The position numbers and the translations under genes are program-made. Positions 1 to 64,000 of a DNA stretch of 64,000 bases are shown in pieces. The notes under the pieces were generated by a model. That model was given only the letters and a program-made list of their open reading frames with translations, had not been told where the DNA came from and did no database searches. Each line of letters begins with the position of its first letter. Position 1 is the stretch's first letter. Source of the stretch: Clostridiales bacterium (GTDB lineage: Bacteria; Bacillota; Clostridia; Christensenellales; Aristaeellaceae); NCBI GenBank assembly GCA_012520375.1, contig JAAYOH010000037.1, forward strand, positions 52,413 to 116,412, read 5' to 3'.

Positions 1-12
1 AGGAGAAGGACC

Positions 13-1056
13 TTGAAGAGAAGTGAACTATTTGAACTGCGCAAAAGGGTGGGCAACCTGAATGCCCTGATGGGCGTCACCGATTACGTGCTGAACGACG
101 GTCCCGGCAAGGGCGTGCGGGTCTTCCATGTGCGCAACGGAAAGGGCATGGAGCTGACCGTAGCGGCGGACAGGGGCATGGACATCCCCTTCCTGGCCTA
201 CAAGGGCAAGACCATGAGTTTTGCGGGCAAGGTGGGTATGCGCAGCCCCGCCTTCTACGACGAGGACGGGGTGCGGGGCTTCCTGAAGCAGTTCTATGCC
301 GGGATGCTCACCACCTGCGGTTTGACCTACGCCGGGGCGCCCTGCGAGGACGGGGGACGCAAGCTGGGCCTCCACGGTCCCTACTCCAATCTCCCTGCGA
401 GCCAGGTGAGCGCCGGGGTGGAATGCGAGGGGGACGAAGTGGTCATCCGGCTGAAGGGCGAAGTGCGGGAAGCCTGCGTCTTTGAGGAGAACCTGCTGCT
501 GCGCCGCACCATGACGGTGTATACCGAGAAGGACGAGATCGAGATCGTCGATGAGATCGAGAACCAGGGCTTCGCGGAGATGCCCCTCATGACCCTGTAT
601 CACATCAACTTTGGCTATCCCATGCTGGATGAAGGCGCCCGGGTGTATACCGACGCCGCCAGCGTGGAGCCCAGGGACCAGTGGGCGGCGGAAGGCCCCG
701 GGGTATGGAACCTGATGGATGCCCCCGAGATCGGCCGGGGCGAGCAATGCTACTTCCACCGGGGCTTCAAAGAGGGCCTGGCCATGATCCACAACGAGAA
801 GCTGGGCTGCGCGGGCATCGTGGCCTTTGACAAGGAGCGCTTCCCTATCCTGTGCGAGTGGAAGTGCATGATGGCCGGGGAGTACGCCCTGGGCCTGGAG
901 CCCACCATGGCCAACGTGTTGGGACGGGTGGACGCCAGGGAGAAGGGGATCCTGCCCACCATTCAGCCCGGCGAGAGGATCACCCTGAAGGTCAGGCTGA
1001 TCTACACCGACGACCCGGAGCAGATCGCCTGCTACAAAAAGGCCATGAAGGGCTGA
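13..1056 (+). CDS. aldose 1-epimerase superfamily protein (DUF4432-like)
   Basis: 347-aa ORF with a TTG start 7 nt after AGGAG at nt 1-5. The sequence pattern (LGLHGP, LYHINFGYP) resembles aldose-epimerase-fold DUF4432 proteins. Family call is from memory only. Confidence 0.5.
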   Translation: MKRSELFELRKRVGNLNALMGVTDYVLNDGPGKGVRVFHVRNGKGMELTVAADRGMDIPFLAYKGKTMSFAGKVGMRSPAFYDEDGVRGFLKQFYAGMLTTCGLTYAGAPCEDGGRKLGLHGPYSNLPASQVSAGVECEGDEVVIRLKGEVREACVFEENLLLRRTMTVYTEKDEIEIVDEIENQGFAEMPLMTLYHINFGYPMLDEGARVYTDAASVEPRDQWAAEGPGVWNLMDAPEIGRGEQCYFHRGFKEGLAMIHNEKLGCAGIVAFDKERFPILCEWKCMMAGEYALGLEPTMANVLGRVDAREKGILPTIQPGERITLKVRLIYTDDPEQIACYKKAMKG

Positions 1057-1071
1057 GGAGAAGAATCATGT

Positions 1072-1110
1072 GGGCTGCTGCGGCTTGAAAGCTGCGGCAG
1101 CCCGTCTTTA
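1072..1110 (+). terminator. intrinsic terminator after the epimerase-like gene
   Basis: 13-bp GC-rich stem gggctgctgcggc/gctgcggcagccc with loop ttgaaa, followed by gtcttta. Confidence 0.5.
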
Positions 1111-1193
1111 TCAGGGCATGGACCGCTTTTTGCCAAGGGTCAAGAGAGACTATGGCTTCTGCATGGTGCTGAGTGCTAAATTTCTGAAAGGCC

Positions 1194-1223
1194 TTGACAG
1201 GCTTATTCCGTTTGTAGTATAAT
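1194..1223 (+). promoter_or_regulatory. sigma-A type promoter for tRNA-Val
   Basis: TTGACA (1194-1199), 18-nt spacer, TATAAT (1218-1223). The tRNA begins 13 nt downstream. Confidence 0.45.
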
Positions 1224-1236
1224 TCTCTTATTGCGC

Positions 1237-1310
1237 GGGGTTGTAGCTCAGTTGGTTAGAGCGTCACGTTGACATCGTGAAGGTCATAGGTTCGAGCCCT
1301 ACCAACCCCA
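1237..1310 (+). tRNA. tRNA-Val (anticodon GAC)
   Basis: 74-nt cloverleaf folded by hand. Acceptor GGGGTTG/CAACCCC, D arm GCTC-AGTTGGTTA-GAGC, anticodon stem TCACG/CGTGA with loop TTGACAT, T loop TTCGAGC, discriminator A. CCA is not encoded. Confidence 0.9.
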
Positions 1311-1316
1311 CTGACA

Positions 1317-1353
1317 AAGGCTGCTGCAGGATTTGCGGCGGCCTTGTTTTTGT
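1317..1353 (+). terminator. intrinsic terminator after tRNA-Val
   Basis: Stem aaggctgctgc/gcggcggcctt with loop aggattt, followed by gtttttgtt. It lies between the tRNA and the convergent recO end. Confidence 0.5.
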
Positions 1354-1391
1354 TCGATGTGGGGCTTTTGCGTGTATAACAGGGAAATGCG

Positions 1392-2126
1392 CTATCCCAA
1401 TCGGGATCCCTCCTCAATGCCCGGCCACAGCCTGGGCGGGCTGTCCAGCCGGTAGGCGACAAAGCTGCGGGCGTGCCGGGCGGCTTCGGGCCAGTCGGGA
1501 TGGCCTGGCAGCTTTTCCAGGGCGGTGAAGGGGGTCATGGGCACCCGCATCAGGATGCGCCGGGCGCCGTGGGACAGGGGCTCCCCGACGCCGCAGCCCG
1601 GGCAGAGGACGCCGCCCAGGTGCACCGAGAAGAGGCCGGGCTGCTGTACAAAGGGGCGACCGCAGACGCAGCAGGCATCCATGCGGGGGGCCTGTCCGGT
1701 GAGGGCCAGGTAGTGCAGCTCGTAGCCCATGACGGCCATGGACAGGGGAAGCCCCCCGTAGGCGAAGTAGGCCAGGGCCTTCAGGGAGGTCAGGAACAGG
1801 GGGCGGTTGGCCTCTTCGGGCTGGGCGCATTGGAGCAACAGGTGCAACAGATAAGCCCCCGCCGTCAGGCGGTCCACGTCCTGGCGGAGGGGGTAAAAGC
1901 TTTCTTTGATCCGGCAGTCCCGCAGGGTAAGCCGCCCCCTCGCTTCCACCAGACTGAACTCTCCGGCGCAAAAGCGCTCGGTGGCGTTCATCAGGGGGGA
2001 CTTGGGCCTCTGGCAGCCCTGGGCCACCGCGTCCAGCCGACCCAGGGTGGGAGAGTACAGGGTGAGCATGCGGTCGTAATCCCGGTAGTTGGTGTGGGAT
2101 AACACAAGGGCGTCGGTGGTAAACAT
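1392..2126 (-). CDS. recO: DNA repair protein RecO
   Basis: Part of ORF 1392-2159. Preferred start is ATG 2126 (MFTTDALVLSHTNYRDYDRML...), 1 nt after the era stop. It has the RecO N-terminal OB pattern and a CxxC...CxxC zinc motif (CCVCG...CPGCG). Confidence 0.85.
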   Translation of the reverse strand: MFTTDALVLSHTNYRDYDRMLTLYSPTLGRLDAVAQGCQRPKSPLMNATERFCAGEFSLVEARGRLTLRDCRIKESFYPLRQDVDRLTAGAYLLHLLLQCAQPEEANRPLFLTSLKALAYFAYGGLPLSMAVMGYELHYLALTGQAPRMDACCVCGRPFVQQPGLFSVHLGGVLCPGCGVGEPLSHGARRILMRVPMTPFTALEKLPGHPDWPEAARHARSFVAYRLDSPPRLWPGIEEGSRLG

Positions 2127-2127
2127 G

Positions 2128-3012
2128 CTACTCCTCGTAGCCCAGGGTACGCAGGTCATCCCGGCGATTGCGCCAGTTTTCCCGCACCTTCACCCACAGC
2201 CGCAGCATCACCTTGGTGTCAAGAAGCCTCTCGATGTCGATGCGGGCGTCTCGTCCGATGCGGCCCAGCATGGCGCCCTGCTTGCCGATGATGATGGACT
2301 TATGAGAGGGTTTTTCGCAGTACAGATTGGCGTGGATCTCGGTAAAGCCGGGGGAGTGCTGGGTCATGGCCAACATTTCCACCCCCACGCCGTGGGGGAT
2401 CTCCTCCCGCAGGCAGAACAGAGCCTTTTCCCGGATGATCTCGGCGCAGATGACCCGCTCGGGCTGGTCCGTCACCATGTCGTCAGGAAAGTATTTGGGC
2501 CCCTGGGGCATAGCGTTGCGAAGCAGTTGCAGCAGTTTGTCCAGCCCCTCTCCCGTGAGGGCCGAGGTGGGCACCACATGGTCAAAGCCATACTCGCCCA
2601 CGATCTGCATCACCGGAAGAAGCTTTTCGGGGGGAAGCAGATCCACCTTGTTCAGGGCCAGAAAACGGGGACAGCGCATTTTGCCCAAGTCCTCCAGGAT
2701 GGCTTTGTCCCCTTCTCCCACATGGGTGGCGTCCACCACCGCCAATACCGCGTCCACGCCCTCCCGGGCTTGATTGGCGCTCTTCACCATATATTCCCCC
2801 AGCTTGTTGCGTGGCCTGTGCAGGCCGGGGGTGTCCACAAACACGATCTGCCAGTCGGCCTGGGTAGCGACGCCCATGATCTTGTTGCGGGTGGTCTGGG
2901 GACGGTTGGACACGATGGACACCTTTTCCCCCACAAAGGCGTTCATCAGAGAGGATTTGCCCACGTTGGGGCGCCCCATGATGGCTACAAAACCGGAACA
3001 AAAATTGCTCAA
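2128..3012 (-). CDS. era: GTPase Era
   Basis: 294 aa with G1 GRPNVGKSS, DTPG and NKVD motifs plus a C-terminal KH domain. Canonical position upstream of recO. Confidence 0.95.
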   Translation of the reverse strand: MSNFCSGFVAIMGRPNVGKSSLMNAFVGEKVSIVSNRPQTTRNKIMGVATQADWQIVFVDTPGLHRPRNKLGEYMVKSANQAREGVDAVLAVVDATHVGEGDKAILEDLGKMRCPRFLALNKVDLLPPEKLLPVMQIVGEYGFDHVVPTSALTGEGLDKLLQLLRNAMPQGPKYFPDDMVTDQPERVICAEIIREKALFCLREEIPHGVGVEMLAMTQHSPGFTEIHANLYCEKPSHKSIIIGKQGAMLGRIGRDARIDIERLLDTKVMLRLWVKVRENWRNRRDDLRTLGYEE

Positions 3013-3024
3013 GACAGAGCCCTC

Positions 3025-3933
3025 CTACTTATCCGCATGGTGGTCTTGTTTCAGGTCATCCGAGCCGAAGGCAAGGGGCAGCAGTTGGTCAAGGGTGGTA
3101 CAGGTGAAACTGCCGCTCTTCGCATTGCCGCACACGACCCGCATGTTGGGGCAAAACTCACTGAGCACCTGCCTGCAGATGCCGCAGGGCCAGGCGTCCA
3201 CCTTTACACCGACCACCGCAATGGCGGAAAAGCGCCTTTCCCCCTGGCATACTGCCTGGCATACCGCCGCCCGTTCGGCACAGATGGTGGCCCCGTAAGA
3301 AGCGTTTTCGATGTTGCAGCCGCCGTAGAAAGAACCGGAGGCGCCCAGGATGCAGGCACCTACCCGGAAACCCGAATAGGGGGCATAGGCCTTGTCCAGC
3401 ATGGCCACTGCCCGCCGGAAGAGCTCCTCATCGCTGGTGCCATCTCTTGAAAGGCATGCCAAGTCCATGGCCTTTTCCTCCATGGCGCGCATCAGGCGCT
3501 TATCGTCCTCCTCCTCGTGGTCGTAGCCCATCAGGTGGAACATGGCGTGGGCGGACAGATAGCCCAGTTCCCTGGCCAGGCTGTGGCCGTACTCGGCGGC
3601 CTGAGCCCGGGCATGGTCCAGGGACAGTACGTAGTCTCCCAGGTGGACGCCGCCCGTCGCGGGGTCGTGCTCCCGACGAAGCTGCCTGGAACTGGTCCTG
3701 GCGGTGCGGCCCGGGGCATAATGTACCGAGGGGAAGCTGATCACATCGGTGGCCCGGTCAATGCCTCGGAAAGTCTTGTTGATCTCCCGGATGGCGGCGT
3801 CGTCCACCAGGCGGCAGGCGACGTGCATATTCTCCACGCCCTCGACCTGACAGCAGCATTTGCACACCCGCTCCAGCAGACCCTGCAGCCCCTCCGGCGC
3901 GCCCGCCGTTTCAATGGACAATTCCAGGATCAT
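3025..3933 (-). CDS. ybeY: fusion protein: rRNA maturation RNase YbeY (N-terminal) plus cytidine deaminase (C-terminal)
   Basis: 302 aa. The N-terminal half has the YbeY zinc motif HAMFHLMGYDH. The C-terminal half has the cytidine deaminase motifs CAERAA and PCGICRQ. The start overlaps the pgpH stop (ATGA). Confidence 0.85.
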   Translation of the reverse strand: MILELSIETAGAPEGLQGLLERVCKCCCQVEGVENMHVACRLVDDAAIREINKTFRGIDRATDVISFPSVHYAPGRTARTSSRQLRREHDPATGGVHLGDYVLSLDHARAQAAEYGHSLARELGYLSAHAMFHLMGYDHEEEDDKRLMRAMEEKAMDLACLSRDGTSDEELFRRAVAMLDKAYAPYSGFRVGACILGASGSFYGGCNIENASYGATICAERAAVCQAVCQGERRFSAIAVVGVKVDAWPCGICRQVLSEFCPNMRVVCGNAKSGSFTCTTLDQLLPLAFGSDDLKQDHHADK

Positions 3934-6071
3934 GGGGTTTCCTCCTCTTTTCCCGGGGGTTCCTCCTCGTTTGGAGCCGGAGCTGTGCTCTCCTCTTCTT
4001 CCTCTTCTTTCGGAGGTTCAACCTTCGGCTCCCGCCGCCGTTCGGGCAGTTCCACTTTGGGGTACTCCACCCGCTCGTGGTACACCCCGATCAGCACCTG
4101 CTCAAAGGCTTCCCGGATCAGGTTCAGGTCGGCCAGGGTGAGGGGGCACTCGTCCAGCTGCCCGTCCTCCATCTTGGAGTGGATCAGATTGCCGATGAGC
4201 TGGCTGATTGCCTCGGGGGTGGACTCGGGAATCGCCCGGGCCGCAGCTTCCACCGTATCCGCCAGCATGACGATGGCCGCTTCTTTGCTCTTTGGCTTGG
4301 GGCCGGCGTAGCGGTAATCCTCCAAATCCACTTCCCCTCCCTGTTTCATGGCCTTGTCATAGAAGAACAGGACAGGGGTATCTCCGTGGTGCTGGTGGAT
4401 GATGTCGATGACCGCCTGAGGCAGCCGTGCCTTCTGGCCCATGTCGGCGCCGTCCGCCGTGTGGGCGGTGAGGATGGCCGTGGACACCCGGGGATCCGTG
4501 CGGTCGTGGGGGTTGTCTTTTACCTGGTTTTCTTTGAAGTACAGGGGGCGCTTCAGTTTTCCGATGTCGTGGTAGTAGGCGCCTACCCGGGCCAGCAGGC
4601 CGTCGGAACCCACGGCATTCGTCGCCGCTTCCGCCAAGTTCGCCACCAGGATGGAGTGGTGGTAGGTGCCCGGCGCCTCCAGCAGCAGCCGCCGGAGCAG
4701 GGGCTGGTTGGGATTGGACAGCTCCATCAGCTTGGAGGGGGTCACCACGTTGAAAAGCCACTCCAGCAAGGGTTGCAGCCCGATACACAGCACCGCACTC
4801 AGGATGCCGCTGCCTACGGACCACAGGGACAGCGGCCAGATACCCGACGTGCTGGCGATGCTGAGCAGGCCCACTGCGGTAGTGCCCGCCGCGCTCACCA
4901 CGGCAACACACACCCCTGCCAACAGGATGCGCAAGCGGTTGCCGTGGCGCTTCAGGATGAACACGCACAGAGAGCCCGACATCAGGGAGATCAGGGTGAC
5001 GGAAAACATGGTGGTGGTCAGGCCCCCGCTGTTTACCGAGGCCAGGAGGCCGGTGAGCACCGACAGGATCATGTTGACGAGGATAGCCAGGCTGGGATCG
5101 ATCAGGAGCGCCGTCAGCATGGCGCCCAGGGCCACGGGCATCAGGTAAATGTCCATCATACTGAACAGCATGGACAGACCCATGGTGAGGAGGATGATGG
5201 TGCACAGCAGATAGAGCATGCGAAGGGAATTTCCCAGGGCGTCAGGAAAGCTGCGGGTGTACCCCAGCAGCACCAGGAGGAGCAGGGCCAGCAGGATGCC
5301 AAGGCCCAGGAACAGGGTCAGGTCCACCTGGTGATCCTTCAGCATGCCCAGGTCGTTCAGCACCTCGATATGGTTGGCGGACAGCACATCTCCCGAACGC
5401 ACGATGTTCTGCCCCTTCTTGTACTGAACGGGCTCCACCTCGGCGGCGGCCTTTTCCCGATTGGCCTGGTTGGTAGCCTCGTCCAGCAGCATGTTGGGTC
5501 GGAGCGTCCCGGCGATGAGCTCCAGGGCTATCGCCACTTCCTCCTCATCGAAGCCTCCGCTCAAAAGGGCCTGGTGGATATTTTCGATGGCTTTGTTTTC
5601 CTGACCTTGGGGCAGTTTGCCGGTGAGGGTGATTCGGACCTGGGTATAAGCCTGCTCCTTCAGGGCGATCAACCGCTCCAGGTCCATCTGGTTCAGGGCG
5701 ATCAGGGCCTCGTCGGAGAGTTCGGGGACCTCCGGTTCCAGTTCCCCTTCCATGACGATGCTGTTGTCCTTGTAGCGGATGAGCCCGTCAAAACAAGCTT
5801 GCAGCTCGGACAGGACAAGGGGCTGCACCGAAGAATCGCTGATGTAGGAAGGCTGCACCCCCCGCACCGCAGCGTCCCGCAACCGGTTGGTGGTCACGCT
5901 GTCTACCACGTCTTTGGTGGCGGTGATGGTGATGGGGGAGACCTCCCCCACTTTCAGATCGTAGCGTTCCGGGGAGATTGCGGTGGCCAGCATGACAAAC
6001 AGCGTTGAATAGGTAATCAGGATGGCCAGGATGCCCGTCAAGGCGGGGCTCAGGCTTTTCATGATCTTCAT
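3930..6071 (-). CDS. pgpH: 7TM-HD membrane phosphohydrolase (PgpH/YqfF family; cyclic-di-AMP phosphodiesterase type)
   Basis: 713 aa with an N-terminal extracellular region, about 7 TM helices and a C-terminal HD domain (YHDIGK...HHGD). Conserved position between phoH and ybeY. Confidence 0.85.
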   Translation of the reverse strand: MKIMKSLSPALTGILAILITYSTLFVMLATAISPERYDLKVGEVSPITITATKDVVDSVTTNRLRDAAVRGVQPSYISDSSVQPLVLSELQACFDGLIRYKDNSIVMEGELEPEVPELSDEALIALNQMDLERLIALKEQAYTQVRITLTGKLPQGQENKAIENIHQALLSGGFDEEEVAIALELIAGTLRPNMLLDEATNQANREKAAAEVEPVQYKKGQNIVRSGDVLSANHIEVLNDLGMLKDHQVDLTLFLGLGILLALLLLVLLGYTRSFPDALGNSLRMLYLLCTIILLTMGLSMLFSMMDIYLMPVALGAMLTALLIDPSLAILVNMILSVLTGLLASVNSGGLTTTMFSVTLISLMSGSLCVFILKRHGNRLRILLAGVCVAVVSAAGTTAVGLLSIASTSGIWPLSLWSVGSGILSAVLCIGLQPLLEWLFNVVTPSKLMELSNPNQPLLRRLLLEAPGTYHHSILVANLAEAATNAVGSDGLLARVGAYYHDIGKLKRPLYFKENQVKDNPHDRTDPRVSTAILTAHTADGADMGQKARLPQAVIDIIHQHHGDTPVLFFYDKAMKQGGEVDLEDYRYAGPKPKSKEAAIVMLADTVEAAARAIPESTPEAISQLIGNLIHSKMEDGQLDECPLTLADLNLIREAFEQVLIGVYHERVEYPKVELPERRREPKVEPPKEEEEEESTAPAPNEEEPPGKEEETP

Positions 6072-6077
6072 ATGGGT

Positions 6078-7127
6078 CTACTCCTCCCCTGGTCCGTGCG
6101 GTCGCTCCTCCGCCCCGGCATACCGTTCGTAGGCCTGGACGATCTGCTGCACCAGTTCGTGGCGCACCACGTCCTTGTGGGTGAGGGTGCAGATACCGAT
6201 GCCCTCCACCCCTTCCAGCACTTGCAATGCTTCCACCAGGCCGCTGGTTTTGCCGCCTGGCAGGTCGATCTGGGTGATGTCCCCGGTGATGACCATTCTG
6301 GAGCTCTCGCCCATACGGGTCAGAAACATTTTCATTTGTTCCGAGGTGGTGTTCTGCGCCTCGTCCAGGATGATGAAGGCGTCGTTCAAGGTGCGGCCCC
6401 GCATATAGGCCAGGGGCGCCACCTCCACCGCGTTCCGCTCCAGCAGGCGCTGATAGCCCTCGCTCCCCATCATGTCGTTCAGGGCGTCGTACAGGGGGCG
6501 CAGATAGGGGTCTACCTTCTGCTGCAGATCCCCGGGAAGAAAGCCCAGTTTTTCTCCCGCTTCCACCGCCGGGCGGGTCAGGATGATCCGCTCCACGTCC
6601 TTGTTTTTCAGGGCTACCACCGCCATGGCGATGGCCAGATAGGTCTTGCCCGTACCGGCAGGCCCCACGGCAAAGACGCAGGTGTTTTTTTTCATGGCGT
6701 CCACATAGGCCTTCTGCCCAAGGGTCTTGCATTTTACCCGGCGGCCCCGGTAGGTGATGGCGATCACGCCCTGCATGATTTCCCCGATGCGGTGGGCGTT
6801 TCCTTCCCGGGCCAGTTCGATGGCGTAGCGCAGCCGGTTCCGATCCACGCGCTCACCCCGCCGCACGATGGACCCCAGGTTGTGCAGCACCTCCCGGCAC
6901 AGTTCTGCTTTTTCGGGCTCTCCTGCAATGGTGATCAGGTTCCCATGGGTGTACAGCTCGACCCCCAGTTCGTGTTTCAGCACATCCACATTTTCATCCT
7001 TCAGCCCGAACAGGTTGATAAAGGCGTCGGGGGAATCAATGCTGATGGTGGTTTTGTATCCGGTCGTTTCCAAGCAGCTGCCTCCATGTGTTTGTTCGGG
7101 GGACGGCGTTTCAACGCGATCCCACAT
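6078..7127 (-). CDS. phoH: PhoH family ATPase (YbeZ-like)
   Basis: 349 aa with Walker A GPAGTGKTYLA, a PhoH core and an N-terminal KH-like extension. First gene of the phoH-pgpH-ybeY operon. Confidence 0.9.
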   Translation of the reverse strand: MWDRVETPSPEQTHGGSCLETTGYKTTISIDSPDAFINLFGLKDENVDVLKHELGVELYTHGNLITIAGEPEKAELCREVLHNLGSIVRRGERVDRNRLRYAIELAREGNAHRIGEIMQGVIAITYRGRRVKCKTLGQKAYVDAMKKNTCVFAVGPAGTGKTYLAIAMAVVALKNKDVERIILTRPAVEAGEKLGFLPGDLQQKVDPYLRPLYDALNDMMGSEGYQRLLERNAVEVAPLAYMRGRTLNDAFIILDEAQNTTSEQMKMFLTRMGESSRMVITGDITQIDLPGGKTSGLVEALQVLEGVEGIGICTLTHKDVVRHELVQQIVQAYERYAGAEERPHGPGEE

Positions 7128-7345
7128 TGATACCTTATATTCTGCCCTTTCGCGCTTTCTTTGTCAAGTCAGGAATGCATGCTTTCTTGCGCTGTTTTGG
7201 GTCGATGGAGAAAAAAACGGTGATTTTCCCCCGTCCTGCCTCTTGCCGGCCATTCCCCTCTTCATTTCAAGCTTCTCTGCAACCTTTGCCGGACGTCGAG
7301 CGTCAAAAATAAATGCACATCGAAAAACGGAAGGGGAGAAGATGT

Positions 7346-8194
7346 ATGAACAAGATGAAGCAGGGTTTGATTGCGGCGCTTCTTTTTTTGTTGCTCTTTG
7401 GCTGTGTGGGGGTGGCTGCCCAGGGGCTCACCATGCTCACGGACGGCCAGACCATCGATCTGGACGGGGACGGCGTGTTGGAGCGCATTTCTTTTTCCAT
7501 GGAGCAGAACGAGTACGAGGAGTATGATCACTTTACCCTGAGGGTCGACGAAGAGGAAGTCTCATCCGACGGCTGCTGCCTGACGGGATTCCTTGCCACC
7601 GCCCGGCTGAATGTGGACGAGGACGGCAGCGACGTCCTCCTGTTTGTGGAAGAGGCGGGGATGAGCCAAGACTGGCTGGTGTATGTATATTCCTTTCACG
7701 GGGGGAAACTGAGGGAAGTGGGCGCCCTGGGGTCCAGCCTGGCGGATCTCGAGATCGATAACGACGTGATCACCGGTCGGGTGCGGGGCCGGGTGCTGCA
7801 GACCTGGTACCACCCAGAAGACTATGTGCTGGCCTTCTCCTACATCTGGGACGAGGAGACCGACGGATGGGCAGAGGGGCCCATGCTGTGCAAGGTCCCG
7901 CGATTCCTGTATCCCGTGGGGACCTTGGTGACCATGAAAGGGGATCTGGCCGCTCAGGTATCCCAGTCCGATACCAGCACGGCTTTCCGGGTGAAAAAGG
8001 GAGACAAGCTCCTCATCAACGCTTCGGACGACCTGGCTTGGCTGTACGTGTCCATCCCCTGGATCTACCAACAGGATCCCGACTACGAAGGCCTTGCGGA
8101 AGGCTGGGTTTCCATCGACGGTCTGGACATCCTGGGCCCCGACGGTTGGGTGGACACCTACGACCTGATGGACGGCTTGTTCTGGGCGGATTGA
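7346..8194 (+). CDS. hypothetical lipoprotein
   Basis: Part of ORF 7313-8194. Preferred start is ATG 7346 after AAGGGGAG. Signal peptide with lipobox LLFGC. No recognisable family. Confidence 0.5.
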   Translation: MNKMKQGLIAALLFLLLFGCVGVAAQGLTMLTDGQTIDLDGDGVLERISFSMEQNEYEEYDHFTLRVDEEEVSSDGCCLTGFLATARLNVDEDGSDVLLFVEEAGMSQDWLVYVYSFHGGKLREVGALGSSLADLEIDNDVITGRVRGRVLQTWYHPEDYVLAFSYIWDEETDGWAEGPMLCKVPRFLYPVGTLVTMKGDLAAQVSQSDTSTAFRVKKGDKLLINASDDLAWLYVSIPWIYQQDPDYEGLAEGWVSIDGLDILGPDGWVDTYDLMDGLFWAD

Positions 8195-8222
8195 TGAAAC
8201 ACATTTGCTGGAGACGATCGAG

Positions 8223-9299
8223 ATGAATGCGATGTCCATGGCCCGGTGTTTTGCCATCGGGCCCATTGTGATGTCTGCGGAGCCCTACGGGAACGGGCAC
8301 ATCAACAACACCTATCGGGTGGTCACCCCCGATGGGGCGTACATCCTGCAGAGGGTGAACCGCTACGTGTTCAAGAAACCGGAGCAGGTGATGGATAATA
8401 TCGTCCGTGTAACGGACTATCTGCAGCGGATCATCCGATCCGAGGGGGGCGACCCCAGGCGGGAGACCCTGACCCTGGTGCCCTCCCTGGAGGGAGGAAC
8501 CCATGTACTGGATGAAGAGGGCGAACTGTGGCGCATGTACCTGTGTATTGAAGGGGTAGTGACCCGGGACCTGCCCGACACGCCGGAGCTCTTTGCCCTT
8601 TCCGGAGAGGCTTTTGGGCGTTTCCAGAGCAGGCTGGGGGAATTTGACACGTCCCTGCTCCACGAGACCATCCCAAACTTCCACAATACGCCCGCCCGCT
8701 ATCGACAGCTGATGGACGCAGTGGCGGAGGATCGGGCGGGAAGGCTAAGGGACGTGAGCTCCGAACTGGCCTTTGCGCGGGCCCGCGAGGCGGAGACGCG
8801 CCTGTTGCTGGACGAGGTGGACCGGGGCACGCTGCCTATCCGGGTCACCCACAACGATACCAAGCTGAACAACGTGCTGCTGGACAGGGCGAGCGGCGAG
8901 GGCGTTTGCGTCATCGATCTGGACACCGTCATGCCGGGCCTGGTGGCGTACGATTTCGGGGACGCCATCCGCACCGGCGCCAGCACCGCGGCGGAGGACG
9001 AGGAAGACCTCGCCAAGGTGGACATATCCCTGCCTATGTTCGAGGCTTTTGCCCGGGGTTTTTTGAGCAGGCTCCGGGGGATCCTCACCCCACGGGAGAT
9101 CGAGCTATTGCCCATGGGCGCCAAGATGATGACCCTGGAAAACGGTCTGCGCTTTCTGGCGGATCACTTGAACGGCGACCTGTACTTTCGGGTGCATCGG
9201 GCTGGGCACAACCTGGCCCGGGCCCGTGCCCAGTTCCGGTTGGTACAGCGCATGGAAGAAAAATGGGAGGACATGCAGCGCATCGTGGCGCGACTGTAA
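8223..9299 (+). CDS. N-acetylhexosamine 1-kinase-like phosphotransferase (APH fold)
   Basis: End-to-end similarity by eye to Bifidobacterium NahK as I recall it (EPYGNGHINNTY, RVTHNDTKLNNVLLD, IDLDTVMPG, MENGLRFLADHLNGDLYF). The ATG at 8223 (GGAG 9 nt upstream) is preferred to the TTG at 8205. Confidence 0.75.
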   Translation: MNAMSMARCFAIGPIVMSAEPYGNGHINNTYRVVTPDGAYILQRVNRYVFKKPEQVMDNIVRVTDYLQRIIRSEGGDPRRETLTLVPSLEGGTHVLDEEGELWRMYLCIEGVVTRDLPDTPELFALSGEAFGRFQSRLGEFDTSLLHETIPNFHNTPARYRQLMDAVAEDRAGRLRDVSSELAFARAREAETRLLLDEVDRGTLPIRVTHNDTKLNNVLLDRASGEGVCVIDLDTVMPGLVAYDFGDAIRTGASTAAEDEEDLAKVDISLPMFEAFARGFLSRLRGILTPREIELLPMGAKMMTLENGLRFLADHLNGDLYFRVHRAGHNLARARAQFRLVQRMEEKWEDMQRIVARL

Positions 9300-9325
9300 A
9301 CAGGCTCCCGCCCCGCGGGTACCCT

Positions 9326-9760
9326 TCAGATTCCGGGGATTTCCTCAATATGTTCTTCGTCGAAGACCTGAATGCCTTCCTCTCGAAACAGGGCAGCAGT
9401 AAAACCGGAACCCGGGACCAGGGCGCCGGTAAAGCTGCCGTCGTAGATTTGATGAAGGCCGCAGCTGGGGCTCCGGGACTTGAGGATGGCGGCCTCGCAG
9501 TCCGCGAGCCGATACACCCGCAGGGCTTCCGAAGCGCCCCGGACGAACTGGGCGGTTTTGTCGTTCCCTTCCCGGTCCAATACCCGCCCGTCCTTTGCTT
9601 CTGCGGGGGGCCGGGGGGTGGGCAGGCCGCCGTAGATCTCGGGGCAGAAGGGGACCAGCTGGTGTTTTTTGGCAAGGGACAACACGGCAGGACAGGGGAT
9701 GCTTTTGCCGTCGTAGCGGCAAGGCACCCCCAACAGGCAGGCGCTGACCAGCAGCCTCAT
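9326..9760 (-). CDS. DUF523 domain protein (TudS/YbbK-like)
   Basis: 144 aa, MRLLVSACLLGVPCRYDG...SPSCG, the typical DUF523 Cys pattern. Confidence 0.7.
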   Translation of the reverse strand: MRLLVSACLLGVPCRYDGKSIPCPAVLSLAKKHQLVPFCPEIYGGLPTPRPPAEAKDGRVLDREGNDKTAQFVRGASEALRVYRLADCEAAILKSRSPSCGLHQIYDGSFTGALVPGSGFTAALFREEGIQVFDEEHIEEIPGI

Positions 9761-10215
9761 GATTTATTGCGGGCGGCGCGCCGGGCGGCCCCCGCCTCCC
9801 ATTCCGCCTGTTCTTCGGGGGTCTCCAGGATCAGCCCCGGCACCGGGACCGGCTTTTCCGCCTCGTCCAGGGCCACCATGACCAGGTAGGCTGTGTTGAT
9901 CAGCCGGCGTTCCCCGGACAGGCTTTCCAAATAGGTCTTGACGCATACCTCCATGGAGGTGGTGCCCACGTGGGTGATGTACCCTTTGAGTACCAGGGCG
10001 TCGTTGGCATAGGCGGCACCGTCAAAGACCAGCCGGTCGACGCAGGCGGTGGTGACGTTGCAGCCCGAATGGCGCCGGGCCACCACGGCCCCCACGACGT
10101 CGATCCACTGCATCAATTGCCCGCCGAAGAGGCGGCCGTAGCCGTTCAGGGCCGCCTGGGTGAGCACCTGGACCTGTTCCGCCCGGGAGTCGGACACCCG
10201 CTTGCATCCCCTCAT
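9757..10215 (-). CDS. acyl-CoA thioesterase (hotdog fold, YciA-like)
   Basis: Last 152 codons of the artefactual 417-aa ORF 9757-11010. The ATG at 10215 overlaps the rpe stop (ATGA). Pattern: NGYGRLFGGQLMQWID...SMEV. Confidence 0.7.
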   Translation of the reverse strand: MRGCKRVSDSRAEQVQVLTQAALNGYGRLFGGQLMQWIDVVGAVVARRHSGCNVTTACVDRLVFDGAAYANDALVLKGYITHVGTTSMEVCVKTYLESLSGERRLINTAYLVMVALDEAEKPVPVPGLILETPEEQAEWEAGAARRAARNKS

Positions 10216-10877
10216 CGGATGGCCTTCCGAAGCTTTTCGGTGTTGTCTGCCAGGCTTCCTCCCTTGTGAAAGATGCTGCTGGTGCCCGCCACGAAGATAT
10301 CGGCCCCCTTCTCCCGCATCTTCAGGGCGTTTTCGAAGCTCACGTTGCCGTCTACCTCGATCTCGACGCGTGCGAAGCCCCGGGCGTCCAGGAAGGCTCG
10401 GGTCTCGGCGATCTTGTCCAGGGTGCGGGGGATCAACTTCTGCCCCGCGTAGCCCGGGTTCACCGTCATGAGCAGCACCCCGTCCAGGTCGTCCAGGCAA
10501 TTTTCCAGCACCCCCACGGGGGTGGCGGGATTCAGGGCCAGCATGGCCTTCCCGCCCCGGGCGCGGACGGCTTGCAGGGCGCGGATGGGGTGGGGCGTGG
10601 CCTCGTAGTGTACGGAGACATAGTCCCCTTCTCCAAAGGGGAACCAGTCCAGCTTGCGCTCGGGCTGGGTGATCATCAGATGGATGTCCAGGGGGATCCG
10701 GGAGTGTTCCTTCAGCGCCCGGCAGAAGTCGGGGCCCAGGGTGTAATTGGGCACAAAACAGCCGTCCATGATGTCCACGTGCAGGTACTCGATGCCCAGG
10801 GCTGCGAAGTCCTTCAGGGCCTCGGCCAGCCGCATGAAGTCCACACACATGACGGAGGGTGCGATTTTTCCACGCAT
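10212..10877 (-). CDS. rpe: ribulose-phosphate 3-epimerase family protein
   Basis: 221 aa with PSVMCVDF...HVDIMDG.FVPN...DIHLM...MTVNPG motifs. RBS GGAAAGGA. Confidence 0.85.
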   Translation of the reverse strand: MRGKIAPSVMCVDFMRLAEALKDFAALGIEYLHVDIMDGCFVPNYTLGPDFCRALKEHSRIPLDIHLMITQPERKLDWFPFGEGDYVSVHYEATPHPIRALQAVRARGGKAMLALNPATPVGVLENCLDDLDGVLLMTVNPGYAGQKLIPRTLDKIAETRAFLDARGFARVEIEVDGNVSFENALKMREKGADIFVAGTSSIFHKGGSLADNTEKLRKAIR

Positions 10878-10954
10878 ACGATTCGTCCTTTCCTATAGCT
10901 TGGGGCTTTAAAGTCCTGGGGCAGTATACCATAGATCGAGACCGGGATACAAGG

Positions 10955-13066
10955 TCAGCCGCGTTTTTTGCCCCGGCGCCGGGGCACAGGTTTTTCCGGT
11001 GCGGGCGCAATGGGCGTCTCCCCCTTCAAGGCCAGCATCTGGTCCCGGAACCTGGCGGCCCGTTCGAAGTCCAGGTCGGCGGCGGCCTGGAGCATCTGTT
11101 CTTCCAGGCGCCCGATGGCCATCTGCCGCTCCTCTTCCGGGAGCTGGGGGGCCGTCTCTTCCACGCTCCGGGTGATTTCCATCAGTTCCCGCACCGCGCT
11201 GCGCACGGTCTCGGGCTTGATGCCATGGGCTTTGTTGTAGCGCATCTGCAGGGTGCGCCGGCGCTCCGTCTCGGAGATGGCTCGCTCCATGGAGCCCGTT
11301 ACCTCGTCCGCATACATGATGACCCGGCCGTCCACGTTGCGGGCTGCCCGGCCGATGGTCTGGACCAGGCTGGTCTCGCTGCGCAGGAAACCCTCCTTGT
11401 CCGCGTCCAGGACGGCCACCAGGGCCACCTCGGGCAGGTCCAGACCTTCCCGCAGCAGGTTGATGCCCACCAGCACGTCGAATTCTCCCAGCCGCAGGGA
11501 CCGGATGAGGCGGGTGCGCTGCAGGGTCTCCACCTCGGAGTGCAGGTACTCTACCCGGACGTCCATCTCCCGCAGGTATCCGGTCAGGCTCTCCGCCATG
11601 CGCTTGGTGAGGGTGGTCACCAGCACCCGTTGCCCCAGGGCCACCACTTTGCGGATCTCCCCCAGCAGGTCGTCCACCTGGCCGGTAGCCGGGCGCACGA
11701 CCACCGCCGGGTCGATGAGCCCCGTGGGCCGGATCAACTGCTCCACCACCTGCTGGGCCTTGGCGGTCTCGTAGGGGCCTGGGGTGGCGGACACGTAGAT
11801 CACGGGGCCTACCCTGGCTTCGAATTCCTGGAAGGTAAGGGGGCGGTTGTCGAAGGCGGAGGGCAGCCGGAAGCCGTACTCCACCAGGGACTGCTTGCGG
11901 GCCCGGTCCCCGTTGTACATGGCCCGGATCTGGGGGATGGTCATGTGGGCCTCGTCGATGAACAACAAAAAATCCTCCGGGAAATAGTCCAGCAGGGTGA
12001 AGGGAGGTTCTCCGGGCTGCCGCCCGTCGAAGTAGCGGGAATAGTTTTCGATGCCGTTGCAGTAGCCGATCTCCCGCATCATTTCCAGATCGTAGCGGGT
12101 GCGCTGCTCGAGGCGCTGGGCCTCCAGCAGCTTGCCCTCTTTCTTCAGGTATTCCACGTTGTCCGACAGGTCTGCCTCGATCTGCTCTATCGCCCGCAGC
12201 AATTTTTCGCGGCTGGTTGCGTAGTGGGAGGCGGGGTAGATCATGACGTGGCTCAGGTGTCGAAGGGGCGTCCCCGTGAGGGTGTCGATCTCCGAGATGC
12301 GCTCGACCTCGTCTCCGAACAGCTCCACCCGCAGCGCCTTTTCCTGGTAGCCAGCGGGGATGATCTCGATCACGTCCCCCCGGACCCGGAAGGTGCCCCG
12401 TTCAAACTCGAAATCGTTGCGGGCGTACTGGATGTCGATGAGGGCGGTGAGCAACTGCTCCCGGTCCATGAGCTGCCCTTCCCGCAGGGAAATGGACAGC
12501 CCGGAGTACTCCTCCGGGTCGCCCATGCCGTAGATGCAGCTTACCGATGCCACGATAACCACGTCCCGCCGTTCCGCCAGCCAGGCTGTGGCGCTGTGGC
12601 GCATCCGGTCGATCTCGTCGTTGATGGAGGCGTCCTTCTCGATGAAGGTGTCCGAGGAGGCGATGTAGGCCTCGGGCTGGTAGTAGTCGTAATAGGATAC
12701 GAAATAGCCTACCGCGCTGTCCGGGAAAAACTCCCGGAATTCCGCCGCCAGCTGGGCGGCCAGGGTCTTGTTGTGGGCGATGACCAGGGCGGGGCGCTGC
12801 AGCTCCCGGATGACGTTGGCCATGGTAAAGGTCTTTCCCGAACCCGTGACCCCCAGCAACACCTGGTGCTGCAAGCCCTCCTTTACCCCCCGGGACAGGG
12901 CCGCTATGGCTTGGGGCTGGTCGCCCCGGGGACTGAACTGGGATTGGATATGGAACAGATGTTTCACCCCCGAAAGATTCGTGATTTCGTCATGGATCGG
13001 CTGCTGTATGGACAAGCTCTTTTTTAGGGAAACGGAAGAGCGGAAGATGCCCGGCTTTCCTTTCAC
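10955..13066 (-). CDS. uvrB: excinuclease ABC subunit B
   Basis: Full-length collinear match by eye to UvrB ([27 protein letters not shown]-terminal UVR motif). The start codon is uncertain: the GTG at 13066 has a poor RBS. Confidence 0.95.
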
Positions 13067-13084
13067 CCGCGCCGCCGTTCCAAA

Positions 13085-13963
13085 CTACGTCCTTCGAAAG
13101 ACCAAGCGGTTATTTTCCAGATACCCTTCCGCCTTGCCTTCGTCCCACAGCCAGGCCAGGCAGGAGCGAAGGGTACTGCCAACCAGGGCGTGCTGCTCGT
13201 AGGTCATGGCGAGACCGTACAGGGAAAACACCTCTGCCAGCAGTTCCTCAAAGCCCCGGGGTACCTCCAACAGCCCCAGGATGTCCCGGAGGATCTCCTG
13301 AAGGCTGTCCCGGTTGGCCCGGACCATGTCCCGGATATCTTCGCAAACCGGGGCGTGGGAGGGCACAAAGAGGGCGGCCTCCATCTTTTCCAGGGCGTCC
13401 AGGGTTTTGAAGTGGGCGCCCGGGTCGTACAGGTAGCACAGCCTGTACTTTTGCAGGGTGGCCTGGGAGCACAGGCTGTCCGCGATGTACAGCACATCGT
13501 CCGGGGTGCGGATGCCGATCATGTTCAAGCTGTGTCCGGGCAGGTGGATCGGCGTGAGTGCCTCGGGAAAATCGGGATCCGAGATATCCAGCGCCCGGCT
13601 CTCGGCGGCCATCAGGAATTTGTGCCGCAGTTCCCCCGGGGGATATCCCCCGTACAGCAGGGTGGGCTCCAGGATGGGCTGCCGGGTGACCGCCGCCTCC
13701 GCCCCTGCCGCGAACACCCGGCAGCCGGTGCTCTGCTGTAGGCGTTGGTTGCCCCCGATGTGGTCTGCATGGCTGTGGGTGTTGACGATACAGGCCAGGG
13801 ACCAGCCTTTTTCTTTCAAAATTTTCTCTACTTTCTTGGCGGCGTCCTTCCCGGTGCCGCTGTCGATAAGGCAGACCCGGCTTTTGTCCAACTGGTAAAG
13901 CCCCATGCGGGCGGGACAATCGACGTACCAACTCCGGCCCCGGGCGTTGATCAGTTCATACAT
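13085..13963 (-). CDS. MBL-fold metallo-hydrolase
   Basis: Contains the HSHADHIGG motif. The start is taken at the second ATG after GGGGGA (13963); the ORF track begins at 14011. Confidence 0.7.
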   Translation of the reverse strand: MYELINARGRSWYVDCPARMGLYQLDKSRVCLIDSGTGKDAAKKVEKILKEKGWSLACIVNTHSHADHIGGNQRLQQSTGCRVFAAGAEAAVTRQPILEPTLLYGGYPPGELRHKFLMAAESRALDISDPDFPEALTPIHLPGHSLNMIGIRTPDDVLYIADSLCSQATLQKYRLCYLYDPGAHFKTLDALEKMEAALFVPSHAPVCEDIRDMVRANRDSLQEILRDILGLLEVPRGFEELLAEVFSLYGLAMTYEQHALVGSTLRSCLAWLWDEGKAEGYLENNRLVFRRT

Positions 13964-14130
13964 AAGCATTCCCCCTGCACCCATTATACAAAACGGGACA
14001 GGGAGATACAAGGGAGAAAGGGAAAAGTGCGGGAGACGGACGCTTTTTCTATTTGTACCGGGAATTCGTTGCGAAATTAACGGTTATGTTTTATAATATC
14101 CTACGAACGAGCCTGGGAAAGGAGCACAAC

Positions 14131-17118
14131 GTGGCCGACAAAGTGAGGATCCGAAGAGTCGTCAGGTCCAGGGGCTGGGCGCACCCCGGTTTTCGCCTGC
14201 CCGTCTGGCTGCTGGCAGCTGCCCTCGTGTTGCTGGGCTTATGCCTGGCACTGGCGGCGCTCCCCTTCATGGAGAAAAGGGAAGAGCCGGCTGCCGTACC
14301 GGCCTCCGGAAAAGCCGGGGACCTGGTGATCCGGGAAGTCATGAGTTCCAACCGTTTTGCCGTCCCCGATGACAACGGCGCTTTTCCCGATTGGGTAGAG
14401 CTGGTGAATTGTTCCGGGGGCAGCCTGGACGTCACGGGCTGGACCCTGCGGGACGGGGAGGATCGGATCGTGCCCTTTACTTTCCCCAAAGAGGTGCTGG
14501 CCGAGGGGGAATGTCTGCTCATTTACTGCTCCGGCGTCATGAAAAACGTGTCGGGGCATGCATACCACGCCCCCTTCCGGCTGAGAGCCCAGGGGGAGAC
14601 CCTGATCCTTGCCGACGCCGCAGGCGGCGAGGTGGACCGGCTGGAATTCCCTGCCCTGCCCAGCAACCAGGTGTACGCCATGGACGCCGCCGGGAAATGG
14701 CAGATTTCCGGGGAATACACCCCGGGCCTGGAGAACACTTCCCAGGCCCATGCCCAGTGGAAGCGCAGCCGGGGAGTTCCGGCGGTACAACTGGTCATCA
14801 GCGAGGTCATGAGTGCGAACCGCAGCTATGCCGACGAAAGGGGCGGCTGCGGGGATTATGTGGAGCTATACAACCGGGGCGAGAGCGCCCTGGACCTGTC
14901 CGGATACGCCCTCTCCGACGACGAGGGCCGGCCCGGGAAATGGCGTTTCCCCGAGGGCGCCCGGATCGGCGCCGGGGAGACTTTGCTGCTGCGGAGGGAC
15001 CAGTTGTCCTTTGGCATATCCTCGGGCGGAGAGACCCTGTTGCTGTCGGACAACTCATTGCGTCCCCTGGATCAGATGGTCGTCCCGCCCCTGGCGGCGG
15101 ATCGATCCTGTTCCCGGATCGGAGAGCGCACCACCACGGCTTATCCCCCCACTCCGGGCTATACCAACGATCAGGCGGGGCTTGATCAGGTGGAAGCGGC
15201 GCTGCGGATGAAAAACCCCGGCGGGCTCATCTTACATGAGGCGGTTTCCTCCCCCCGGGCCCCGAACGCCAACAAATCCAGCGACGACTGGGTGGAACTA
15301 TACAACGGAGGCGGACAGTCCGTGGACCTCTCAGGCTATGGCCTGTCGGACGACCCGGGCCGGCCCCGGAAATGGCGCTTCCCCCAGGGGGCGTCCATCG
15401 CCCCCGGCCAGCACCTGGTGGTGCTGCTAAACGGGGCGGACAAGCACGACGTGCCCACCGGGCGCTATGCCGCCAGCTTCCGCCTGAACCACGTCCATGG
15501 GGAGACCCTGATCCTCTCAGCTTCCGACGGGACCCTGATCGATCGGCTGCCCATGCTGGACCAGGCTGCCGCCGTGTCCTTTGGCCGGGTGGACGGCAGC
15601 GGATACTACTACCTGGAAACCATGACTCCGGGCGCAACCAACATCGGAGAGGGAAGGCGGGGCAAACTGGATCCGGTCACCTTCTCCCGAAGCGGCGGCC
15701 CGGTAGACCAAGCCTTCACCCTGAGCCTGACGGCTCCGGAGGAGGTTGCCATCCACTATACCCTGGACGCCAGCGAGCCCAGCCTAAAGTCTCCGGTGTA
15801 CAGCGGCCCCCTGGCCATCGACAAGACCACCGTGGTGCGGGCCAAGGCCTTCCGGGACGGCTATGTTCCCTCCCTCACTGCCTCCGCCTGCTACCTCTTC
15901 GGCCTGTCCCACACCATGCCCGTGGTGTCCATCATCACGGATCCCGGCTATTTGCACGACAAGGCCATCGGCATTTACAGCATGGGGGAAAAGGAGCTCA
16001 AGTACCCCTACAAGGGCGCCAACTTCTTCAAAGACTGGGAGCGGGCCGCCTATGTGGAATACTTCGGCCTGGACGGCACGGCGATCCTGAGCCAGGGTGC
16101 GGGCCTGTCCCTGCAGGGGCAGTACAGCCGTATGCGCAACCAGAAGGCCTTCAAAGTCACTGCCCGAAATGCCTACGGGAAGAAATCCTTCGACGCTTCC
16201 CTCTTTCCCAACCGGGAATATACGAGCTATCGCTCCTTCATCCTGCGCCCCTCGGGGCAGGATGCCAAGTATACCCGGATGCGGGACGCGGTGCTCACCT
16301 CCCTGGCGGAGGACACCGGGGTGATGTTCCAGGATGGTTTTCCCGTGATTGTGTACGTAAACGGGGAATACTTCGGCCATTACAACATGCGGGAGCGGAT
16401 CCACAAACATTCCATCGCCCAGCGTGAGGGCTGGAAGGATCCCGACGCCATCGACTTGGTGAAGGGCAACAGCACGGTGAAGCAAGGCACCAACAAGGAC
16501 TACGCCCAGTTCCTGAGCTGGCTGAAAAAGAACGGCTGCACCACCCCGGAAAACCTGGCCCGGGTAGAGGAAATGGTGGACATCGAAAACTACCTTGAAT
16601 ACGTGGCCCTTGAGATGTACATCGGCAATACCGACCTTTTGAATGTGAAGCGCTACCGCAATCGCAGCGAGGGGGACGGCCGGTGGAAGTGGATCCTCTT
16701 TGACACCGACTGGGCCTTTTACACCGACACCGACTCCTTCCGGCGCTGGCTGGATCCCGCAGGAGCGGGTTCCGGAAAGAAAACCGACAACACCCTCTTC
16801 GTCCAACTTATGAAGAACAAAGAGATCAGGGAACGCTTCTTCACCATCCTGGGACACCATATGTATTCCAGCTGGCGCAGCGAACTGGTGCTGGCAAAGA
16901 TCGACGCCTGGTACGACGCCCTGCTGCCGGAGATGCCCGCCCAGTTCGAGCGCTGGGGCGGCAACATGAAGCGCTGGAACACCCGGGTCAAGGAGCTGCG
17001 CAGGTACGCTTCGGAACGGCCCCAAAAGATGCTGGGCTACATCAGGCGGGGAACGGGCTGGAGCAGAGACGAGATGCGGGTGTACTTCGGGGACATCATG
17101 GACGAACTGGGCATGTAG
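14131..17118 (+). CDS. membrane-anchored protein with three lamin-tail-domain (LTD) repeats and a C-terminal CotH kinase-like domain
   Basis: Part of ORF 14053-17118; the GTG at 14131 sits 6 nt after AAAGGAG. It has an N-terminal TM helix and three repeats of the pattern VI.EVMS.N...DWVEL.N....DL.G(W/Y).L.D. These are followed by a chitobiase/Fn3-like segment and a CotH-like region (YVNGEY.G.Y...E...K). Confidence 0.75.
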   Translation: MADKVRIRRVVRSRGWAHPGFRLPVWLLAAALVLLGLCLALAALPFMEKREEPAAVPASGKAGDLVIREVMSSNRFAVPDDNGAFPDWVELVNCSGGSLDVTGWTLRDGEDRIVPFTFPKEVLAEGECLLIYCSGVMKNVSGHAYHAPFRLRAQGETLILADAAGGEVDRLEFPALPSNQVYAMDAAGKWQISGEYTPGLENTSQAHAQWKRSRGVPAVQLVISEVMSANRSYADERGGCGDYVELYNRGESALDLSGYALSDDEGRPGKWRFPEGARIGAGETLLLRRDQLSFGISSGGETLLLSDNSLRPLDQMVVPPLAADRSCSRIGERTTTAYPPTPGYTNDQAGLDQVEAALRMKNPGGLILHEAVSSPRAPNANKSSDDWVELYNGGGQSVDLSGYGLSDDPGRPRKWRFPQGASIAPGQHLVVLLNGADKHDVPTGRYAASFRLNHVHGETLILSASDGTLIDRLPMLDQAAAVSFGRVDGSGYYYLETMTPGATNIGEGRRGKLDPVTFSRSGGPVDQAFTLSLTAPEEVAIHYTLDASEPSLKSPVYSGPLAIDKTTVVRAKAFRDGYVPSLTASACYLFGLSHTMPVVSIITDPGYLHDKAIGIYSMGEKELKYPYKGANFFKDWERAAYVEYFGLDGTAILSQGAGLSLQGQYSRMRNQKAFKVTARNAYGKKSFDASLFPNREYTSYRSFILRPSGQDAKYTRMRDAVLTSLAEDTGVMFQDGFPVIVYVNGEYFGHYNMRERIHKHSIAQREGWKDPDAIDLVKGNSTVKQGTNKDYAQFLSWLKKNGCTTPENLARVEEMVDIENYLEYVALEMYIGNTDLLNVKRYRNRSEGDGRWKWILFDTDWAFYTDTDSFRRWLDPAGAGSGKKTDNTLFVQLMKNKEIRERFFTILGHHMYSSWRSELVLAKIDAWYDALLPEMPAQFERWGGNMKRWNTRVKELRRYASERPQKMLGYIRRGTGWSRDEMRVYFGDIMDELGM

Positions 17119-17132
17119 GGGGGAAAACCGGA

Positions 17133-17819
17133 ATGGACACGACGCAGCCGCGCCACGAACTGAAATACTTTATCCCGGTGGCGGAGGCGCCCCGCCTGCG
17201 GAACAAGCTGGAAAAGGTACTGCACCGGGACGTGCACGGGGACGCATACGACGCCTACCACATCCGTTCCCTGTACTTTGACGATGCTATGAGCAGCGCC
17301 TCTTTTGACAAGTACAGCGGCGTGAAAGATCGGGCAAAATACCGGATCCGCATGTACGGGCTGAACGACCGGGCCCTGTACCTGGAGCGCAAGCGCAAAA
17401 TCGGAGACCTGATCGCCAAAGACGGACAGCGCATCACCCGCAGGCTGGCGGAGCAGCTGATGGCGGGGGACCCTACCGGGCTGGAAAAACTGCCGGATCC
17501 CCTGTTCCATGACATGTTCGTTCAGATGCGCCTGAATCTGCTGCGCCCGGTGGTCATCGTGGATTACCATCGGCAGGCCTACACCCACCCCGCGGAGCAC
17601 GTGCGCATCACCTTCGACCGGGACGTACGTTCCGGAGGCAGCCGCCTGGACCTCTTCGACGGCGCCCTGCCCACCATCCCGGTGCTGGAAGCGGGCAGTA
17701 TGATCCTGGAGGTCAAGTACGACCGCTTCCTCCCGGATTTCATCCCGCCCCTGCTTAGCAGCATCCCCGCGGACCGCAGCGCCATATCCAAGTACACCAT
17801 GTGCAGGTGCTATGCCTGA
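17133..17819 (+). CDS. VTC domain protein (polyphosphate polymerase-like triphosphate tunnel fold)
   Basis: 228 aa with RHELKYFI near the N-terminus and MILEVKYD near the C-terminus, typical of bacterial VTC-domain proteins. Starts 14 nt after the CotH gene. Confidence 0.75.
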   Translation: MDTTQPRHELKYFIPVAEAPRLRNKLEKVLHRDVHGDAYDAYHIRSLYFDDAMSSASFDKYSGVKDRAKYRIRMYGLNDRALYLERKRKIGDLIAKDGQRITRRLAEQLMAGDPTGLEKLPDPLFHDMFVQMRLNLLRPVVIVDYHRQAYTHPAEHVRITFDRDVRSGGSRLDLFDGALPTIPVLEAGSMILEVKYDRFLPDFIPPLLSSIPADRSAISKYTMCRCYA

Positions 17820-17845
17820 ACCAAAAAGAGAATGGAGATATCGCC

Positions 17846-18496
17846 ATGAACAAGATTGCCCTGTCCAACATGTCCATCACCCCCGCTGCCATCCCCCAGA
17901 TCCTGATCAGCATGGTGCTGGCCTTTGCCATCGGGTTGTTCATTTTTTTCGTGTACCGGGCCACCTTTAAGGGGGTCCTGTTCTCCAACAACTTCGGCCT
18001 GACCCTGGTGCTGATGACCTTGATCACCACCCCGGTGGTCATGTGCATCCGGGAGTCCATACAACTGTCCATGGGCATGGTAGGCGCCCTGTCCATCGTG
18101 CGATTTCGCACGGCAGTGAAGAACCCCCTGGATACCGCCTACATGTTCTGGGCCCTGACCATGGGCATCCTGCTGGGGGCGGGGCAGTTCCTGCTGGCGG
18201 GCATCGTGGTGGTGGGCATCGCCCTGTTGATCTTCCTGCTGGGCAAAATCACCGCAAAGGGGGCGGATTGTTTCCTGCTGGTGATCCGCTGCAGGCCCGG
18301 GGCGGATGCCGCGGCGCTTCAGGCCCTGAGGGGTGTAAAGGACCAGAAAATGAAGAGCAAGACCGCCTCTCGCAACGGGGTGGAAATGACCATCGAGCTG
18401 CGGGTGGACAAGCAGGACGCCCTGCTCAACCGGGTGCTGGCGGTGGAGGGTGTGGAGGACGCTACCCTGGTGGCATACCAGTCCGAGACCGTATAA
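17846..18496 (+). CDS. DUF4956 family integral membrane protein
   Basis: Preferred start is ATG 17846 (MNKIALSN...). It has four to five TM helices plus a soluble C-terminal tail; the pattern SIVRFRT.VK.P.D resembles DUF4956. Confidence 0.65.
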   Translation: MNKIALSNMSITPAAIPQILISMVLAFAIGLFIFFVYRATFKGVLFSNNFGLTLVLMTLITTPVVMCIRESIQLSMGMVGALSIVRFRTAVKNPLDTAYMFWALTMGILLGAGQFLLAGIVVVGIALLIFLLGKITAKGADCFLLVIRCRPGADAAALQALRGVKDQKMKSKTASRNGVEMTIELRVDKQDALLNRVLAVEGVEDATLVAYQSETV

Positions 18497-18499
18497 GCC

Positions 18500-19534
18500 A
18501 TGAAAAGGCGCATTGGACGGTTCCCGCTGTGGCTGATCCCCTGCTGCGTCCTGATGCTGGCATTGGGGTATCTGGCCCAGTGCCACTGGCTGCCCGGGGG
18601 CTGGAAACTGACAAAGAGCAGCGCTGCCAACACCGCGGTGCAGATCGCGCCGGTGAGCAAGGTGGTGATCAGCGAGCTCATGTCCTCCAACAAAACCGCC
18701 TGGCCCGGGGAGCCCGGGCTGTACAGCGACTGGGTGGAACTGCACAATACGGGAGACAGGCCCGTGGACATCACGGGCTGGACCCTGACGGACAACCCGG
18801 ACAGCAGGATCAAATTCGCCTTCCCGGAGCAAGTGCTGGAGCCCGACGCCTACCTGATCGTCTACCCCACCGGGACTTTGCGGGCTGAGCCGGGGCATCC
18901 CTACGAGGCGCCCTTCCGCCTGAGTTCCGCAGGAGACGCCCTGATGCTATACGATGGGGAGGGCAACATCATGCAGAGCATGAACGTGCCCGCTCTGGCT
19001 GCGGACACGGCCTACGCCCTGGAAGGGGCCAGCGAAAGCTATCGGGCCACGGGCATCTTTACCCCCGGCATGGCCAATACCCGTTCAAACCACGCCCTGC
19101 TGACACAGGTGATCGCGGACAGCCCCCTGGTGATCGAAAAGGTCATGGCGGTGAACCGGAGCACGATCCGGGACGGGGACGGGGATTGGCCCGACTGGGT
19201 GGAGATCCGAAACGGCGGGAGAGAGACGGTGGATCTGACGGGCTATGGCCTGTCCGATGATCCCCAAAAGCCCCTGAAGTGGCGCTTCCCTGCGTGTTCC
19301 ATCGGGCCCGGCGAGGGCATTACGGTATTCCTGTCGGGGAAGACCGGAAAAACGGGGGAACTGCACGCTTCCTTTAAACTCGCTGCAGAGGGAGAGCCCA
19401 TTTGCCTGTCCGCGCCCTCCGGCAACCTGATCCAGCGCCTGGACATCGATATCCTGGGCCCGGACCAGGCCCTTGTCCGGGACGCGTCGGGGGCTTATAC
19501 CGTACAAAACGCGAAGCCCGGCAGGGCAAATTAG
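18500..19534 (+). CDS. membrane-anchored protein with two lamin-tail-domain repeats
   Basis: 344 aa with an N-terminal TM helix and two LTD-like repeats (VISELMSSN...DWVELHN...VDITGWTLTD; VIEKVMAVN...DWVEIRN...VDLTGYGLSD). Confidence 0.65.
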   Translation: MKRRIGRFPLWLIPCCVLMLALGYLAQCHWLPGGWKLTKSSAANTAVQIAPVSKVVISELMSSNKTAWPGEPGLYSDWVELHNTGDRPVDITGWTLTDNPDSRIKFAFPEQVLEPDAYLIVYPTGTLRAEPGHPYEAPFRLSSAGDALMLYDGEGNIMQSMNVPALAADTAYALEGASESYRATGIFTPGMANTRSNHALLTQVIADSPLVIEKVMAVNRSTIRDGDGDWPDWVEIRNGGRETVDLTGYGLSDDPQKPLKWRFPACSIGPGEGITVFLSGKTGKTGELHASFKLAAEGEPICLSAPSGNLIQRLDIDILGPDQALVRDASGAYTVQNAKPGRAN

Positions 19535-19551
19535 GGAAAGGCGGGAACCAT

Positions 19552-20997
19552 ATGGACCTCATGACCGTGATATCCCATCCCCAGGTCCTCCTGGTGCTGG
19601 CGATGCTGCTGATCCTGCTGGCCCTCATCGCCATCTGGCTGCTGCTTCGGCGTACGAATATCCAGGAGAAGGCTCTGGAAAACCGGTTGAACGATGTGGA
19701 GCAGGCCCTGACCAACCAGTTGCAACAGTCCCGGGACCGCTACGGCGAAGAAGCGGGCAGGGATCGGGAAGCCCTGAGCAGCAACCTGAAGGGCGTGGGG
19801 GATTCGGTGGCCCGGGTCATGGGAGAGATGGTTCGCACCCAGCAGACCCAGATGGACGCCTTTGCCCTGAGGCTGCAGGAAATGGCCCGCACCGATGAAG
19901 AGCGCATGGGCGCCATGCGCAGCACGGTGGAAGAGCGGTTGGGCGCCTATGAAGAGCGTATGGACCGGCTTGGCGGTATCCTGGACAGCAAGCTCCAGCA
20001 GAACGAACTGCGGCTGGAGAGCATGCGCCAGGCCCTGGAGGGGCAGATCCGGGGGCTCCAGGAGAACAGCCGCAGCCAGATCGAACGGATCCGTTCCAGC
20101 ATGGACGAGCACCTGAACAGCTCCCTGGACAAGCAGTTGGGGGAGAGCTTCCAAACGGTCAGCGAGCGGCTGGAATTGGTGTACAAAGAACTGGGGGCGA
20201 TGCACAATCTGGCGGCCGGGATGGGGGACCTGAAAAAGGTGCTCACCGGGGTCAAATCCCGGGGCATGTTGGGGGAGATCCAGTTGTCTTCCCTGCTTGG
20301 CCAGTTGCTGACCCCGGAGCAGTATGGGAAGGACGTGGTCCTGCGCAAAGGGTGCAAGAAGGTAGACTATGCCCTGAAGCTCCCGGGCAGGGAAAACGAG
20401 AAGCTATCCTATCTGCCCGTCGATGCGGGTTCCCCCCACGAAGCCTATTACAAACTGCTGGAAGCCCAGGATACGGGCAGCGCCCTCTGCATTGAAAAAG
20501 CGGAGGCGGAGTTCCGGAAAGAGATGTTGAAGGCGGCCCAACGGGCCCGCGACAACTTCATCCATCCGCCGGTGACCACGGATTTTGCGGTGATCTTCCT
20601 GGGCACCGAGGGGATGTATGCCGAAGCGCTGCGGCAGGACGACATGGTGCAGCGGCTATTGCGGGAGTATCAGGTGATGCTCACAGGGCCCAGTACCCTG
20701 GCGGCCCTGCTGAACAGCCTGCAGATGGGCTTCCATACCCTGGCCATCGAGCGGCACAGCCGGCAGGTGTGGGAGCTATTGGGGGCGGTGCGGGGCGAGT
20801 TCGGCAACTTTGCGGAAGCCCTGACCAGGACCCAGAAGAGGATCCGCCAGGCCGGCGAATCCATCGAGAGCGCCGCTCGCAAGTCGAAGGTCATCCAGCA
20901 GCGCCTGAAGGGCGTGGAAAAGCTGGGGGACAGCAAACGCGCCGCCCTGTTCCCGGATGGCGAAGGGGAACAGACGGAGGAGATCGACTGGTTTTAA
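19552..20997 (+). CDS. rmuC: DNA recombination protein RmuC
   Basis: The ATG at 19552 lies within ORF 19402-20997. N-terminal TM helix, long coiled coil and a C-terminal RmuC nuclease-like domain (FVIMFLPTE-like FAVIFLGTEGMYAEAL). Confidence 0.85.
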   Translation: MDLMTVISHPQVLLVLAMLLILLALIAIWLLLRRTNIQEKALENRLNDVEQALTNQLQQSRDRYGEEAGRDREALSSNLKGVGDSVARVMGEMVRTQQTQMDAFALRLQEMARTDEERMGAMRSTVEERLGAYEERMDRLGGILDSKLQQNELRLESMRQALEGQIRGLQENSRSQIERIRSSMDEHLNSSLDKQLGESFQTVSERLELVYKELGAMHNLAAGMGDLKKVLTGVKSRGMLGEIQLSSLLGQLLTPEQYGKDVVLRKGCKKVDYALKLPGRENEKLSYLPVDAGSPHEAYYKLLEAQDTGSALCIEKAEAEFRKEMLKAAQRARDNFIHPPVTTDFAVIFLGTEGMYAEALRQDDMVQRLLREYQVMLTGPSTLAALLNSLQMGFHTLAIERHSRQVWELLGAVRGEFGNFAEALTRTQKRIRQAGESIESAARKSKVIQQRLKGVEKLGDSKRAALFPDGEGEQTEEIDWF

Positions 20998-21428
20998 CGG
21001 GGGCAGCACTTGCCGCCGCAGCCGCCGCAGGCGTCGATGGAGGACGGGGTGGCCCGCATGGCGGAGGCTCCCTCCGCCGCGAAGCCGTATCGGGCGAAGA
21101 AGGGATGCAATTCCCGAGGCGCGTCGATGACGATGGCGGGGGCGTTCAGGTCCAGGGCGCGTTGCAGCAGCATGCGCAGGATCAGGTCGCCCAATCCCTG
21201 CCGGCGCTTTTCCGGGAGGACCCCCACAAGATCCATGCGGAAATGGTCGTCCCCGTCGATATACAGCCTGCCCGCGCCCGCCGGTTCTCCCGCCTGGTCC
21301 ATGGCCAGGGCGTACACCGCCATCCGGTCGCTTTCATCCGCGCCCAGGTCGAACACCTGCCGGCGCAGGGCCAGGACGGCGCCCAGGTCGTCCATGCTGC
21401 TCAAATACCTTCCCCGGATCATATACAT
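20994..21428 (-). CDS. GNAT family N-acetyltransferase with a Cys-rich C-terminal tail
   Basis: Acetyl-CoA motif RRQGLGDLILRMLL. The tail reads IDACGGCGGKCCPR. Start taken at MYMIRGR. Confidence 0.7.
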   Translation of the reverse strand: MYMIRGRYLSSMDDLGAVLALRRQVFDLGADESDRMAVYALAMDQAGEPAGAGRLYIDGDDHFRMDLVGVLPEKRRQGLGDLILRMLLQRALDLNAPAIVIDAPRELHPFFARYGFAAEGASAMRATPSSIDACGGCGGKCCPR

Positions 21429-21461
21429 CAACCTTTCATGGTGTTTATCAGGAGGCACACG

Positions 21462-21686
21462 ATGGAGCGATATCTTCCCCGCATCAACGAGCTGGCCCGG
21501 CTGGCCAAAGAGCGGGAGCTAAACGAGGAGGAGACCCGGGAGCGGGCCCGGTTGCGGGCCGCTTACCTGAAGGCCTTTCGAGAGAGTTTCCGGGCCCAGC
21601 TGGACAACACCCTGGTGGAGTATCCCGACGGGAGCCGCAAGCCCCTGAAGGATGCCGGAAAGCATGGAATCAATTGTACAGGGTAA
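21462..21686 (+). CDS. DUF896 (YnzC/UPF0291) family protein
   Basis: 74 aa, MERYLPRINELARLAKERELNEEE..., with RBS AGGAGG. Only the tail of ORF 20769-21686 is real. Confidence 0.65.
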   Translation: MERYLPRINELARLAKERELNEEETRERARLRAAYLKAFRESFRAQLDNTLVEYPDGSRKPLKDAGKHGINCTG

Positions 21687-21782
21687 TTCTTAATTTGCTG
21701 TTGCTTTTTTGAAGCCTGTTGGGTATAATATGTGTGCGAGGTAGTTCGCAAACCATACTCCACAAAAGGGGGCGTCGTTCCA

Positions 21783-22139
21783 ATGGATGCAGAACTGGAT
21801 CTGGTAACTTTCGTGGATGATGACGGCAACGAGGTAACCATGGAGATCATCAGGGATTTCTTCTATGAAGGTGAGCAGTATGCTATTCTCGTAGAGTACA
21901 AAGAGATGTGCGACTGCGAGGAGGACATGTGCGAGCACTACGAAGAGGACTGCGATGAGCAGGAGGAAGCCTACATCATGCGCGTGGTGCCCGTTGGGGA
22001 TGACGAGGAAGAGTTTATCCCGGTGGAGGATGAGGAGCTGTTCGACAGGCTGATCGATTTTGTGCAAAACGAATTGGATGCCGACGAGGACGAGGAAGAA
22101 TACGACGACGAATACGACGAAGACGACGAGGACGAATAA
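21783..22139 (+). CDS. DUF1292 family protein with an acidic tail
   Basis: MDAELDLVTFVDDDGNEVTMEIIRDFFYEGEQYAILV matches the DUF1292 pattern. The C-terminal tail is a poly-D/E run. Confidence 0.65.
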   Translation: MDAELDLVTFVDDDGNEVTMEIIRDFFYEGEQYAILVEYKEMCDCEEDMCEHYEEDCDEQEEAYIMRVVPVGDDEEEFIPVEDEELFDRLIDFVQNELDADEDEEEYDDEYDEDDEDE

Positions 22140-22222
22140 GCGCCTTTTGAAGCACAGAAAAAAACGGAGTTGTCACGTGGTGGTGGCTCCGTTTTTTACG
22201 ATTTGATGGAAGGGCGGATGAT

Positions 22223-24184
22223 GTGAAGGGTTGGCAGCGGCTGTTCCTGGCGGCAGGGCTCCTCTGGGTCCTGCTGTGCCTGTCTGCCCTGGCCGGTACA
22301 GGGGACGTTTTCATGAACGACCGCTTTACCGTGCCCGGAGACGGGGTGGAGCGGGTCTACACCTTTACCCCCACCGCCAACAACCTGTACACGATCCGCT
22401 CCTTCGGAGAGGGGAGCGCCCAAGCCGAACTGTATCTTATGGGGGAAGCGGAGCCCGTAGCCGCGGCGGAGGGCTTTTCCATGGAGGTTCGCCTGATCGC
22501 GGACGCCACCTACCGGCTGCGGGTAAGGGCCCGGGGCGGGGACGTGGAGGTGGAGATGATGCGCAGCGCCCTGGGCCGCTCCATCGATCGGCCCCTGGTG
22601 TTGAAGGATCTGAAGGGCTACGACAAGGTGATCGCCCGGGCTTACGACACCCACTGGTACAGCTTCACCGCCCCCGAGAGCGGCCTGTACACCATCCGCA
22701 GCCAGTCCGCCATCAATACGGTGGGCTATCTGCTGGACCAAGCGGGGAACAAGCTGGCCATGTCTGACAACCTGTACAGCCCCTACTGCCTGGACTTTCG
22801 CATCGTCCACCGCCTGGAAAAAGGCCGGACCTACATCCTCCGGGTCAGCGGCCGCGGCGGCACCACGGGGCGCTATCGGCTGATCATCTCCTCCCCCGAA
22901 GCGGGGCAGCCCCTGGCTGCGGAGATCGTCCCCGACAGGGCAGATCTGATCCTGACGGAGGGGGAGAGCGCAAAACTGTCTTTTGTCCTGAAACCCGAGG
23001 GAGCCTTCGGAGATGTGGTGTGGCTGAGTACCGACGACCGGGTGGCCGCCGTGGACCAGGAGGGAAAGGTGACCGCCCTCTCTTCGGGCACGGCCCGGAT
23101 CATCATGAGCGGGCTGAACGGGGTACAGGGGGTCTCTTCCCTCACGGTGGAGCCCGTGCCCGTCGCCGGCATCCAGGTGGAAAAGGAGGCATACAGCCTG
23201 TATCCGGGGGATACCCTGACCATCCCCTGGAAACCGGTCCCCGAGAACGCCTCCGACCGGCGGGTACAGCTTGAAAGCAGCGACGAGGCAGTGGTCCAAG
23301 TGGAGCAGGGGGACCTGCTGGTGGCCGTGGGGCAGGGGGAATGCACCGTTACCCTGCGCACGTTGGACGGGGGCTTTACCCAAGCGGTGCAGATCACGGT
23401 GCTGGCTCCCAAGAGCCGGTACCGGGCGCTGATCCTGGGCATCCAGCGCTTTGAGGACGGCCAGTTCCGGCTGGGCGCCGTCAACACCACCCAGGGGGTC
23501 TTCGACCTTTTTTCCCGGCAGGACTACGACGGCCTGAAAGCCGAGGTGAAGATGGAACTGGACGTTACCCGTTCCCGGGCCATCGCCGCCATCCGGGAGG
23601 CCTTCAGGCGGGCGGATGCCGGGGACGTGTCCATCCTGTACCTGAACAGCCACGGCGGCGTGAGCGACCGGAACGCCTGGGTGAAGTTTGCCGACGGGGA
23701 AAAGATCACCGCGGCCCAGCTGGAAAAGGAGCTGCGAAAGATCCCGGGCCGGGTGGTGGTGCTGTTGGACTGCTGCCAGAGCGGCTCGTTCCTGTCCACC
23801 CGGGCACGGCGAGGCTTTGGCGGGCGCTTTGTGCAGGCCTTCGCTTCGGGCAGCGCCGGGCGGCTGATTTCCAGCAAGTACTGCATCCTCACCTCCACCA
23901 GCGCCCTGCAGGACAGCTACCGGCTCCTCCCGGTTTCCGATGCCGCAGAGGGCAGCAGTTCCACTGCCTTTGCCCGCAGCCTGTGCGAGGCGGGGGGGTG
24001 GGACTTGATCGGGGATAAGGGCACCCGGCACCGGGCCGACTTGGACCAGGACCGCCGGGTCAGCCTTTGGGAGGCCTACCTGTACACGCACAGCCGGGTC
24101 CGCCGTTTTCTGAGGGGACAGAAAGCGGATCAGGACGTGCAGCTGTGGCCGAAAGGGTGCGGGATCACGCTGTTTGCGCACTGA
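22223..24184 (+). CDS. secreted multidomain clan-CD (caspase/legumain-like) cysteine peptidase
   Basis: GTG start and a signal peptide. Two pre-peptidase-C-terminal-like repeats (LYTIRS...RL.V..RGG), two Big_2-like Ig domains and a C-terminal domain with a His/Cys dyad context (ILYLNSHGG ... VVLLDCCQSGSF). Confidence 0.6.
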   Translation: MKGWQRLFLAAGLLWVLLCLSALAGTGDVFMNDRFTVPGDGVERVYTFTPTANNLYTIRSFGEGSAQAELYLMGEAEPVAAAEGFSMEVRLIADATYRLRVRARGGDVEVEMMRSALGRSIDRPLVLKDLKGYDKVIARAYDTHWYSFTAPESGLYTIRSQSAINTVGYLLDQAGNKLAMSDNLYSPYCLDFRIVHRLEKGRTYILRVSGRGGTTGRYRLIISSPEAGQPLAAEIVPDRADLILTEGESAKLSFVLKPEGAFGDVVWLSTDDRVAAVDQEGKVTALSSGTARIIMSGLNGVQGVSSLTVEPVPVAGIQVEKEAYSLYPGDTLTIPWKPVPENASDRRVQLESSDEAVVQVEQGDLLVAVGQGECTVTLRTLDGGFTQAVQITVLAPKSRYRALILGIQRFEDGQFRLGAVNTTQGVFDLFSRQDYDGLKAEVKMELDVTRSRAIAAIREAFRRADAGDVSILYLNSHGGVSDRNAWVKFADGEKITAAQLEKELRKIPGRVVVLLDCCQSGSFLSTRARRGFGGRFVQAFASGSAGRLISSKYCILTSTSALQDSYRLLPVSDAAEGSSSTAFARSLCEAGGWDLIGDKGTRHRADLDQDRRVSLWEAYLYTHSRVRRFLRGQKADQDVQLWPKGCGITLFAH

Positions 24185-24226
24185 GTGATGACGCAGGGGG
24201 AGACAGGCCCGGGGAAGAAGCCGGGG

Positions 24227-24859
24227 TCAAAGCTTTTTGATCGGATACCTGATAACGGTTTTCTGTTTCCCGGCGGCAACTTTTCTCGGATCAGACAAAT
24301 AAATCTCATGGTGCAGCCTGTTTTCGTTTATGTCCTTCGCGTATCCGTTTTCTTCCAAAAATGCATCCATGATGGCAACGGAGGCCGGCTCGTTATCATA
24401 TGGACCGATATGCATCATTTGGACACACAAGCCCTCATCGATCGTCAGATACTCCGCCGATGAACAGTCGATTTTCTTCTTCCTGGTTGCCGTTTCCACT
24501 GCCCACTTGAAATCATCCTCCGTTACGAAATCAGGGAGCCTGATCACGGAGATCCATTGAAACGTGGACTTGTCAGAATGATCCACGCCAACGACATTTT
24601 CTTGCCACCAGAACCCCTCGAGCGGCGGGACGACGTATTCAAAAAAACCTTCGATCTTATGATCGGTTTTGTAACTCATTTTCAGCGTGTATGCGACTGC
24701 GTATAATATACCGATGGCTTGCCGATACGCTCCGCCCTCTTCGTTCGGATCGCCTTTTCCGCGAACCGCAATGTAATTTGCCTTGGGAACATCCACGATT
24801 TGCGGCTTGCTCTTTGGCATATAGTATTCTTTGTATTCCCGCTTGAAATCAAACGCCAT
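24227..24859 (-). CDS. GyrI-like small-molecule-binding domain protein
   Basis: Start ATG 24859 after GGGGGGAAG. The pattern MAFDFKREYKEYY.PK.KP..V.VP...YI...G.GDP is typical of GyrI-like/YdeE-type proteins. Confidence 0.65.
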   Translation of the reverse strand: MAFDFKREYKEYYMPKSKPQIVDVPKANYIAVRGKGDPNEEGGAYRQAIGILYAVAYTLKMSYKTDHKIEGFFEYVVPPLEGFWWQENVVGVDHSDKSTFQWISVIRLPDFVTEDDFKWAVETATRKKKIDCSSAEYLTIDEGLCVQMMHIGPYDNEPASVAIMDAFLEENGYAKDINENRLHHEIYLSDPRKVAAGKQKTVIRYPIKKL

Positions 24860-24947
24860 GCACTTCCCCCCTTGATTCAATTCTCATATTGTTATCACTC
24901 ACAGCCCTTTCGATGCCGCCCTTGCATGGATGCGCTTCCGGCGGTCG

Positions 24948-25745
24948 TTAAAGGGGGAGCGTGAGCGCCTGCCCACAGGAGAGATAGTGCAGCCGGTCGC
25001 CCATCAGGGTCTTCAGATACTCATACTGGGGCACGCCGGTGCAGTGGCAGGTGTAATAGACCGCGGGGTATGACAGCAGTGCGTCGGCCCTTTGGGAGAG
25101 GATCTCCCGGCCTTCCTCATCGGGATCGATGTTCATAAAGTGGAAGCCGCCGATCAGGACGTCCGGCCGGAACCAGTCCATGATGTTCAGGATGCCCTTG
25201 TGGGAGCATCCGCTGATGAGGATCCGCCGCCCGCACTCCCGGATCAACAGGTACTGCTCGTGGCGGAAATCGTCCTGCGCCATTTTACCCTCCACCAGCA
25301 TGGTGAGCCCGCCGCTGTCCGAGGGATAGGGGCGGGGGAGGTCGTTGCAGCTGTGAAGGGAAAGCGTTTCGTCAATGGTAAGACGATCTTCCACGAAAGT
25401 GAAGCGGGGGTTCAGGGCAAGGACCGGGTCCAGGCCGATATACCGGTCGTCACCGGCGTAATGGGGCTCGAAAGCGTGGGCGCTGGCGTAGATCGGGGCC
25501 GTATCGTTCAATTCCAGGAAGCGGGCCAGGCCGCCGCCATGGTCGTAGTGCCCATGGGAGAGGAAGGCCATGTCCACGGCCTCAAGGTCGATTCCCAGGG
25601 CCAGGGCGTTCCGGGCGAACAGGTCGGTCTGGCCCATATCAAACAGCAGTTTCTGCGCTCCTGTTTCGATGTACAGGCTCAGGCCGTGCTCCGTCATCAT
25701 GTCGGGCCGGCTCGCGGTGTTTTCCAGCAGGACTGTGACCTGCAT
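24948..25745 (-). CDS. MBL-fold metallo-hydrolase
   Basis: Start ATG 25745 (MQVTVLLEN...) with the HGHYDHGGG motif. Confidence 0.7.
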   Translation of the reverse strand: MQVTVLLENTASRPDMMTEHGLSLYIETGAQKLLFDMGQTDLFARNALALGIDLEAVDMAFLSHGHYDHGGGLARFLELNDTAPIYASAHAFEPHYAGDDRYIGLDPVLALNPRFTFVEDRLTIDETLSLHSCNDLPRPYPSDSGGLTMLVEGKMAQDDFRHEQYLLIRECGRRILISGCSHKGILNIMDWFRPDVLIGGFHFMNIDPDEEGREILSQRADALLSYPAVYYTCHCTGVPQYEYLKTLMGDRLHYLSCGQALTLPL

Positions 25746-25904
25746 ACGGATCCCTTCTTTCCGTTGTTTCGTAGGACAGGGGAAACCTGCGCCCCTGCAC
25801 AGCTTGAGTATAGTGCAGGGGCGGCCGTATGTCAAGGGACGGATGGATGGATCTTGGACGATATTGGATACCGGGAGAGACCGGGGAGGGCGGCGGGGAA
25901 ATGG

Positions 25905-26747
25905 TCAGGATCTCCCGAAGATGCAGCCGGACTTGATGGCCTTTGTGGGGCATATGCTTTTGCACAGGCCGCAGCGGATGCATTCGGCGGAGTTGATGTT
26001 CTTTGTAACCTGGACCCCCATCTTGCAGGCGCGCTCACAGGCGCCGCAATGGACGCAGGCCTTTTCGTCCACCTTCATCTGGTACACGCTGAAGCGGTTG
26101 AGCAGGCCGTAGACGGCGCCCAGGGGGCACAGGTATTTGCAGAAGGGGCGGTAGAGCAGGACGGAACCCGCCAGCACCAGCAGGAGGATGCCCATTTTCC
26201 AGGAGAACAGGAAGCCTATGGCAGCCCGCAGCCCTTCGTTGCCCAGGATCAGGGGGATCCCCCCCAGCAGGGTGCCCGCAGGGCACAGGTATTTGCAGAA
26301 ATACGGCGCGCCCAGCCCAAATGCATCGGTGACAAGGGCGGGGAGGATCAACACGGCCGCCAGGGCCAGGTATTTTCCCCAGCGAAGGCCCTGGTCCAGC
26401 CTGCGGGGCAGCCTGGGTTTGGGGGAGCGGATCTTGTGCAGCAGGTCCTGCAACAAGCCAAAGGGACACAGGAAGCCGCAGATGAGCCGCCCGAACAGCA
26501 CCCCCAGGAGCAGGATCGTCCCCGACACATAGTATGATACGTTCTTCGTCCGGCCGCCGATGACCGCCTGCAGGGAGCCGATGGGGCAGGCTCCCGCTGC
26601 GCCGGGGCAGGAATAACAGTTCAGCCCCGGCACGCACAGGTGCTTTGTCGCGCCCTGATGGATCCGGCCGCCGAAAAAATTGGGGATGTGGGGATTATGC
26701 AGCAGCGCAGAGATCGCCTGGATCAGATGTCTTTTCCACTCTTTCAT
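25905..26747 (-). CDS. polytopic membrane 4Fe-4S binding protein (NapH/MauN-like)
   Basis: Start ATG 26747. Motifs: CYSCPGAAGACPIG, several TM helices with CP.G, and a C-terminal 2x[4Fe-4S] ferredoxin pattern CVHCGACERAC ... CIRCGLCKSICP. Confidence 0.7.
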   Translation of the reverse strand: MKEWKRHLIQAISALLHNPHIPNFFGGRIHQGATKHLCVPGLNCYSCPGAAGACPIGSLQAVIGGRTKNVSYYVSGTILLLGVLFGRLICGFLCPFGLLQDLLHKIRSPKPRLPRRLDQGLRWGKYLALAAVLILPALVTDAFGLGAPYFCKYLCPAGTLLGGIPLILGNEGLRAAIGFLFSWKMGILLLVLAGSVLLYRPFCKYLCPLGAVYGLLNRFSVYQMKVDEKACVHCGACERACKMGVQVTKNINSAECIRCGLCKSICPTKAIKSGCIFGRS

Positions 26748-26905
26748 CAGCCCACCCCTATGCACTCCAGGCAGATGGTGACGGCCTTCCGGAAGACCTC
26801 CCCCGCCTCTCCGATATAGATGCCATACAGGATGAGCCCCACAGCCGCCGCAAGGATCAGGGCGGATAGGAGGGCTCGCACCTTATGGAAACGGTTGCCG
26901 CTCAT
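26747..26905 (-). CDS. small membrane CXXC protein (CD1871A-like); absent from the ORF track because it is under 60 aa
   Basis: Hand translation: MSGNRFHKVRALLSALILAAAVGLILYGIYIGEAGEVFRKAVTICLECIGVG. RBS GGGGAGG 8 nt upstream. Its TGA shares one base with the ATG of the 4Fe-4S gene. Confidence 0.6.
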   Translation of the reverse strand: MSGNRFHKVRALLSALILAAAVGLILYGIYIGEAGEVFRKAVTICLECIGVG

Positions 26906-26928
26906 GTGCAAAGCCTCCCCATATCTGT

Positions 26929-27462
26929 TTACTCTTTTACCTGTTCCAACAGTTCGTCGATGATGGCAGCCCAGGCTTCACCGCTCCGGGAACCGATATA
27001 GGAGTCGCCCACCTGCCGGCCCTGGCTGTCTACGAAGAGGGTCTCCGGGACGGCGCTGACCTGGCCCAGTTTGGCGGCGATCAGGTCTGCGCTGGGCAAA
27101 AGGTGGAGATAGTCGGCGCCGGTGAGCTCGACCAGCTCCTGGACCATAGCTACCATGGCGGGATCGAAACTTCCGTCAGCTTTCGGGGGCACGTCGGCGA
27201 CGATGCCCACGATGGCCACGCCCTTCTCCGCGTACGCCGCAGCCAATTCTCCCAGGTCGGGCATTTCGTTCAGGCAGGGCCCGCAGAAGGTGGCCCAGAT
27301 GTTGATCATGGTCAGGTCGTAGTCGGCGAAAATGCTCTGGTCCACCTCGTTCCCCTCCAGATCGGGGGCGGTAAAGGCGGTGAAGCCGGCCTCCGCCAGG
27401 GCGCCCTGACTCAGGACAAGGACCAGGGACAGGGCCAACAACAAGATCGTCTTTTTCATCAT
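26929..27462 (-). CDS. TlpA-family thiol:disulfide oxidoreductase (secreted thioredoxin-like)
   Basis: Start ATG 27462 after AAAAGGAG. Signal peptide MMKKTILLLALSLVLVLSQGALA and active site WATFCGPC. Confidence 0.8.
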   Translation of the reverse strand: MMKKTILLLALSLVLVLSQGALAEAGFTAFTAPDLEGNEVDQSIFADYDLTMINIWATFCGPCLNEMPDLGELAAAYAEKGVAIVGIVADVPPKADGSFDPAMVAMVQELVELTGADYLHLLPSADLIAAKLGQVSAVPETLFVDSQGRQVGDSYIGSRSGEAWAAIIDELLEQVKE

Positions 27463-27648
27463 TGCACACTCCTTTTCTCTTTTCTCGGGAAGCGTCCCGT
27501 TTTCGCGGCAGTTGCCGCGGGCCGGGCAGTCCTTTCCTTGGTCATGTCGTGGTTCCGGTTCGCTCCCCTTCGACATCCCCATTATACAGGGGGTCGGCAC
27601 GATACACAGTGACAAGGTCACGGAGGCGGAGGGCATAGGATGTTGAAC

Positions 27649-28047
27649 TTACTCATGCAGAAATATTTTGATGCCGATTTTTATCCATTTGCCCGACGCC
27701 TTCTTGGTCGCTATCCGACCGAAAAGCAGCTTTCCCGCGTCCATGAGGCGGGAGAAAATGGCATTGTCGGCCCGCGGCACGTAGCCGATTTTTACGCCGT
27801 CGGCGTTTTTGATGACGATGGCTTTTCGGTCATAGGGATTGTCCGGCTCGCGATAGAAATCCAATTTGTCGCCGATGGCAAGGTGCGGTTCCAGGTCTTC
27901 GATCCCTTCGATGTGGCTGGTCCCGGCGACGTATGTGCTGAAAAGGAAAATATCCCTCTCAAACGGTTTCGGGATCTCCGATCCGCCGCCCTTCCCGTGA
28001 AAAAGGCCCACCAGGCTGCCGCTGTCGTTTTTGATCAATTCATCCAT
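27649..28047 (-). CDS. HIRAN domain protein
   Basis: 132 aa. VAGTSH...LAIGDKLDFYREPDNPYDRKAIVIKNADGVKIGYVPR matches the HIRAN consensus. Confidence 0.8.
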   Translation of the reverse strand: MDELIKNDSGSLVGLFHGKGGGSEIPKPFERDIFLFSTYVAGTSHIEGIEDLEPHLAIGDKLDFYREPDNPYDRKAIVIKNADGVKIGYVPRADNAIFSRLMDAGKLLFGRIATKKASGKWIKIGIKIFLHE

Positions 28048-28053
28048 ATTCCC

Positions 28054-28872
28054 TCACCTCAGCATGTCTGCGATCTTGTCGTTGTATGCGGTCAGCACTT
28101 CCGTCAACTTGGCTATTTGTCCTTGCAGCTCCGCTTTGCGGGCGTCGATTTCTTCCGGGCTCTGGACAAACGCCTTCATGGTGTAGGGAAATTTTGATTT
28201 GATCTCGGATATCCCGCCTTTTACGGCCTGCAGCAGTTTTAAGAGCCGCTCTTTTTCTTTTGCCAGCGCTGCCGATCCGTCTGTTTTGCCTGCCGGTATC
28301 GCCGGGACGGCCACCATGACCTCGATCACGCGCAAGCTGTCGAGGTCGCCCTGCTCGTAGGCCGACACCGCGTTGAAAAACAACTGCGCCTGTGCATCGG
28401 ACAGATCGGGATGCAGATCCGGATGGAGGGCTTTTACGATGGCCCGGTACAGCTTTTTCAATTCCTGGCTCTCCGACTCGGTCAAGGGCGTTCCATGGCT
28501 GCGCGCGAGGGCGTCGTTCATCTTTTCCACCTGCTCGTTCAGCATGGCCTGATACTGGGCGAACTCCGCATCCAACGCACGGTCGATCTGGGATACAATG
28601 ATTTTTTCCTGCCGGTTTTTCTTGGCCTGGATCAACTCCACCTTGCGTTTTTGCCGCCTGATCTGACAATCCAGTTCAAATACTTTGTACTCCAGGCCGC
28701 CGACAGACAGCATATAGGCCATCTCAATGTTTTTGCATTCCTGATACAGGAGGTCGTCCCGTTCCAGGTACAGCATGGACAGTTCCGTGCGGAGTTTTTC
28801 AACTTCCGTTTTCAGCGCCTCGAGATCGGGAAAGGGTATCAGCACATGGGTGGGATCGGGCATATCGCTCAT
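28054..28872 (-). CDS. coiled-coil protein with an internal J-domain-like segment
   Basis: 272 aa. KKLYRAIVKALHPDLHPD carries the HPD tripeptide in a J-domain helix II/III context, flanked by predicted coiled coils. It ends 6 nt before the HIRAN gene. Confidence 0.6.
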   Translation of the reverse strand: MSDMPDPTHVLIPFPDLEALKTEVEKLRTELSMLYLERDDLLYQECKNIEMAYMLSVGGLEYKVFELDCQIRRQKRKVELIQAKKNRQEKIIVSQIDRALDAEFAQYQAMLNEQVEKMNDALARSHGTPLTESESQELKKLYRAIVKALHPDLHPDLSDAQAQLFFNAVSAYEQGDLDSLRVIEVMVAVPAIPAGKTDGSAALAKEKERLLKLLQAVKGGISEIKSKFPYTMKAFVQSPEEIDARKAELQGQIAKLTEVLTAYNDKIADMLR

Positions 28873-28886
28873 GGTGCGCCCCCTTT

Positions 28887-28928
28887 CTTATGGAGGAGTG
28901 GCTTGGTCTTATGGAGGAGTAGCTTGGG
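28887..28928. repeat. two tandem copies of a 21-bp unit directly upstream of the J-domain gene
   Basis: cttatggaggagtggcttggt / cttatggaggagtagcttggg, 19 of 21 positions identical. Located 15-56 nt upstream of the ATG at 28872. Confidence 0.8.
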
Positions 28929-29139
28929 CCCGGATGCGGACCTGCACCGAATCGGATAGAAATTGGCATCCGAAGGACGAACAAAGGTGTTAAAGTGCCC
29001 GGTAGACTGCCGGGCAGAGGCATGCAGGGAGCACACCCCCGGCGGGGCAGGCTGATCTCCGGTCATCCGTATCATGAAGGCGCCGGAGGTTCAGCCCAGA
29101 GCCATCGTCAAAGAAGAATCCTTTGCCCGTTGCCGCAAC

Positions 29140-29664
29140 TCAGCCGGCCATGTCTGAACCGCATACGCTGCGCGCCACCACCTGAGGCGGAAGGGACAGG
29201 GCCATCGTCCCGTCGGTATATACGCGAATGCGCGCTCCGGGGACCATCGGTTCCACATTTTCCGGCAGATGAACGATCACTTCGTCCGCGGTATCATCTT
29301 GCAGGATCATCAAGGATTTTTCTGCAACCTCTTTTATCTCGCCGGCGATCACATATGCCGTGATCTTCTGGCCATAGACCTGGCCGGGCAGGGAAGCGCT
29401 CACGTTGCCGTCATAGGTGACATATACATACGCGTTGGTCTCCGGCAACACGTCGATCCCTTCAAAAACGCTGGCGTCGTCCACATGGACCCGGATCTCG
29501 CCGTACTCCTGTGTATCCAGCAGGATCGTTCCCTCTTCGGCGCCCAGCACGTATCCTTCAAGCAGGGCGGGTCCAATATCCTGCGCGAATGCGGGTGCGC
29601 CGCCAAGCATCAACGCCATGGTCACCAGGAAAGAGAGAAGTTTCAGGAAAAGGTGTTGTTTCAT
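29140..29664 (-). CDS. secreted hypothetical protein
   Basis: 174 aa with signal peptide MKQHLFLKLLSFLVTMALMLGGAPAFA. No recognisable family. Confidence 0.5.
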   Translation of the reverse strand: MKQHLFLKLLSFLVTMALMLGGAPAFAQDIGPALLEGYVLGAEEGTILLDTQEYGEIRVHVDDASVFEGIDVLPETNAYVYVTYDGNVSASLPGQVYGQKITAYVIAGEIKEVAEKSLMILQDDTADEVIVHLPENVEPMVPGARIRVYTDGTMALSLPPQVVARSVCGSDMAG

Positions 29665-29930
29665 TTTGTTTCAGCTCCTTTTCTAGCGGCTATGGTTCAT
29701 CTCCGCCGCTTTTTGTATGACGAAAGGGAAGGAAAATGGTTCCTTCGTTTTTTGACCCCTGGAGGGATCCATCCAAAGCGCGTGTCCTTTGAAAGTGCAT
29801 ACGCAAGATCCTGCGGACATCCTGCCGTATTTTGTAAGCGCGGAAGGGCAGAAGGATTTTACGCAATGGAAGTCGCTGCAATGGTTTAAGTTGAACACGT
29901 CGTATGGATAGTTTTTCTTCTTGACGCTTT

Positions 29931-29969
29931 TGATTAGGTATTGACTTAATCAGATGAATCGCCTATAAT
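29931..29969 (+). promoter_or_regulatory. promoter of the arsR-ABC operon with a candidate operator palindrome
   Basis: TTGACT (29941-29946), 17-nt spacer, TATAAT (29964-29969). The inverted repeat TGATTA-N10-TAATCA (29931-29952) overlaps the -35 box. Confidence 0.4.
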
Positions 29970-30013
29970 TTCATCAAGGGAACGCTGAATCCAATGATGG
30001 GAGGAGAAAGATC

Positions 30014-30409
30014 ATGGATAAGAAAAAGATACTGAAAGCCATGGCTGACGAAACACGCATGAAAATTGTGCGGTTGCTTCTTCGACACAATTATTGTGTC
30101 CGGGCGCTGGCGCAGGAATTGAACCTATCCGAAGCAGCGATATCCCAACACCTGAAAGTGTTGCGGGAGGCAGGCCTGCTCGTTGGAGAAAAGCGCGGCT
30201 ATTTCATGCACTATACCGTAGAACGTCCCGTACTGCATCAACTGGCACAGGAGATCAAAGCCTTGGCGGACATGGATGAGGAAACTTGCCGACCCCAAAA
30301 ACGCGATGATTGCCCTGCCCATGAGAAGCATGATTGCCCCAAAAAAGGCAAGTGCAGTGACGAGGTCAAGGCGTTTTGCCACGGCGCAGATCACAGCAAA
30401 GGAGAATGA
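30014..30409 (+). CDS. ArsR/SmtB family transcriptional regulator with a Cys/His-rich tail
   Basis: wHTH pattern ADETRMKIVRLLL...CV..LA.EL.LS.AAISQHLKVLREAGL. Tail: CRPQKRDDCPAHEKHDCPKKGKCSDEVKAFCHGADH. Confidence 0.85.
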   Translation: MDKKKILKAMADETRMKIVRLLLRHNYCVRALAQELNLSEAAISQHLKVLREAGLLVGEKRGYFMHYTVERPVLHQLAQEIKALADMDEETCRPQKRDDCPAHEKHDCPKKGKCSDEVKAFCHGADHSKGE

Positions 30410-30414
30410 AGGAC

Positions 30415-31383
30415 ATGGGGATGGTCAGCGTCTCAAACCTGAAAAAGACATATGGGAATTTTACCGCTGTGGACAACATCTCTTTTGCCATTGAGCAAGG
30501 TGAAATATTCGGCTTTTTGGGACCGAATGGAGCAGGGAAAACATCTACACTCAATATGATGATCGGTTTATCCCGACCGACTGCCGGAGAGATCGCGATC
30601 GATGGGATCGATGTAAAGAGAGACGCAAAGAAGGCACAGGCCATCATGGGCATTGTACCGGATGAAAGCAATCTTTACAACGAAATGGACGGGTTTGACA
30701 ACCTCTGTTTTTGCGCCGCGCTGTACGGGATGCGCAAGGAGGAAAGAGAGCCGAGAGCCCGCCAGCTTTTGGAGCAGTTCAGGCTACAGGATGCGGGCAA
30801 ACGCCCGTATAAAGCCTACTCCAAAGGCATGCGCCGCAAGCTGACGATCGCGGCGGCTCTGATCCATTCTCCGCAGGTGTTATTTTTGGACGAACCGACG
30901 ACGGGGATCGACGTGGAAAGCTCCAGACAAATTCGCGATATGATATTGGAACTGAAAAAGAAGAAAACGACGATCTTCCTGACGACCCACTACATAGAGG
31001 AAGCCGAGCGCATATGCGACAGGATCGCTTTTATCGCGGAAGGCCGGATCGTTGCATCAGGCGCCGTCCCCCACCTGATGGAAAGCGTTTCCCACGGCCA
31101 CGTCATCCAATTTGTGACGGACAAAAACATCGAAAGCCTTGCCATGGAACTTCAAAATCATTTTGCGGGAAGCAAAGTAAAAACGCGAGCCGGCAATTCT
31201 CTTGTGATGGCATCCAACCGGCGCATTCCTCTATTTCCTGTCATGGAGTTTTTCCGCAGCAAAGGGGTTGAAGTGTATGAAGCGCGGGAACTGCACCCTT
31301 CTTTGGAGGATGTCTTTGTCAAGCTGACGGGCATCGAATCTTCCGTGCTGAAGAAAGACAAGGAAAAAGGAGGCCGCCCATGA
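30415..31383 (+). CDS. ABC transporter ATP-binding protein
   Basis: Walker A GPNGAGKTS, signature YSKGMRRKL and Walker B VLFLDEPT. The start is ambiguous among ATGs at 30406, 30415 and 30421. Confidence 0.85.
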   Translation: MGMVSVSNLKKTYGNFTAVDNISFAIEQGEIFGFLGPNGAGKTSTLNMMIGLSRPTAGEIAIDGIDVKRDAKKAQAIMGIVPDESNLYNEMDGFDNLCFCAALYGMRKEEREPRARQLLEQFRLQDAGKRPYKAYSKGMRRKLTIAAALIHSPQVLFLDEPTTGIDVESSRQIRDMILELKKKKTTIFLTTHYIEEAERICDRIAFIAEGRIVASGAVPHLMESVSHGHVIQFVTDKNIESLAMELQNHFAGSKVKTRAGNSLVMASNRRIPLFPVMEFFRSKGVEVYEARELHPSLEDVFVKLTGIESSVLKKDKEKGGRP

Positions 31384-32111
31384 AAAGCTGGATCGCATTT
31401 TGGAATATCTTGAAAAAAGATGTAAAAAACTATTATCTAAAACCGCCCAACATCAGCTGGGGCATCATTTTCCCCCTTTCATGGACGCTGATGCAGCTTT
31501 TTCGCTCTCCTGGCGGGAACATCCTGGAATTGCTTCCCGGCCTGATTTCCATGAGCGTTTTGTTCGGCACCACCTCTATGCTCGCTGTTACCATTACCTT
31601 TGAGCGAAGCGGGCGGTCGTTTGATCGATTGCTGCTGGCCCCTATCAGCCTCAACGTGATGGTGCTGGCGAAGATAGCCGGGACCATCCTGTTCGGCATT
31701 CTCAATGCGTTGGTCCCGGTCGTTTTCACAAGCTTTTTTATCGATTTGGGTGGGGTAAACTGGGGGTTGCTGTTGCTCGCAATTTTCATGATCGCCATAA
31801 CGTCCGCATTAACCGGCCTATTGATCGCGGTCTCAGCCAAACAGGTATTTGAAGCGCAGACATTTTCCAACTTTTTCCGCTTCCCCATGCTGTTTCTCTG
31901 CGGGTTGTTCATACCAATCTCAAGTTTGCCGCTCTTTCTGAGACCCGTTTCATTTTGCCTGCCGCTCACTTACGGGAACGATATCCTGAAGGGCGCGATT
32001 ATGGGAACAAATACCCTCTCTCCGCTGCTGTCTTTCGGGCTGTTGCTGGTCTTTGCCGCGGCGTTGTTCACAATCTGCCGGAACAACATCAACCGCAAAT
32101 GGATTTTGTAA
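31380..32111 (+). CDS. ABC-2 type transporter permease
   Basis: 243 aa with six TM helices. Overlaps the ATPase stop by 4 nt. Confidence 0.75.
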   Translation: MKSWIAFWNILKKDVKNYYLKPPNISWGIIFPLSWTLMQLFRSPGGNILELLPGLISMSVLFGTTSMLAVTITFERSGRSFDRLLLAPISLNVMVLAKIAGTILFGILNALVPVVFTSFFIDLGGVNWGLLLLAIFMIAITSALTGLLIAVSAKQVFEAQTFSNFFRFPMLFLCGLFIPISSLPLFLRPVSFCLPLTYGNDILKGAIMGTNTLSPLLSFGLLLVFAAALFTICRNNINRKWIL

Positions 32112-32278
32112 GGGAGGGGCCCGGACATTCATTTCACCGAAAGACAGGGCAGAGCGCATGGACGGGAAAAAGACCGAAGGGCTTTGATCAGGCATTGCTG
32201 CCACACGTGCAAATCGACAAAACCGGGAGGGCGCCGCGGCGCCCTCCCGGTTCCGTATGTTTCCGAATGTGCCGGATG

Positions 32279-33565
32279 TTATGCCCAGCCGCGCAGTTTG
32301 ACGGTGTTTGCCACCCGGTTGATGGCGATGGTGTAGGCAGCGTCCCGCATGTACATATTTTGGGACTTGGCCAGATCGTACACCCCCGCGAACGCCTTGG
32401 TCATGGTGTACTTCAGCTTGTCCAGCACTTCCTCCCGGCTCCAGAAGTAGTTCATGTTGCACTGCACCTGCTCAAAGTAGCTGCAGGTCACGCCCCCTGC
32501 GTTGCACAGGAAGTCGGGCAGCAGCAGCAAGCCGCGCTCCTGGATCAGCGGATCGCAGTCGGGGGTGGTGGGGCCGTTCGCGGCCTCGCACAGGACCCGG
32601 ACGGACTTTGAGATCTGGGGGAACACGGCGGGGGTGATCTGGTTCTCCAGCGCCGCCGGGATCAGGATGTCCACGTCCTGGGACAGCCACGCGTCGCCCG
32701 GCAGAATGTCGTAGCCCAGGGAACGCGCCTTTTCCACGTCGATGCTGCCGAAAGAGTCCTTGATCGAAGCCAGCTCCGGCACGTTCACGCCGTCCTCTTT
32801 TTTGAATGTGTAGGACTTCTTGTCCTTCTGGTTCCAGCAGGACACGCACAGGATTTTGCCGCCCAGTTCGGTGTACATGCGTGCGGCGTATTCGCCCACG
32901 TTGCCAAAACCCTGCAGGCTGGCGGTGGTGGCCTTGATGTCGATGCCCTCGTTTTTCAGCAGTTCGCTCAGCACATAGACCACGCCGTAGCCGGTGGCTT
33001 CCGTGCGCCCGAGGGAGCCGCCCATGCCCACCGGCTTGCCGGTGATCATGCCCGGATAGCGCGCCCCGGAGACGGTTTCATATTCATCCAGCATCCACAG
33101 CATGTGCTGGCCGTTGGTCATCACGTCCGGTGCGGGCACGTCGCTGAACGGGCCGAGCTGGCCGTACAACTGGCGCACATAGCCGCGGCACAGGCGTTCC
33201 TGCTCGGCCAGCGACAGGTTGTGGGGATCGCAGATCACGCCGCCCTTGGCGCCGCCCAGCGGGATGTCCACTACGGCGCATTTCCACGTCATCCACATGG
33301 ACAGGGCGCGTACGGTATCCGCCGTCTCATGGGGGTGGAAGCGGATGCCGCCCTTGGCCGGGCCCCGCGCGTCGTTGTGCCGGACGCGGAACGCTTTGAA
33401 AACCTTGGTGGTCCCGTCGTCCATCTTGACGGGGATGGTGAAATGGAACTCTTTCATGGGCTGGCGCAGCAGTTCCCTGACGCCCTGGTTCAGGTTCAGC
33501 TGTTCCGCTACCCGGTCGAATTGGGCTTGCGCGCTCTCGTAGGGGTTGTAAGATATGTTGGACAT
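32279..33565 (-). CDS. gdhA: glutamate dehydrogenase (Glu/Leu/Phe/Val dehydrogenase family)
   Basis: 428 aa with GPAKGGIRFHP and PLGGAKGG motifs and a Rossmann GFGNVG. Confidence 0.9.
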   Translation of the reverse strand: MSNISYNPYESAQAQFDRVAEQLNLNQGVRELLRQPMKEFHFTIPVKMDDGTTKVFKAFRVRHNDARGPAKGGIRFHPHETADTVRALSMWMTWKCAVVDIPLGGAKGGVICDPHNLSLAEQERLCRGYVRQLYGQLGPFSDVPAPDVMTNGQHMLWMLDEYETVSGARYPGMITGKPVGMGGSLGRTEATGYGVVYVLSELLKNEGIDIKATTASLQGFGNVGEYAARMYTELGGKILCVSCWNQKDKKSYTFKKEDGVNVPELASIKDSFGSIDVEKARSLGYDILPGDAWLSQDVDILIPAALENQITPAVFPQISKSVRVLCEAANGPTTPDCDPLIQERGLLLLPDFLCNAGGVTCSYFEQVQCNMNYFWSREEVLDKLKYTMTKAFAGVYDLAKSQNMYMRDAAYTIAINRVANTVKLRGWA

Positions 33566-33937
33566 AATCGCATGCTCCTCCTGTCTGTCGTTTCGCGTCC
33601 TCAGGGCACGGTTTTTGCACGTAGGGTCTTATAATTATACGCATAAAGAAGGGAATCGTCAATCGCGAGCGGGGAAATAAAAGGGTTAAATGCAAATTTA
33701 ATCAAAGGTGTTTCTCGATTTTGGAACATGCCAACCAATGGAAGGTAGATAATCTAGGTAGTAATCCCGAGATTCTTTTTGGATGTTTCGCCAACTTGAT
33801 AATTCTTGGCCAAATGATTGTGTCGACAGATCAGGTATAGTTCTAGCAAGGAACTTATGGAAATTATTCCTCAGCTTGTTGTACACTTTCGAAGCGAGAA
33901 GCATAAGAACCCGATAGAATTACAGGACCGTTCCTTA

Positions 33938-34090
33938 CTGAAAGGAACACACGCTGCTTTCCATCGCGAGGGATGGTTACACGGTTTGCAGCTATCTGGA
34001 AGTTCCCAGCACAAAAATGCTTGCTCTGCAAGGACTTTCCGCCTATGTACAGAAAAAACCGTACAGTTTCCCGTAAGGGTTCTTTTTTGG
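33938..34090 (+). repeat. structured repeat, copy A (short form)
   Basis: Roughly three-quarters identical by eye to 38774-38899 and shares the 5' motif aaggaacacac with copy B. Ends in the hairpin agaaaaaaccgtacagtttcccgtaagggttctttttt. Confidence 0.5.
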
Positions 34091-34387
34091 GTATACCAGA
34101 GCAATACAAATCCGAACAGTTAACAGCATTTCCAATGGTTAACATATAACCGGAAAACATGATGATAAAGTATAATAAGTTGCACTTAAAGGAGCAAACA
34201 CGGCTCAAAGGAATCAATTGGAACGAAGCAAGTACAAAGCATTGGAATTGTTGACAAGGTTTGTCAAGAATTATTCGCATTGTTTTTCAGACTTATTATT
34301 CTCCGTTTCACGAACATGTTTTGGAAAAGCTGCCTTGGTTTTGCAACAATAGCGGATTATGAAGAATTGTAAAATTTTGAAAATCAA

Positions 34388-34418
34388 TTGACTTTAAACA
34401 TACTTTAGGTGCTACATT
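34388..34418 (+). promoter_or_regulatory. candidate MerR-type promoter of the flavin reductase gene
   Basis: TTGACT (34388-34393), 19-nt spacer, TACATT (34413-34418), ending 35 nt upstream of the ATG. A 19-nt spacer is characteristic of MerR-activated promoters. Confidence 0.3.
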
Positions 34419-34452
34419 TAACACGGTAACAAATATTGAGGAGGTATATTTT

Positions 34453-36366
34453 ATGAAAAAGGTTTGGTCGTTGATCATTTGTCTGATGTTGGCGCTAATA
34501 TTGACCGTTCCAACAAGTGCATCCAGCTGGGTGCGCGATGCGACGCAGGTGGAGGTCTGGGATCGCGAAGTGGACTTTTTAATCGTTGGCTTCGGCTTAG
34601 CAGGCGCGGCCGCCGCAGTCGAGGCACACGATATCGACCCGCAAGCACGTATTCTGGTGCTTGAAAAAATGCCCAAGGAACTTGCAGGTGGCAATTCTAT
34701 TGCCTCCGGCCAGACCTTCATCGTGCCGGATGGAGCGGACGTAGAGACGTTTAAAACGTATATCCGTTCCTGTAACCAACCTAATCCTATCCCAGAAGAA
34801 TACCTCGATTGGATGTGCCGAGGTTTTGCCACGCAGTTACCATGGGTAAACAGCATCGCGGCGGGCGTAGATTACGAGACCGGCTATGTGGGCGGTGGCG
34901 AACTACGTTGGGGTTCCATGGTGTTGGAGTTTGACTCCTTTGAAGGATCCAACTTTAACGGTGCTTCAGCACATCTGCGTAAAAAGGGCGTCGGTTCGTT
35001 TGAAAACGGTGGCGTCTGGCGTTGTTTTGCCAAGGCTGCTGAAGCGCGTGGTATTGAAGTACTCTATGGTACGCCTGCTGTCTCTTTGGTGCAGGAAGCT
35101 GCTAGTGGAAAAGTGACTGGCGTTATCGCCTGCTCCTTAGACGGCAGCGAAGTGTCCATCAAGGCGGAGAAAGGTGTGCTGCTGGCCTGCGGCGGTTTTG
35201 AAAACAATCTGCAGATGCAACGTGATTTCAATGGTCTTGATATGGTCTATACCGCCGGTACGCCTGGCAACACAGGCGACGGAGTGAAGATGCTTATGGA
35301 GGCGGGCGCGCAAATGTGGCATATGGACAATGCCACACAATCCGGTGGCTATTGGCTTGGTATTAAGACGGACGCTTATGAGTCAACCTTCATGCGTAAT
35401 TTCTCAATGCCCGGCGGTTCATGGATAGAAATCAACGCCATTGGTAACCGCTTCTACAACGAGGGCGGTACCTATCACCGCCAGCACATGAAGTATATGG
35501 AGAATGGAAAATACGTCGATTTACCTCATTATAGGCAACTGCCCGTCTACCTGATCTTCGACGAGAGCCTGCGTGTTGCTGGCACTGTGGCTACTATGTG
35601 GCTAAGCTGGCCTATCACCACCGAAGGTTACAAATGGTCCACTGACAACAGCGCGGAGATCGAAAAGGGCTGGATTGTGAAAGCCGATACGCTAGAGGAA
35701 TTGGCCGAACAAATCGGCTATGCACCCGAGACACTTGTGGGAACAGTCGCTCGCTACAACGGCATGGTGGATGCCGGCGTCGACAGTGACTACGGACGTG
35801 ACCCCGCTACGATGGCTAAGATAGAAAAAGGCCCCTATTATGCCGTCGCCCTGACACCGACGCTCGTTGCTACTACTGGCGGTGCAAAACGCGATACCGC
35901 CTGCCGCGTGCTTGACTGGGACGACAATCCCATTCCTAATCTCTACGAGGCGGGCGAACTGGGTAGCTATATTTCAAACCTCTACCAGAACGGATGCTTC
36001 CTGTCTGAAGCCATGCTCTCGGGTCGCACGGCAGCGCAGACCGTCATGGGTGGTAAGAGCGAAGTGGTCACTGCCGAAGAGGGAACAGCTGGCAATCCTT
36101 GGGACGGCGCATCCGACGGTCGATATGCGGCTAACGTGCAGGGTATGCACGAGCAGGTAGAAGTGACCTTCACCGTCTCGGACGGTAAACTGACAGCCAT
36201 AGAAGTCACCTCCGGCCGGGATAGTATGTTGATGACCGACGATCAGTTGTCCGCCTATATCGGCGAAATCATCGGCGGACAAACCGCCTCCGTGGATGTT
36301 GTCACTGGTGCGACCACCGACAGCCAGCTGATTATCAACGCCATGGCGGCAGCCTTCGCTAAATAA
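34453..36366 (+). CDS. secreted FAD-dependent reductase (fumarate-reductase-like flavoprotein) with a C-terminal FMN-binding domain
   Basis: Sec signal peptide MKKVWSLIICLMLALILTVPTSA and dinucleotide motif VGFGLAGAAAA. The fold is FAD_binding_2-like. The C-terminal FMN_bind domain carries the flavinylation motif DVVTGAT (Thr codon at 36313-36315). Confidence 0.8.
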   Translation: MKKVWSLIICLMLALILTVPTSASSWVRDATQVEVWDREVDFLIVGFGLAGAAAAVEAHDIDPQARILVLEKMPKELAGGNSIASGQTFIVPDGADVETFKTYIRSCNQPNPIPEEYLDWMCRGFATQLPWVNSIAAGVDYETGYVGGGELRWGSMVLEFDSFEGSNFNGASAHLRKKGVGSFENGGVWRCFAKAAEARGIEVLYGTPAVSLVQEAASGKVTGVIACSLDGSEVSIKAEKGVLLACGGFENNLQMQRDFNGLDMVYTAGTPGNTGDGVKMLMEAGAQMWHMDNATQSGGYWLGIKTDAYESTFMRNFSMPGGSWIEINAIGNRFYNEGGTYHRQHMKYMENGKYVDLPHYRQLPVYLIFDESLRVAGTVATMWLSWPITTEGYKWSTDNSAEIEKGWIVKADTLEELAEQIGYAPETLVGTVARYNGMVDAGVDSDYGRDPATMAKIEKGPYYAVALTPTLVATTGGAKRDTACRVLDWDDNPIPNLYEAGELGSYISNLYQNGCFLSEAMLSGRTAAQTVMGGKSEVVTAEEGTAGNPWDGASDGRYAANVQGMHEQVEVTFTVSDGKLTAIEVTSGRDSMLMTDDQLSAYIGEIIGGQTASVDVVTGATTDSQLIINAMAAAFAK

Positions 36367-36369
36367 GAC

Positions 36370-37194
36370 CTATCCTTCTTCCGGGCTCACCGGCACCACA
36401 AGCTCCGTGTAATGCCGGTGAGCGCCTGTCTCATCGGTGAAGTTCATAATCTGATGCGTGAACAGATCGGAACGTGGGGCAAGACGGTGTTCCTCTAGAA
36501 ATGGAAGCAGTATCCCGGCCACGTCGTCCAATTCAAATTGACCATTTTCCAAATGTACCACACAAGAAACGGCTGGGCCTGAACGCAGATGCGTAAAGCC
36601 ATCCGATACATCCAGTTCCAACAGGTGAGCGGCTTTCTCTCTGATGAGCACACCCTTTTGAATGCCTTGGGGCTTGTCAGGCGCTTTGAGTGCTCCGACG
36701 GGAATCAGCGTGGTGAATGAACTAAGCGGCAGATGGCAAAAGAGGGCTTTGAGTGTTTCGCTGCTTTCAACCTGCTCCCACAAGTCCTCAATAGACGGAT
36801 ACAGTCGCATATAATACGATTCGATACGGACGAGGCGTGGGGTCTCACCTAGCGATTGCACCAGACGCACTAAACGGGTGCATTCGGACATACGGTTTGC
36901 AATGAGTTGCTTGTATTCTATTTCTCGTTCGAGCTCCGCAAGTTTTTGTGTAACGAGCGCGAGCATGTCCTCAGTGGAGATGCCTTCGTAGATTTGGCGA
37001 ATTTCGTCTAGTTGAAAGCCTTGGTTTTTCAGACGTTTTATATTGCCCATCCGTTGAATGTCTACCCGATCAAAGACCCGGTAGCCCCGGTCGTTAATCC
37101 GAGTCGGCTGTAAAAGTCCCTTGCGTTCGTAGAAACGCAGAGCCTCGTCGCTCAGTTGGAAGGACTTGGAAAGAGTGCTTATTGAAATGCGCAT
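36370..37194 (-). CDS. MerR family transcriptional regulator with a C-terminal effector domain
   Basis: Start ATG 37194 after GGAGGTG. The N-terminal MerR HTH reads ISTLSKSFQLSDEALRFYERKGLL.P.R...GYR.F, followed by a coiled-coil linker. Confidence 0.8.
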   Translation of the reverse strand: MRISISTLSKSFQLSDEALRFYERKGLLQPTRINDRGYRVFDRVDIQRMGNIKRLKNQGFQLDEIRQIYEGISTEDMLALVTQKLAELEREIEYKQLIANRMSECTRLVRLVQSLGETPRLVRIESYYMRLYPSIEDLWEQVESSETLKALFCHLPLSSFTTLIPVGALKAPDKPQGIQKGVLIREKAAHLLELDVSDGFTHLRSGPAVSCVVHLENGQFELDDVAGILLPFLEEHRLAPRSDLFTHQIMNFTDETGAHRHYTELVVPVSPEEG

Positions 37195-37300
37195 GAGGTC
37201 GTCACCTCCTCTGTGTATATTATAGCGCGTTTTATTCAATCCGTCCAGCAAACACAATACTCAGTACTGGGTGCCATTATAATAAAAGGAGAGATAGAGT

Positions 37301-38308
37301 ATGAAAAAGGTTTGTTCGTTGTTGTTGATCGTTTTCCTACTGATGAAGACAGGCATCGTGCTGGCAGAACAGACATCCGTACCCGCGAACGAGGGGATTA
37401 GCCGGATATGCGCAAGCGTATTTGACCTAGCGGAGAGCGAGATGTTCTTTACCGAAGTGATGGAACTGACGAAAGTGGGCGAAGGTACTCTGGAGGCATC
37501 AGTCGTCCACACACTATACGGCCTCGATTGCGACGCGCGTTATGTGATGCTGAAAAACGAAGTACAGACTACGCTGCTTCAACTGATCGAGTTTTCCGAG
37601 CGACCGCAAAAAACTAGTCGCCAAGGCTACAGAACCTGGGACTATGGCTATTACGACATTGCTTTTCGCTGTGCCGATATCCAGAAAGTATACGCGGATT
37701 TGAGCGCACAAGGATACGAATTTCCCTGCCCTCCCTATCAGTATGTAACCACATGGTCGGGCACGGAGGTGTTCGAAGCGGTGATGTACGGTCCAAACGA
37801 TATGCCCCTGGCGTTGATTAACAAAACTGCAAACACCCCCGAATTCGAGGGGATGTTCCGTAATTTCCCAGATGTGGTACTGGTAGTAGACAATATGGAT
37901 ACTGCTGATCGATTCTATGTGGACGTGCTGGGCATGAGCAAGGTTTTTGACATGGAGATGGAAAAGGGACTGGTCGATCCCATTGTAGGAACCGTTGGCA
38001 CCGATATCGTCACACGTATCGGAATGTACATGGGTGGTGGGGCTACCCCTATTATTGAGATTCTCGATTATTCCGAGGAAGGTGTTTCAATGACAGAAGA
38101 GGGCGCTTCAGTGCCCGGAAATGCGGGTATTTTCGCCACCTGTTTTATGGTGGAGAATGTGGACGCCATATTGGAATCCGCTGCCGAACAGGGTTTTGCT
38201 GCCAGCTCGGAGACATTGGAGATGGAACTGGCGCCCTACGGCGTTATACGTACCGCGCTGGTTTCAGGTCCGAACGGTTCCCTGGTGGAAATCTTCGAAA
38301 TACTGTAA
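37301..38308 (+). CDS. secreted tandem VOC (glyoxalase/bleomycin-resistance/dioxygenase fold) protein
   Basis: Signal peptide MKKVCSLLLIVFLLMKTGIVLA and two VOC-like modules (YDIAFRCADIQKVYADL; VVLVVDNMDTADRFYVDVLGM). Confidence 0.65.
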   Translation: MKKVCSLLLIVFLLMKTGIVLAEQTSVPANEGISRICASVFDLAESEMFFTEVMELTKVGEGTLEASVVHTLYGLDCDARYVMLKNEVQTTLLQLIEFSERPQKTSRQGYRTWDYGYYDIAFRCADIQKVYADLSAQGYEFPCPPYQYVTTWSGTEVFEAVMYGPNDMPLALINKTANTPEFEGMFRNFPDVVLVVDNMDTADRFYVDVLGMSKVFDMEMEKGLVDPIVGTVGTDIVTRIGMYMGGGATPIIEILDYSEEGVSMTEEGASVPGNAGIFATCFMVENVDAILESAAEQGFAASSETLEMELAPYGVIRTALVSGPNGSLVEIFEIL

Positions 38309-38327
38309 ATCACAGGAGACACAAACC

Positions 38328-38640
38328 ATGAAAAGGTGAGTGGTGGGCATTCTGTTGGCATTCTACCTGTTGCTGGCGATCGGCTTATGTAGAGGGCGAC
38401 TGCGAGGGTATTACGCAGGGATTTGGCGATGAACTGACGGTGCATGTGAATGTGGACGAGCATTCGATTCTCGTGGTGGAGGTAATCGAGTAAAGTGAGA
38501 TCATGGGCATAGCGCCCCTGAGGATTGAGAATCTTCTTGGACTGATAGCGGTGAAATAGCTGCTGGCTTTGGACACTGTCGTCAGCGAACAGCAGTGTAG
38601 CGGATTGTGTGGTATAAGCGAAACGCACGAGAGTCAGTTA
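38328..38640 (+). pseudogene. decayed FMN-binding-domain gene
   Basis: ATG 38328 has a good RBS (AGGAG) but hits a stop after 3 codons (MKR*). A downstream frame reads GDCEGITQGFGDELTVHVNVDEHSILVVEVIE*SEIMGIAPLRIENLLGLIAVK*LLALDTVVSEQQCS, which follows the FMN_bind consensus. It contains two in-frame stops and has lost the SGAT flavinylation motif. Confidence 0.6.
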
Positions 38641-38659
38641 GGATTGAAGGACTATTTCT

Positions 38660-38899
38660 TATCAAGGGAACACACCCAGCAGTACGCAACGCCCTTGAAT
38701 GCTGTGTACACCTGCCCTTGAACGCACTGGAACAATCCGATGAAAAGGGAGGGACCTGTGCGGCTTACTGCTGCGAGGGATGACCACACGGTTTACAGTC
38801 AGCTGGAAGTTCCTGGTGATCCAAATGCTCGCTCCGCAAAGGATTTCCGCCCATGAATAGAAAAAGAACCTGTACGGTTTCCCGGACGGGTTCTTTTTG
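38660..38899 (+). repeat. structured repeat, copy B (long form)
   Basis: About 240 nt ending in the hairpin agaaaaagaacctgtacggtttcccggacgggttcttttt. Copy A looks like this copy with an internal deletion of about 95 nt. Confidence 0.5.
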
Positions 38900-39300
38900 T
38901 GCATTTAGACAACCACATTGATAGAAGCTACAGTTCTAGAATAGAATACGTAATCCGTTACGGCTCCAATGATTTGAACATGTATTCTATTTTTCCGTCC
39001 TTGCGTGTACGACAAATTACTTCAATAGCCTTCTTCGTAACATGCATCTAGGGAATCACTTGTTTAATCATCGGTCAGGATGTGCTATCATCATTTCACC
39101 AACAGTCAGATGGTGAACAGAATAAATCTTCAGCGATTTCGAATACAGCAACCGGAAGCATAAAACAAGACGCGAGAAGTTTCTGGAGATTATGATGCTA
39201 ATCATTCCGTAGGGTGAATGAACTTACACTGTTTCAGCTGCTATAATACAATCAAAATTCTTCCTCCACCGGTTTCACCCGCGATTTTTATCCCCCGGGA

Positions 39301-39335
39301 CAAAAACGCCCCGAACGCAAAACGGCGTTCGGGGC
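39301..39335 (-). terminator. intrinsic terminator of the GATase-like gene
   Basis: 11-bp perfect stem gccccgaacgc/gcgttcggggc with a 6-nt loop, followed on the minus strand by GTTTTTG. Confidence 0.6.
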
Positions 39336-39343
39336 TTGCGGTT

Positions 39344-40096
39344 TTACGTACCGATGAGCCAGTTCGCCAGATTGCCCCAAAGCCGGGTGTAGCCCGGCCA
39401 TGTGCAAAAATCCACCGGCGCCCAATGCGGCGCGCAGTCTGTCGCAAAGGCGCAGGTACGGCCTTTCCCGTATGTGCCCAAGACGATCAATGGATCGCCG
39501 TTGACTGTCGCCACCACTTCACTGCCCTCTTTGGGGAGCAGAAGATTATAGCCCAGCAGCTTTGGCCACGTGTCCGGTACGCCTTCGAGGACAGGATGTG
39601 CGCGATCGGCCACGGAGGGCGCGATGCCGTCGCTCTCCTCCATGCGGTCATCGCCTTCCAGCAGGGTTACAGGCAAGATCTCCTCAACCGGCGTACGTTT
39701 GTAGGCGCCGCGCCCCTGAAGACCCATGAAGGATAGATAACCGCCGATCATCGCAAAGGCGCCGCCCTCGCGGACGTATTCCCTCAACAGCTTCAGTTTG
39801 TTCGGCGTCGGATTCAGGCGAATGAACACATTCATCGGCAGGTTCATGGTATTGGCGCCGACGTCGCTGAACATGACGATGTCGTACTGGGCAAGCGCTT
39901 CCACGCTCTGAGGGAAATCTCTCTCCACCAAGTGGGAAGGGATATGGACAAATTCATAATCATTTGCCACCAGTGCCGCGCGAATGTACTCTGTTGCTTC
40001 CTCGTAGTAATCGAAGGTAAAGGTGTCATACCCCTTGGCTTCTGTGGTGTGTACATGCCAACTCTCGCCGACGAACAGGATTTTTTGCTTCTTCAT
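39344..40096 (-). CDS. class-I glutamine-amidotransferase-like protein (DUF1355/ThuA-like)
   Basis: Start ATG 40096 after GGAAGGAG (MKKQKILFVGESW...). Pattern: YDIVMFSDVGANT ... REYVREGGAFAMIGGYLSF. Confidence 0.55.
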   Translation of the reverse strand: MKKQKILFVGESWHVHTTEAKGYDTFTFDYYEEATEYIRAALVANDYEFVHIPSHLVERDFPQSVEALAQYDIVMFSDVGANTMNLPMNVFIRLNPTPNKLKLLREYVREGGAFAMIGGYLSFMGLQGRGAYKRTPVEEILPVTLLEGDDRMEESDGIAPSVADRAHPVLEGVPDTWPKLLGYNLLLPKEGSEVVATVNGDPLIVLGTYGKGRTCAFATDCAPHWAPVDFCTWPGYTRLWGNLANWLIGT

Positions 40097-40755
40097 GCTA
40101 TCTCTCCTTCCATTTCCGATGAAAACAAATCCGGAGGCATTCTGCTCCGATGGACCGATCGATTCAGCGCGCCGCATCCGCTGAATCGGGACGGATAAAG
40201 TATAGCAGATATTGCCGGGACATGCAATTCTTGATCGATGGCTGGTCCGAACAAATATGTCCGATATGGTTTGTGCGGATAGCACATTTACAGAAGCGGA
40301 AAGGGGATGCTATAATAATGTAATCGTCCGGTCGGGAGATCCCGGTCGTCCGTTGGGGGTGTTCTATGGGCTGGCCAGCGACATCCTCAGCACGCACGCG
40401 GTGAGACGACGGGGCGACTATGCGGTTGTTCCGATCCAGGGTTTGGTGGACAATGTGGCGCCGGGGACAGAATGATGCCGTGTGATGCCATCCTTTTTTG
40501 AAAAACATGTGCAGGAGCACGGCATGTGCATCCCGGATGGATCGGGGGTGAAAGACCTCCCGGTATCCGGCGGCGCAGTTCGAGGCGCAGGGTTATGCGG
40601 TTCGACGGGCTGGCAATATCCCCGGCTTTCCGGCGGATTCGGACGCGGGGCGGCCCGGTCGCCAAGTTGTGATCCTGCCGGAAATGGATTGGCTGATTGA
40701 TGACGACGGAATGGTGCCGGTGAACGATAGCAACAGAACATAGGAGGTTATGGGA

Positions 40756-42144
40756 ATGAGAAGTGCGCAGGACATTACGTTGAAAAGTGTATCCCTTCCC
40801 GAATTTGGTCTGCCGGGGTCGCTGCCGGAACTGTCGGACGCCGTCTATCGCGGCAGATTCGAAAAGACATTGGACATGATGCGCAAAGAGAAGCTGGATT
40901 GTCTGCTTGTGTATGGAGACCGCGAACACTACGCGAACTTTGAGTACCTTTCCGGTTTTGACCTTCGATTTGAGGAAGGATTGTTGGTGCTTTCCGCGGC
41001 GGGCGAAGCCTGTTATATCCTTGGCACCGAATGCCTTCCCCTGGCTGCGACAACCCGTATCCCCGCGCGGGCGGAACTGTATCAGGGGTTTTCGCTGCCC
41101 AGCCAGCCCATCGACATGCTGCGCCCCCTTTCTGACATCCTTGAAAGCTGTGGACTGAAAAAGGGATGCCGTACGGGCGTTGTTGGCTGGAAACTGATGG
41201 CGCCGCGCTGGGCGGGGCGCGACGCGTTCGATGTGCCTTCCTTCATCGTTCGGGCGGCTGAGAAGACGGTCGGCGCGGAAAATCTTCTGAACGTCACGGA
41301 TTTCTTTATTCACCCAGATTACGGTCTGCGCGTGCTGAACACTGCCGACGACATCGCCTATTTTGAGTACGGCGCTGCGTGGGCCTCCATCGGACTGATC
41401 GACATGCTGGACGGGCTGAAGACAGGTTTGAGCGAGTTGGAGGCCTCCCGCATGATGAGGATCGGCGCGATGACGGAAAACTCCCATCCGCTTACCGTAG
41501 CGGGCGAAGGCAATGACGCGGGCATGGTCTATCCCAGCAATCGCAAACTGGAATTGGGCGGGCGCTTTAACTGCAGCCTGGGCCTTCGGGGCGGCTTATC
41601 CTGTCGGACCGGTTATTTGGCCTACAGCGAGGCGGACCTGCCCGAGGATCGGCGCGATTATCTGGACGTACTGGCAAAACCATACTACGCAGCCGTGGTG
41701 ACCTGGTATGAAAGCATGCGTATCGGCACGAATTGCGGCGATGTGTATGACCGGATCGAGGCTGTGCTGCCCAAGGCGCAATACCATTGGCAGTTGAATA
41801 CGGGCCATTATATTGCCAACGAGGAATGGCTATCCTCGCCGTTTGAAACCGGCTCGCCGGTCGATATTCGCAGCGGCATGTGCTTGCAGATGGATTTTAT
41901 CCCGGGCATCGACGGATACGCAGGCGCGAACTGCGAGGACGGCGTGGCCATCGCCGACGAAACCCTTCGCGCCGAGATCCAAGCGCGTTTCCCGGAGGTG
42001 TGGGCGCGCATGGTAAAGAGACGCCGGTTTATGACGGACGTGCTGAACATCCGCCTGCCCGATGAAGTGCTTCCCCTGTCCAATCTCGCGGCGCTCTACC
42101 GCCCCTACATGCTCAACAAAGACATGGCGCTGGCGGTCCGCTGA
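40756..42144 (+). CDS. M24-family (creatinase/prolidase fold) protein
   Basis: Creatinase_N-like N-terminus (MMRKEKLDCLLVYGDREHYANFEYLSGF) and a pita-bread-like C-terminal half. ATGs at 40750 and 40756 follow TAGGAGG; the second has better spacing. Metal ligands were not verified. Confidence 0.55.
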   Translation: MRSAQDITLKSVSLPEFGLPGSLPELSDAVYRGRFEKTLDMMRKEKLDCLLVYGDREHYANFEYLSGFDLRFEEGLLVLSAAGEACYILGTECLPLAATTRIPARAELYQGFSLPSQPIDMLRPLSDILESCGLKKGCRTGVVGWKLMAPRWAGRDAFDVPSFIVRAAEKTVGAENLLNVTDFFIHPDYGLRVLNTADDIAYFEYGAAWASIGLIDMLDGLKTGLSELEASRMMRIGAMTENSHPLTVAGEGNDAGMVYPSNRKLELGGRFNCSLGLRGGLSCRTGYLAYSEADLPEDRRDYLDVLAKPYYAAVVTWYESMRIGTNCGDVYDRIEAVLPKAQYHWQLNTGHYIANEEWLSSPFETGSPVDIRSGMCLQMDFIPGIDGYAGANCEDGVAIADETLRAEIQARFPEVWARMVKRRRFMTDVLNIRLPDEVLPLSNLAALYRPYMLNKDMALAVR

Positions 42145-42195
42145 GCTTCTTTCTTCAATTGGGCGTCGATACGCTTCAAAAGAGGAGGGACCGCG

Positions 42196-43137
42196 TTGAA
42201 GGGGATCGTCATTGCGCTGGGCGGAAACGCGCTGGGCGACACGGTGGCATCGCAGAAAAAGGCTGTCGAAGTCGCCGCAAAAACCATTGCGGATATCGCG
42301 GAAACCGGTGCGCCGTTGGCGATCGTTCATGGGAACGGCCCGCAAGTCGGCAAAATCAGCGCCGCGATGCGCTGCGCCGTCGCCGGCGGTATGGCGACGG
42401 AGGATATACCGCTTGCGGAATGCGTCGCCATGAGCCAGGGATATATTGGCTTTCATCTTCAGATGGCGATCGAATCCGCTTTTCGTTCAAAGGGGATAGG
42501 CCGAAAAGTCTGCACCGTCGTTACGCAGGTCCTGGTGGATTTGGAGGATCCCGCGTTCCTGCACCCCACAAAACCTGTAGGCGCATTTTACACTTTGGAA
42601 GAGGCCGGCGCCTTGATGCGCGAAACCGGTGAACCGTACTGCGAGGACGCGGGGCGCGGGTGGCGCAAGGTAGTCGCTTCCCCGGAACCCAAAGACATAT
42701 TGGAAAAGGAGGTCATCGGCTTATTGTTCCGTTCGGGCGTGGTCCCGATCTGCTGCGGCGGCGGCGGGATCCCCGTGGCGCAGCAAAATGGGACGTTTGA
42801 GACGGTCAGTGCCGTCATCGACAAGGATTATGCCGCGTCGAAGCTTGCTCAAATCATAGATGCGGAGCAATTGATGATCCTTACGGGCGTGGACGGGGTA
42901 TACCTGGATTACAACACGAAGCAACAACGCCTTTTGCGCCAAATGTCTGTAAGCACCGCGGAGAGTTACTGCGAGAAGGGATACTTCGCGCAAGGCAGTA
43001 TGTTGCCCAAGGTTCGCGCGGCGACGCGCTTTGCCCGGTGCGGCGGCATGTCGGTGATCACGTCGCTTGAGGCGGCGGCTACTGCCTTGAAGCAAAAGAA
43101 GGGAACATGGATTTCTTTGGGCCCAGGCGACCGTTGA
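42196..43137 (+). CDS. arcC: carbamate kinase
   Basis: TTG start after GAGGAGGG. IVIALGGNAL ... IVHGNGPQVG ... CCGGGGIPV is typical carbamate kinase. Confidence 0.85.
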   Translation: MKGIVIALGGNALGDTVASQKKAVEVAAKTIADIAETGAPLAIVHGNGPQVGKISAAMRCAVAGGMATEDIPLAECVAMSQGYIGFHLQMAIESAFRSKGIGRKVCTVVTQVLVDLEDPAFLHPTKPVGAFYTLEEAGALMRETGEPYCEDAGRGWRKVVASPEPKDILEKEVIGLLFRSGVVPICCGGGGIPVAQQNGTFETVSAVIDKDYAASKLAQIIDAEQLMILTGVDGVYLDYNTKQQRLLRQMSVSTAESYCEKGYFAQGSMLPKVRAATRFARCGGMSVITSLEAAATALKQKKGTWISLGPGDR

Positions 43138-43309
43138 ACCCTATGGCGGCGGACCGCCCCCGGAAAGCGAAAGGTTATACAGAAAACGCCATCCATCCTG
43201 CAGACGTGAGCAAGGAAGCCGCCACGCGAAAGCGTGATCGGAAGGCGTTGACCGCTTGCTGTCCGGGCTTCATCACCCAGGCCATGGCGGCCCATTTCAC
43301 CTTCCTTTT

Positions 43310-43426
43310 GTTTCTGGAATCCCACGGGGACCACGGTATCCCTCCGGGCAAGATCGCGCGGATCGCCACCGTTTTTTTCCTGCATAGAAAAAGGACCTGT
43401 ACGGTTTCCCATACGGGCCCTTTTCT
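43310..43426 (+). repeat. structured repeat, copy C (mainly the terminal hairpin module)
   Basis: Hairpin agaaaaaggacctgtacggtttcccatacgggccctttt shares the 15-mer cctgtacggtttccc with copy B. It sits between the convergent arcC and tRNA-Leu genes and probably acts as a bidirectional terminator. Confidence 0.4.
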
Positions 43427-43450
43427 ATCAGACTGGTTATCCGATTGTAG

Positions 43451-43533
43451 TGCCGGAAGTGGGACTTGAACCCACACGGTGTCGCCACCAACGGATTTTG
43501 AGTCCGTCACGTCTGCCATTCCATCATTCCGGC
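43451..43533 (-). tRNA. tRNA-Leu (anticodon CAA)
   Basis: 83-nt type II tRNA folded by hand. Acceptor GCCGGAA/TTCCGGC, anticodon stem ACGGA/TCCGT with loop CTCAAAA, long variable arm GGTG-GCGA-CACC, T arm GTGGG-TTCAAGT-CCCAC, discriminator A. Confidence 0.9.
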
Positions 43534-43545
43534 AAGTGTTTATCT

Positions 43546-43574
43546 ATTTTAGTGCATTGGCCGGGAAAAATCAA
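43546..43574 (-). promoter_or_regulatory. candidate promoter of tRNA-Leu
   Basis: On the minus strand: TTGATT, 17-nt spacer, TAAAAT, ending 12 nt upstream of the tRNA 5' end. Confidence 0.35.
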
Positions 43575-43679
43575 GGGCGAACCCGGGGAATTGAGAAATT
43601 TACATGGTGTACGGGATGGAACTATGGTATAATGGAAAAAAATGTGCGGGGGAAAGCCCGCGGAATGAGAGGGATCGCT

Positions 43680-44663
43680 ATGTACGACATCACCGCATTG
43701 GGCGAGAGCCTGATCGACTTCACCCCTTCCGGGGTGAACGACATGGGCATTCAGCTGTACGGCTGCAATCCGGGGGGCGCTCCCGCCAACTTCCTGGCCA
43801 TGAACGCCAAACTGGGGGGCAGGGTGGCCTTCATCGGCAAGGTGGGGGACGACGCCTTCGGCAGCTTCCTGGAGAAGACCATGGTGGAGGGCGGCATCGA
43901 CGTGAAGGGGCTGCGCAAGTCCAAAGAGGTGCCCACCACACTGGCCTTCGTACAGCTCAGCGACACCGGGGACCGGACTTTCAGCTTTTACCGCAAGCCC
44001 GGGGCGGACATCATGCTGACCCGGGAAGAGGTGGATACCGGGATCGTGGAGAACACCCGGGTCTTCCACTTCGGCACCCTGTCCATGACCGACGAGCCCA
44101 GCCGCAGCGCCACCTTCTATGCGGTGGACCTGGCCAAAAAGGCGGGGGCGCTGATCAGCTACGACCCCAATTACCGGCCCGCCCTGTGGGACAGCCCAGA
44201 AGACGCCATGGCGATGATGCAAAAAGGGGTCCCCCTGGCGGACATCATCAAGGTGTCGGACGAGGAGATGACCCTGATGACCGGGGAGACCGGGGCAGAG
44301 GCCGGCGCCCGGAAACTGCTGGACCAGGGCGCGGCGCTGGTGCTGGTGACCGGGGGCGAAAAGGGCGCTTTTTACATGAACCATGTGTGCTGCGGCGCGC
44401 TGCCCGCCTACGACGTGAAGGTGGTGGATACCACGGGCTCCGGGGACGCCTTCCTGGGCGCCCTCATGTACCGGCTGAAAGGATTGGACCGGGACGCCAT
44501 CGCGCACCTGCCGGAAGGGACCCTGCGGGACGCGGTGCTGTTCGGCAACGCCGCCGGCGGGCTCACCGCCACGGCCCGGGGCGCCATCCCCGCCATGCCC
44601 GATGAAGCCGGGATCCTGGCCTGTATGCGGGAAATGCCCCTGCATAAAGCGACCCTGGCTTAG
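43680..44663 (+). CDS. PfkB-family carbohydrate kinase (fructokinase-like)
   Basis: Start ATG 43680. Pattern: GESLIDF...GGAPAN ... DTTGSGDAF. An extended -10 TGGTATAAT lies at 43625-43633. Confidence 0.8.
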   Translation: MYDITALGESLIDFTPSGVNDMGIQLYGCNPGGAPANFLAMNAKLGGRVAFIGKVGDDAFGSFLEKTMVEGGIDVKGLRKSKEVPTTLAFVQLSDTGDRTFSFYRKPGADIMLTREEVDTGIVENTRVFHFGTLSMTDEPSRSATFYAVDLAKKAGALISYDPNYRPALWDSPEDAMAMMQKGVPLADIIKVSDEEMTLMTGETGAEAGARKLLDQGAALVLVTGGEKGAFYMNHVCCGALPAYDVKVVDTTGSGDAFLGALMYRLKGLDRDAIAHLPEGTLRDAVLFGNAAGGLTATARGAIPAMPDEAGILACMREMPLHKATLA

Positions 44664-46765
44664 GCGTCGGGCCTCTCTTTTTCCGCCACCAGCCGGGGGC
44701 CATCCAGGTACAACTTGATCCCGTCCAGAGAGAGCTGCTCGCCGCCGAGCAGCTTTTTCATGTGCTGGATGGTGAGATTGGGGCCGCCATGGCGCTTCAG
44801 GGCGTCCCGCCAGATGGTGAACTTGCAGGACTCCCGCCATCGGGTGCAGCCGAAGGCCTTCTGGTTGGCGGTGACATTGCCCTCGCCGCACAGGGGACAG
44901 GGGACACCCAGGTCGCTGTTTCCGGACTTCCTGGGACCGCCTTTCCCCTTGCGCAGGTCGGGCTCGAATTGTACCGTCCCGTCCGCCTGGATGGCGGCCT
45001 CCACCAGGAAGGCGCTGAAGCGGCGGATGCTGTCCATGAAACGCTCCGAGCGCTGGGCCAGGGCAGCGGGGTCGGATTCCGAGGCCATCTGGGTCAGGGC
45101 GCGCTCCCATCGGCCCGTGGTCTCTGCCGAAGCCAGCTGGGGAGGCGTCACCTGGGTGAGGCGGATGCCCTTCTCCGTGGCCCGGAGGGTTTTGCCGGAG
45201 CGCTTCACGTATTCCACCTTGATGAGTCGCTCGATGATGGCGGCCCGGGTGGCGGGCGTGCCCAGCCCGCTGGCCTTCATGCTCTCCCGAAGCTCTTCGT
45301 CCTCGATGAGGCGGCCTGCGTGCTCCATCAGGCCCAGCAGGGAGGCGTCGGTATGGGGGGAAGGGGGCTTGGTCTTGCAGGCTTTGGAGGAAACCTTCTG
45401 CACGGCGCGGGTATCCCCTTCTTTCAGCTGGGGCAGAGGCTGCTGCTCTTTGTCCTCCGGCTTGGCGGAGGGGTACAGGGCGCGCCAGCCCGGGACCAGG
45501 GGTGTCTGGCCCATGGTCTTGAACAGATGCTGCTCTACCCGGGTGAAGATCTGGGTGGACTGGTATTCATAGTCCGGGTACAGGACGGCTACCAGCCGCC
45601 GGGCCACCATGTCGAACACACGGGCTTCCTGCGCGGTGAGCCGGGAGAGGCTGCCGTACTGGCCCGTGGGCACGATGGCGTGGTGGTCGGACACCTTGGC
45701 GTCGTTGTACACCCGTCCGGTGACCGGCGGCTTTGGCAATAGAGGCGCGGCAAAACCTCCCCAGGGCTCCGGCAGGCTGCCCAGGGTCTTTGCCACTTTC
45801 GGGATCATGTCCCTTGTGAGGTATCGGCTGTCGGTGCGGGGATAGGTGATGAGCTTGTGCTTTTCATACAGGGCCTGGGCGATCTCCAGGGTCCGGGCGG
45901 CGGACAGGCCCATCAGGCGGTTGGCCTCCCGCTGCAGGGCGGTGAGGTCGAAGAGCTGGGGCGGGGGCGTGCGCTTTTTTTCGCTGATCAACTGCTCCAC
46001 GGCGCCGGTCTTTCCCTTCACCTGGCGCACCACTTCCCTGGCTTTGTCCTGGTCCGGGCAGCGGGTCTCTTTGGTCTCCGGGTGCACCCACAGGCCCTCG
46101 TAGTCCCCGAAGTCCGCCCGGATCTCGTAGTAGGTCTGAGGCACGAAATCCCGGATCTCCAGGTCCCGCTGCACGATCAGGTGCAGGGTGGGGGTCTGGA
46201 CCCGCCCCATGCTTAAAAGGGCGTCGTATTTCAGGGAAAAGGCGCGGCTGGCGTTCATGCCTACCAGCCAGTCCGCTTCGGCGCGGCAGCGGGCCGAGGT
46301 ATACAGGGCGTCGTAGGCCTCCGAAGGTTTCAAACCGGCGAAACCTTCCCGGATGGCGGCGTCGGTCATGGAGGAGATCCACAGCCGGTCTACCGGCTTG
46401 CGGCAGCCCGCCTGCAGGTAGATGAAACGGAAGATCAGCTCCCCTTCCCGCCCGCTGTCGGTGGCGCAGATGATCCGGTCCACCTCCGGGTCCAGCATCA
46501 GCTTTTTCACCGCGCCGTACTGCTTGCGGGTCTTGGGCAGTACCTTGGTGGGCAGGGTTTCGGGCAGGATGGGCAGGGTGGCAAAGTCCCATTTTTTGTA
46601 GCGGGGGTCCACTTCCGCAGGGTCGCACAGGCCCACCAGATGGCCCAGGGCCCAGGTCACATGGTAATCCTTGCCGGAGAGGAAGCCATCCCCTTTGACG
46701 CTGCAGCCTAGGACCCGGGCAATGTCCCGGGCGACCGAAGGTTTTTCCGCGACGACCAGGATCAT
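44660..46765 (-). CDS. topB: DNA topoisomerase III
   Basis: Start ATG 46765 (MILVVAEKPSVARDIA...), overlapping the upstream gene stop (ATGA). TOPRIM and type IA core domains, with a C-terminal zinc-ribbon CPLCG...C..W..C. Confidence 0.9.
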   Translation of the reverse strand: MILVVAEKPSVARDIARVLGCSVKGDGFLSGKDYHVTWALGHLVGLCDPAEVDPRYKKWDFATLPILPETLPTKVLPKTRKQYGAVKKLMLDPEVDRIICATDSGREGELIFRFIYLQAGCRKPVDRLWISSMTDAAIREGFAGLKPSEAYDALYTSARCRAEADWLVGMNASRAFSLKYDALLSMGRVQTPTLHLIVQRDLEIRDFVPQTYYEIRADFGDYEGLWVHPETKETRCPDQDKAREVVRQVKGKTGAVEQLISEKKRTPPPQLFDLTALQREANRLMGLSAARTLEIAQALYEKHKLITYPRTDSRYLTRDMIPKVAKTLGSLPEPWGGFAAPLLPKPPVTGRVYNDAKVSDHHAIVPTGQYGSLSRLTAQEARVFDMVARRLVAVLYPDYEYQSTQIFTRVEQHLFKTMGQTPLVPGWRALYPSAKPEDKEQQPLPQLKEGDTRAVQKVSSKACKTKPPSPHTDASLLGLMEHAGRLIEDEELRESMKASGLGTPATRAAIIERLIKVEYVKRSGKTLRATEKGIRLTQVTPPQLASAETTGRWERALTQMASESDPAALAQRSERFMDSIRRFSAFLVEAAIQADGTVQFEPDLRKGKGGPRKSGNSDLGVPCPLCGEGNVTANQKAFGCTRWRESCKFTIWRDALKRHGGPNLTIQHMKKLLGGEQLSLDGIKLYLDGPRLVAEKERPDA

Positions 46766-47280
46766 GCGGGTCTCACGGCGGCGTTCAACGCCCTGCCCAG
46801 CACGTAGTATTCCACCCACAGGCTGCGCTCCGTACCGGTGTGGGCCCGGGTGAGCAGGGTGGCGCTGACGATGGTCTTTCCAAAGGGGGGAATGGTCTGG
46901 GGATCGCCCTGCACCAGCACCACGTCTCCGGAAACAGGGGCCAGGGTCAATATGGCCCACTCCGCCGGGAGGGGGTTGACTCCCTGCAGCTGGACCGTAT
47001 AGGTGACAAAACTGTAGTTTTCTGCGGAAACGTCATCCGGCACACTGAACTGGTTGGAGGCGAAATCCCCGTTGTTCAGCGCTTCCATGACGCTTTCGAA
47101 CAGCTCCGGGCGCAGGGCGGCGTTCTCTTCCTCTATGGAAACAAGGGTAGCCCCGAGCTGGGCGCTGATGTACACATAGGCGAAGGCCGCCACGGCCAGG
47201 ATGGTGATGAATACGATGATCTTGCCGGATCTTCCCACGGGAAAGCCCCCCTTAAACAAATGGCGTACTCCATCCATCAT
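46762..47280 (-). CDS. hypothetical membrane-anchored protein
   Basis: One N-terminal TM helix (IIVFITILAVAAFAYVYI). Translationally coupled to topB. No recognisable family. Confidence 0.45.
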   Translation of the reverse strand: MMDGVRHLFKGGFPVGRSGKIIVFITILAVAAFAYVYISAQLGATLVSIEEENAALRPELFESVMEALNNGDFASNQFSVPDDVSAENYSFVTYTVQLQGVNPLPAEWAILTLAPVSGDVVLVQGDPQTIPPFGKTIVSATLLTRAHTGTERSLWVEYYVLGRALNAAVRPA

Positions 47281-47362
47281 AGCACCCCCGGCCGCCCCTG
47301 TCCAGCAAAAACGGGAAAAACCTCCGGGCCCGGACACATTTCTTGGCCGGGCCCGGAGGTGT

Positions 47363-48775
47363 TCAGGCTTTTTTTGCCAGTTCCTGTTCCAGCAGGGCCC
47401 GGATCCGGGCGGGGCTTCCGTTGCCCTTCAGGCTGCGCATACAGATGCCGAACAGGGCTTCCAGGGCCTTGGTTTTGCCGGACAGGTAGCTTTGTACCGC
47501 CGAAGGATCCTCCGCGATGGCCGCCTGGACCGCCGCCAGGATGGCCGATTCGTCGGACTGGGCAAAGAGGGCGTGGGCCTTGCAGTAGCTCTCGGGGTCT
47601 ATGTCCCCTTCAAAGAGCCGGGCCAGCACGGTCCTTCCGGAGGCCCGGGTCAGGTCCCCCGATTCCACCGCCTTGATGATCCAGGCCAGTTTTTCCGGGT
47701 CGATGTCCGGGAGGGATCCCGTTTTGCGGGCGTGGCCCAGGCATTCGGTGAGGAGCCAGCCAGCCGTTGCCTTGGGGGAGGCGCCCCGGGCGATCACCCC
47801 GTCGAAGAGGGCGGACAGGGCCCGGTCGGAAGCCAGGACGGAGGCGGAATCGGGGGCGATGCCCAGGTCCACATAGTGGGCGCTCTTCCCGTCGACGGAA
47901 TCCTGCATCCCCGCCCGGATCCGATCGATCCAGGCCTCGTCGATGAGGATGGGCATCAGGTTGGGGTCGGGGAAGTAGCGGTAGTCCGCGGCGGTCTCCT
48001 TGCTGCGCATGGGGAAGGAGCGGCGCTTGATGGGGTCCCAGCGCCGGGTCTCCTGGATCAGCATCTCGGTGTGCCGCAGGATGGCGTCCATGTGGCGCAC
48101 CTTCTCGAACTCGATGACGTCCCGGATCTCGGTGAAGGAGCTCATGTTCTTGATTTCCGAGCGCACGCCGAAACCTTCGGAGCCCTCGGGGCGCACGGAG
48201 ATGTTCACGTCGCAGCGCATGGCGCCCTCCTCGCACTCGGACACCCCGGCAAAGCGCAGGTTGTCTTTCACCCATTCCAGGTATTCGACGACCTGGGCGG
48301 AGGAACGGAAGTCGGGTCGGCTTACGATCTCGATCAGGGGGACGCCGGCGCGGTTGTAGTCCACCAGGGTGCTGCCCGTGGCTTCGTCGTGGATCAGCTT
48401 GCCCGCGTCTTCCTCCAGATGGATCTGTTTGATGCCGATGGTCCGGTCTTTGATCTCCACCTGGCCGTCCACGCAGATGGGGTTGAACCATTGGGTGATC
48501 TGGTAAGCGCCGGGCAGGTCGGGGTAAAAGTAACTCTTCCGGTCGAAGGTGGTGTACCGGTTGATCTTGCAATTCAGGATCAGCCCGGCTTTTATGGCAA
48601 GCTCGATGGCCTCCCGATTGGCCACGGGCAGCATGCCGGGCATGCCGCTGCAGGCGGGGCATACGCAGTCGTTGGGGGCCTGGGGGCTGGCATGGCCGCC
48701 GCAGGAACAGAACAGCTTGGACCGGGTGGACAGCTCCACATGGGTTTCAAGGCCGATGACCACTTCGTATTTCAC
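47363..48775 (-). CDS. gatB: Asp-tRNA(Asn)/Glu-tRNA(Gln) amidotransferase subunit B
   Basis: 470 aa. MKYEVVIGLETHVELST.SKLFC.C is the typical GatB N-terminus, and a YqeY-like tail is present. Confidence 0.95.
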   Translation of the reverse strand: MKYEVVIGLETHVELSTRSKLFCSCGGHASPQAPNDCVCPACSGMPGMLPVANREAIELAIKAGLILNCKINRYTTFDRKSYFYPDLPGAYQITQWFNPICVDGQVEIKDRTIGIKQIHLEEDAGKLIHDEATGSTLVDYNRAGVPLIEIVSRPDFRSSAQVVEYLEWVKDNLRFAGVSECEEGAMRCDVNISVRPEGSEGFGVRSEIKNMSSFTEIRDVIEFEKVRHMDAILRHTEMLIQETRRWDPIKRRSFPMRSKETAADYRYFPDPNLMPILIDEAWIDRIRAGMQDSVDGKSAHYVDLGIAPDSASVLASDRALSALFDGVIARGASPKATAGWLLTECLGHARKTGSLPDIDPEKLAWIIKAVESGDLTRASGRTVLARLFEGDIDPESYCKAHALFAQSDESAILAAVQAAIAEDPSAVQSYLSGKTKALEALFGICMRSLKGNGSPARIRALLEQELAKKA

Positions 48776-48778
48776 GGC

Positions 48779-49978
48779 TTATTCCTCCCCTTTCTCCAGG
48801 GTCCGGGCGATCTTCAGCAGGGTCTCCTCCCCGTGATGGGCCGCCATGAACTGTACGCCCCCGGTGACCATGGCGGGGATGCCGGTCAGGGAGGCGGGGG
48901 CGGTGAAACGGCTTTCCCCGAAGGCCCTGGCAAAGCTCTCCGTCGGGGCGCAGGGAGCGGGGGCGAAGGTGCTGATGGCGGGGCACAGCAGGGCGTCGTA
49001 CCGGGCGAAGAGCCGGGCGAGTTCTTCGGCGATCACCCGGCGCACCCTGAGGGCGCGGTCGTAGCAGGCCTCGTATTTTTGCTTGGACAACACTTCGGAG
49101 CCGTACAGGATGACCGCTTTGGCGTTGAAGCCCAGGCCCTCACTGCGGCTCTTATCGTACAGGTCTTCGATGTCCCTGTATTCCCGGGCCCGGCGCCCGT
49201 ACTTGACCCCGTCGAAGCGGCCCAGGTTGCTGCAGCTCTCGGCGCACATCAGGATCTGCCAGGCGGTCTGGGCCTGGCCCGTCCAGTCCGCTTCGATGGT
49301 TTCCAGGGCGGCGCCCAGGTTTTCCAGGGCGGCTGAGATTTCTTCTATCCGGGCTTGGACCGCGTCCTCCGCGCCCTCCAGCAGGGGCGCGATCCGGGCG
49401 ACCTTAAGCCCTTGAACGCCGCCTTCGGGATCATAGCTGTAACGTACTTGGGGGAGGCTGGTGCCGTCCTTTTCGTCGTGGCCCGCGATGAGGGAGAGGA
49501 TGCGGGCGGCTTCCCGGGCGTCCCGGGCGGTGACCGTCACCGTTTCCCCGGAGGAGGCCGTAGAGATGACGCCCCGGCGGGACACCGCGCCGTAGGTGGG
49601 CTTGATGAGATCCACCCCCGCCACCGCGGCGGCCCGGCGGGGCGTACCATTCGCGTCCACGTTCAGGGCGGCTTTCACCGAGCCTTCTGCCACCAGCTGG
49701 GCGGAGGCGCTCGCCAGGTGTCCGTCTTGGAGCAGCGGCCCGAAAAAGGAACTTTCGCCCAGGAGATCCAGGCCGAATTCCCCCACATGGCACTTGCCCG
49801 AGACCTTTTCCCCCGCCTGCTCCAGCCGGGTCACGGCTTCGGCGCTGAAGAGGGGCAGGAAACCTTCCAGTATGCGGGAACCCGCAGTCGCGGGAGAACC
49901 CTGGACCTGGATGGTGTCATCCACCGCGATGGTGCCCTGAGGATCCATTTTGTTGATATAATATCCCATCATTTCCAC
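48779..49978 (-). CDS. GatA-like amidase-signature protein, shortened and with substituted catalytic residues
   Basis: 399 aa versus about 485 for typical GatA. Collinear with GatA by eye (KPTYGAVSRRG, LGRFDG.KYG). The VKDN Lys position reads VDD, GGSSGGS reads GHLASAS, and DTGGSIR reads DANGTPR. Confidence 0.75.
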   Translation of the reverse strand: MEMMGYYINKMDPQGTIAVDDTIQVQGSPATAGSRILEGFLPLFSAEAVTRLEQAGEKVSGKCHVGEFGLDLLGESSFFGPLLQDGHLASASAQLVAEGSVKAALNVDANGTPRRAAAVAGVDLIKPTYGAVSRRGVISTASSGETVTVTARDAREAARILSLIAGHDEKDGTSLPQVRYSYDPEGGVQGLKVARIAPLLEGAEDAVQARIEEISAALENLGAALETIEADWTGQAQTAWQILMCAESCSNLGRFDGVKYGRRAREYRDIEDLYDKSRSEGLGFNAKAVILYGSEVLSKQKYEACYDRALRVRRVIAEELARLFARYDALLCPAISTFAPAPCAPTESFARAFGESRFTAPASLTGIPAMVTGGVQFMAAHHGEETLLKIARTLEKGEE

Positions 49979-49979
49979 C

Positions 49980-52058
49980 TCACTTCACAACTCGGGGGAC
50001 CTGCCAGCTGTCCCCGGTGCGCTGGGGCGCGCCTTGAAGCAGCGCCTCCCGGGCAAAGGGCTGGCTCCGCTGATCCGCCCGCAGGATATTGGTCATGGGG
50101 AGCACGTGGATCATGGGCTCTATACCCCCCGTATCCACCCTGCTGAAGGCTTCTTCCCGCAGGGACATGGCCTCGAAGATCCGGTCCATGGCGGCGCGCT
50201 CCTCTTCGGTGAGGGTCAGGGCGTTGACCTCTTCCAGGCTGTCGAATTTGGCGGCTGCCTCTCGGGCGGCGGGCCGGGCTGCGCCGCCGCTGCCGGAACC
50301 GTATATGTCTCCCCCCTGGCCCCGGACGCTGATGTTGGCCTCGTACAGCTGCAATTCGGTGACCTCGCTGGGGGCGCCCAGCATCTGGTCCTGGGCGGTG
50401 CCGTCCAGGGGGAAGGCGATGACGTCCCGGATGGTCTCAGTGTCCGCCAGCAGCATCACGATGCGGTCTATCCCCGGCGCCATCCCGGCATGGGGGGGCG
50501 CCCCGAACTGGAAGGCGTTGTACAGGGCGCTGAAGCGGCGCTCCACCTCGTCTTCGCTGTACCCCGCGATCTCGAAGGCCTTTTTCATCACCTCGGGGCT
50601 GTGGTTGCGCACTGCGCCGGAGGCCAGCTCGATGCCGTTGCACACCAGGTCGTACTGGTAGGCGAAGATCTCGGTGGGGTCTTTGGTCAAAAGCGCCTCC
50701 ATCCCGCCCTGGGGCATGGAGAAAGGGTTGTGGGTGAACACGATCCGGTCGGTGCTTTCGTCCAATTCGTACATGGGGAAATCCACGATGAAGCAGAAGG
50801 CGAAGGCGTCCTTGTCGATGAGATCCAGCTCCTGGCCCAGCCAGGTGCGGATGATCCCGGCGTTGCGGTCCGCCACCCCGGGCAGGGGATCGCAGATGAA
50901 GAAGATGCTCTCTCCCTCCCGGATCCCGGTGCAGCGCACCATCTCCTCTTTCTGGGCCTGGGTCATGACTTTGGTGATGGGCTCCTCTTTAAAGACGCAG
51001 CCCTCGGCCTTCAGCAGGGTGACGTGGGCCAGGCCGGGCATGTTCACCTTTTGGGTGGCGAACGCCAGGGACTTGTCGAAAAACCAGCGCTCGCTCTTGC
51101 AGGGCGCCACGATGGCCCGCACCGGTTTGCCCGCGAAGGGGCGGAAGGGGATGCGCCGGAAGAGGTCGCTGACGTCGCAGATGACAAGGGGGTTGCGCAG
51201 GTCGGGCTTGTCCGTGCCGTAGCGGGCCATGGACTCGGCAAAGGGGATGCGCCGGTAGGGGGCCGGGGTCACGGGCTTGTCCGTGAAGCGGGCGAAGGTG
51301 CCGCCCACCACCTCTTCGCATACGGCGAGCACCTCTTCCTGGGTGGAAAAGGCCATCTCAAAGTCCAGCTGGTAAAACTCGCCGGGGGAGCGGTCCGCCC
51401 GGGCGTCCTCGTCCCGGAAACAGGGGGCGATCTGGAAATACCGGTCGAAACCCGACACCATGAGCAGCTGCTTGAACTGCTGGGGCGCCTGGGGCAGGGC
51501 GTAGAATTTGCCGGGATGTTTGCGGCTGGGCACCAGGAAATCCCGGGCGCCCTCCGGAGAGGAGGCGGTGAGGATGGGGGTCTGGATCTCCAGAAAACCC
51601 CGCTCCTCCATCAGGCGGCGCATGTGCCCGATGACCTTGGAGCGCAGCACGATGTTTTCGTGGAGGGCGGGATTGCGCAGGTCCAGAAAGCGGTGCTTCA
51701 GGCGGATGCCCTCGTTGGCGCCCCCGGACGCGATCTCAAAGGGGAGGTTCCGGGTGCAGGGGCCCAGCACCGTGAGGGCGTCGGCCTTCAGCTCTACCTT
51801 GCCGGTGCGGATTTTGGGGTTCACCGTGCTCTCATCCCGACGGGTCACTTCCCCCGACACCGATATCACGCTTTCCCTGCCCACGCCCTTCAGCAGGTCT
51901 TCGTCGTGGACCACCACCTGGGTCACGCCGGTCTCGTCCCGAAGGTCTGCAAACAGCACCCCTCCGTGGTCCCGGATCACGTCCACCCAGCCGGCCAGCA
52001 TCAGGTCCTGCCCGATGTGCTGCTCGCCGATCTCACCGCAACGATGCGTTCTGTACAT
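49980..52058 (-). CDS. aspS: aspartate-tRNA ligase fused to a C-terminal GatC domain
   Basis: 692 aa. It has a complete class IIb AspRS (OB fold, motifs 1-3, GAPSEV... end). A G/S/A linker follows, then about 88 aa with the GatC pattern (VDTGGIEPMIHVL...N.LR.D...APQ...W.VPRV). Confidence 0.9.
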   Translation of the reverse strand: MYRTHRCGEIGEQHIGQDLMLAGWVDVIRDHGGVLFADLRDETGVTQVVVHDEDLLKGVGRESVISVSGEVTRRDESTVNPKIRTGKVELKADALTVLGPCTRNLPFEIASGGANEGIRLKHRFLDLRNPALHENIVLRSKVIGHMRRLMEERGFLEIQTPILTASSPEGARDFLVPSRKHPGKFYALPQAPQQFKQLLMVSGFDRYFQIAPCFRDEDARADRSPGEFYQLDFEMAFSTQEEVLAVCEEVVGGTFARFTDKPVTPAPYRRIPFAESMARYGTDKPDLRNPLVICDVSDLFRRIPFRPFAGKPVRAIVAPCKSERWFFDKSLAFATQKVNMPGLAHVTLLKAEGCVFKEEPITKVMTQAQKEEMVRCTGIREGESIFFICDPLPGVADRNAGIIRTWLGQELDLIDKDAFAFCFIVDFPMYELDESTDRIVFTHNPFSMPQGGMEALLTKDPTEIFAYQYDLVCNGIELASGAVRNHSPEVMKKAFEIAGYSEDEVERRFSALYNAFQFGAPPHAGMAPGIDRIVMLLADTETIRDVIAFPLDGTAQDQMLGAPSEVTELQLYEANISVRGQGGDIYGSGSGGAARPAAREAAAKFDSLEEVNALTLTEEERAAMDRIFEAMSLREEAFSRVDTGGIEPMIHVLPMTNILRADQRSQPFAREALLQGAPQRTGDSWQVPRVVK

Positions 52059-52099
52059 CCCTGTCGCCTCCGCATACAGAATATTCTGCCCCTAAGGAC

Positions 52100-52329
52100 C
52101 GATACAAAAAGTCCCGAGGAAATTTCCTCGGGACGAGTGCAAGACCCGCGGTGCCACCCGACTTGATGTGATGCCTCACATCCGCTCATTATTCTGCTAC
52201 CCATCGGACAAAGCGTTCCCGGGCTTACTACTCGCCTGAATGTGCTTCCAGTCGCGGCACATACTCCCTGGCAGGCTTTCCACGAAAGTCGAGTCTTCGT
52301 CCGCCGCAACGGGCATGAGCCCGTCTGTC
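52100..52329 (-). promoter_or_regulatory. T-box riboswitch leader of the aspS-gatC/gatA-like/gatB operon
   Basis: On the minus strand the T-box sequence AAGTCGGGTGGCACCGCGGG lies at 52141-52164. The terminator GTCCCGAGGAAATTTCCTCGGGAC plus TTTTT lies at 52104-52134. Stem I carries an AGGGAG bulge and an AGTA element. The candidate specifier AAC is at 52215-52217. Confidence 0.8.
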
Positions 52330-52335
52330 CATGTT

Positions 52336-52363
52336 ATTATACACAGATAATCCCGTTTGTCAA
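52336..52363 (-). promoter_or_regulatory. candidate promoter of the T-box leader
   Basis: On the minus strand: TTGACA (52358-52363), 16-nt spacer, TATAAT (52336-52341). Confidence 0.4.
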
Positions 52364-52454
52364 ACGAATTTTCTGTTCGCTTATGAAAAGTCCGGGTGCA
52401 ACAAGGGCCCGGGCGCCTGCGTCAAAACATAAAGTATGCCGCGAGGTGAAGGAT

Positions 52455-53477
52455 ATGACGTCCAAAGAGCGCTGCCTGGCCGTGCTGCACCGGGAGAAGC
52501 CGGACCGGGTCCCCTATTTCCCCCTGACGATGTTCTTTGCGGCGGACCGCGCCGGGCTGAATTTCCGGGAATACGCCACCTGCCCCGCCGCCCTGGCGGA
52601 GGCGCAGCTGCTGCAGTATGAGCGCTACCGGGTGGACGCGGTGACCGTGTGCTCCGACGCCTTCCGGATCAGCGCCGACCTGGGGGCACAGATGGTGTTC
52701 CCCGAGAACCAGACCCCCTTTGCCGCCCGGCCCCTGATCGGGGACCCGGCAGATCTTGGGCGGCTGAAAGCCCCGGACCCCATGCGGCCGGGCTCCCGGA
52801 TGCGGCAGCGCATCGAGAGCGTGGAGATCCTGGCCCGGAGCGTGGGCAAGGAAGCCCTGGTGTGCGGCTGGGTGGAAATGCCCTTCGCCGAGGTGTGCGA
52901 CTGGTTTGGGGTGCAGGAACTGATGTTCCTGATGATGGACGAGCCCGGGTTGGTGCATCAGGCCCTGGAGATGATCGTGGAAATGGAGATCGAATTTGCC
53001 CGCTGCCAGCTGGAAGCGGGGGCGGACATTATCGGCTGTGGGGATTCCGCGGCCTCCCTGATCTCGGCGGCCCACTTCCGGGAATTCGCCCTGCCCTACG
53101 AACAGCGGGTCACGGAGGGGATCCGGGCCGCAGGGGGGCTGTCCAAGCTGCACATCTGCGGCAACACCACCCACAGCTTGCCCTTGTTGGCCCAGTGCGG
53201 CGCCGACATGGTGAACATCGACGCCCAGGTGGACTTCGACCTGGCCGTCAGGGTGTTCGGGGATGCGGGTATGTCTTTCAAGGGCAATGCGGACCCGGTG
53301 CGGGACCTGATGAACGCGACCCCCCACCAGGCCCGGGCCAAGGGGGAGGAACTGGTGCGAAAGGCCAGGGGGCTGCCCTTCATGCTGAGCGCGGGCTGCG
53401 AGATCCCGGCGGCGACCAAGGACGAGACGATGATGGCGTTTTCCCTGGCAGCCATAACCTCGGGCGGCGCTTCGTAG
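52455..53477 (+). CDS. uroporphyrinogen decarboxylase (URO-D) family protein, MtaA/CmuA-like methyltransferase type
   Basis: Start ATG 52455 (MTSKERCLAVLHREKPDRVPYFP...). The URO-D fold pattern runs throughout. Confidence 0.7.
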   Translation: MTSKERCLAVLHREKPDRVPYFPLTMFFAADRAGLNFREYATCPAALAEAQLLQYERYRVDAVTVCSDAFRISADLGAQMVFPENQTPFAARPLIGDPADLGRLKAPDPMRPGSRMRQRIESVEILARSVGKEALVCGWVEMPFAEVCDWFGVQELMFLMMDEPGLVHQALEMIVEMEIEFARCQLEAGADIIGCGDSAASLISAAHFREFALPYEQRVTEGIRAAGGLSKLHICGNTTHSLPLLAQCGADMVNIDAQVDFDLAVRVFGDAGMSFKGNADPVRDLMNATPHQARAKGEELVRKARGLPFMLSAGCEIPAATKDETMMAFSLAAITSGGAS

Positions 53478-53583
53478 AGGGCGCTCGATGGGGATGCGCG
53501 GCAGGGGAGAGGGTGCGTGAAAGCGGGCGGCCTGCCTTTGCCGGGTTGGCTGATGGAGGACGGCAGACGGGCCGGGGCCCCGG

Positions 53584-54660
53584 TCAGGCATTTGTCTTGG
53601 GCCGGTGGTAAGCCTTGTACCAGGCCGCAAAGCGGCGCAGCCCTTCCCGCAGGGGGGTAGAGGGCTTGAAACCGTAGTCCCGCTCTAAGGGAGTGGTGTC
53701 CGCGCAAGTCACCGGCACGTCGCCGGGCTGCATGGGCACCAATTGTTTGTGGGCTTCAAAGTCGTAGTTTTCTGGCAGCAACCCCGCCCGGACCAGTTCC
53801 TCCTGCAACGTGGTGACAAAGTCCAGCAGGTTTTCCGGGTGGCTGTTGCCGATGTTGTACAAGGCGTGGGGCGCGACGGGCAATCCGTCCGCCCCCGTCA
53901 TTTTTTCCGGGGCGCCCTGCATGACCCGCAGAACCCCCTCCACGACGTCGTCTATATAGGTGAAATCCCGCATACAGTCGCCGTAATTGAAGATGGAGAT
54001 GGTCTCTCCCCGCAGCAGCTTGTCGGTAAAAGCGTAGTAAGCCATGTCGGGCCGCCCGGCGGGGCCGTACACCGTGAAGAAGCGAAGGCCGGTGGAGGGG
54101 ATGCCGTAGAGCTTGGCGTAGGCGTGGGCCATCAACTCGTTGCTCTTTTTGGTGGCGGCGTACAGGGACACCGGGCTGTCTGCCTTGTCCTCCGTGCTGT
54201 AGGGCACCGCCGCGTTGGCGCCGTATACCGAGGAGGAGGAGGCGTACACCAGGTGCTCCACGGGCCGGGATCCCTCCATGGCGCTGCGGCAGGCTTCCAG
54301 GACGTTGAAGAAGCCCACCAGATTGGAGCGGATGTAGGCCTCGGGGTCGGCGATGGAATAGCGTACCCCCGCCTGGGCCGCCAGGTTCACCACGATCGCC
54401 GGCGGGCAGTCCGAAAACAGCCGGCCGAGCAGCTCCTTGTCCGCAAGGTCCCCCCGTACAAAGGAAAAATTCTGCCGCTCCTTCAGCAGGCCCAGCCGGT
54501 GCTCCTTCAGGGCTGCGTCGTAATAATCGTTCATGTTGTCCAGGCCCAGGATTTTCGCCCCCGGATAATCCTGCAGCAGACGACGGCACAAATGCGCGCC
54601 GATGAAGCCCGCTGCCCCCGTGACCAGGATGGTTTTGTTGTCCAGATCGATGCGCTGCAT
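53584..54660 (-). CDS. NAD-dependent epimerase/dehydratase (UDP-glucuronate 4-epimerase-like)
   Basis: Start ATG 54660 after GGAGG. Motifs: GAAGFIGAH, YASSSSVYG and YAATK. Confidence 0.85.
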   Translation of the reverse strand: MQRIDLDNKTILVTGAAGFIGAHLCRRLLQDYPGAKILGLDNMNDYYDAALKEHRLGLLKERQNFSFVRGDLADKELLGRLFSDCPPAIVVNLAAQAGVRYSIADPEAYIRSNLVGFFNVLEACRSAMEGSRPVEHLVYASSSSVYGANAAVPYSTEDKADSPVSLYAATKKSNELMAHAYAKLYGIPSTGLRFFTVYGPAGRPDMAYYAFTDKLLRGETISIFNYGDCMRDFTYIDDVVEGVLRVMQGAPEKMTGADGLPVAPHALYNIGNSHPENLLDFVTTLQEELVRAGLLPENYDFEAHKQLVPMQPGDVPVTCADTTPLERDYGFKPSTPLREGLRRFAAWYKAYHRPKTNA

Positions 54661-55101
54661 ATCCGCCTCCGAAGGGCTCCGTCCTGTTCGCCCCGCTGCA
54701 TCATAGCACAGCGGGGCGGCATGCGTCAAGCAGGGTTCGAGACCACGGTTCACACCTCGATGTGTGCATTCCATAGGGAGTTTGCATTTAACTGAACTTT
54801 TTTAAGGCCCGTATGAAGACCTGATAATGGATTTGTATACTCAAATCGGGATCAAGATGGAATTAAGGGAAAAGATGAAAATTGGCTTGTACGCTTCTGG
54901 CACCAACGACGTTCCTTTCCGATGTGACGATTCATCATTGCGGCCATGCCACTGTGTTTGGCGTTTGGGGTACTGTGCGGTCATGTCCATCGGCTGTCTT
55001 CTCGCCGCTCCATTTGCCCACACAGCAAAGTCAACAAGATATCTAAACGGGGTGGAAACGGGCTCCGATAGATAGAACAATACGAAAAAGGAGGAACACA
55101 C

Positions 55102-56088
55102 ATGAACATCAAGCGCGTATCTCTGTTTCTGGCTCTGGTCCTTTCCCTCTCCCTGATATTGTCCAGCGCGGCCTGCGCCGGAGACTGGGAGGGCATCACC
55201 CTGAAAATCAGCCACAACCTGTCCAGCACCGATATCCTGCAAACCTATCTGCAGCAGGCTGCCGACAAGATTTACGAACGCACGGAGGGAAAGGTACGGT
55301 TTGACATTTATCCCAACGGCGAACTATTGACCTATGCAGAAGCGGTGGAGGCCATCGCCAGCGACTCTCACGTGGTATACTACTGCGCCTTCTCCGACTG
55401 GAAGGACTATTATCCGGGCGCTGGCGCCTACTCTGCGGCCTATGTATTTGACTCTGTGGAACAATATCAAAAGTTCATGGAGACCGATTTCTTTGCCAAC
55501 ACCCTGGCAGAGCTGGACAAGCAGAACATCCACTGCCTGCAAGCCGGCTGGATCGGTGGCTTCCGTCACACCCTGACCAACATCCCCGTGAACACCATGG
55601 CCGACCTGAAGGGTTTGTCCATCCGCACCCCGGCCAATCCTGTGTGGGTCGACTGCTTTGAGTCTTTGGGCATGAGCGTTGTGGGCATGGCCTGGAGCGA
55701 AACATTGACTGCTGTATCACAGGGCAGCATCGACTCCGTGGAAGGCACCTATAGTACGGTTGTCAGCTACAACTGCTGGGACTATTTCAAATACCTCACC
55801 GAGACCAAGCACATCATCCAGGCCGAGTGCCTGTGGATGAGCGCCAATGTATGGAACTCCATTCCCGCTGCGTATCAGGCCATCATATCCGAAGAAATGA
55901 AGCCTGCCGTTCAGGGCTATGTGCAAGCCTCGGCTGATCTGGAGAGCCAGATGCGCCAGCAGGCTATTGATAACGGCATGGAAGTCAATCGGGAGATCGA
56001 CCTGAGCGAGTTCAAGGCCGCCGCCGGCAAATATGTGCTGCAGTATGACATCGGCCAGGAGATGCTGGATGTGCTGGCAGGCTTGTAA
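55102..56088 (+). CDS. TRAP transporter substrate-binding lipoprotein (DctP family)
   Basis: Lipobox LSSAAC and a DctP-like length and pattern. Followed by the two TRAP permease genes. Confidence 0.8.
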   Translation: MNIKRVSLFLALVLSLSLILSSAACAGDWEGITLKISHNLSSTDILQTYLQQAADKIYERTEGKVRFDIYPNGELLTYAEAVEAIASDSHVVYYCAFSDWKDYYPGAGAYSAAYVFDSVEQYQKFMETDFFANTLAELDKQNIHCLQAGWIGGFRHTLTNIPVNTMADLKGLSIRTPANPVWVDCFESLGMSVVGMAWSETLTAVSQGSIDSVEGTYSTVVSYNCWDYFKYLTETKHIIQAECLWMSANVWNSIPAAYQAIISEEMKPAVQGYVQASADLESQMRQQAIDNGMEVNREIDLSEFKAAAGKYVLQYDIGQEMLDVLAGL

Positions 56089-56176
56089 GGTCTGCTTTCC
56101 CGCCTAAAATTCCTGCCCATATCAACGCGGTGGGACGAGGGCATCTCGTCCCGCCGCTGTACAAAAGGGGATACGA

Positions 56177-56668
56177 ATGAAAAAAAAGTTCCGTTTTGAG
56201 GATATTGAAGATTTTATCTGCAATCTGTCCCTGGTGCTGATGCTGTTGGCTGTTCTGGCAAACGTGCTGAGCAACCTGATGATCAACAAACGCTTTGCCT
56301 ATCTGGAGGAGATGTCCACTGGCTGCTACATGTTCGGCGTATATGCCGGCGTCGGCCTTCTCTACAAACGCAGGGAGCTCACGGTGGTCAATTTTGTCAT
56401 AGACAGGTTTCCACCCCGCCTCCGCTACGTCACGGATTTGTTTGGGTGCCTTTATCTGCTCTTCTACGGCGCCATGATGACCTACAACGGCGTGCTGCTT
56501 TGCATGAACAGCACCATCAAGCGACTTCCTGCCATGCAGATCTCCTACATGTGGCTGGATCTGTGCATCGTGTTTGGCTTCTCCACGCTGACCATCCGGG
56601 TGCTGCTGGACATCGTTCGCAAACTCGCCTCGGCAAAAGAGGTGTTTGCCCAAAAGGAGGCTGCATAA
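56177..56668 (+). CDS. TRAP transporter small permease (DctQ family)
   Basis: 163 aa with four TM helices. Its stop abuts the large permease start. Confidence 0.75.
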   Translation: MKKKFRFEDIEDFICNLSLVLMLLAVLANVLSNLMINKRFAYLEEMSTGCYMFGVYAGVGLLYKRRELTVVNFVIDRFPPRLRYVTDLFGCLYLLFYGAMMTYNGVLLCMNSTIKRLPAMQISYMWLDLCIVFGFSTLTIRVLLDIVRKLASAKEVFAQKEAA

Positions 56669-57955
56669 ATGGGTCCCTACATTCCGATGATCCTCACCTT
56701 TATTCTGCTGATCCTGGGCATTCCTGTAGCCGTTAGTTTTTTCAGCGGAGCCATTATCTATTTTACCTTTTTTTGTCGGGATTTGACTATTACCACCCTG
56801 ATTCAGAAAATGCTGACCAGCGGCATGTCTTTCACTTTTCTGGCCGTTCCCTTCTTTGTTACAGCCGGCGTGGTGATGAACTATGCGGGCATTTCCGACC
56901 GCGTCATGGGCTTTTGCAACAATCTGGTAGGCCACAAGCGCGGCGGCCTTGCCTATGTAAACGTTCTTCTGTCCACCCTGAACGGCGGCATTTGCGGCTC
57001 TGCTGGTGCAGACGCAGCCAACGACTGCAAAATCCTGGTGCCGCAGATGGTCAAACGGGGCTATTCTCCCGCCTTTTCCGCAGGCGTGTCCGCTGCTTCC
57101 GCGCTGATTAGCCCCATCATTCCCCCGGGCGCCGGTCTGATCCTCTACGCCAGCATGACCGGCACCTCCGTGGTCAAAATGTATTATGCCGGCTACATCC
57201 CGGGCATCCTGCTGTGCATCGGGATGTGCCTCACCGTGGCCATCATCGCCCGCGTCCGCCACTTCACCCCCGACCGGGAAAGCCGCGCTACCCTGAAGGA
57301 AATTTTGCAGAGCCTCAAAGAGAGCTGGCTTTCCCTCATGATGCCGCTTGTGCTGATCGTGGGCATCCGCACCGGTTGGTTTACCCCTACCGAAGGCGGA
57401 TTGGTGCTGATCTCCATGTGCGCCCTGATCGGCGCTTTCGCCTACAAAGAAATCAAGCCCTGCCACATCAAGCCCATCCTGGTGGAGTCCTTCTCCTCCA
57501 TGGCCAACGTGTCTTTGATCATCGTCTCCGCCGTCATCTTTGGCACCTATCTGTCCTGGGAACGCATTCCCCAGAATTTGGCTGCCTATCTGATATCCAT
57601 CACCGACAGCCCGGGCATGTTCTTGCTGCTGGCCAACCTTCTGGTTTTTGTGATGGGCATGTTTCTGGATGGCACCGCCGTTTTGATGATTGCCACGCCC
57701 CTGCTCTTTCCGGCTGCGCAGTCCTACGGCATTGACCCCATTCAGTTTGGCATCATCATGATCGTCAATATGTCAGTGGGCGGCCTCACACCTCCCTTTG
57801 GCGGCGTTATGTACCTGTGCTGCCACATGTGTAACGTGGAGATCCCGGATTTCCTGAAGCATACCTGGCCCTTCATCGTGTGCCTGCTGATCGTGCTGGT
57901 ACTGGTCACTTGCTTCCCGATCATCAGTACGTTGGGTCCCGATTTGCTATACTAA
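56669..57955 (+). CDS. TRAP transporter large permease (DctM family)
   Basis: 428 aa, polytopic, with a typical DctM pattern (LAVPFFV.AG..M...GIS.R). Confidence 0.9.
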   Translation: MGPYIPMILTFILLILGIPVAVSFFSGAIIYFTFFCRDLTITTLIQKMLTSGMSFTFLAVPFFVTAGVVMNYAGISDRVMGFCNNLVGHKRGGLAYVNVLLSTLNGGICGSAGADAANDCKILVPQMVKRGYSPAFSAGVSAASALISPIIPPGAGLILYASMTGTSVVKMYYAGYIPGILLCIGMCLTVAIIARVRHFTPDRESRATLKEILQSLKESWLSLMMPLVLIVGIRTGWFTPTEGGLVLISMCALIGAFAYKEIKPCHIKPILVESFSSMANVSLIIVSAVIFGTYLSWERIPQNLAAYLISITDSPGMFLLLANLLVFVMGMFLDGTAVLMIATPLLFPAAQSYGIDPIQFGIIMIVNMSVGGLTPPFGGVMYLCCHMCNVEIPDFLKHTWPFIVCLLIVLVLVTCFPIISTLGPDLLY

Positions 57956-57978
57956 TCATCCAAGGAGGCGCGATCGCC

Positions 57979-58872
57979 ATGAAGCTGTCTGCAGAAACCT
58001 TCTATCTCCAAAATTTTATGAGCGAGGCAGAAGCGGTGCGCCTGCTGGCCGGCGCCGGCTTCGACTGCGTAGATTTCAGCATGGATCAACTGGTGGACCC
58101 TGACCACGTATTGAACGGCGCCAACTGGAAACAGTTTGCCCGGGAGCTGCGCCATCTCGGCGATGATCTGGGCATCACCTTCAATCAGGCCCATGCGCCT
58201 TTCGAATTTCAGTTTTCCCAGCCGGGCTTCATGGAAAAGGATGCCATCCCCCTCACCATCCGCAGCTTTGAAGCGGCAAATATCCTGGGCGTCGACACGG
58301 TGATCGTCCATCCGCTGCACTTCATGCGATACCGCAGCGAGAACCTGGACGCCATTTGGGACATGAATATGGACTTCTTTCACGCCCTGCTTCCCCATGC
58401 CCGGGCGTGTAACGTGTGCATCTGCCTGGAGAACCTGTTTCAGTTTGACAGCCGGGGCGTGGCGATCCCCGATACCTGCTCCGAGCCCGACCGATACGTC
58501 CGGGCGCTGGACGAACTGAACGACCCGCACATCGCAGCTTGTGTGGACGTGGGGCACGCCGCCCTGATCGGCGACAAGCCCTCTGTGCTCATCCGGGCGC
58601 TGGGGCATGACCGGCTGAAGGCGTTGCACATCCACGACAACGACGCGGTGACGGATACCCACACGCTTCCTTATCTGGGCGGCAGAATCGACTGGGATGA
58701 CACCTGCCGGGCGCTGGGCGAGATCGACTATGACGGAGTTTTTACCTTTGAGTCGTTTCTGTTTTACAAGAATTTCCCCCCCGAATTCTTCCCTCAGGCA
58801 GCCCGTTTTATCCACGAAATGGGCCTACATCTCGCTGCCAAGGTAGACGCCGCGAGGCCAAAACGAGGATGA
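57979..58872 (+). CDS. sugar phosphate isomerase/epimerase (xylose-isomerase-like TIM barrel)
   Basis: Start ATG 57979 after AAGGAGG. Pattern: VIVHP ... CLEN ... DVGH ... HIHDN. Confidence 0.75.
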   Translation: MKLSAETFYLQNFMSEAEAVRLLAGAGFDCVDFSMDQLVDPDHVLNGANWKQFARELRHLGDDLGITFNQAHAPFEFQFSQPGFMEKDAIPLTIRSFEAANILGVDTVIVHPLHFMRYRSENLDAIWDMNMDFFHALLPHARACNVCICLENLFQFDSRGVAIPDTCSEPDRYVRALDELNDPHIAACVDVGHAALIGDKPSVLIRALGHDRLKALHIHDNDAVTDTHTLPYLGGRIDWDDTCRALGEIDYDGVFTFESFLFYKNFPPEFFPQAARFIHEMGLHLAAKVDAARPKRG

Positions 58873-59017
58873 CCGCGAAACTGTACGCTTTACGGCAAGA
58901 AACACGCCCTGCGTATCGCCGGAGGCGCGAGTTTAGGCAACATTGTCTTCCGCAGAAAGCGCTATTATGATTGCTTTCAAATCTTATTGAATAATCCACC
59001 GTATGCAAAAGCCGTTA

Positions 59018-59815
59018 TTATTTCAAGCTTTCCAAAAAATGCCGGATGCTGTTATTCACTGCCGCCGGATTGTCAACATGAGCATTGTGAGCAGCCCCCG
59101 GTATCCATATCAATTCATATCCCGTTCTTTTTGCCCATTCTTTGTTATAGCTTTTCACTTTACCCGTCCGATCTTTTTCCCCAACAAGCAGAAGGACCGG
59201 ACAACAAATATCGAAGGTTCTGTTGTCTTCCAAAAAACCTTTATATCCCGTGCGCATAAGCCAACATAGCTCTGTTTTTTCATATTGGGCAACCATAGCG
59301 GCCATGTTTTCTCGACCATTCTTGGTCATTGCGTGATGCTTTACCATGGTTTGTTTCAACAGTTTTTCCGGAAGCAGTTTTGCAATCCATCCAATTTGGT
59401 TCAACCACCATATATCAGATTTGGAATAATACTCCCCATACGGAGTAGAACCGATGGATACCAATGCCTTTACCTGTTCCGGATATCCAAGAGCAAATGA
59501 CTGTGACAAATAGCCGCCCATAGACTGTCCAATCAGAATCACCTGAGAAAGACCGCATTCGTCGATGATGCGTTTCATCCCGCTGGTTGCATTCCCGAAA
59601 GTGAATGTATTGTACGGCCTGGACTGCCCGTGTGCAGGAGCATCCCATACGATTACATTATAGTCCCTTCCAAAGCAGACTACCTGCTCCTCAAACATGG
59701 TATGATCAGCCGTTAGTCCGTGAAGAAAGAACAACGTATCTCTTTCAGCGTCCATGGCTTCCGAAACCCAGTAAACAATTTTGCCATTTGGATCGCAAAC
59801 TGTTTTTCTTCTCAT
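59018..59815 (-). CDS. alpha/beta hydrolase
   Basis: 265 aa with HG oxyanion motif FFLHGL and nucleophile elbow GQSMGG. Confidence 0.75.
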   Translation of the reverse strand: MRRKTVCDPNGKIVYWVSEAMDAERDTLFFLHGLTADHTMFEEQVVCFGRDYNVIVWDAPAHGQSRPYNTFTFGNATSGMKRIIDECGLSQVILIGQSMGGYLSQSFALGYPEQVKALVSIGSTPYGEYYSKSDIWWLNQIGWIAKLLPEKLLKQTMVKHHAMTKNGRENMAAMVAQYEKTELCWLMRTGYKGFLEDNRTFDICCPVLLLVGEKDRTGKVKSYNKEWAKRTGYELIWIPGAAHNAHVDNPAAVNNSIRHFLESLK

Positions 59816-59819
59816 CGCC

Positions 59820-61583
59820 TCATGTCCTTGCTCTTTTCTGCCATGTACATTCTATCTTTCCTGCAATCAAGGTCAGGGGCAGCATGGCCACGGGCAAAGT
59901 AAGATACGCGGTGTAAATGTGAAGGGCAACGTGCAGCACGTGCACCAAAGGCGTATACAGCAGAAGGGTCAAAACAATCGATACGGCCGCAACCATTGGG
60001 CTAAGCCCTGGAAATACAATCCTTGCCCCGATCACGGCCAGGCCGGCCAGGACCGGCAGGAAGAACAAATAACTGCCGGCAGGAAAACACCAGGCACAGA
60101 CTTCGCCCAGCAGACTGGGCAGGAGAAGAAGGCCCATCAGGTGTGCGCAATGGCCCTGGGCTTTGGAGCGCCAGTTGGTTTTCCGCCAGAGCGAGCGAAG
60201 CAGCATGACCGCACAGGCCGTGAACACCAGGAGCAAGAGGATGAACAGGACGTGCGAGTGTCTGCCATAGTGATGTTCAGTGATCAACAGCTCTGAAAAG
60301 AAGCCAAACCGGGAGCAAAGAAAATACATCCCTTCCAGCAGGATCCAGGTGGACCCGCCGGACAGGATGAGGATCAGGACTTGAGCGCACAGGGTCAGAA
60401 TCAGGCCTGAAAATCTCAAACGCTTTTTCCGCAGCAAATAGAACAGACACAACAGGGTCAAAGCAAATGTGGCATGGGCAAGGGCATTGGCGAGGCTCTC
60501 CGGAAGAACAGCCAGCTTACCCGGGAAGAAGGGGAAATGCACCGCATCCTGACTGTCTTCCAGATGAAGCTCCGGTGTCCAAGCCAGGTGGGTGACCAGG
60601 CCCACAACGGTGTCCAGATAATGCAGGGCGCTGTCCCGGCTGAACGTTTCATAGTTGTCCAACTTTGTATGATACACATGAGGACCTTCAATCGCCGCCA
60701 GGTTCATGCCCGGATAGCCCGCATGGATAAAATGGGTCAGGTCGGTATCGTTGGGCATGGTTTTGTAGATATCGGTTGCGATGGACATGGAAAAGGGATA
60801 TGGGACGGCCTTTCGGTAGGTCTCGATGAGCCCCAAGTTGTTGTCGGTGGTCTGAAACAAGATGAGAACGCCGGCATTGCCCCGGGCTTCCAGGTTCACC
60901 ACCAGGCGAGTGCGCTGCGCATATTCCGGATGGTCAGCAATGAACTTTGCCGACCCCAACAAGCCCTGTTCCTCCCCATCGGTAAACAGGAACAACAAAT
61001 CCCTTGCGATCGCCCTATCCTGAACAGCCCGCAAACCTTCCAGAAGAGCCGCTACCGAAACGATGTCGTCAAAGGCGCCGGCTCCCTGGATGACGGAATC
61101 GGTATGGGCCATAAAAATAATGGTTTCATCCGTATCCGGCGCATCCACACACACCAGGATGTTGTTCAGCTCCATCAGGTCTTCTTCACCAAGGCCGGCC
61201 CGGTCCCGGATTTCTTTATCTGTGGGCAGATATGGATCCCCGTAATAGCCTTGCCATAACCGCCACAAATCCCGCACTTCTTCCATAGACAGTTGGTACC
61301 TGTCTTCCATGTAGGCATAGCCCATGCTTTCCAGCTGCTTTTTCAGGTATTCCTGGGTGCGTTTCAGACCGGGGCTGCCCACGCTGTGCACCTCTGCCGC
61401 CATTTCCCGGATGTGGGTCAGCATCAGCTGAAAGTCCGGTCCCTTGTCCGCTTCGCTCAGGGTGATGGGGGTTTCATCCAAATCCCTGGGCGCTCTGGGC
61501 GGCAGGTTTTGACCGTATCCTATAAACAAACCCAAGAAAACCGCCAGGAGAAATGGTATGGCTTGCAAACGCTGTTTCATCAT
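59820..61583 (-). CDS. M28-family peptidase fused to a C-terminal polytopic membrane domain
   Basis: Start ATG 61583. N-terminal anchor, an M28-like domain (FMAHTDSV ... FLFTDGEEQGLLGS ... VNLEARG), then about 8 TM helices. Confidence 0.7.
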   Translation of the reverse strand: MMKQRLQAIPFLLAVFLGLFIGYGQNLPPRAPRDLDETPITLSEADKGPDFQLMLTHIREMAAEVHSVGSPGLKRTQEYLKKQLESMGYAYMEDRYQLSMEEVRDLWRLWQGYYGDPYLPTDKEIRDRAGLGEEDLMELNNILVCVDAPDTDETIIFMAHTDSVIQGAGAFDDIVSVAALLEGLRAVQDRAIARDLLFLFTDGEEQGLLGSAKFIADHPEYAQRTRLVVNLEARGNAGVLILFQTTDNNLGLIETYRKAVPYPFSMSIATDIYKTMPNDTDLTHFIHAGYPGMNLAAIEGPHVYHTKLDNYETFSRDSALHYLDTVVGLVTHLAWTPELHLEDSQDAVHFPFFPGKLAVLPESLANALAHATFALTLLCLFYLLRKKRLRFSGLILTLCAQVLILILSGGSTWILLEGMYFLCSRFGFFSELLITEHHYGRHSHVLFILLLLVFTACAVMLLRSLWRKTNWRSKAQGHCAHLMGLLLLPSLLGEVCAWCFPAGSYLFFLPVLAGLAVIGARIVFPGLSPMVAAVSIVLTLLLYTPLVHVLHVALHIYTAYLTLPVAMLPLTLIAGKIECTWQKRART

Positions 61584-61587
61584 CCCG

Positions 61588-62562
61588 CTAACCTCGCCAT
61601 GAAATTTTGGCTTGCTGTGCACTGGCAAGGGCCTCTTCCAGCAATTGTTTGAGCTTGGAATGGGCTTCCTTCAAACGCTCCAGCTCAAAGGACGCATTTT
61701 TTCCCGCCTGCACGGGATCCCTTCTCCCTTCGTTCAGGGTCTGCTTGGCATGGTCCATTGTTTGCGCTGTCTGCCGGGCAGCTGCGCGGAAGGCGCCCCA
61801 TGCCTCCCGCTGCCGGTTCATGTTCAGGGCCAGGGCCAACTGGCTTTGCCACAGCGGGAGGGCAAATTCCGTCATCTGCTTCAGTTTGTCTGCTACCAGC
61901 TTCTGGTTGTGCTGGGTCAGGCGGATTTGCAAGGCCAGCTGCAGGCTGATGGTTTTGGACTGTCGCAGCTGGTGAATGCGGTCTGCAAACAAGTCGACAA
62001 ATGACGCTATGCCCGATTCATCTTTTGCGGTTTTCTCCTGCTTTGCGTGGGCCAGGGCCAGTTCTCCGGCCAGGATTTTGCGTTCCAGCGCATGATGGCA
62101 TGCCCGGTTGCTTTCATAGAGGGTATCCAACAGCCCGATCTCCTTTTGCAGCGCCAACCGAGCCATGTCGATCTGATTGGCCAGTCGATCCACCAGATAG
62201 ATCATTTCGGAGCAATCCCGCTGCAAAGCGGTATAATGCCGTTTGCCGGGGGAAAAGAGGGAGGAGAAAAATCCCTTGGGCATACGAAGGGAAACAACGT
62301 CAAGGCCGGCGATCTGCTGCTGCAAAGCATGGATGGCATCCACTGCGTCTTCCAGAGCGCTGCCGGAAACTCTGCTGAGCAGGATGTCCGACACATCCCC
62401 CAGATCGCGCTGCTCCTTGGCGCCGTAGCCGGTGACGGTGAGGGCATCCTTCAGGTCAATGCCCCGGGCACGCACCTGGATGTCGTGCCTTTCTTCCGGT
62501 GAAAGCTGCGCATGGCTTTCAAAATCTTTTGCAATTTGCGCAGGGTCAAAGGCGATAGTCAT
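61588..62562 (-). CDS. toxic anion resistance protein (TelA/YaaN family)
   Basis: Start ATG 62562 (MTIAFDPAQIAKDF...). Long helical protein with a TelA-like pattern. Confidence 0.8.
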   Translation of the reverse strand: MTIAFDPAQIAKDFESHAQLSPEERHDIQVRARGIDLKDALTVTGYGAKEQRDLGDVSDILLSRVSGSALEDAVDAIHALQQQIAGLDVVSLRMPKGFFSSLFSPGKRHYTALQRDCSEMIYLVDRLANQIDMARLALQKEIGLLDTLYESNRACHHALERKILAGELALAHAKQEKTAKDESGIASFVDLFADRIHQLRQSKTISLQLALQIRLTQHNQKLVADKLKQMTEFALPLWQSQLALALNMNRQREAWGAFRAAARQTAQTMDHAKQTLNEGRRDPVQAGKNASFELERLKEAHSKLKQLLEEALASAQQAKISWRG

Positions 62563-62567
62563 GCGGA

Positions 62568-63629
62568 TCAGCGCTCGAGGGATTGGATGAGCTTCTCCAT
62601 GACCTGGGAGTCCGGCATCTGAATGATTTGTGATATGACCGGCGCAATGCCCGGCACGGCTGTATGGGATACATCCATGTTGGCGGCATTGATGCCCGTG
62701 CGGAAACCATGCTTCTCCCAAGCCAGGGCTTGTATTTCTGGCGTAAGCAGCGCCTCCAGGCCGATCTTTCCCTTTTCGCTCAGGGCGATGTACACATGGC
62801 TGGACCAGACTGTGGGTACCGGATATAACAGAACCACATCGTCCTTGATTTGCTGGTAGTCCTTGGGATTGGTGTGGGCAAACTCCAGCAGTTGGCTTTC
62901 ATAGCCTGCCACCAGGGGCCTGGCGCCCACACCGGTTTTCAGGAACTGGCTGAAGATGTCGGCCGAACTGGTTTCCATGTATCCCAATCGTTCGATAAGG
63001 GCTTTGAGGCGGGGGATCACTGCGTCGGTGCGATCAGCGGTAACCACATTGCCCTCATTGATCATGTTGGCCAAAAGGCCTGCGAACATGTTGCCTGAGT
63101 TGGACTTGGTAGGGTTGGTGGTGGATACCAGCACAGAGCCATACAGCGGCAGACCCAGATTTTCCCAGCGTTCGCCATTTTCCAGCACCGGCAGGAAGGC
63201 CTTCATGTCCAGGAAATGTACGCCGTCCTTTTCGGTAATATAGCCGGCCTTCATGAGCGCCTCCGCGACCATCTGCCGGGTGTACAGCACGATCGGGGTA
63301 TTAAAGACGATTTCGCTCCGGGGTGGTTTCCCATAGGTTTTTTCATACAAATCCAACGCCGTTTGGCTGGAGGGCCAGAGATAGTCCCGCCCGGTATGAT
63401 CCAGGCGAATCATGTCCAGGGAGCCGGCCTTCTGATAGTTCAGGGTCAGTTTTTTCTTATCGAACAGAATCTTTTTCACTGCGGGGTCGTCAACCAGGCC
63501 GATCTTTTCCCCGCCAATATAGCCCGTTATATCCATCTGCTGGGCTTCCTTGCCTTGAAACCAGGAGTACACGCCGGCGACGACGATCACCAGCACCAGC
63601 AGCAACAGCCCAAAATACTTTGTTTTCAC
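62568..63629 (-). CDS. membrane-anchored periplasmic-binding-protein-like hypothetical protein
   Basis: 353 aa with an N-terminal TM helix and an alpha/beta region with an SBP-like motif (TNPTKSNSG). Family uncertain. Confidence 0.45.
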   Translation of the reverse strand: MKTKYFGLLLLVLVIVVAGVYSWFQGKEAQQMDITGYIGGEKIGLVDDPAVKKILFDKKKLTLNYQKAGSLDMIRLDHTGRDYLWPSSQTALDLYEKTYGKPPRSEIVFNTPIVLYTRQMVAEALMKAGYITEKDGVHFLDMKAFLPVLENGERWENLGLPLYGSVLVSTTNPTKSNSGNMFAGLLANMINEGNVVTADRTDAVIPRLKALIERLGYMETSSADIFSQFLKTGVGARPLVAGYESQLLEFAHTNPKDYQQIKDDVVLLYPVPTVWSSHVYIALSEKGKIGLEALLTPEIQALAWEKHGFRTGINAANMDVSHTAVPGIAPVISQIIQMPDSQVMEKLIQSLER

Positions 63630-64000
63630 AGTTCGCCCTCCAGATGCAATGTCTTCTCCAGCAAGCCAATGTCCGCTTCCACATCCATCACTTCATTTTG
63701 CACGAGCTTGTTGAACTGCGTCATGAAGGCATCCTGAAGGATATCCAAAGCCCGAGCCGTCTCCGGCGTCAAACGCTGCACCTGCGGGCTGTCTGGGTTG
63801 GAGGCGATAAGATCCATGTATTTCGCGAGAATGTTGGCGCCGGTGGCCAGGTAAAAGCTAAAAAAGCGCCGTGCAGAGGAAATCTTCTCTGGGTTGTTGC
63901 CCAAGTATGTAAGCAGGCGGTTGCCCAGCTCGTACAGTTTCTTTGCCTTTACATCAATCTCTGCCTCCAGGGCGGATTGGGAAGCCTTGAGGATCACCTG
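63626..64000 (-). CDS. XpaC-like (5-bromo-4-chloroindolyl phosphate hydrolysis protein family), C-terminal part; gene runs off the window
   Basis: Helical C-terminal region ...RRFFSFYLATGANILAKYMDL... in the position upstream of a TelA homologue, as in the Bacillus xpaC-yaaN pair. The N-terminus lies beyond nt 64000. Confidence 0.55.
   Translation of the reverse strand, partial: QVILKASQSALEAEIDVKAKKLYELGNRLLTYLGNNPEKISSARRFFSFYLATGANILAKYMDLIASNPDSPQVQRLTPETARALDILQDAFMTQFNKLVQNEVMDVEADIGLLEKTLHLEGEL

Follow-up and report, generated by a model that had tools for sequence, protein, structure and literature searches.

The comparative analysis of this locus points to an operon that senses tRNA(Asn) and encodes a tethered Asn-transamidosome without a glutaminase of its own, which would probably take the amide from free ammonia; we give this reading a probability of about 0.6. 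The operon lies on the minus strand of the window, i.e., the whole stretch of 64,000 nucleotides that was analysed, and is composed of a promoter, a T-box(Asn) leader, an aspS-gatC fusion, gatA', gatB and a terminator, in that order. The bigger surprise is not the fusion itself but the dead GatA partner (GatA'), a truncated GatA-like subunit without the glutaminase site; the AspRS-GatC architecture is not new, as NCBIfam already names such a family. The features of the operon, all on the minus strand, are as follows.

52336..52363, minus: sigma-70-like promoter (TTGACA, 16 nt, TATAAT), a consensus match only, with agreement at 12/12 consensus positions
52100..52329, minus: T-box leader, a candidate attenuator that senses uncharged tRNA
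about 52299-52209, minus: Stem I of the T-box leader, supported by covariation
52217-52215, minus: predicted specifier AAC (Asn), followed by a purine
52159-52147, minus: T-box sequence GGGUGGCACCGCG
52137-52130, minus: predicted 3' strand of the antiterminator, which overlaps the 5' arm of the terminator
52134-52111, minus: predicted leader terminator hairpin, with a U-run at 52110-52106
50313..52058, minus: AspRS portion of the fusion (residues 1 to about 582), composed of an anticodon-binding OB-fold domain, a class II catalytic core and a weakly matched GAD insertion
50244..50312, minus: Gly/Ser/Ala-rich linker, residues about 583-605
49983..50243, minus: GatC domain, residues about 606-692, with the stop codon TGA at 49982-49980
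48779..49972, minus: GatA', 397 aa from ATG 49972 or 399 aa from GTG 49978
47363..48775, minus: GatB, the kinase/transamidase subunit, 470 aa and apparently intact
47315..47360, minus: intrinsic terminator at the end of the operon, with a G+C-rich stem of 14 bp and then UUUUU

The original prediction of an AspRS with a GatC tail fused in frame was confirmed; the tail is a full-length GatC domain, and the 692-aa product (49980..52058, minus strand) ends in the C-terminal sequence that had been quoted. The AspRS part, with 718.6 bits against NF001750 (cut-off 443, residues 1-579) and 578.6 bits against TIGR00459 (cut-off 373.85), passed both equivalog cut-offs and can be assigned to the bacterial-type aspartate--tRNA ligases, albeit with a weak GAD insertion. 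Pfam placed tRNA_anti-codon at residues 21-98 and tRNA-synt_2 at 116-551, while GAD, which is matched in most homologues, gave a weak match here at 310-391 (E=0.034). The AspRS models stop matching at about residue 579-582, and the expected GatC family was found beyond this point: Pfam PF02686 covered residues 616-685 (34.8 bits, E=1.9e-8, gathering score 23) over profile positions 1-64 of 66, and the tail taken alone reached 36.9 bits. The TIGR00135 gatC model matched residues 606-691 over profile positions 7-92 of 93, with 41.6 bits in the whole protein and 46.1 bits for the tail alone, both just under the cut-off of 47.1. Moreover, genes of the gatA and gatB type adjoin the domain, as is expected of a GatC. 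Its identity was 40-58% to the tails of related fusions and 38-43% to the free-standing GatC of two related loci (L024 and L025). The linkers of the related fused proteins measure 24-38 residues, with an abundance of G, S, A, T, E and K and little conservation, as would suit a flexible tether. For the fusion as a whole, the AlphaFold model, which was built with 24 close homologues, was unusable (pLDDT 42).

The fusion is shared by many relatives. All 120 of the best homologues (72-99% identity, 699-702 aa) had both the AspRS and the GatC Pfam domains, and the 25 loci that were recovered from different MAGs each had a single AspRS-GatC ORF without interruption, or a part of one that was cut off by the end of the contig. 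That the same fusion recurs across about 120 protein clusters as well as 25 independent genome loci, drawn from many assemblies, shows that it is not an assembly error, and the linkers of the fused proteins have diverged in sequence and length with a stop codon in none of them. The chance that a stop codon was lost or a frameshift introduced during sequencing or assembly, with aspS and gatC being truly separate, is thus negligible, and an artefact was rejected on these comparative data, even though some related operons (L024, L025, L080-L083, L086 and L087) do have aspS and gatC as two genes. In some relatives, AspRS and GatC are separate beside the same dead GatA, and one locus (L087) has two AspRS genes side by side, the second of which has no T-box. 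A phmmer search with the GatC tail against 1.8 billion representatives gave 602 matches, the top ones being short free-standing GatC proteins or fragments; since the fused proteins presumably sit in AspRS clusters, this search was uninformative about the spread of the fusion.

The claim that no AspRS-GatC fusion had been characterised held only in part. Our literature search for the AspRS-GatC fusion, PRK12820 and dead or pseudo-GatA found nothing relevant, so no characterising paper came to light, but the architecture is already named in NCBIfam NF009460 (PRK12820) as 'bifunctional aspartyl-tRNA synthetase/aspartyl/glutamyl-tRNA amidotransferase subunit C'. The domain order is the same, a bacterial-type AspRS followed by a C-terminal GatC, and profile positions 26-720 of 723 align to residues 7-689 of the window protein. 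However, the window fusion reached only 438.7 bits against a cut-off of 1379, which is less than its score with the plain AspRS model (718.6), and two relatives scored similarly (432.6 bits for L003 and 460.1 bits for L008). With a score so far below the cut-off, the window fusion does not belong to that equivalog and represents the same architecture in a different lineage.

The gene downstream of the fusion had been taken for an ordinary gatA, which proved to be incorrect: its product is truncated at the N-terminus, and both the Ser-cisSer-Lys triad and the glutamine-binding residues are gone. GatA' matched the Pfam Amidase family with 168 bits, whereas it scored 239.3 bits against TIGR00132 gatA (cut-off 481.1), with only profile positions 63-462 matched, and thus falls outside that family. 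About 60 N-terminal residues are missing, and the former Lys motif is preceded by 12-17 residues (up to 29 where the start is possibly over-extended) compared to 75-80 in the canonical GatA. In GatA, the triad consists of Ser178, Ser154 and Lys79 (S. aureus numbering); Ser178 is the nucleophile, and GatC is needed by GatA for its folding and for GatB binding (PMC2330236). In the window protein, Asp stands in place of the Lys, Ala in place of the cis-Ser and Thr in place of the nucleophile Ser, and in the comparison with T. maritima GatA (3al0_A), IKDN reads VDDT, GGSSGGSA reads GHLASASA and DTGGSVR reads DANGTPR, so that the GGSS cis-Ser loop is absent. The glutamine-binding residues, whose roles were taken from the literature (PMC4027206), are lost as well: the positions of T. 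maritima R342/R343 carry Ala/Thr-type residues and that of D409 carries Ser or Asn. One further loop is lost alongside them. The active-site losses were found in 120/120 close homologues, in 27/27 loci and in 117-120 of the 120 members of a second sub-clade; the Lys to Asp replacement in particular was present in 120/120 homologues, 28/28 scanned sequences and 117/120 members of the second sub-clade. In all, the dead-GatA pattern covers at least 240 protein clusters. In the same scan, the K, GGSSGG and DTGGS of the canonical GatA were kept in 52/52 sequences.

Nevertheless, GatA' is not a pseudogene, as is evident from the high column conservation among divergent sequences: 33 GatA' sequences that are 55-59% identical to the window's protein had a mean column identity of 83% and more than 100 invariant columns. 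The GatA-specific motifs KPTYG..SRYG and NL.RFDGVKYG are retained. According to an AlphaFold model of moderate confidence (pLDDT 67.8, pTM 0.75), the protein would keep the GatA fold, the model being closest to the GatA chains of GatCAB structures (TM 0.69-0.76; best 2df4_A, 3kfu, 3h0l and 4wj3, 0.71-0.76). Having lost the triad and the Gly-rich loops as well as the Arg and Asp that bind glutamine, GatA' cannot work as a glutaminase, and the complex cannot therefore be a standard glutamine-dependent transamidosome.

The third gene encodes a GatB that belongs to both families that were compared, with 521.6 bits against NF004012 (cut-off 338) and 449.7 bits against TIGR00133 (cut-off 314.8); its Pfam domains GatB_N and GatB_Yqey scored 361.7 and 94.2 bits, respectively, and its differences from the GatB of canonical operons are mostly conservative. 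The predicted order of the fusion followed by gatA-like and gatB genes was borne out, as was the lack of a free-standing gatC at the locus. The start of the gatA-like gene, which had been placed 1 nt after the stop codon of the fusion, is possible there at GTG 49978, but ATG 49972 is likelier because of a GAGGTG ribosome-binding site; from that ATG the spacing to the fusion stop is 8 nt, and the stop of GatA' is followed after 3 nt by the gatB start. The closing terminator has a minimum free energy of -40.6 kcal/mol (z = -3.8 compared to shuffles). A tblastn search of the whole window revealed no further GatC, GatA, GatB or AspRS sequence, and no asnS, asnA/asnB or second gatA, gatB, gatC or aspS was found among its large ORFs. 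The U1-A72 pair of tRNA(Asn) is a recognition feature for GatB; the tRNA genes of the window are tRNA-Val and tRNA-Leu only.

The leader was brought to light by a promoter and terminator scan and a permissive Rfam scan. At the gathering threshold, the Rfam scans of the window and of ten loci gave no T-box; RF00230 matched the leader with 37.2 bits (E=6.5e-7), where the gathering score is 93. A T-box motif was located 5' of all 21 fused operons for which upstream sequence was available, and a TATAAT-like -10 box occupied the same relative place in most of the aligned leaders of the related loci. The sequence given in the feature list was present in 22/22 leaders, and the antiterminator helices share a GUCCC segment with the terminator hairpin and its U-run. 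Because the 3' strand of the antiterminator overlaps the 5' arm of the terminator, the two structures would be mutually exclusive. The AAC specifier was invariant in 21/21 aligned leaders; the 3' side of the specifier loop reads N-AAC-R, and the leader also has an AGAGA bulge and a conserved distal loop. A K-turn was not recognised in this leader sub-family. Compensatory changes occurred in 30 of the 46 pairs of the consensus structure (21 leaders), and 95.7% of the cells of the alignment were paired compared to 35-52% with slid partners, the observed values being reached in 0/500 shuffles. On this covariation, we regard the leader as a T-box that falls below the Rfam threshold. Asn-type specifiers also precede the canonical ND-AspRS-gatCAB operons and the unfused dead-GatA operons, which suggests that the dead-GatA operons are regulated like operons for Asn-tRNA(Asn) synthesis. 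The invariant AAC specifier lends independent support to the earlier proposal that the fused enzyme serves tRNA(Asn). Together with the shared operon with GatB and the second AspRS in L087, it hints indirectly that the AspRS may be non-discriminating and act on both tRNA(Asn) and tRNA(Asp).

In the proposed mechanism, uncharged tRNA(Asn) would pair with the leader at the AAC specifier and at the UGGC bulge and stabilise the antiterminator, which would turn the operon on. The fusion, GatA' and GatB would then assemble into an asparagine transamidosome with a covalent tether. GatC normally wraps around the interface of GatA and GatB, and since it is here the C-terminal domain of each AspRS monomer, each AspRS dimer should carry its own GatA'/GatB pair. 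The AspRS would load Asp onto tRNA(Asn), and GatB would phosphorylate the Asp side chain and then amidate it to yield Asn-tRNA(Asn), with GatA' kept as a scaffold or a piece of the channel. By elimination, the most likely amide donor is free ammonia or ammonium, in which gut and rumen habitats are rich. In GatFAB, 20 mM NH4Cl replaces glutamine as the donor, and NH4Cl-dependent transamidation rose when the cover over the GatA site was loosened (PMC4027206).

A different source of ammonia has to be weighed against this. An asparaginase-family (PF00710) protein could have replaced the GatA glutaminase, or could convert free Asn to Asp and NH3, which are both substrates of the machine, with GatA' as a docking or channel subunit. 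Of the first 31 dead-GatA loci, 10 have a divergent asparaginase-family gene with TGGT and HGTDT motifs in their flanks, compared to none of the 52 canonical-GatA loci of the same scan (Fisher p=1.8e-5 for the first 31 loci, phylogeny ignored); it lies 53-62 nt after gatB in six loci and upstream in four. Archaeal GatD belongs to the same family, and the PDB relatives of the neighbour include type I asparaginases as well as GatD. Its two closest metagenomic relatives also adjoin fused operons (L088 and L089). However, the gene is absent from the window and from the 10-kb flanks of four more dead-GatA contexts (L084-L087), which brings the count to 10/35 dead-GatA loci; its product is below the NCBIfam cut-offs for asparaginase and GatD and does not have the N-terminal domain of GatD. 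In the reverse test on 80 metagenomic relatives, two stood beside fused dead-GatA operons, one beside a canonical-GatA operon and one followed a gatB fragment, while most had no gat genes nearby. The relative upstream of the AspRS operon with the canonical GatA (L095) shows that the link is not specific to dead GatA, and the reverse test reduced a specific replacement to a lead. We consider such a replacement unlikely, although in some relatives the adjacent enzyme may add to the ammonia supply.

The conservation of GatA' could be explained in two further ways. The replaced motifs are strongly conserved in their new form, with Asp-Asp for Lys-Asp and D-x-N-G-x-P-R-R-A-A for D-T-G-G-S-I-R-Q-P-A; they are among the best-conserved parts of GatA', being invariant or nearly so in 120 + 120 clusters, whereas the former nucleophile position drifts among A, S, T and Y and is mostly Ala or Ser. 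Conservation of the former active-site region in a new form suggests a new function rather than an empty scaffold, and the remodelled pocket might serve in ligand binding or regulation, e.g., amino-acid sensing, tunnel gating or contact with AspRS or tRNA. This is quite unlikely in our estimation: no known binding motif was recognised in GatA', core packing after the loss of the triad can also explain the conservation, and the AlphaFold pLDDT is below 50 in exactly these segments (residues 20-43, 60-78 and 128-143). It is also conceivable that a canonical GatA or gatCAB elsewhere does the glutamine-dependent work, so that GatA' is a slot-filling paralogue, or that AsnRS is used and the operon is partly vestigial. 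For this genome, the search covered the 64-kb window, and a canonical gatA, asnS or asnA/asnB may lie elsewhere in the genome; redundant sets of AspRS and GatCAB are known in Clostridia, C. acetobutylicum having three AspRS and an extra GatCAB (PMC4206432), and L087 has its two adjoining AspRS genes. However, no second gat gene was found within the window, in every locus GatA' lies, with translational coupling, between the GatC fusion and GatB, it is conserved across family-level divergence (43-59% identity), the operon is under the same Asn T-box control as the canonical operons, and a vestigial gene would not retain more than 100 invariant columns. We therefore hold this to be very improbable and prefer the tethered, probably ammonia-fed transamidosome.

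The known Asn-transamidosomes share four modules with the window operon (AspRS, GatC, the GatA fold and GatB), and the pathway proposed here likewise yields Asn-tRNA(Asn) from Asp-tRNA(Asn). Their partners are, however, non-covalent and their GatA is an active glutaminase, whereas here GatC is covalently attached to AspRS and GatA' has lost its N-terminus, triad and glutamine pocket. The leaders of the canonical Lachnospiraceae operons are of the same type and carry G-AAC-A in their specifier loop, but these operons encode an archaeal-type ND-AspRS (the L037 ORF, NF003483, 574 bits) or a bacterial AspRS without the fusion (L042), and in addition a stand-alone GatC of 97 aa and a full-length GatA of the active type. 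Compared to theirs, the window leader is a shorter T-box variant that lacks Stem II and remains under the Rfam threshold. The T-box operon of C. acetobutylicum was reportedly described by Saad et al. in J Biol Chem in 2012 and, as the 'NT-box', in PNAS in 2013. In this ND-AspRS/gatCAB operon, aspS is reportedly joined to the gat genes behind a tRNA(Asn)-responsive T-box (cited in PMC4206432 and PMC4574755). The yeast mitochondrial GatFAB (PDB 4n0h, 4n0i; PMC4027206) also has a shortened GatA N-terminus (catalytic Lys at 52) and a remodelled small subunit. However, it keeps the active Ser-cisSer-Lys glutaminase, for which the triad and the Gln-binding Asp and Arg have been described (PMC4027206), and the N-terminal domain of GatF stabilises the GatA site and tethers no synthetase. 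Archaeal GatDE is a tRNA-dependent amidotransferase that obtains ammonia from the asparaginase-family GatD instead of an amidase-signature GatA, and the distant asparaginase-family gene beside about 30% of the dead-GatA operons resembles this arrangement. GatDE differs in having GatE in place of GatB and neither GatA nor GatC, and the neighbour differs from GatD in the ways that are given above.

According to the accepted view, the kinase/transamidase (GatB or GatE) must be coupled by a tunnel to a glutaminase (GatA or GatD) (PMC2330236). In the window locus and at least 240 related protein clusters, GatB and, as far as the model indicates, the GatA fold have been kept while the glutaminase chemistry has been discarded and the tRNA(Asn)-sensing control retained. 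It is feasible, at slightly less than even odds, that these genes define a widespread lineage of gut Clostridia in which AspRS-GatC, GatA' and GatB, switched on by uncharged tRNA(Asn), run on free or asparaginase-derived ammonia with GatA as a remodelled pseudo-enzyme. If so, this would be the first natural ammonia-dependent enzyme of the GatCAB type and a natural experiment on the non-catalytic contributions of GatA and the ammonia tunnel. An active complex would mean that the glutamine dependence of the pathway is dispensable in ammonia-rich habitats; it would offer a natural system for the structural role of GatA and the tunnel and could be regarded as a covalently tethered 'AsnRS in trans'. 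At NCBI, the GatA' proteins are named 'hypothetical protein' and the fusion 'aspartate--tRNA ligase', so metabolic reconstructions of these gut MAGs would mistakenly treat the indirect route to Asn-tRNA as missing or incomplete. The hosts of the gut MAGs with the related loci are goat, sheep, deer, yak, buffalo and human.

The C-terminal sequence quoted in the original prediction was recovered exactly on an open reading frame of the minus strand, and the domain scan of its product returned what had been expected, AspRS domains followed by a GatC domain.

49980-52058, minus strand: aspS-gatC fusion ORF, 692 aa
49982-49980, minus strand: fusion stop codon, followed by a GAGGTG ribosome-binding site and the ATG (49972) of the next gene

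NF001750 matched AspRS residues 1-579 (718.6 against a cut-off of 443), TIGR00459 scored 578.6 against 373.85 on the AspRS part (both NCBIfam), and Pfam recognised the OB-fold anticodon-binding domain and the class II core. The Pfam GatC domain (PF02686) covers residues 616-685 with 34.8 bits (gathering score 23). Because this match passes and the TIGR00135 gatC match, slightly below its cut-off (41.6-46.1 bits against 47.1), is nearly full-length (profile positions 7-92 of 93), the tail is a complete if somewhat divergent GatC domain. Both the AspRS and the GatC Pfam domains are present in all 120 of the best database homologues (699-702 aa, 72-99% identity); the closest comes from a Candidatus Excrementavichristensenella MAG and the remaining ones from MAGs of Clostridia, Oscillospiraceae (Ruminococcaceae) and Acutalibacteraceae. 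When one genome per species was scanned, 25 loci showed the AspRS-GatC ORF without interruption, or part of it where the contig ended, with the same two genes downstream. MAGs that have the operon include GCA_045541675.1, GCA_052833185.1 and GCA_054275365.1 and the assemblies to which JAFSFB01, SVPW01, SVOT01 and DUNU01 belong. The predicted fusion is thus borne out, as is the absence of a free-standing gatC, since a tblastn search of the 64-kb window detected no further GatC, GatA, GatB or AspRS sequence. Across the related loci, the linker varies from 24 to 38 residues, is rich in G, S, A, T, E and K, is hardly conserved and looks like a flexible tether; such diverged linkers rule out a shared sequencing error as the source of the fusion. 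The claim that the architecture was unknown was, however, overstated. NCBIfam NF009460 (PRK12820) already names a 'bifunctional aspartyl-tRNA synthetase/aspartyl/glutamyl-tRNA amidotransferase subunit C' and aligns with the fusion from end to end, but the score is far below the cut-off (438.7 bits against 1379; relatives 433-460 bits), so that the window's protein represents either an independent or a very divergent lineage with a domain order that was already known. No paper describing an AspRS-GatC fusion was found in the literature searched.

The most unexpected result at the locus was the GatA-like protein encoded between the fusion and gatB (GatA'), whose homologues are labelled 'hypothetical protein' at NCBI. 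This protein of 397 aa has a Pfam Amidase match, but on TIGR00132 it reached only 239 bits against a cut-off of 481, with the alignment starting at profile position 63. When it was aligned with Thermotoga maritima GatA (3al0_A), the catalytic Lys motif IKDN was replaced by VDDT, the cis-Ser loop GGSSGGSA by GHLASASA and the nucleophile motif DTGGSVR by DANGTPR. The Lys was changed to Asp in each of 120 close homologues, in which the cis-Ser has given way to Val, Ala or some other residue and the nucleophile position is occupied by Ala (85), Ser (19), Thr (9), Tyr (6) or Phe (1); 120 further clusters of a second sub-clade, which was reached from the related locus L025, showed the same pattern. 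The window's protein and all 27 short GatA' proteins of the genome scan share these losses, and only 12-29 residues precede the former Lys motif, whereas the 52 canonical GatA proteins from the same scan all retain K, GGSSGG and DTGGS and, bar a few truncated or over-extended ORFs, have 75-80 residues before the Lys motif. The residues that hold the carboxylate and amino groups of glutamine, the roles of which have been described (PMC4027206), are also replaced in GatA', and one loop is deleted. The GatA-specific motifs KPTYG..SRYG and NL.RFDGVKYG are kept, and the predicted fold most resembles that of GatA in solved structures of GatCAB and the transamidosome (TM 0.69-0.76). The downstream 'gatA' product is therefore predicted to be no glutaminase. 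Among 33 sequences that are 55-59% identical to the window's, the mean column identity was 83% and more than 100 columns were invariant, which indicates that the family is under strong purifying selection; a pocket that is remodelled and yet so strongly conserved hints at some function. GatB itself exceeded its equivalog cut-off (521.6 against 338), and most of the differences from the GatB of canonical operons are conservative.

The related loci fell into three arrangements. In one (L028-L079), an archaeal-type ND-AspRS (NF003483, 574 bits) or an unfused bacterial AspRS is accompanied by a 97-aa GatC, a full GatA and GatB. In another (L024, L025, L080-L083, L086 and L087), an unfused bacterial AspRS of 591 aa is followed by a GatC of 93-118 aa, the dead GatA' and GatB, while the fusion with dead GatA' and GatB is found in the window and at least 25 loci. 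Because the second arrangement pairs a dead GatA' with a separate GatC, it suggests that the glutaminase site was lost before the fusion occurred, and the Asp-Asp and N-G-x-x-R-R-A signatures common to all dead GatA' proteins suggest a single origin that predates the fusion. One locus with unfused genes, L087, has two bacterial-type AspRS copies in tandem, which are 52% identical to each other.

L087:5337-7112, plus strand: first AspRS, 591 aa, without a T-box, 49% identical to the window's AspRS
L087:7866-9641, plus strand: second AspRS, 591 aa, with a T-box, heading the GatC/GatA'/GatB operon, 62% identical to the window's

This pair is in keeping with the view that some genomes, at least, have the operon-type AspRS as a dedicated second enzyme.

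A T-box leader also precedes the fusion in the window, with the following elements.

52363-52336, minus strand: promoter with a perfect match to the -35/-10 consensus, upstream of the fusion
52217-52215, minus strand: specifier AAC, invariant in the leader alignment
52134-52106, minus strand: G+C-rich hairpin with a U-run, about 50 nt 5' of the fusion start codon

A permissive Rfam scan detected the 3' half of the T-box leader with 37.2 bits (E=6.5e-7), which falls short of the gathering score (93). The T-box sequence GGGUGGCACCGCG was present upstream of all 21 related fused operons that had upstream sequence, and the consensus of 21 aligned leaders comprises Stem I, Stem III, antiterminator and terminator, with compensatory changes at 30 of its 46 pairs. 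In this alignment 95.7% of the cells were paired compared with 35-52% in slid controls, and no shuffle attained the observed values. Immediately above the basal helix, the specifier loop has N-AAC-R on its 3' side; as AAC encodes asparagine, the leader should respond to uncharged tRNA(Asn), the G73-CCA end of which would pair with the UGGC bulge. The G-AAC-A element was also found in T-box leaders of the unfused dead-GatA operons and, in the same scan, of canonical ND-AspRS-gatC-gatA-gatB operons of Lachnospiraceae. With this leader upstream and a strong terminator 3' of gatB, the transcription unit consists of leader, aspS-gatC, gatA' and gatB. The Asn-type T-box leaders agree with the published T-box control of the C. 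acetobutylicum ND-AspRS/gatCAB operon, as cited from Saad et al. (2012, 2013) in PMC4206432 and PMC4574755. A small extra hairpin (ACGGGC-UCAU-GCCCGU; 52308-52325, minus strand) separates the predicted transcription start from Stem I; it is missing from the 20 related leaders and was mis-assigned to another stem in the Rfam alignment. In a related MAG (L013:3368-3501, minus strand), a cobalamin riboswitch (RF00174, 32.3 bits against a gathering score of 31.5) is located directly upstream of, and divergent from, the fused operon.

The original prediction of a tethered transamidosome component that serves tRNA(Asn) is a plausible one, to which the T-box lends support. GatC is required for GatA folding and for the association of GatA with GatB (PMC2330236); as a domain of AspRS, it should hence force a 1:1:1 assembly per AspRS monomer and give a permanent Asn-transamidosome. 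The feature of interest is the conserved glutaminase-dead GatA partner; the identity of the amide donor is the clear and testable question that it poses. As its residues indicate, GatA' cannot hydrolyse glutamine through amidase-signature chemistry, so the nitrogen must come from elsewhere, and free ammonia would be the simplest source. AdTs use NH4Cl in vitro, and a loosened cover over the GatA site of yeast GatFAB raised NH4Cl-dependent transamidation (PMC4027206); by analogy, the 60-residue N-terminal deletion and the lost glutamine pocket of GatA' could open the tunnel entrance. The organisms of the related loci are gut and rumen anaerobes. This habitat and a gene for glutamate dehydrogenase, an ammonia-assimilating enzyme, are weak circumstantial pointers to an ammonia-rich lifestyle.

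32279-33565, minus strand: glutamate dehydrogenase gene (ELFV_dehydrog and N-terminal domain)

A possible local source of Asp and NH3 is a divergent asparaginase-family protein (PF00710, 331-385 aa), in which the TGGT and HGTDT motifs are retained. Among its relatives of solved structure are type I asparaginases and archaeal GatD, but it scores below the NCBIfam cut-offs of both.

PF00710 genes at dead-GatA loci and, in the last line, beside fused operons from the metagenome reverse scan
L006:2444-3475, minus strand
L012:5316-6326, plus strand
L014:8657-9679, plus strand
L015:8654-9808, minus strand
L020:3445-4485, plus strand
L021:8653-9714, minus strand
L027:1268-2263, minus strand
L080:2456-3532, plus strand
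L081:2540-3535, plus strand
L083:8695-9714, plus strand
L088/L089:8001-9056, plus strand

The gene adjoined 10 of the first 31 dead-GatA loci and none of the 52 canonical ones (Fisher p = 1.8e-5, with phylogeny ignored); four more loci made this 10 of 35, or about 30% of these operons. Its position and orientation vary: in six loci it follows gatB by 53-62 nt, and in four of these it shares the strand. The window lacks the gene, as do four further dead-GatA contexts, and among 80 metagenomic relatives in the reverse scan two lay beside fused dead-GatA operons, one followed a gatB fragment where the GatA type is not visible and one (L095) adjoined a canonical-GatA aspS-gatCAB operon. The gene is therefore kept as a lead and not as an explanation.

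A 191-aa ORF (46762-47337, minus strand) lies immediately 3' of the gatB terminator and overlaps a topoisomerase III-like gene (44660-46960) in the start region of the latter. Its product is hydrophobic in an N-terminal segment and had no Pfam match, and a promoter-like site of its own is located at 47304-47276. Two ORFs with gene-like codon composition, of 464 aa (40750-42144, plus strand) and 353 aa (62568-63629, minus strand), had no Pfam match at E<=1e-6. On the plus strand, the window also encodes a 1021-aa protein with three lamin-tail domains, a chitobiase C-terminal domain and a CotH kinase domain (14053-17118), a 653-aa protein with Big_2 and caspase (Peptidase_C14) domains (22223-24184) and a TRAP transporter set of a DctP solute-binding protein, a 163-aa ORF (56177-56668) and a DctM large permease (55102-57955). 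Between 33565 and 36370, no ORF was called with confidence. G+C is 49-54% at 28000-40000 compared with 61-66% in most of the first 24 kb and the operon region, and several ORFs (24227-24880, 30014-32111 and 36370-38308) have a lower third-codon-position G+C; judging by composition, the 28000-40000 region may have been acquired horizontally.
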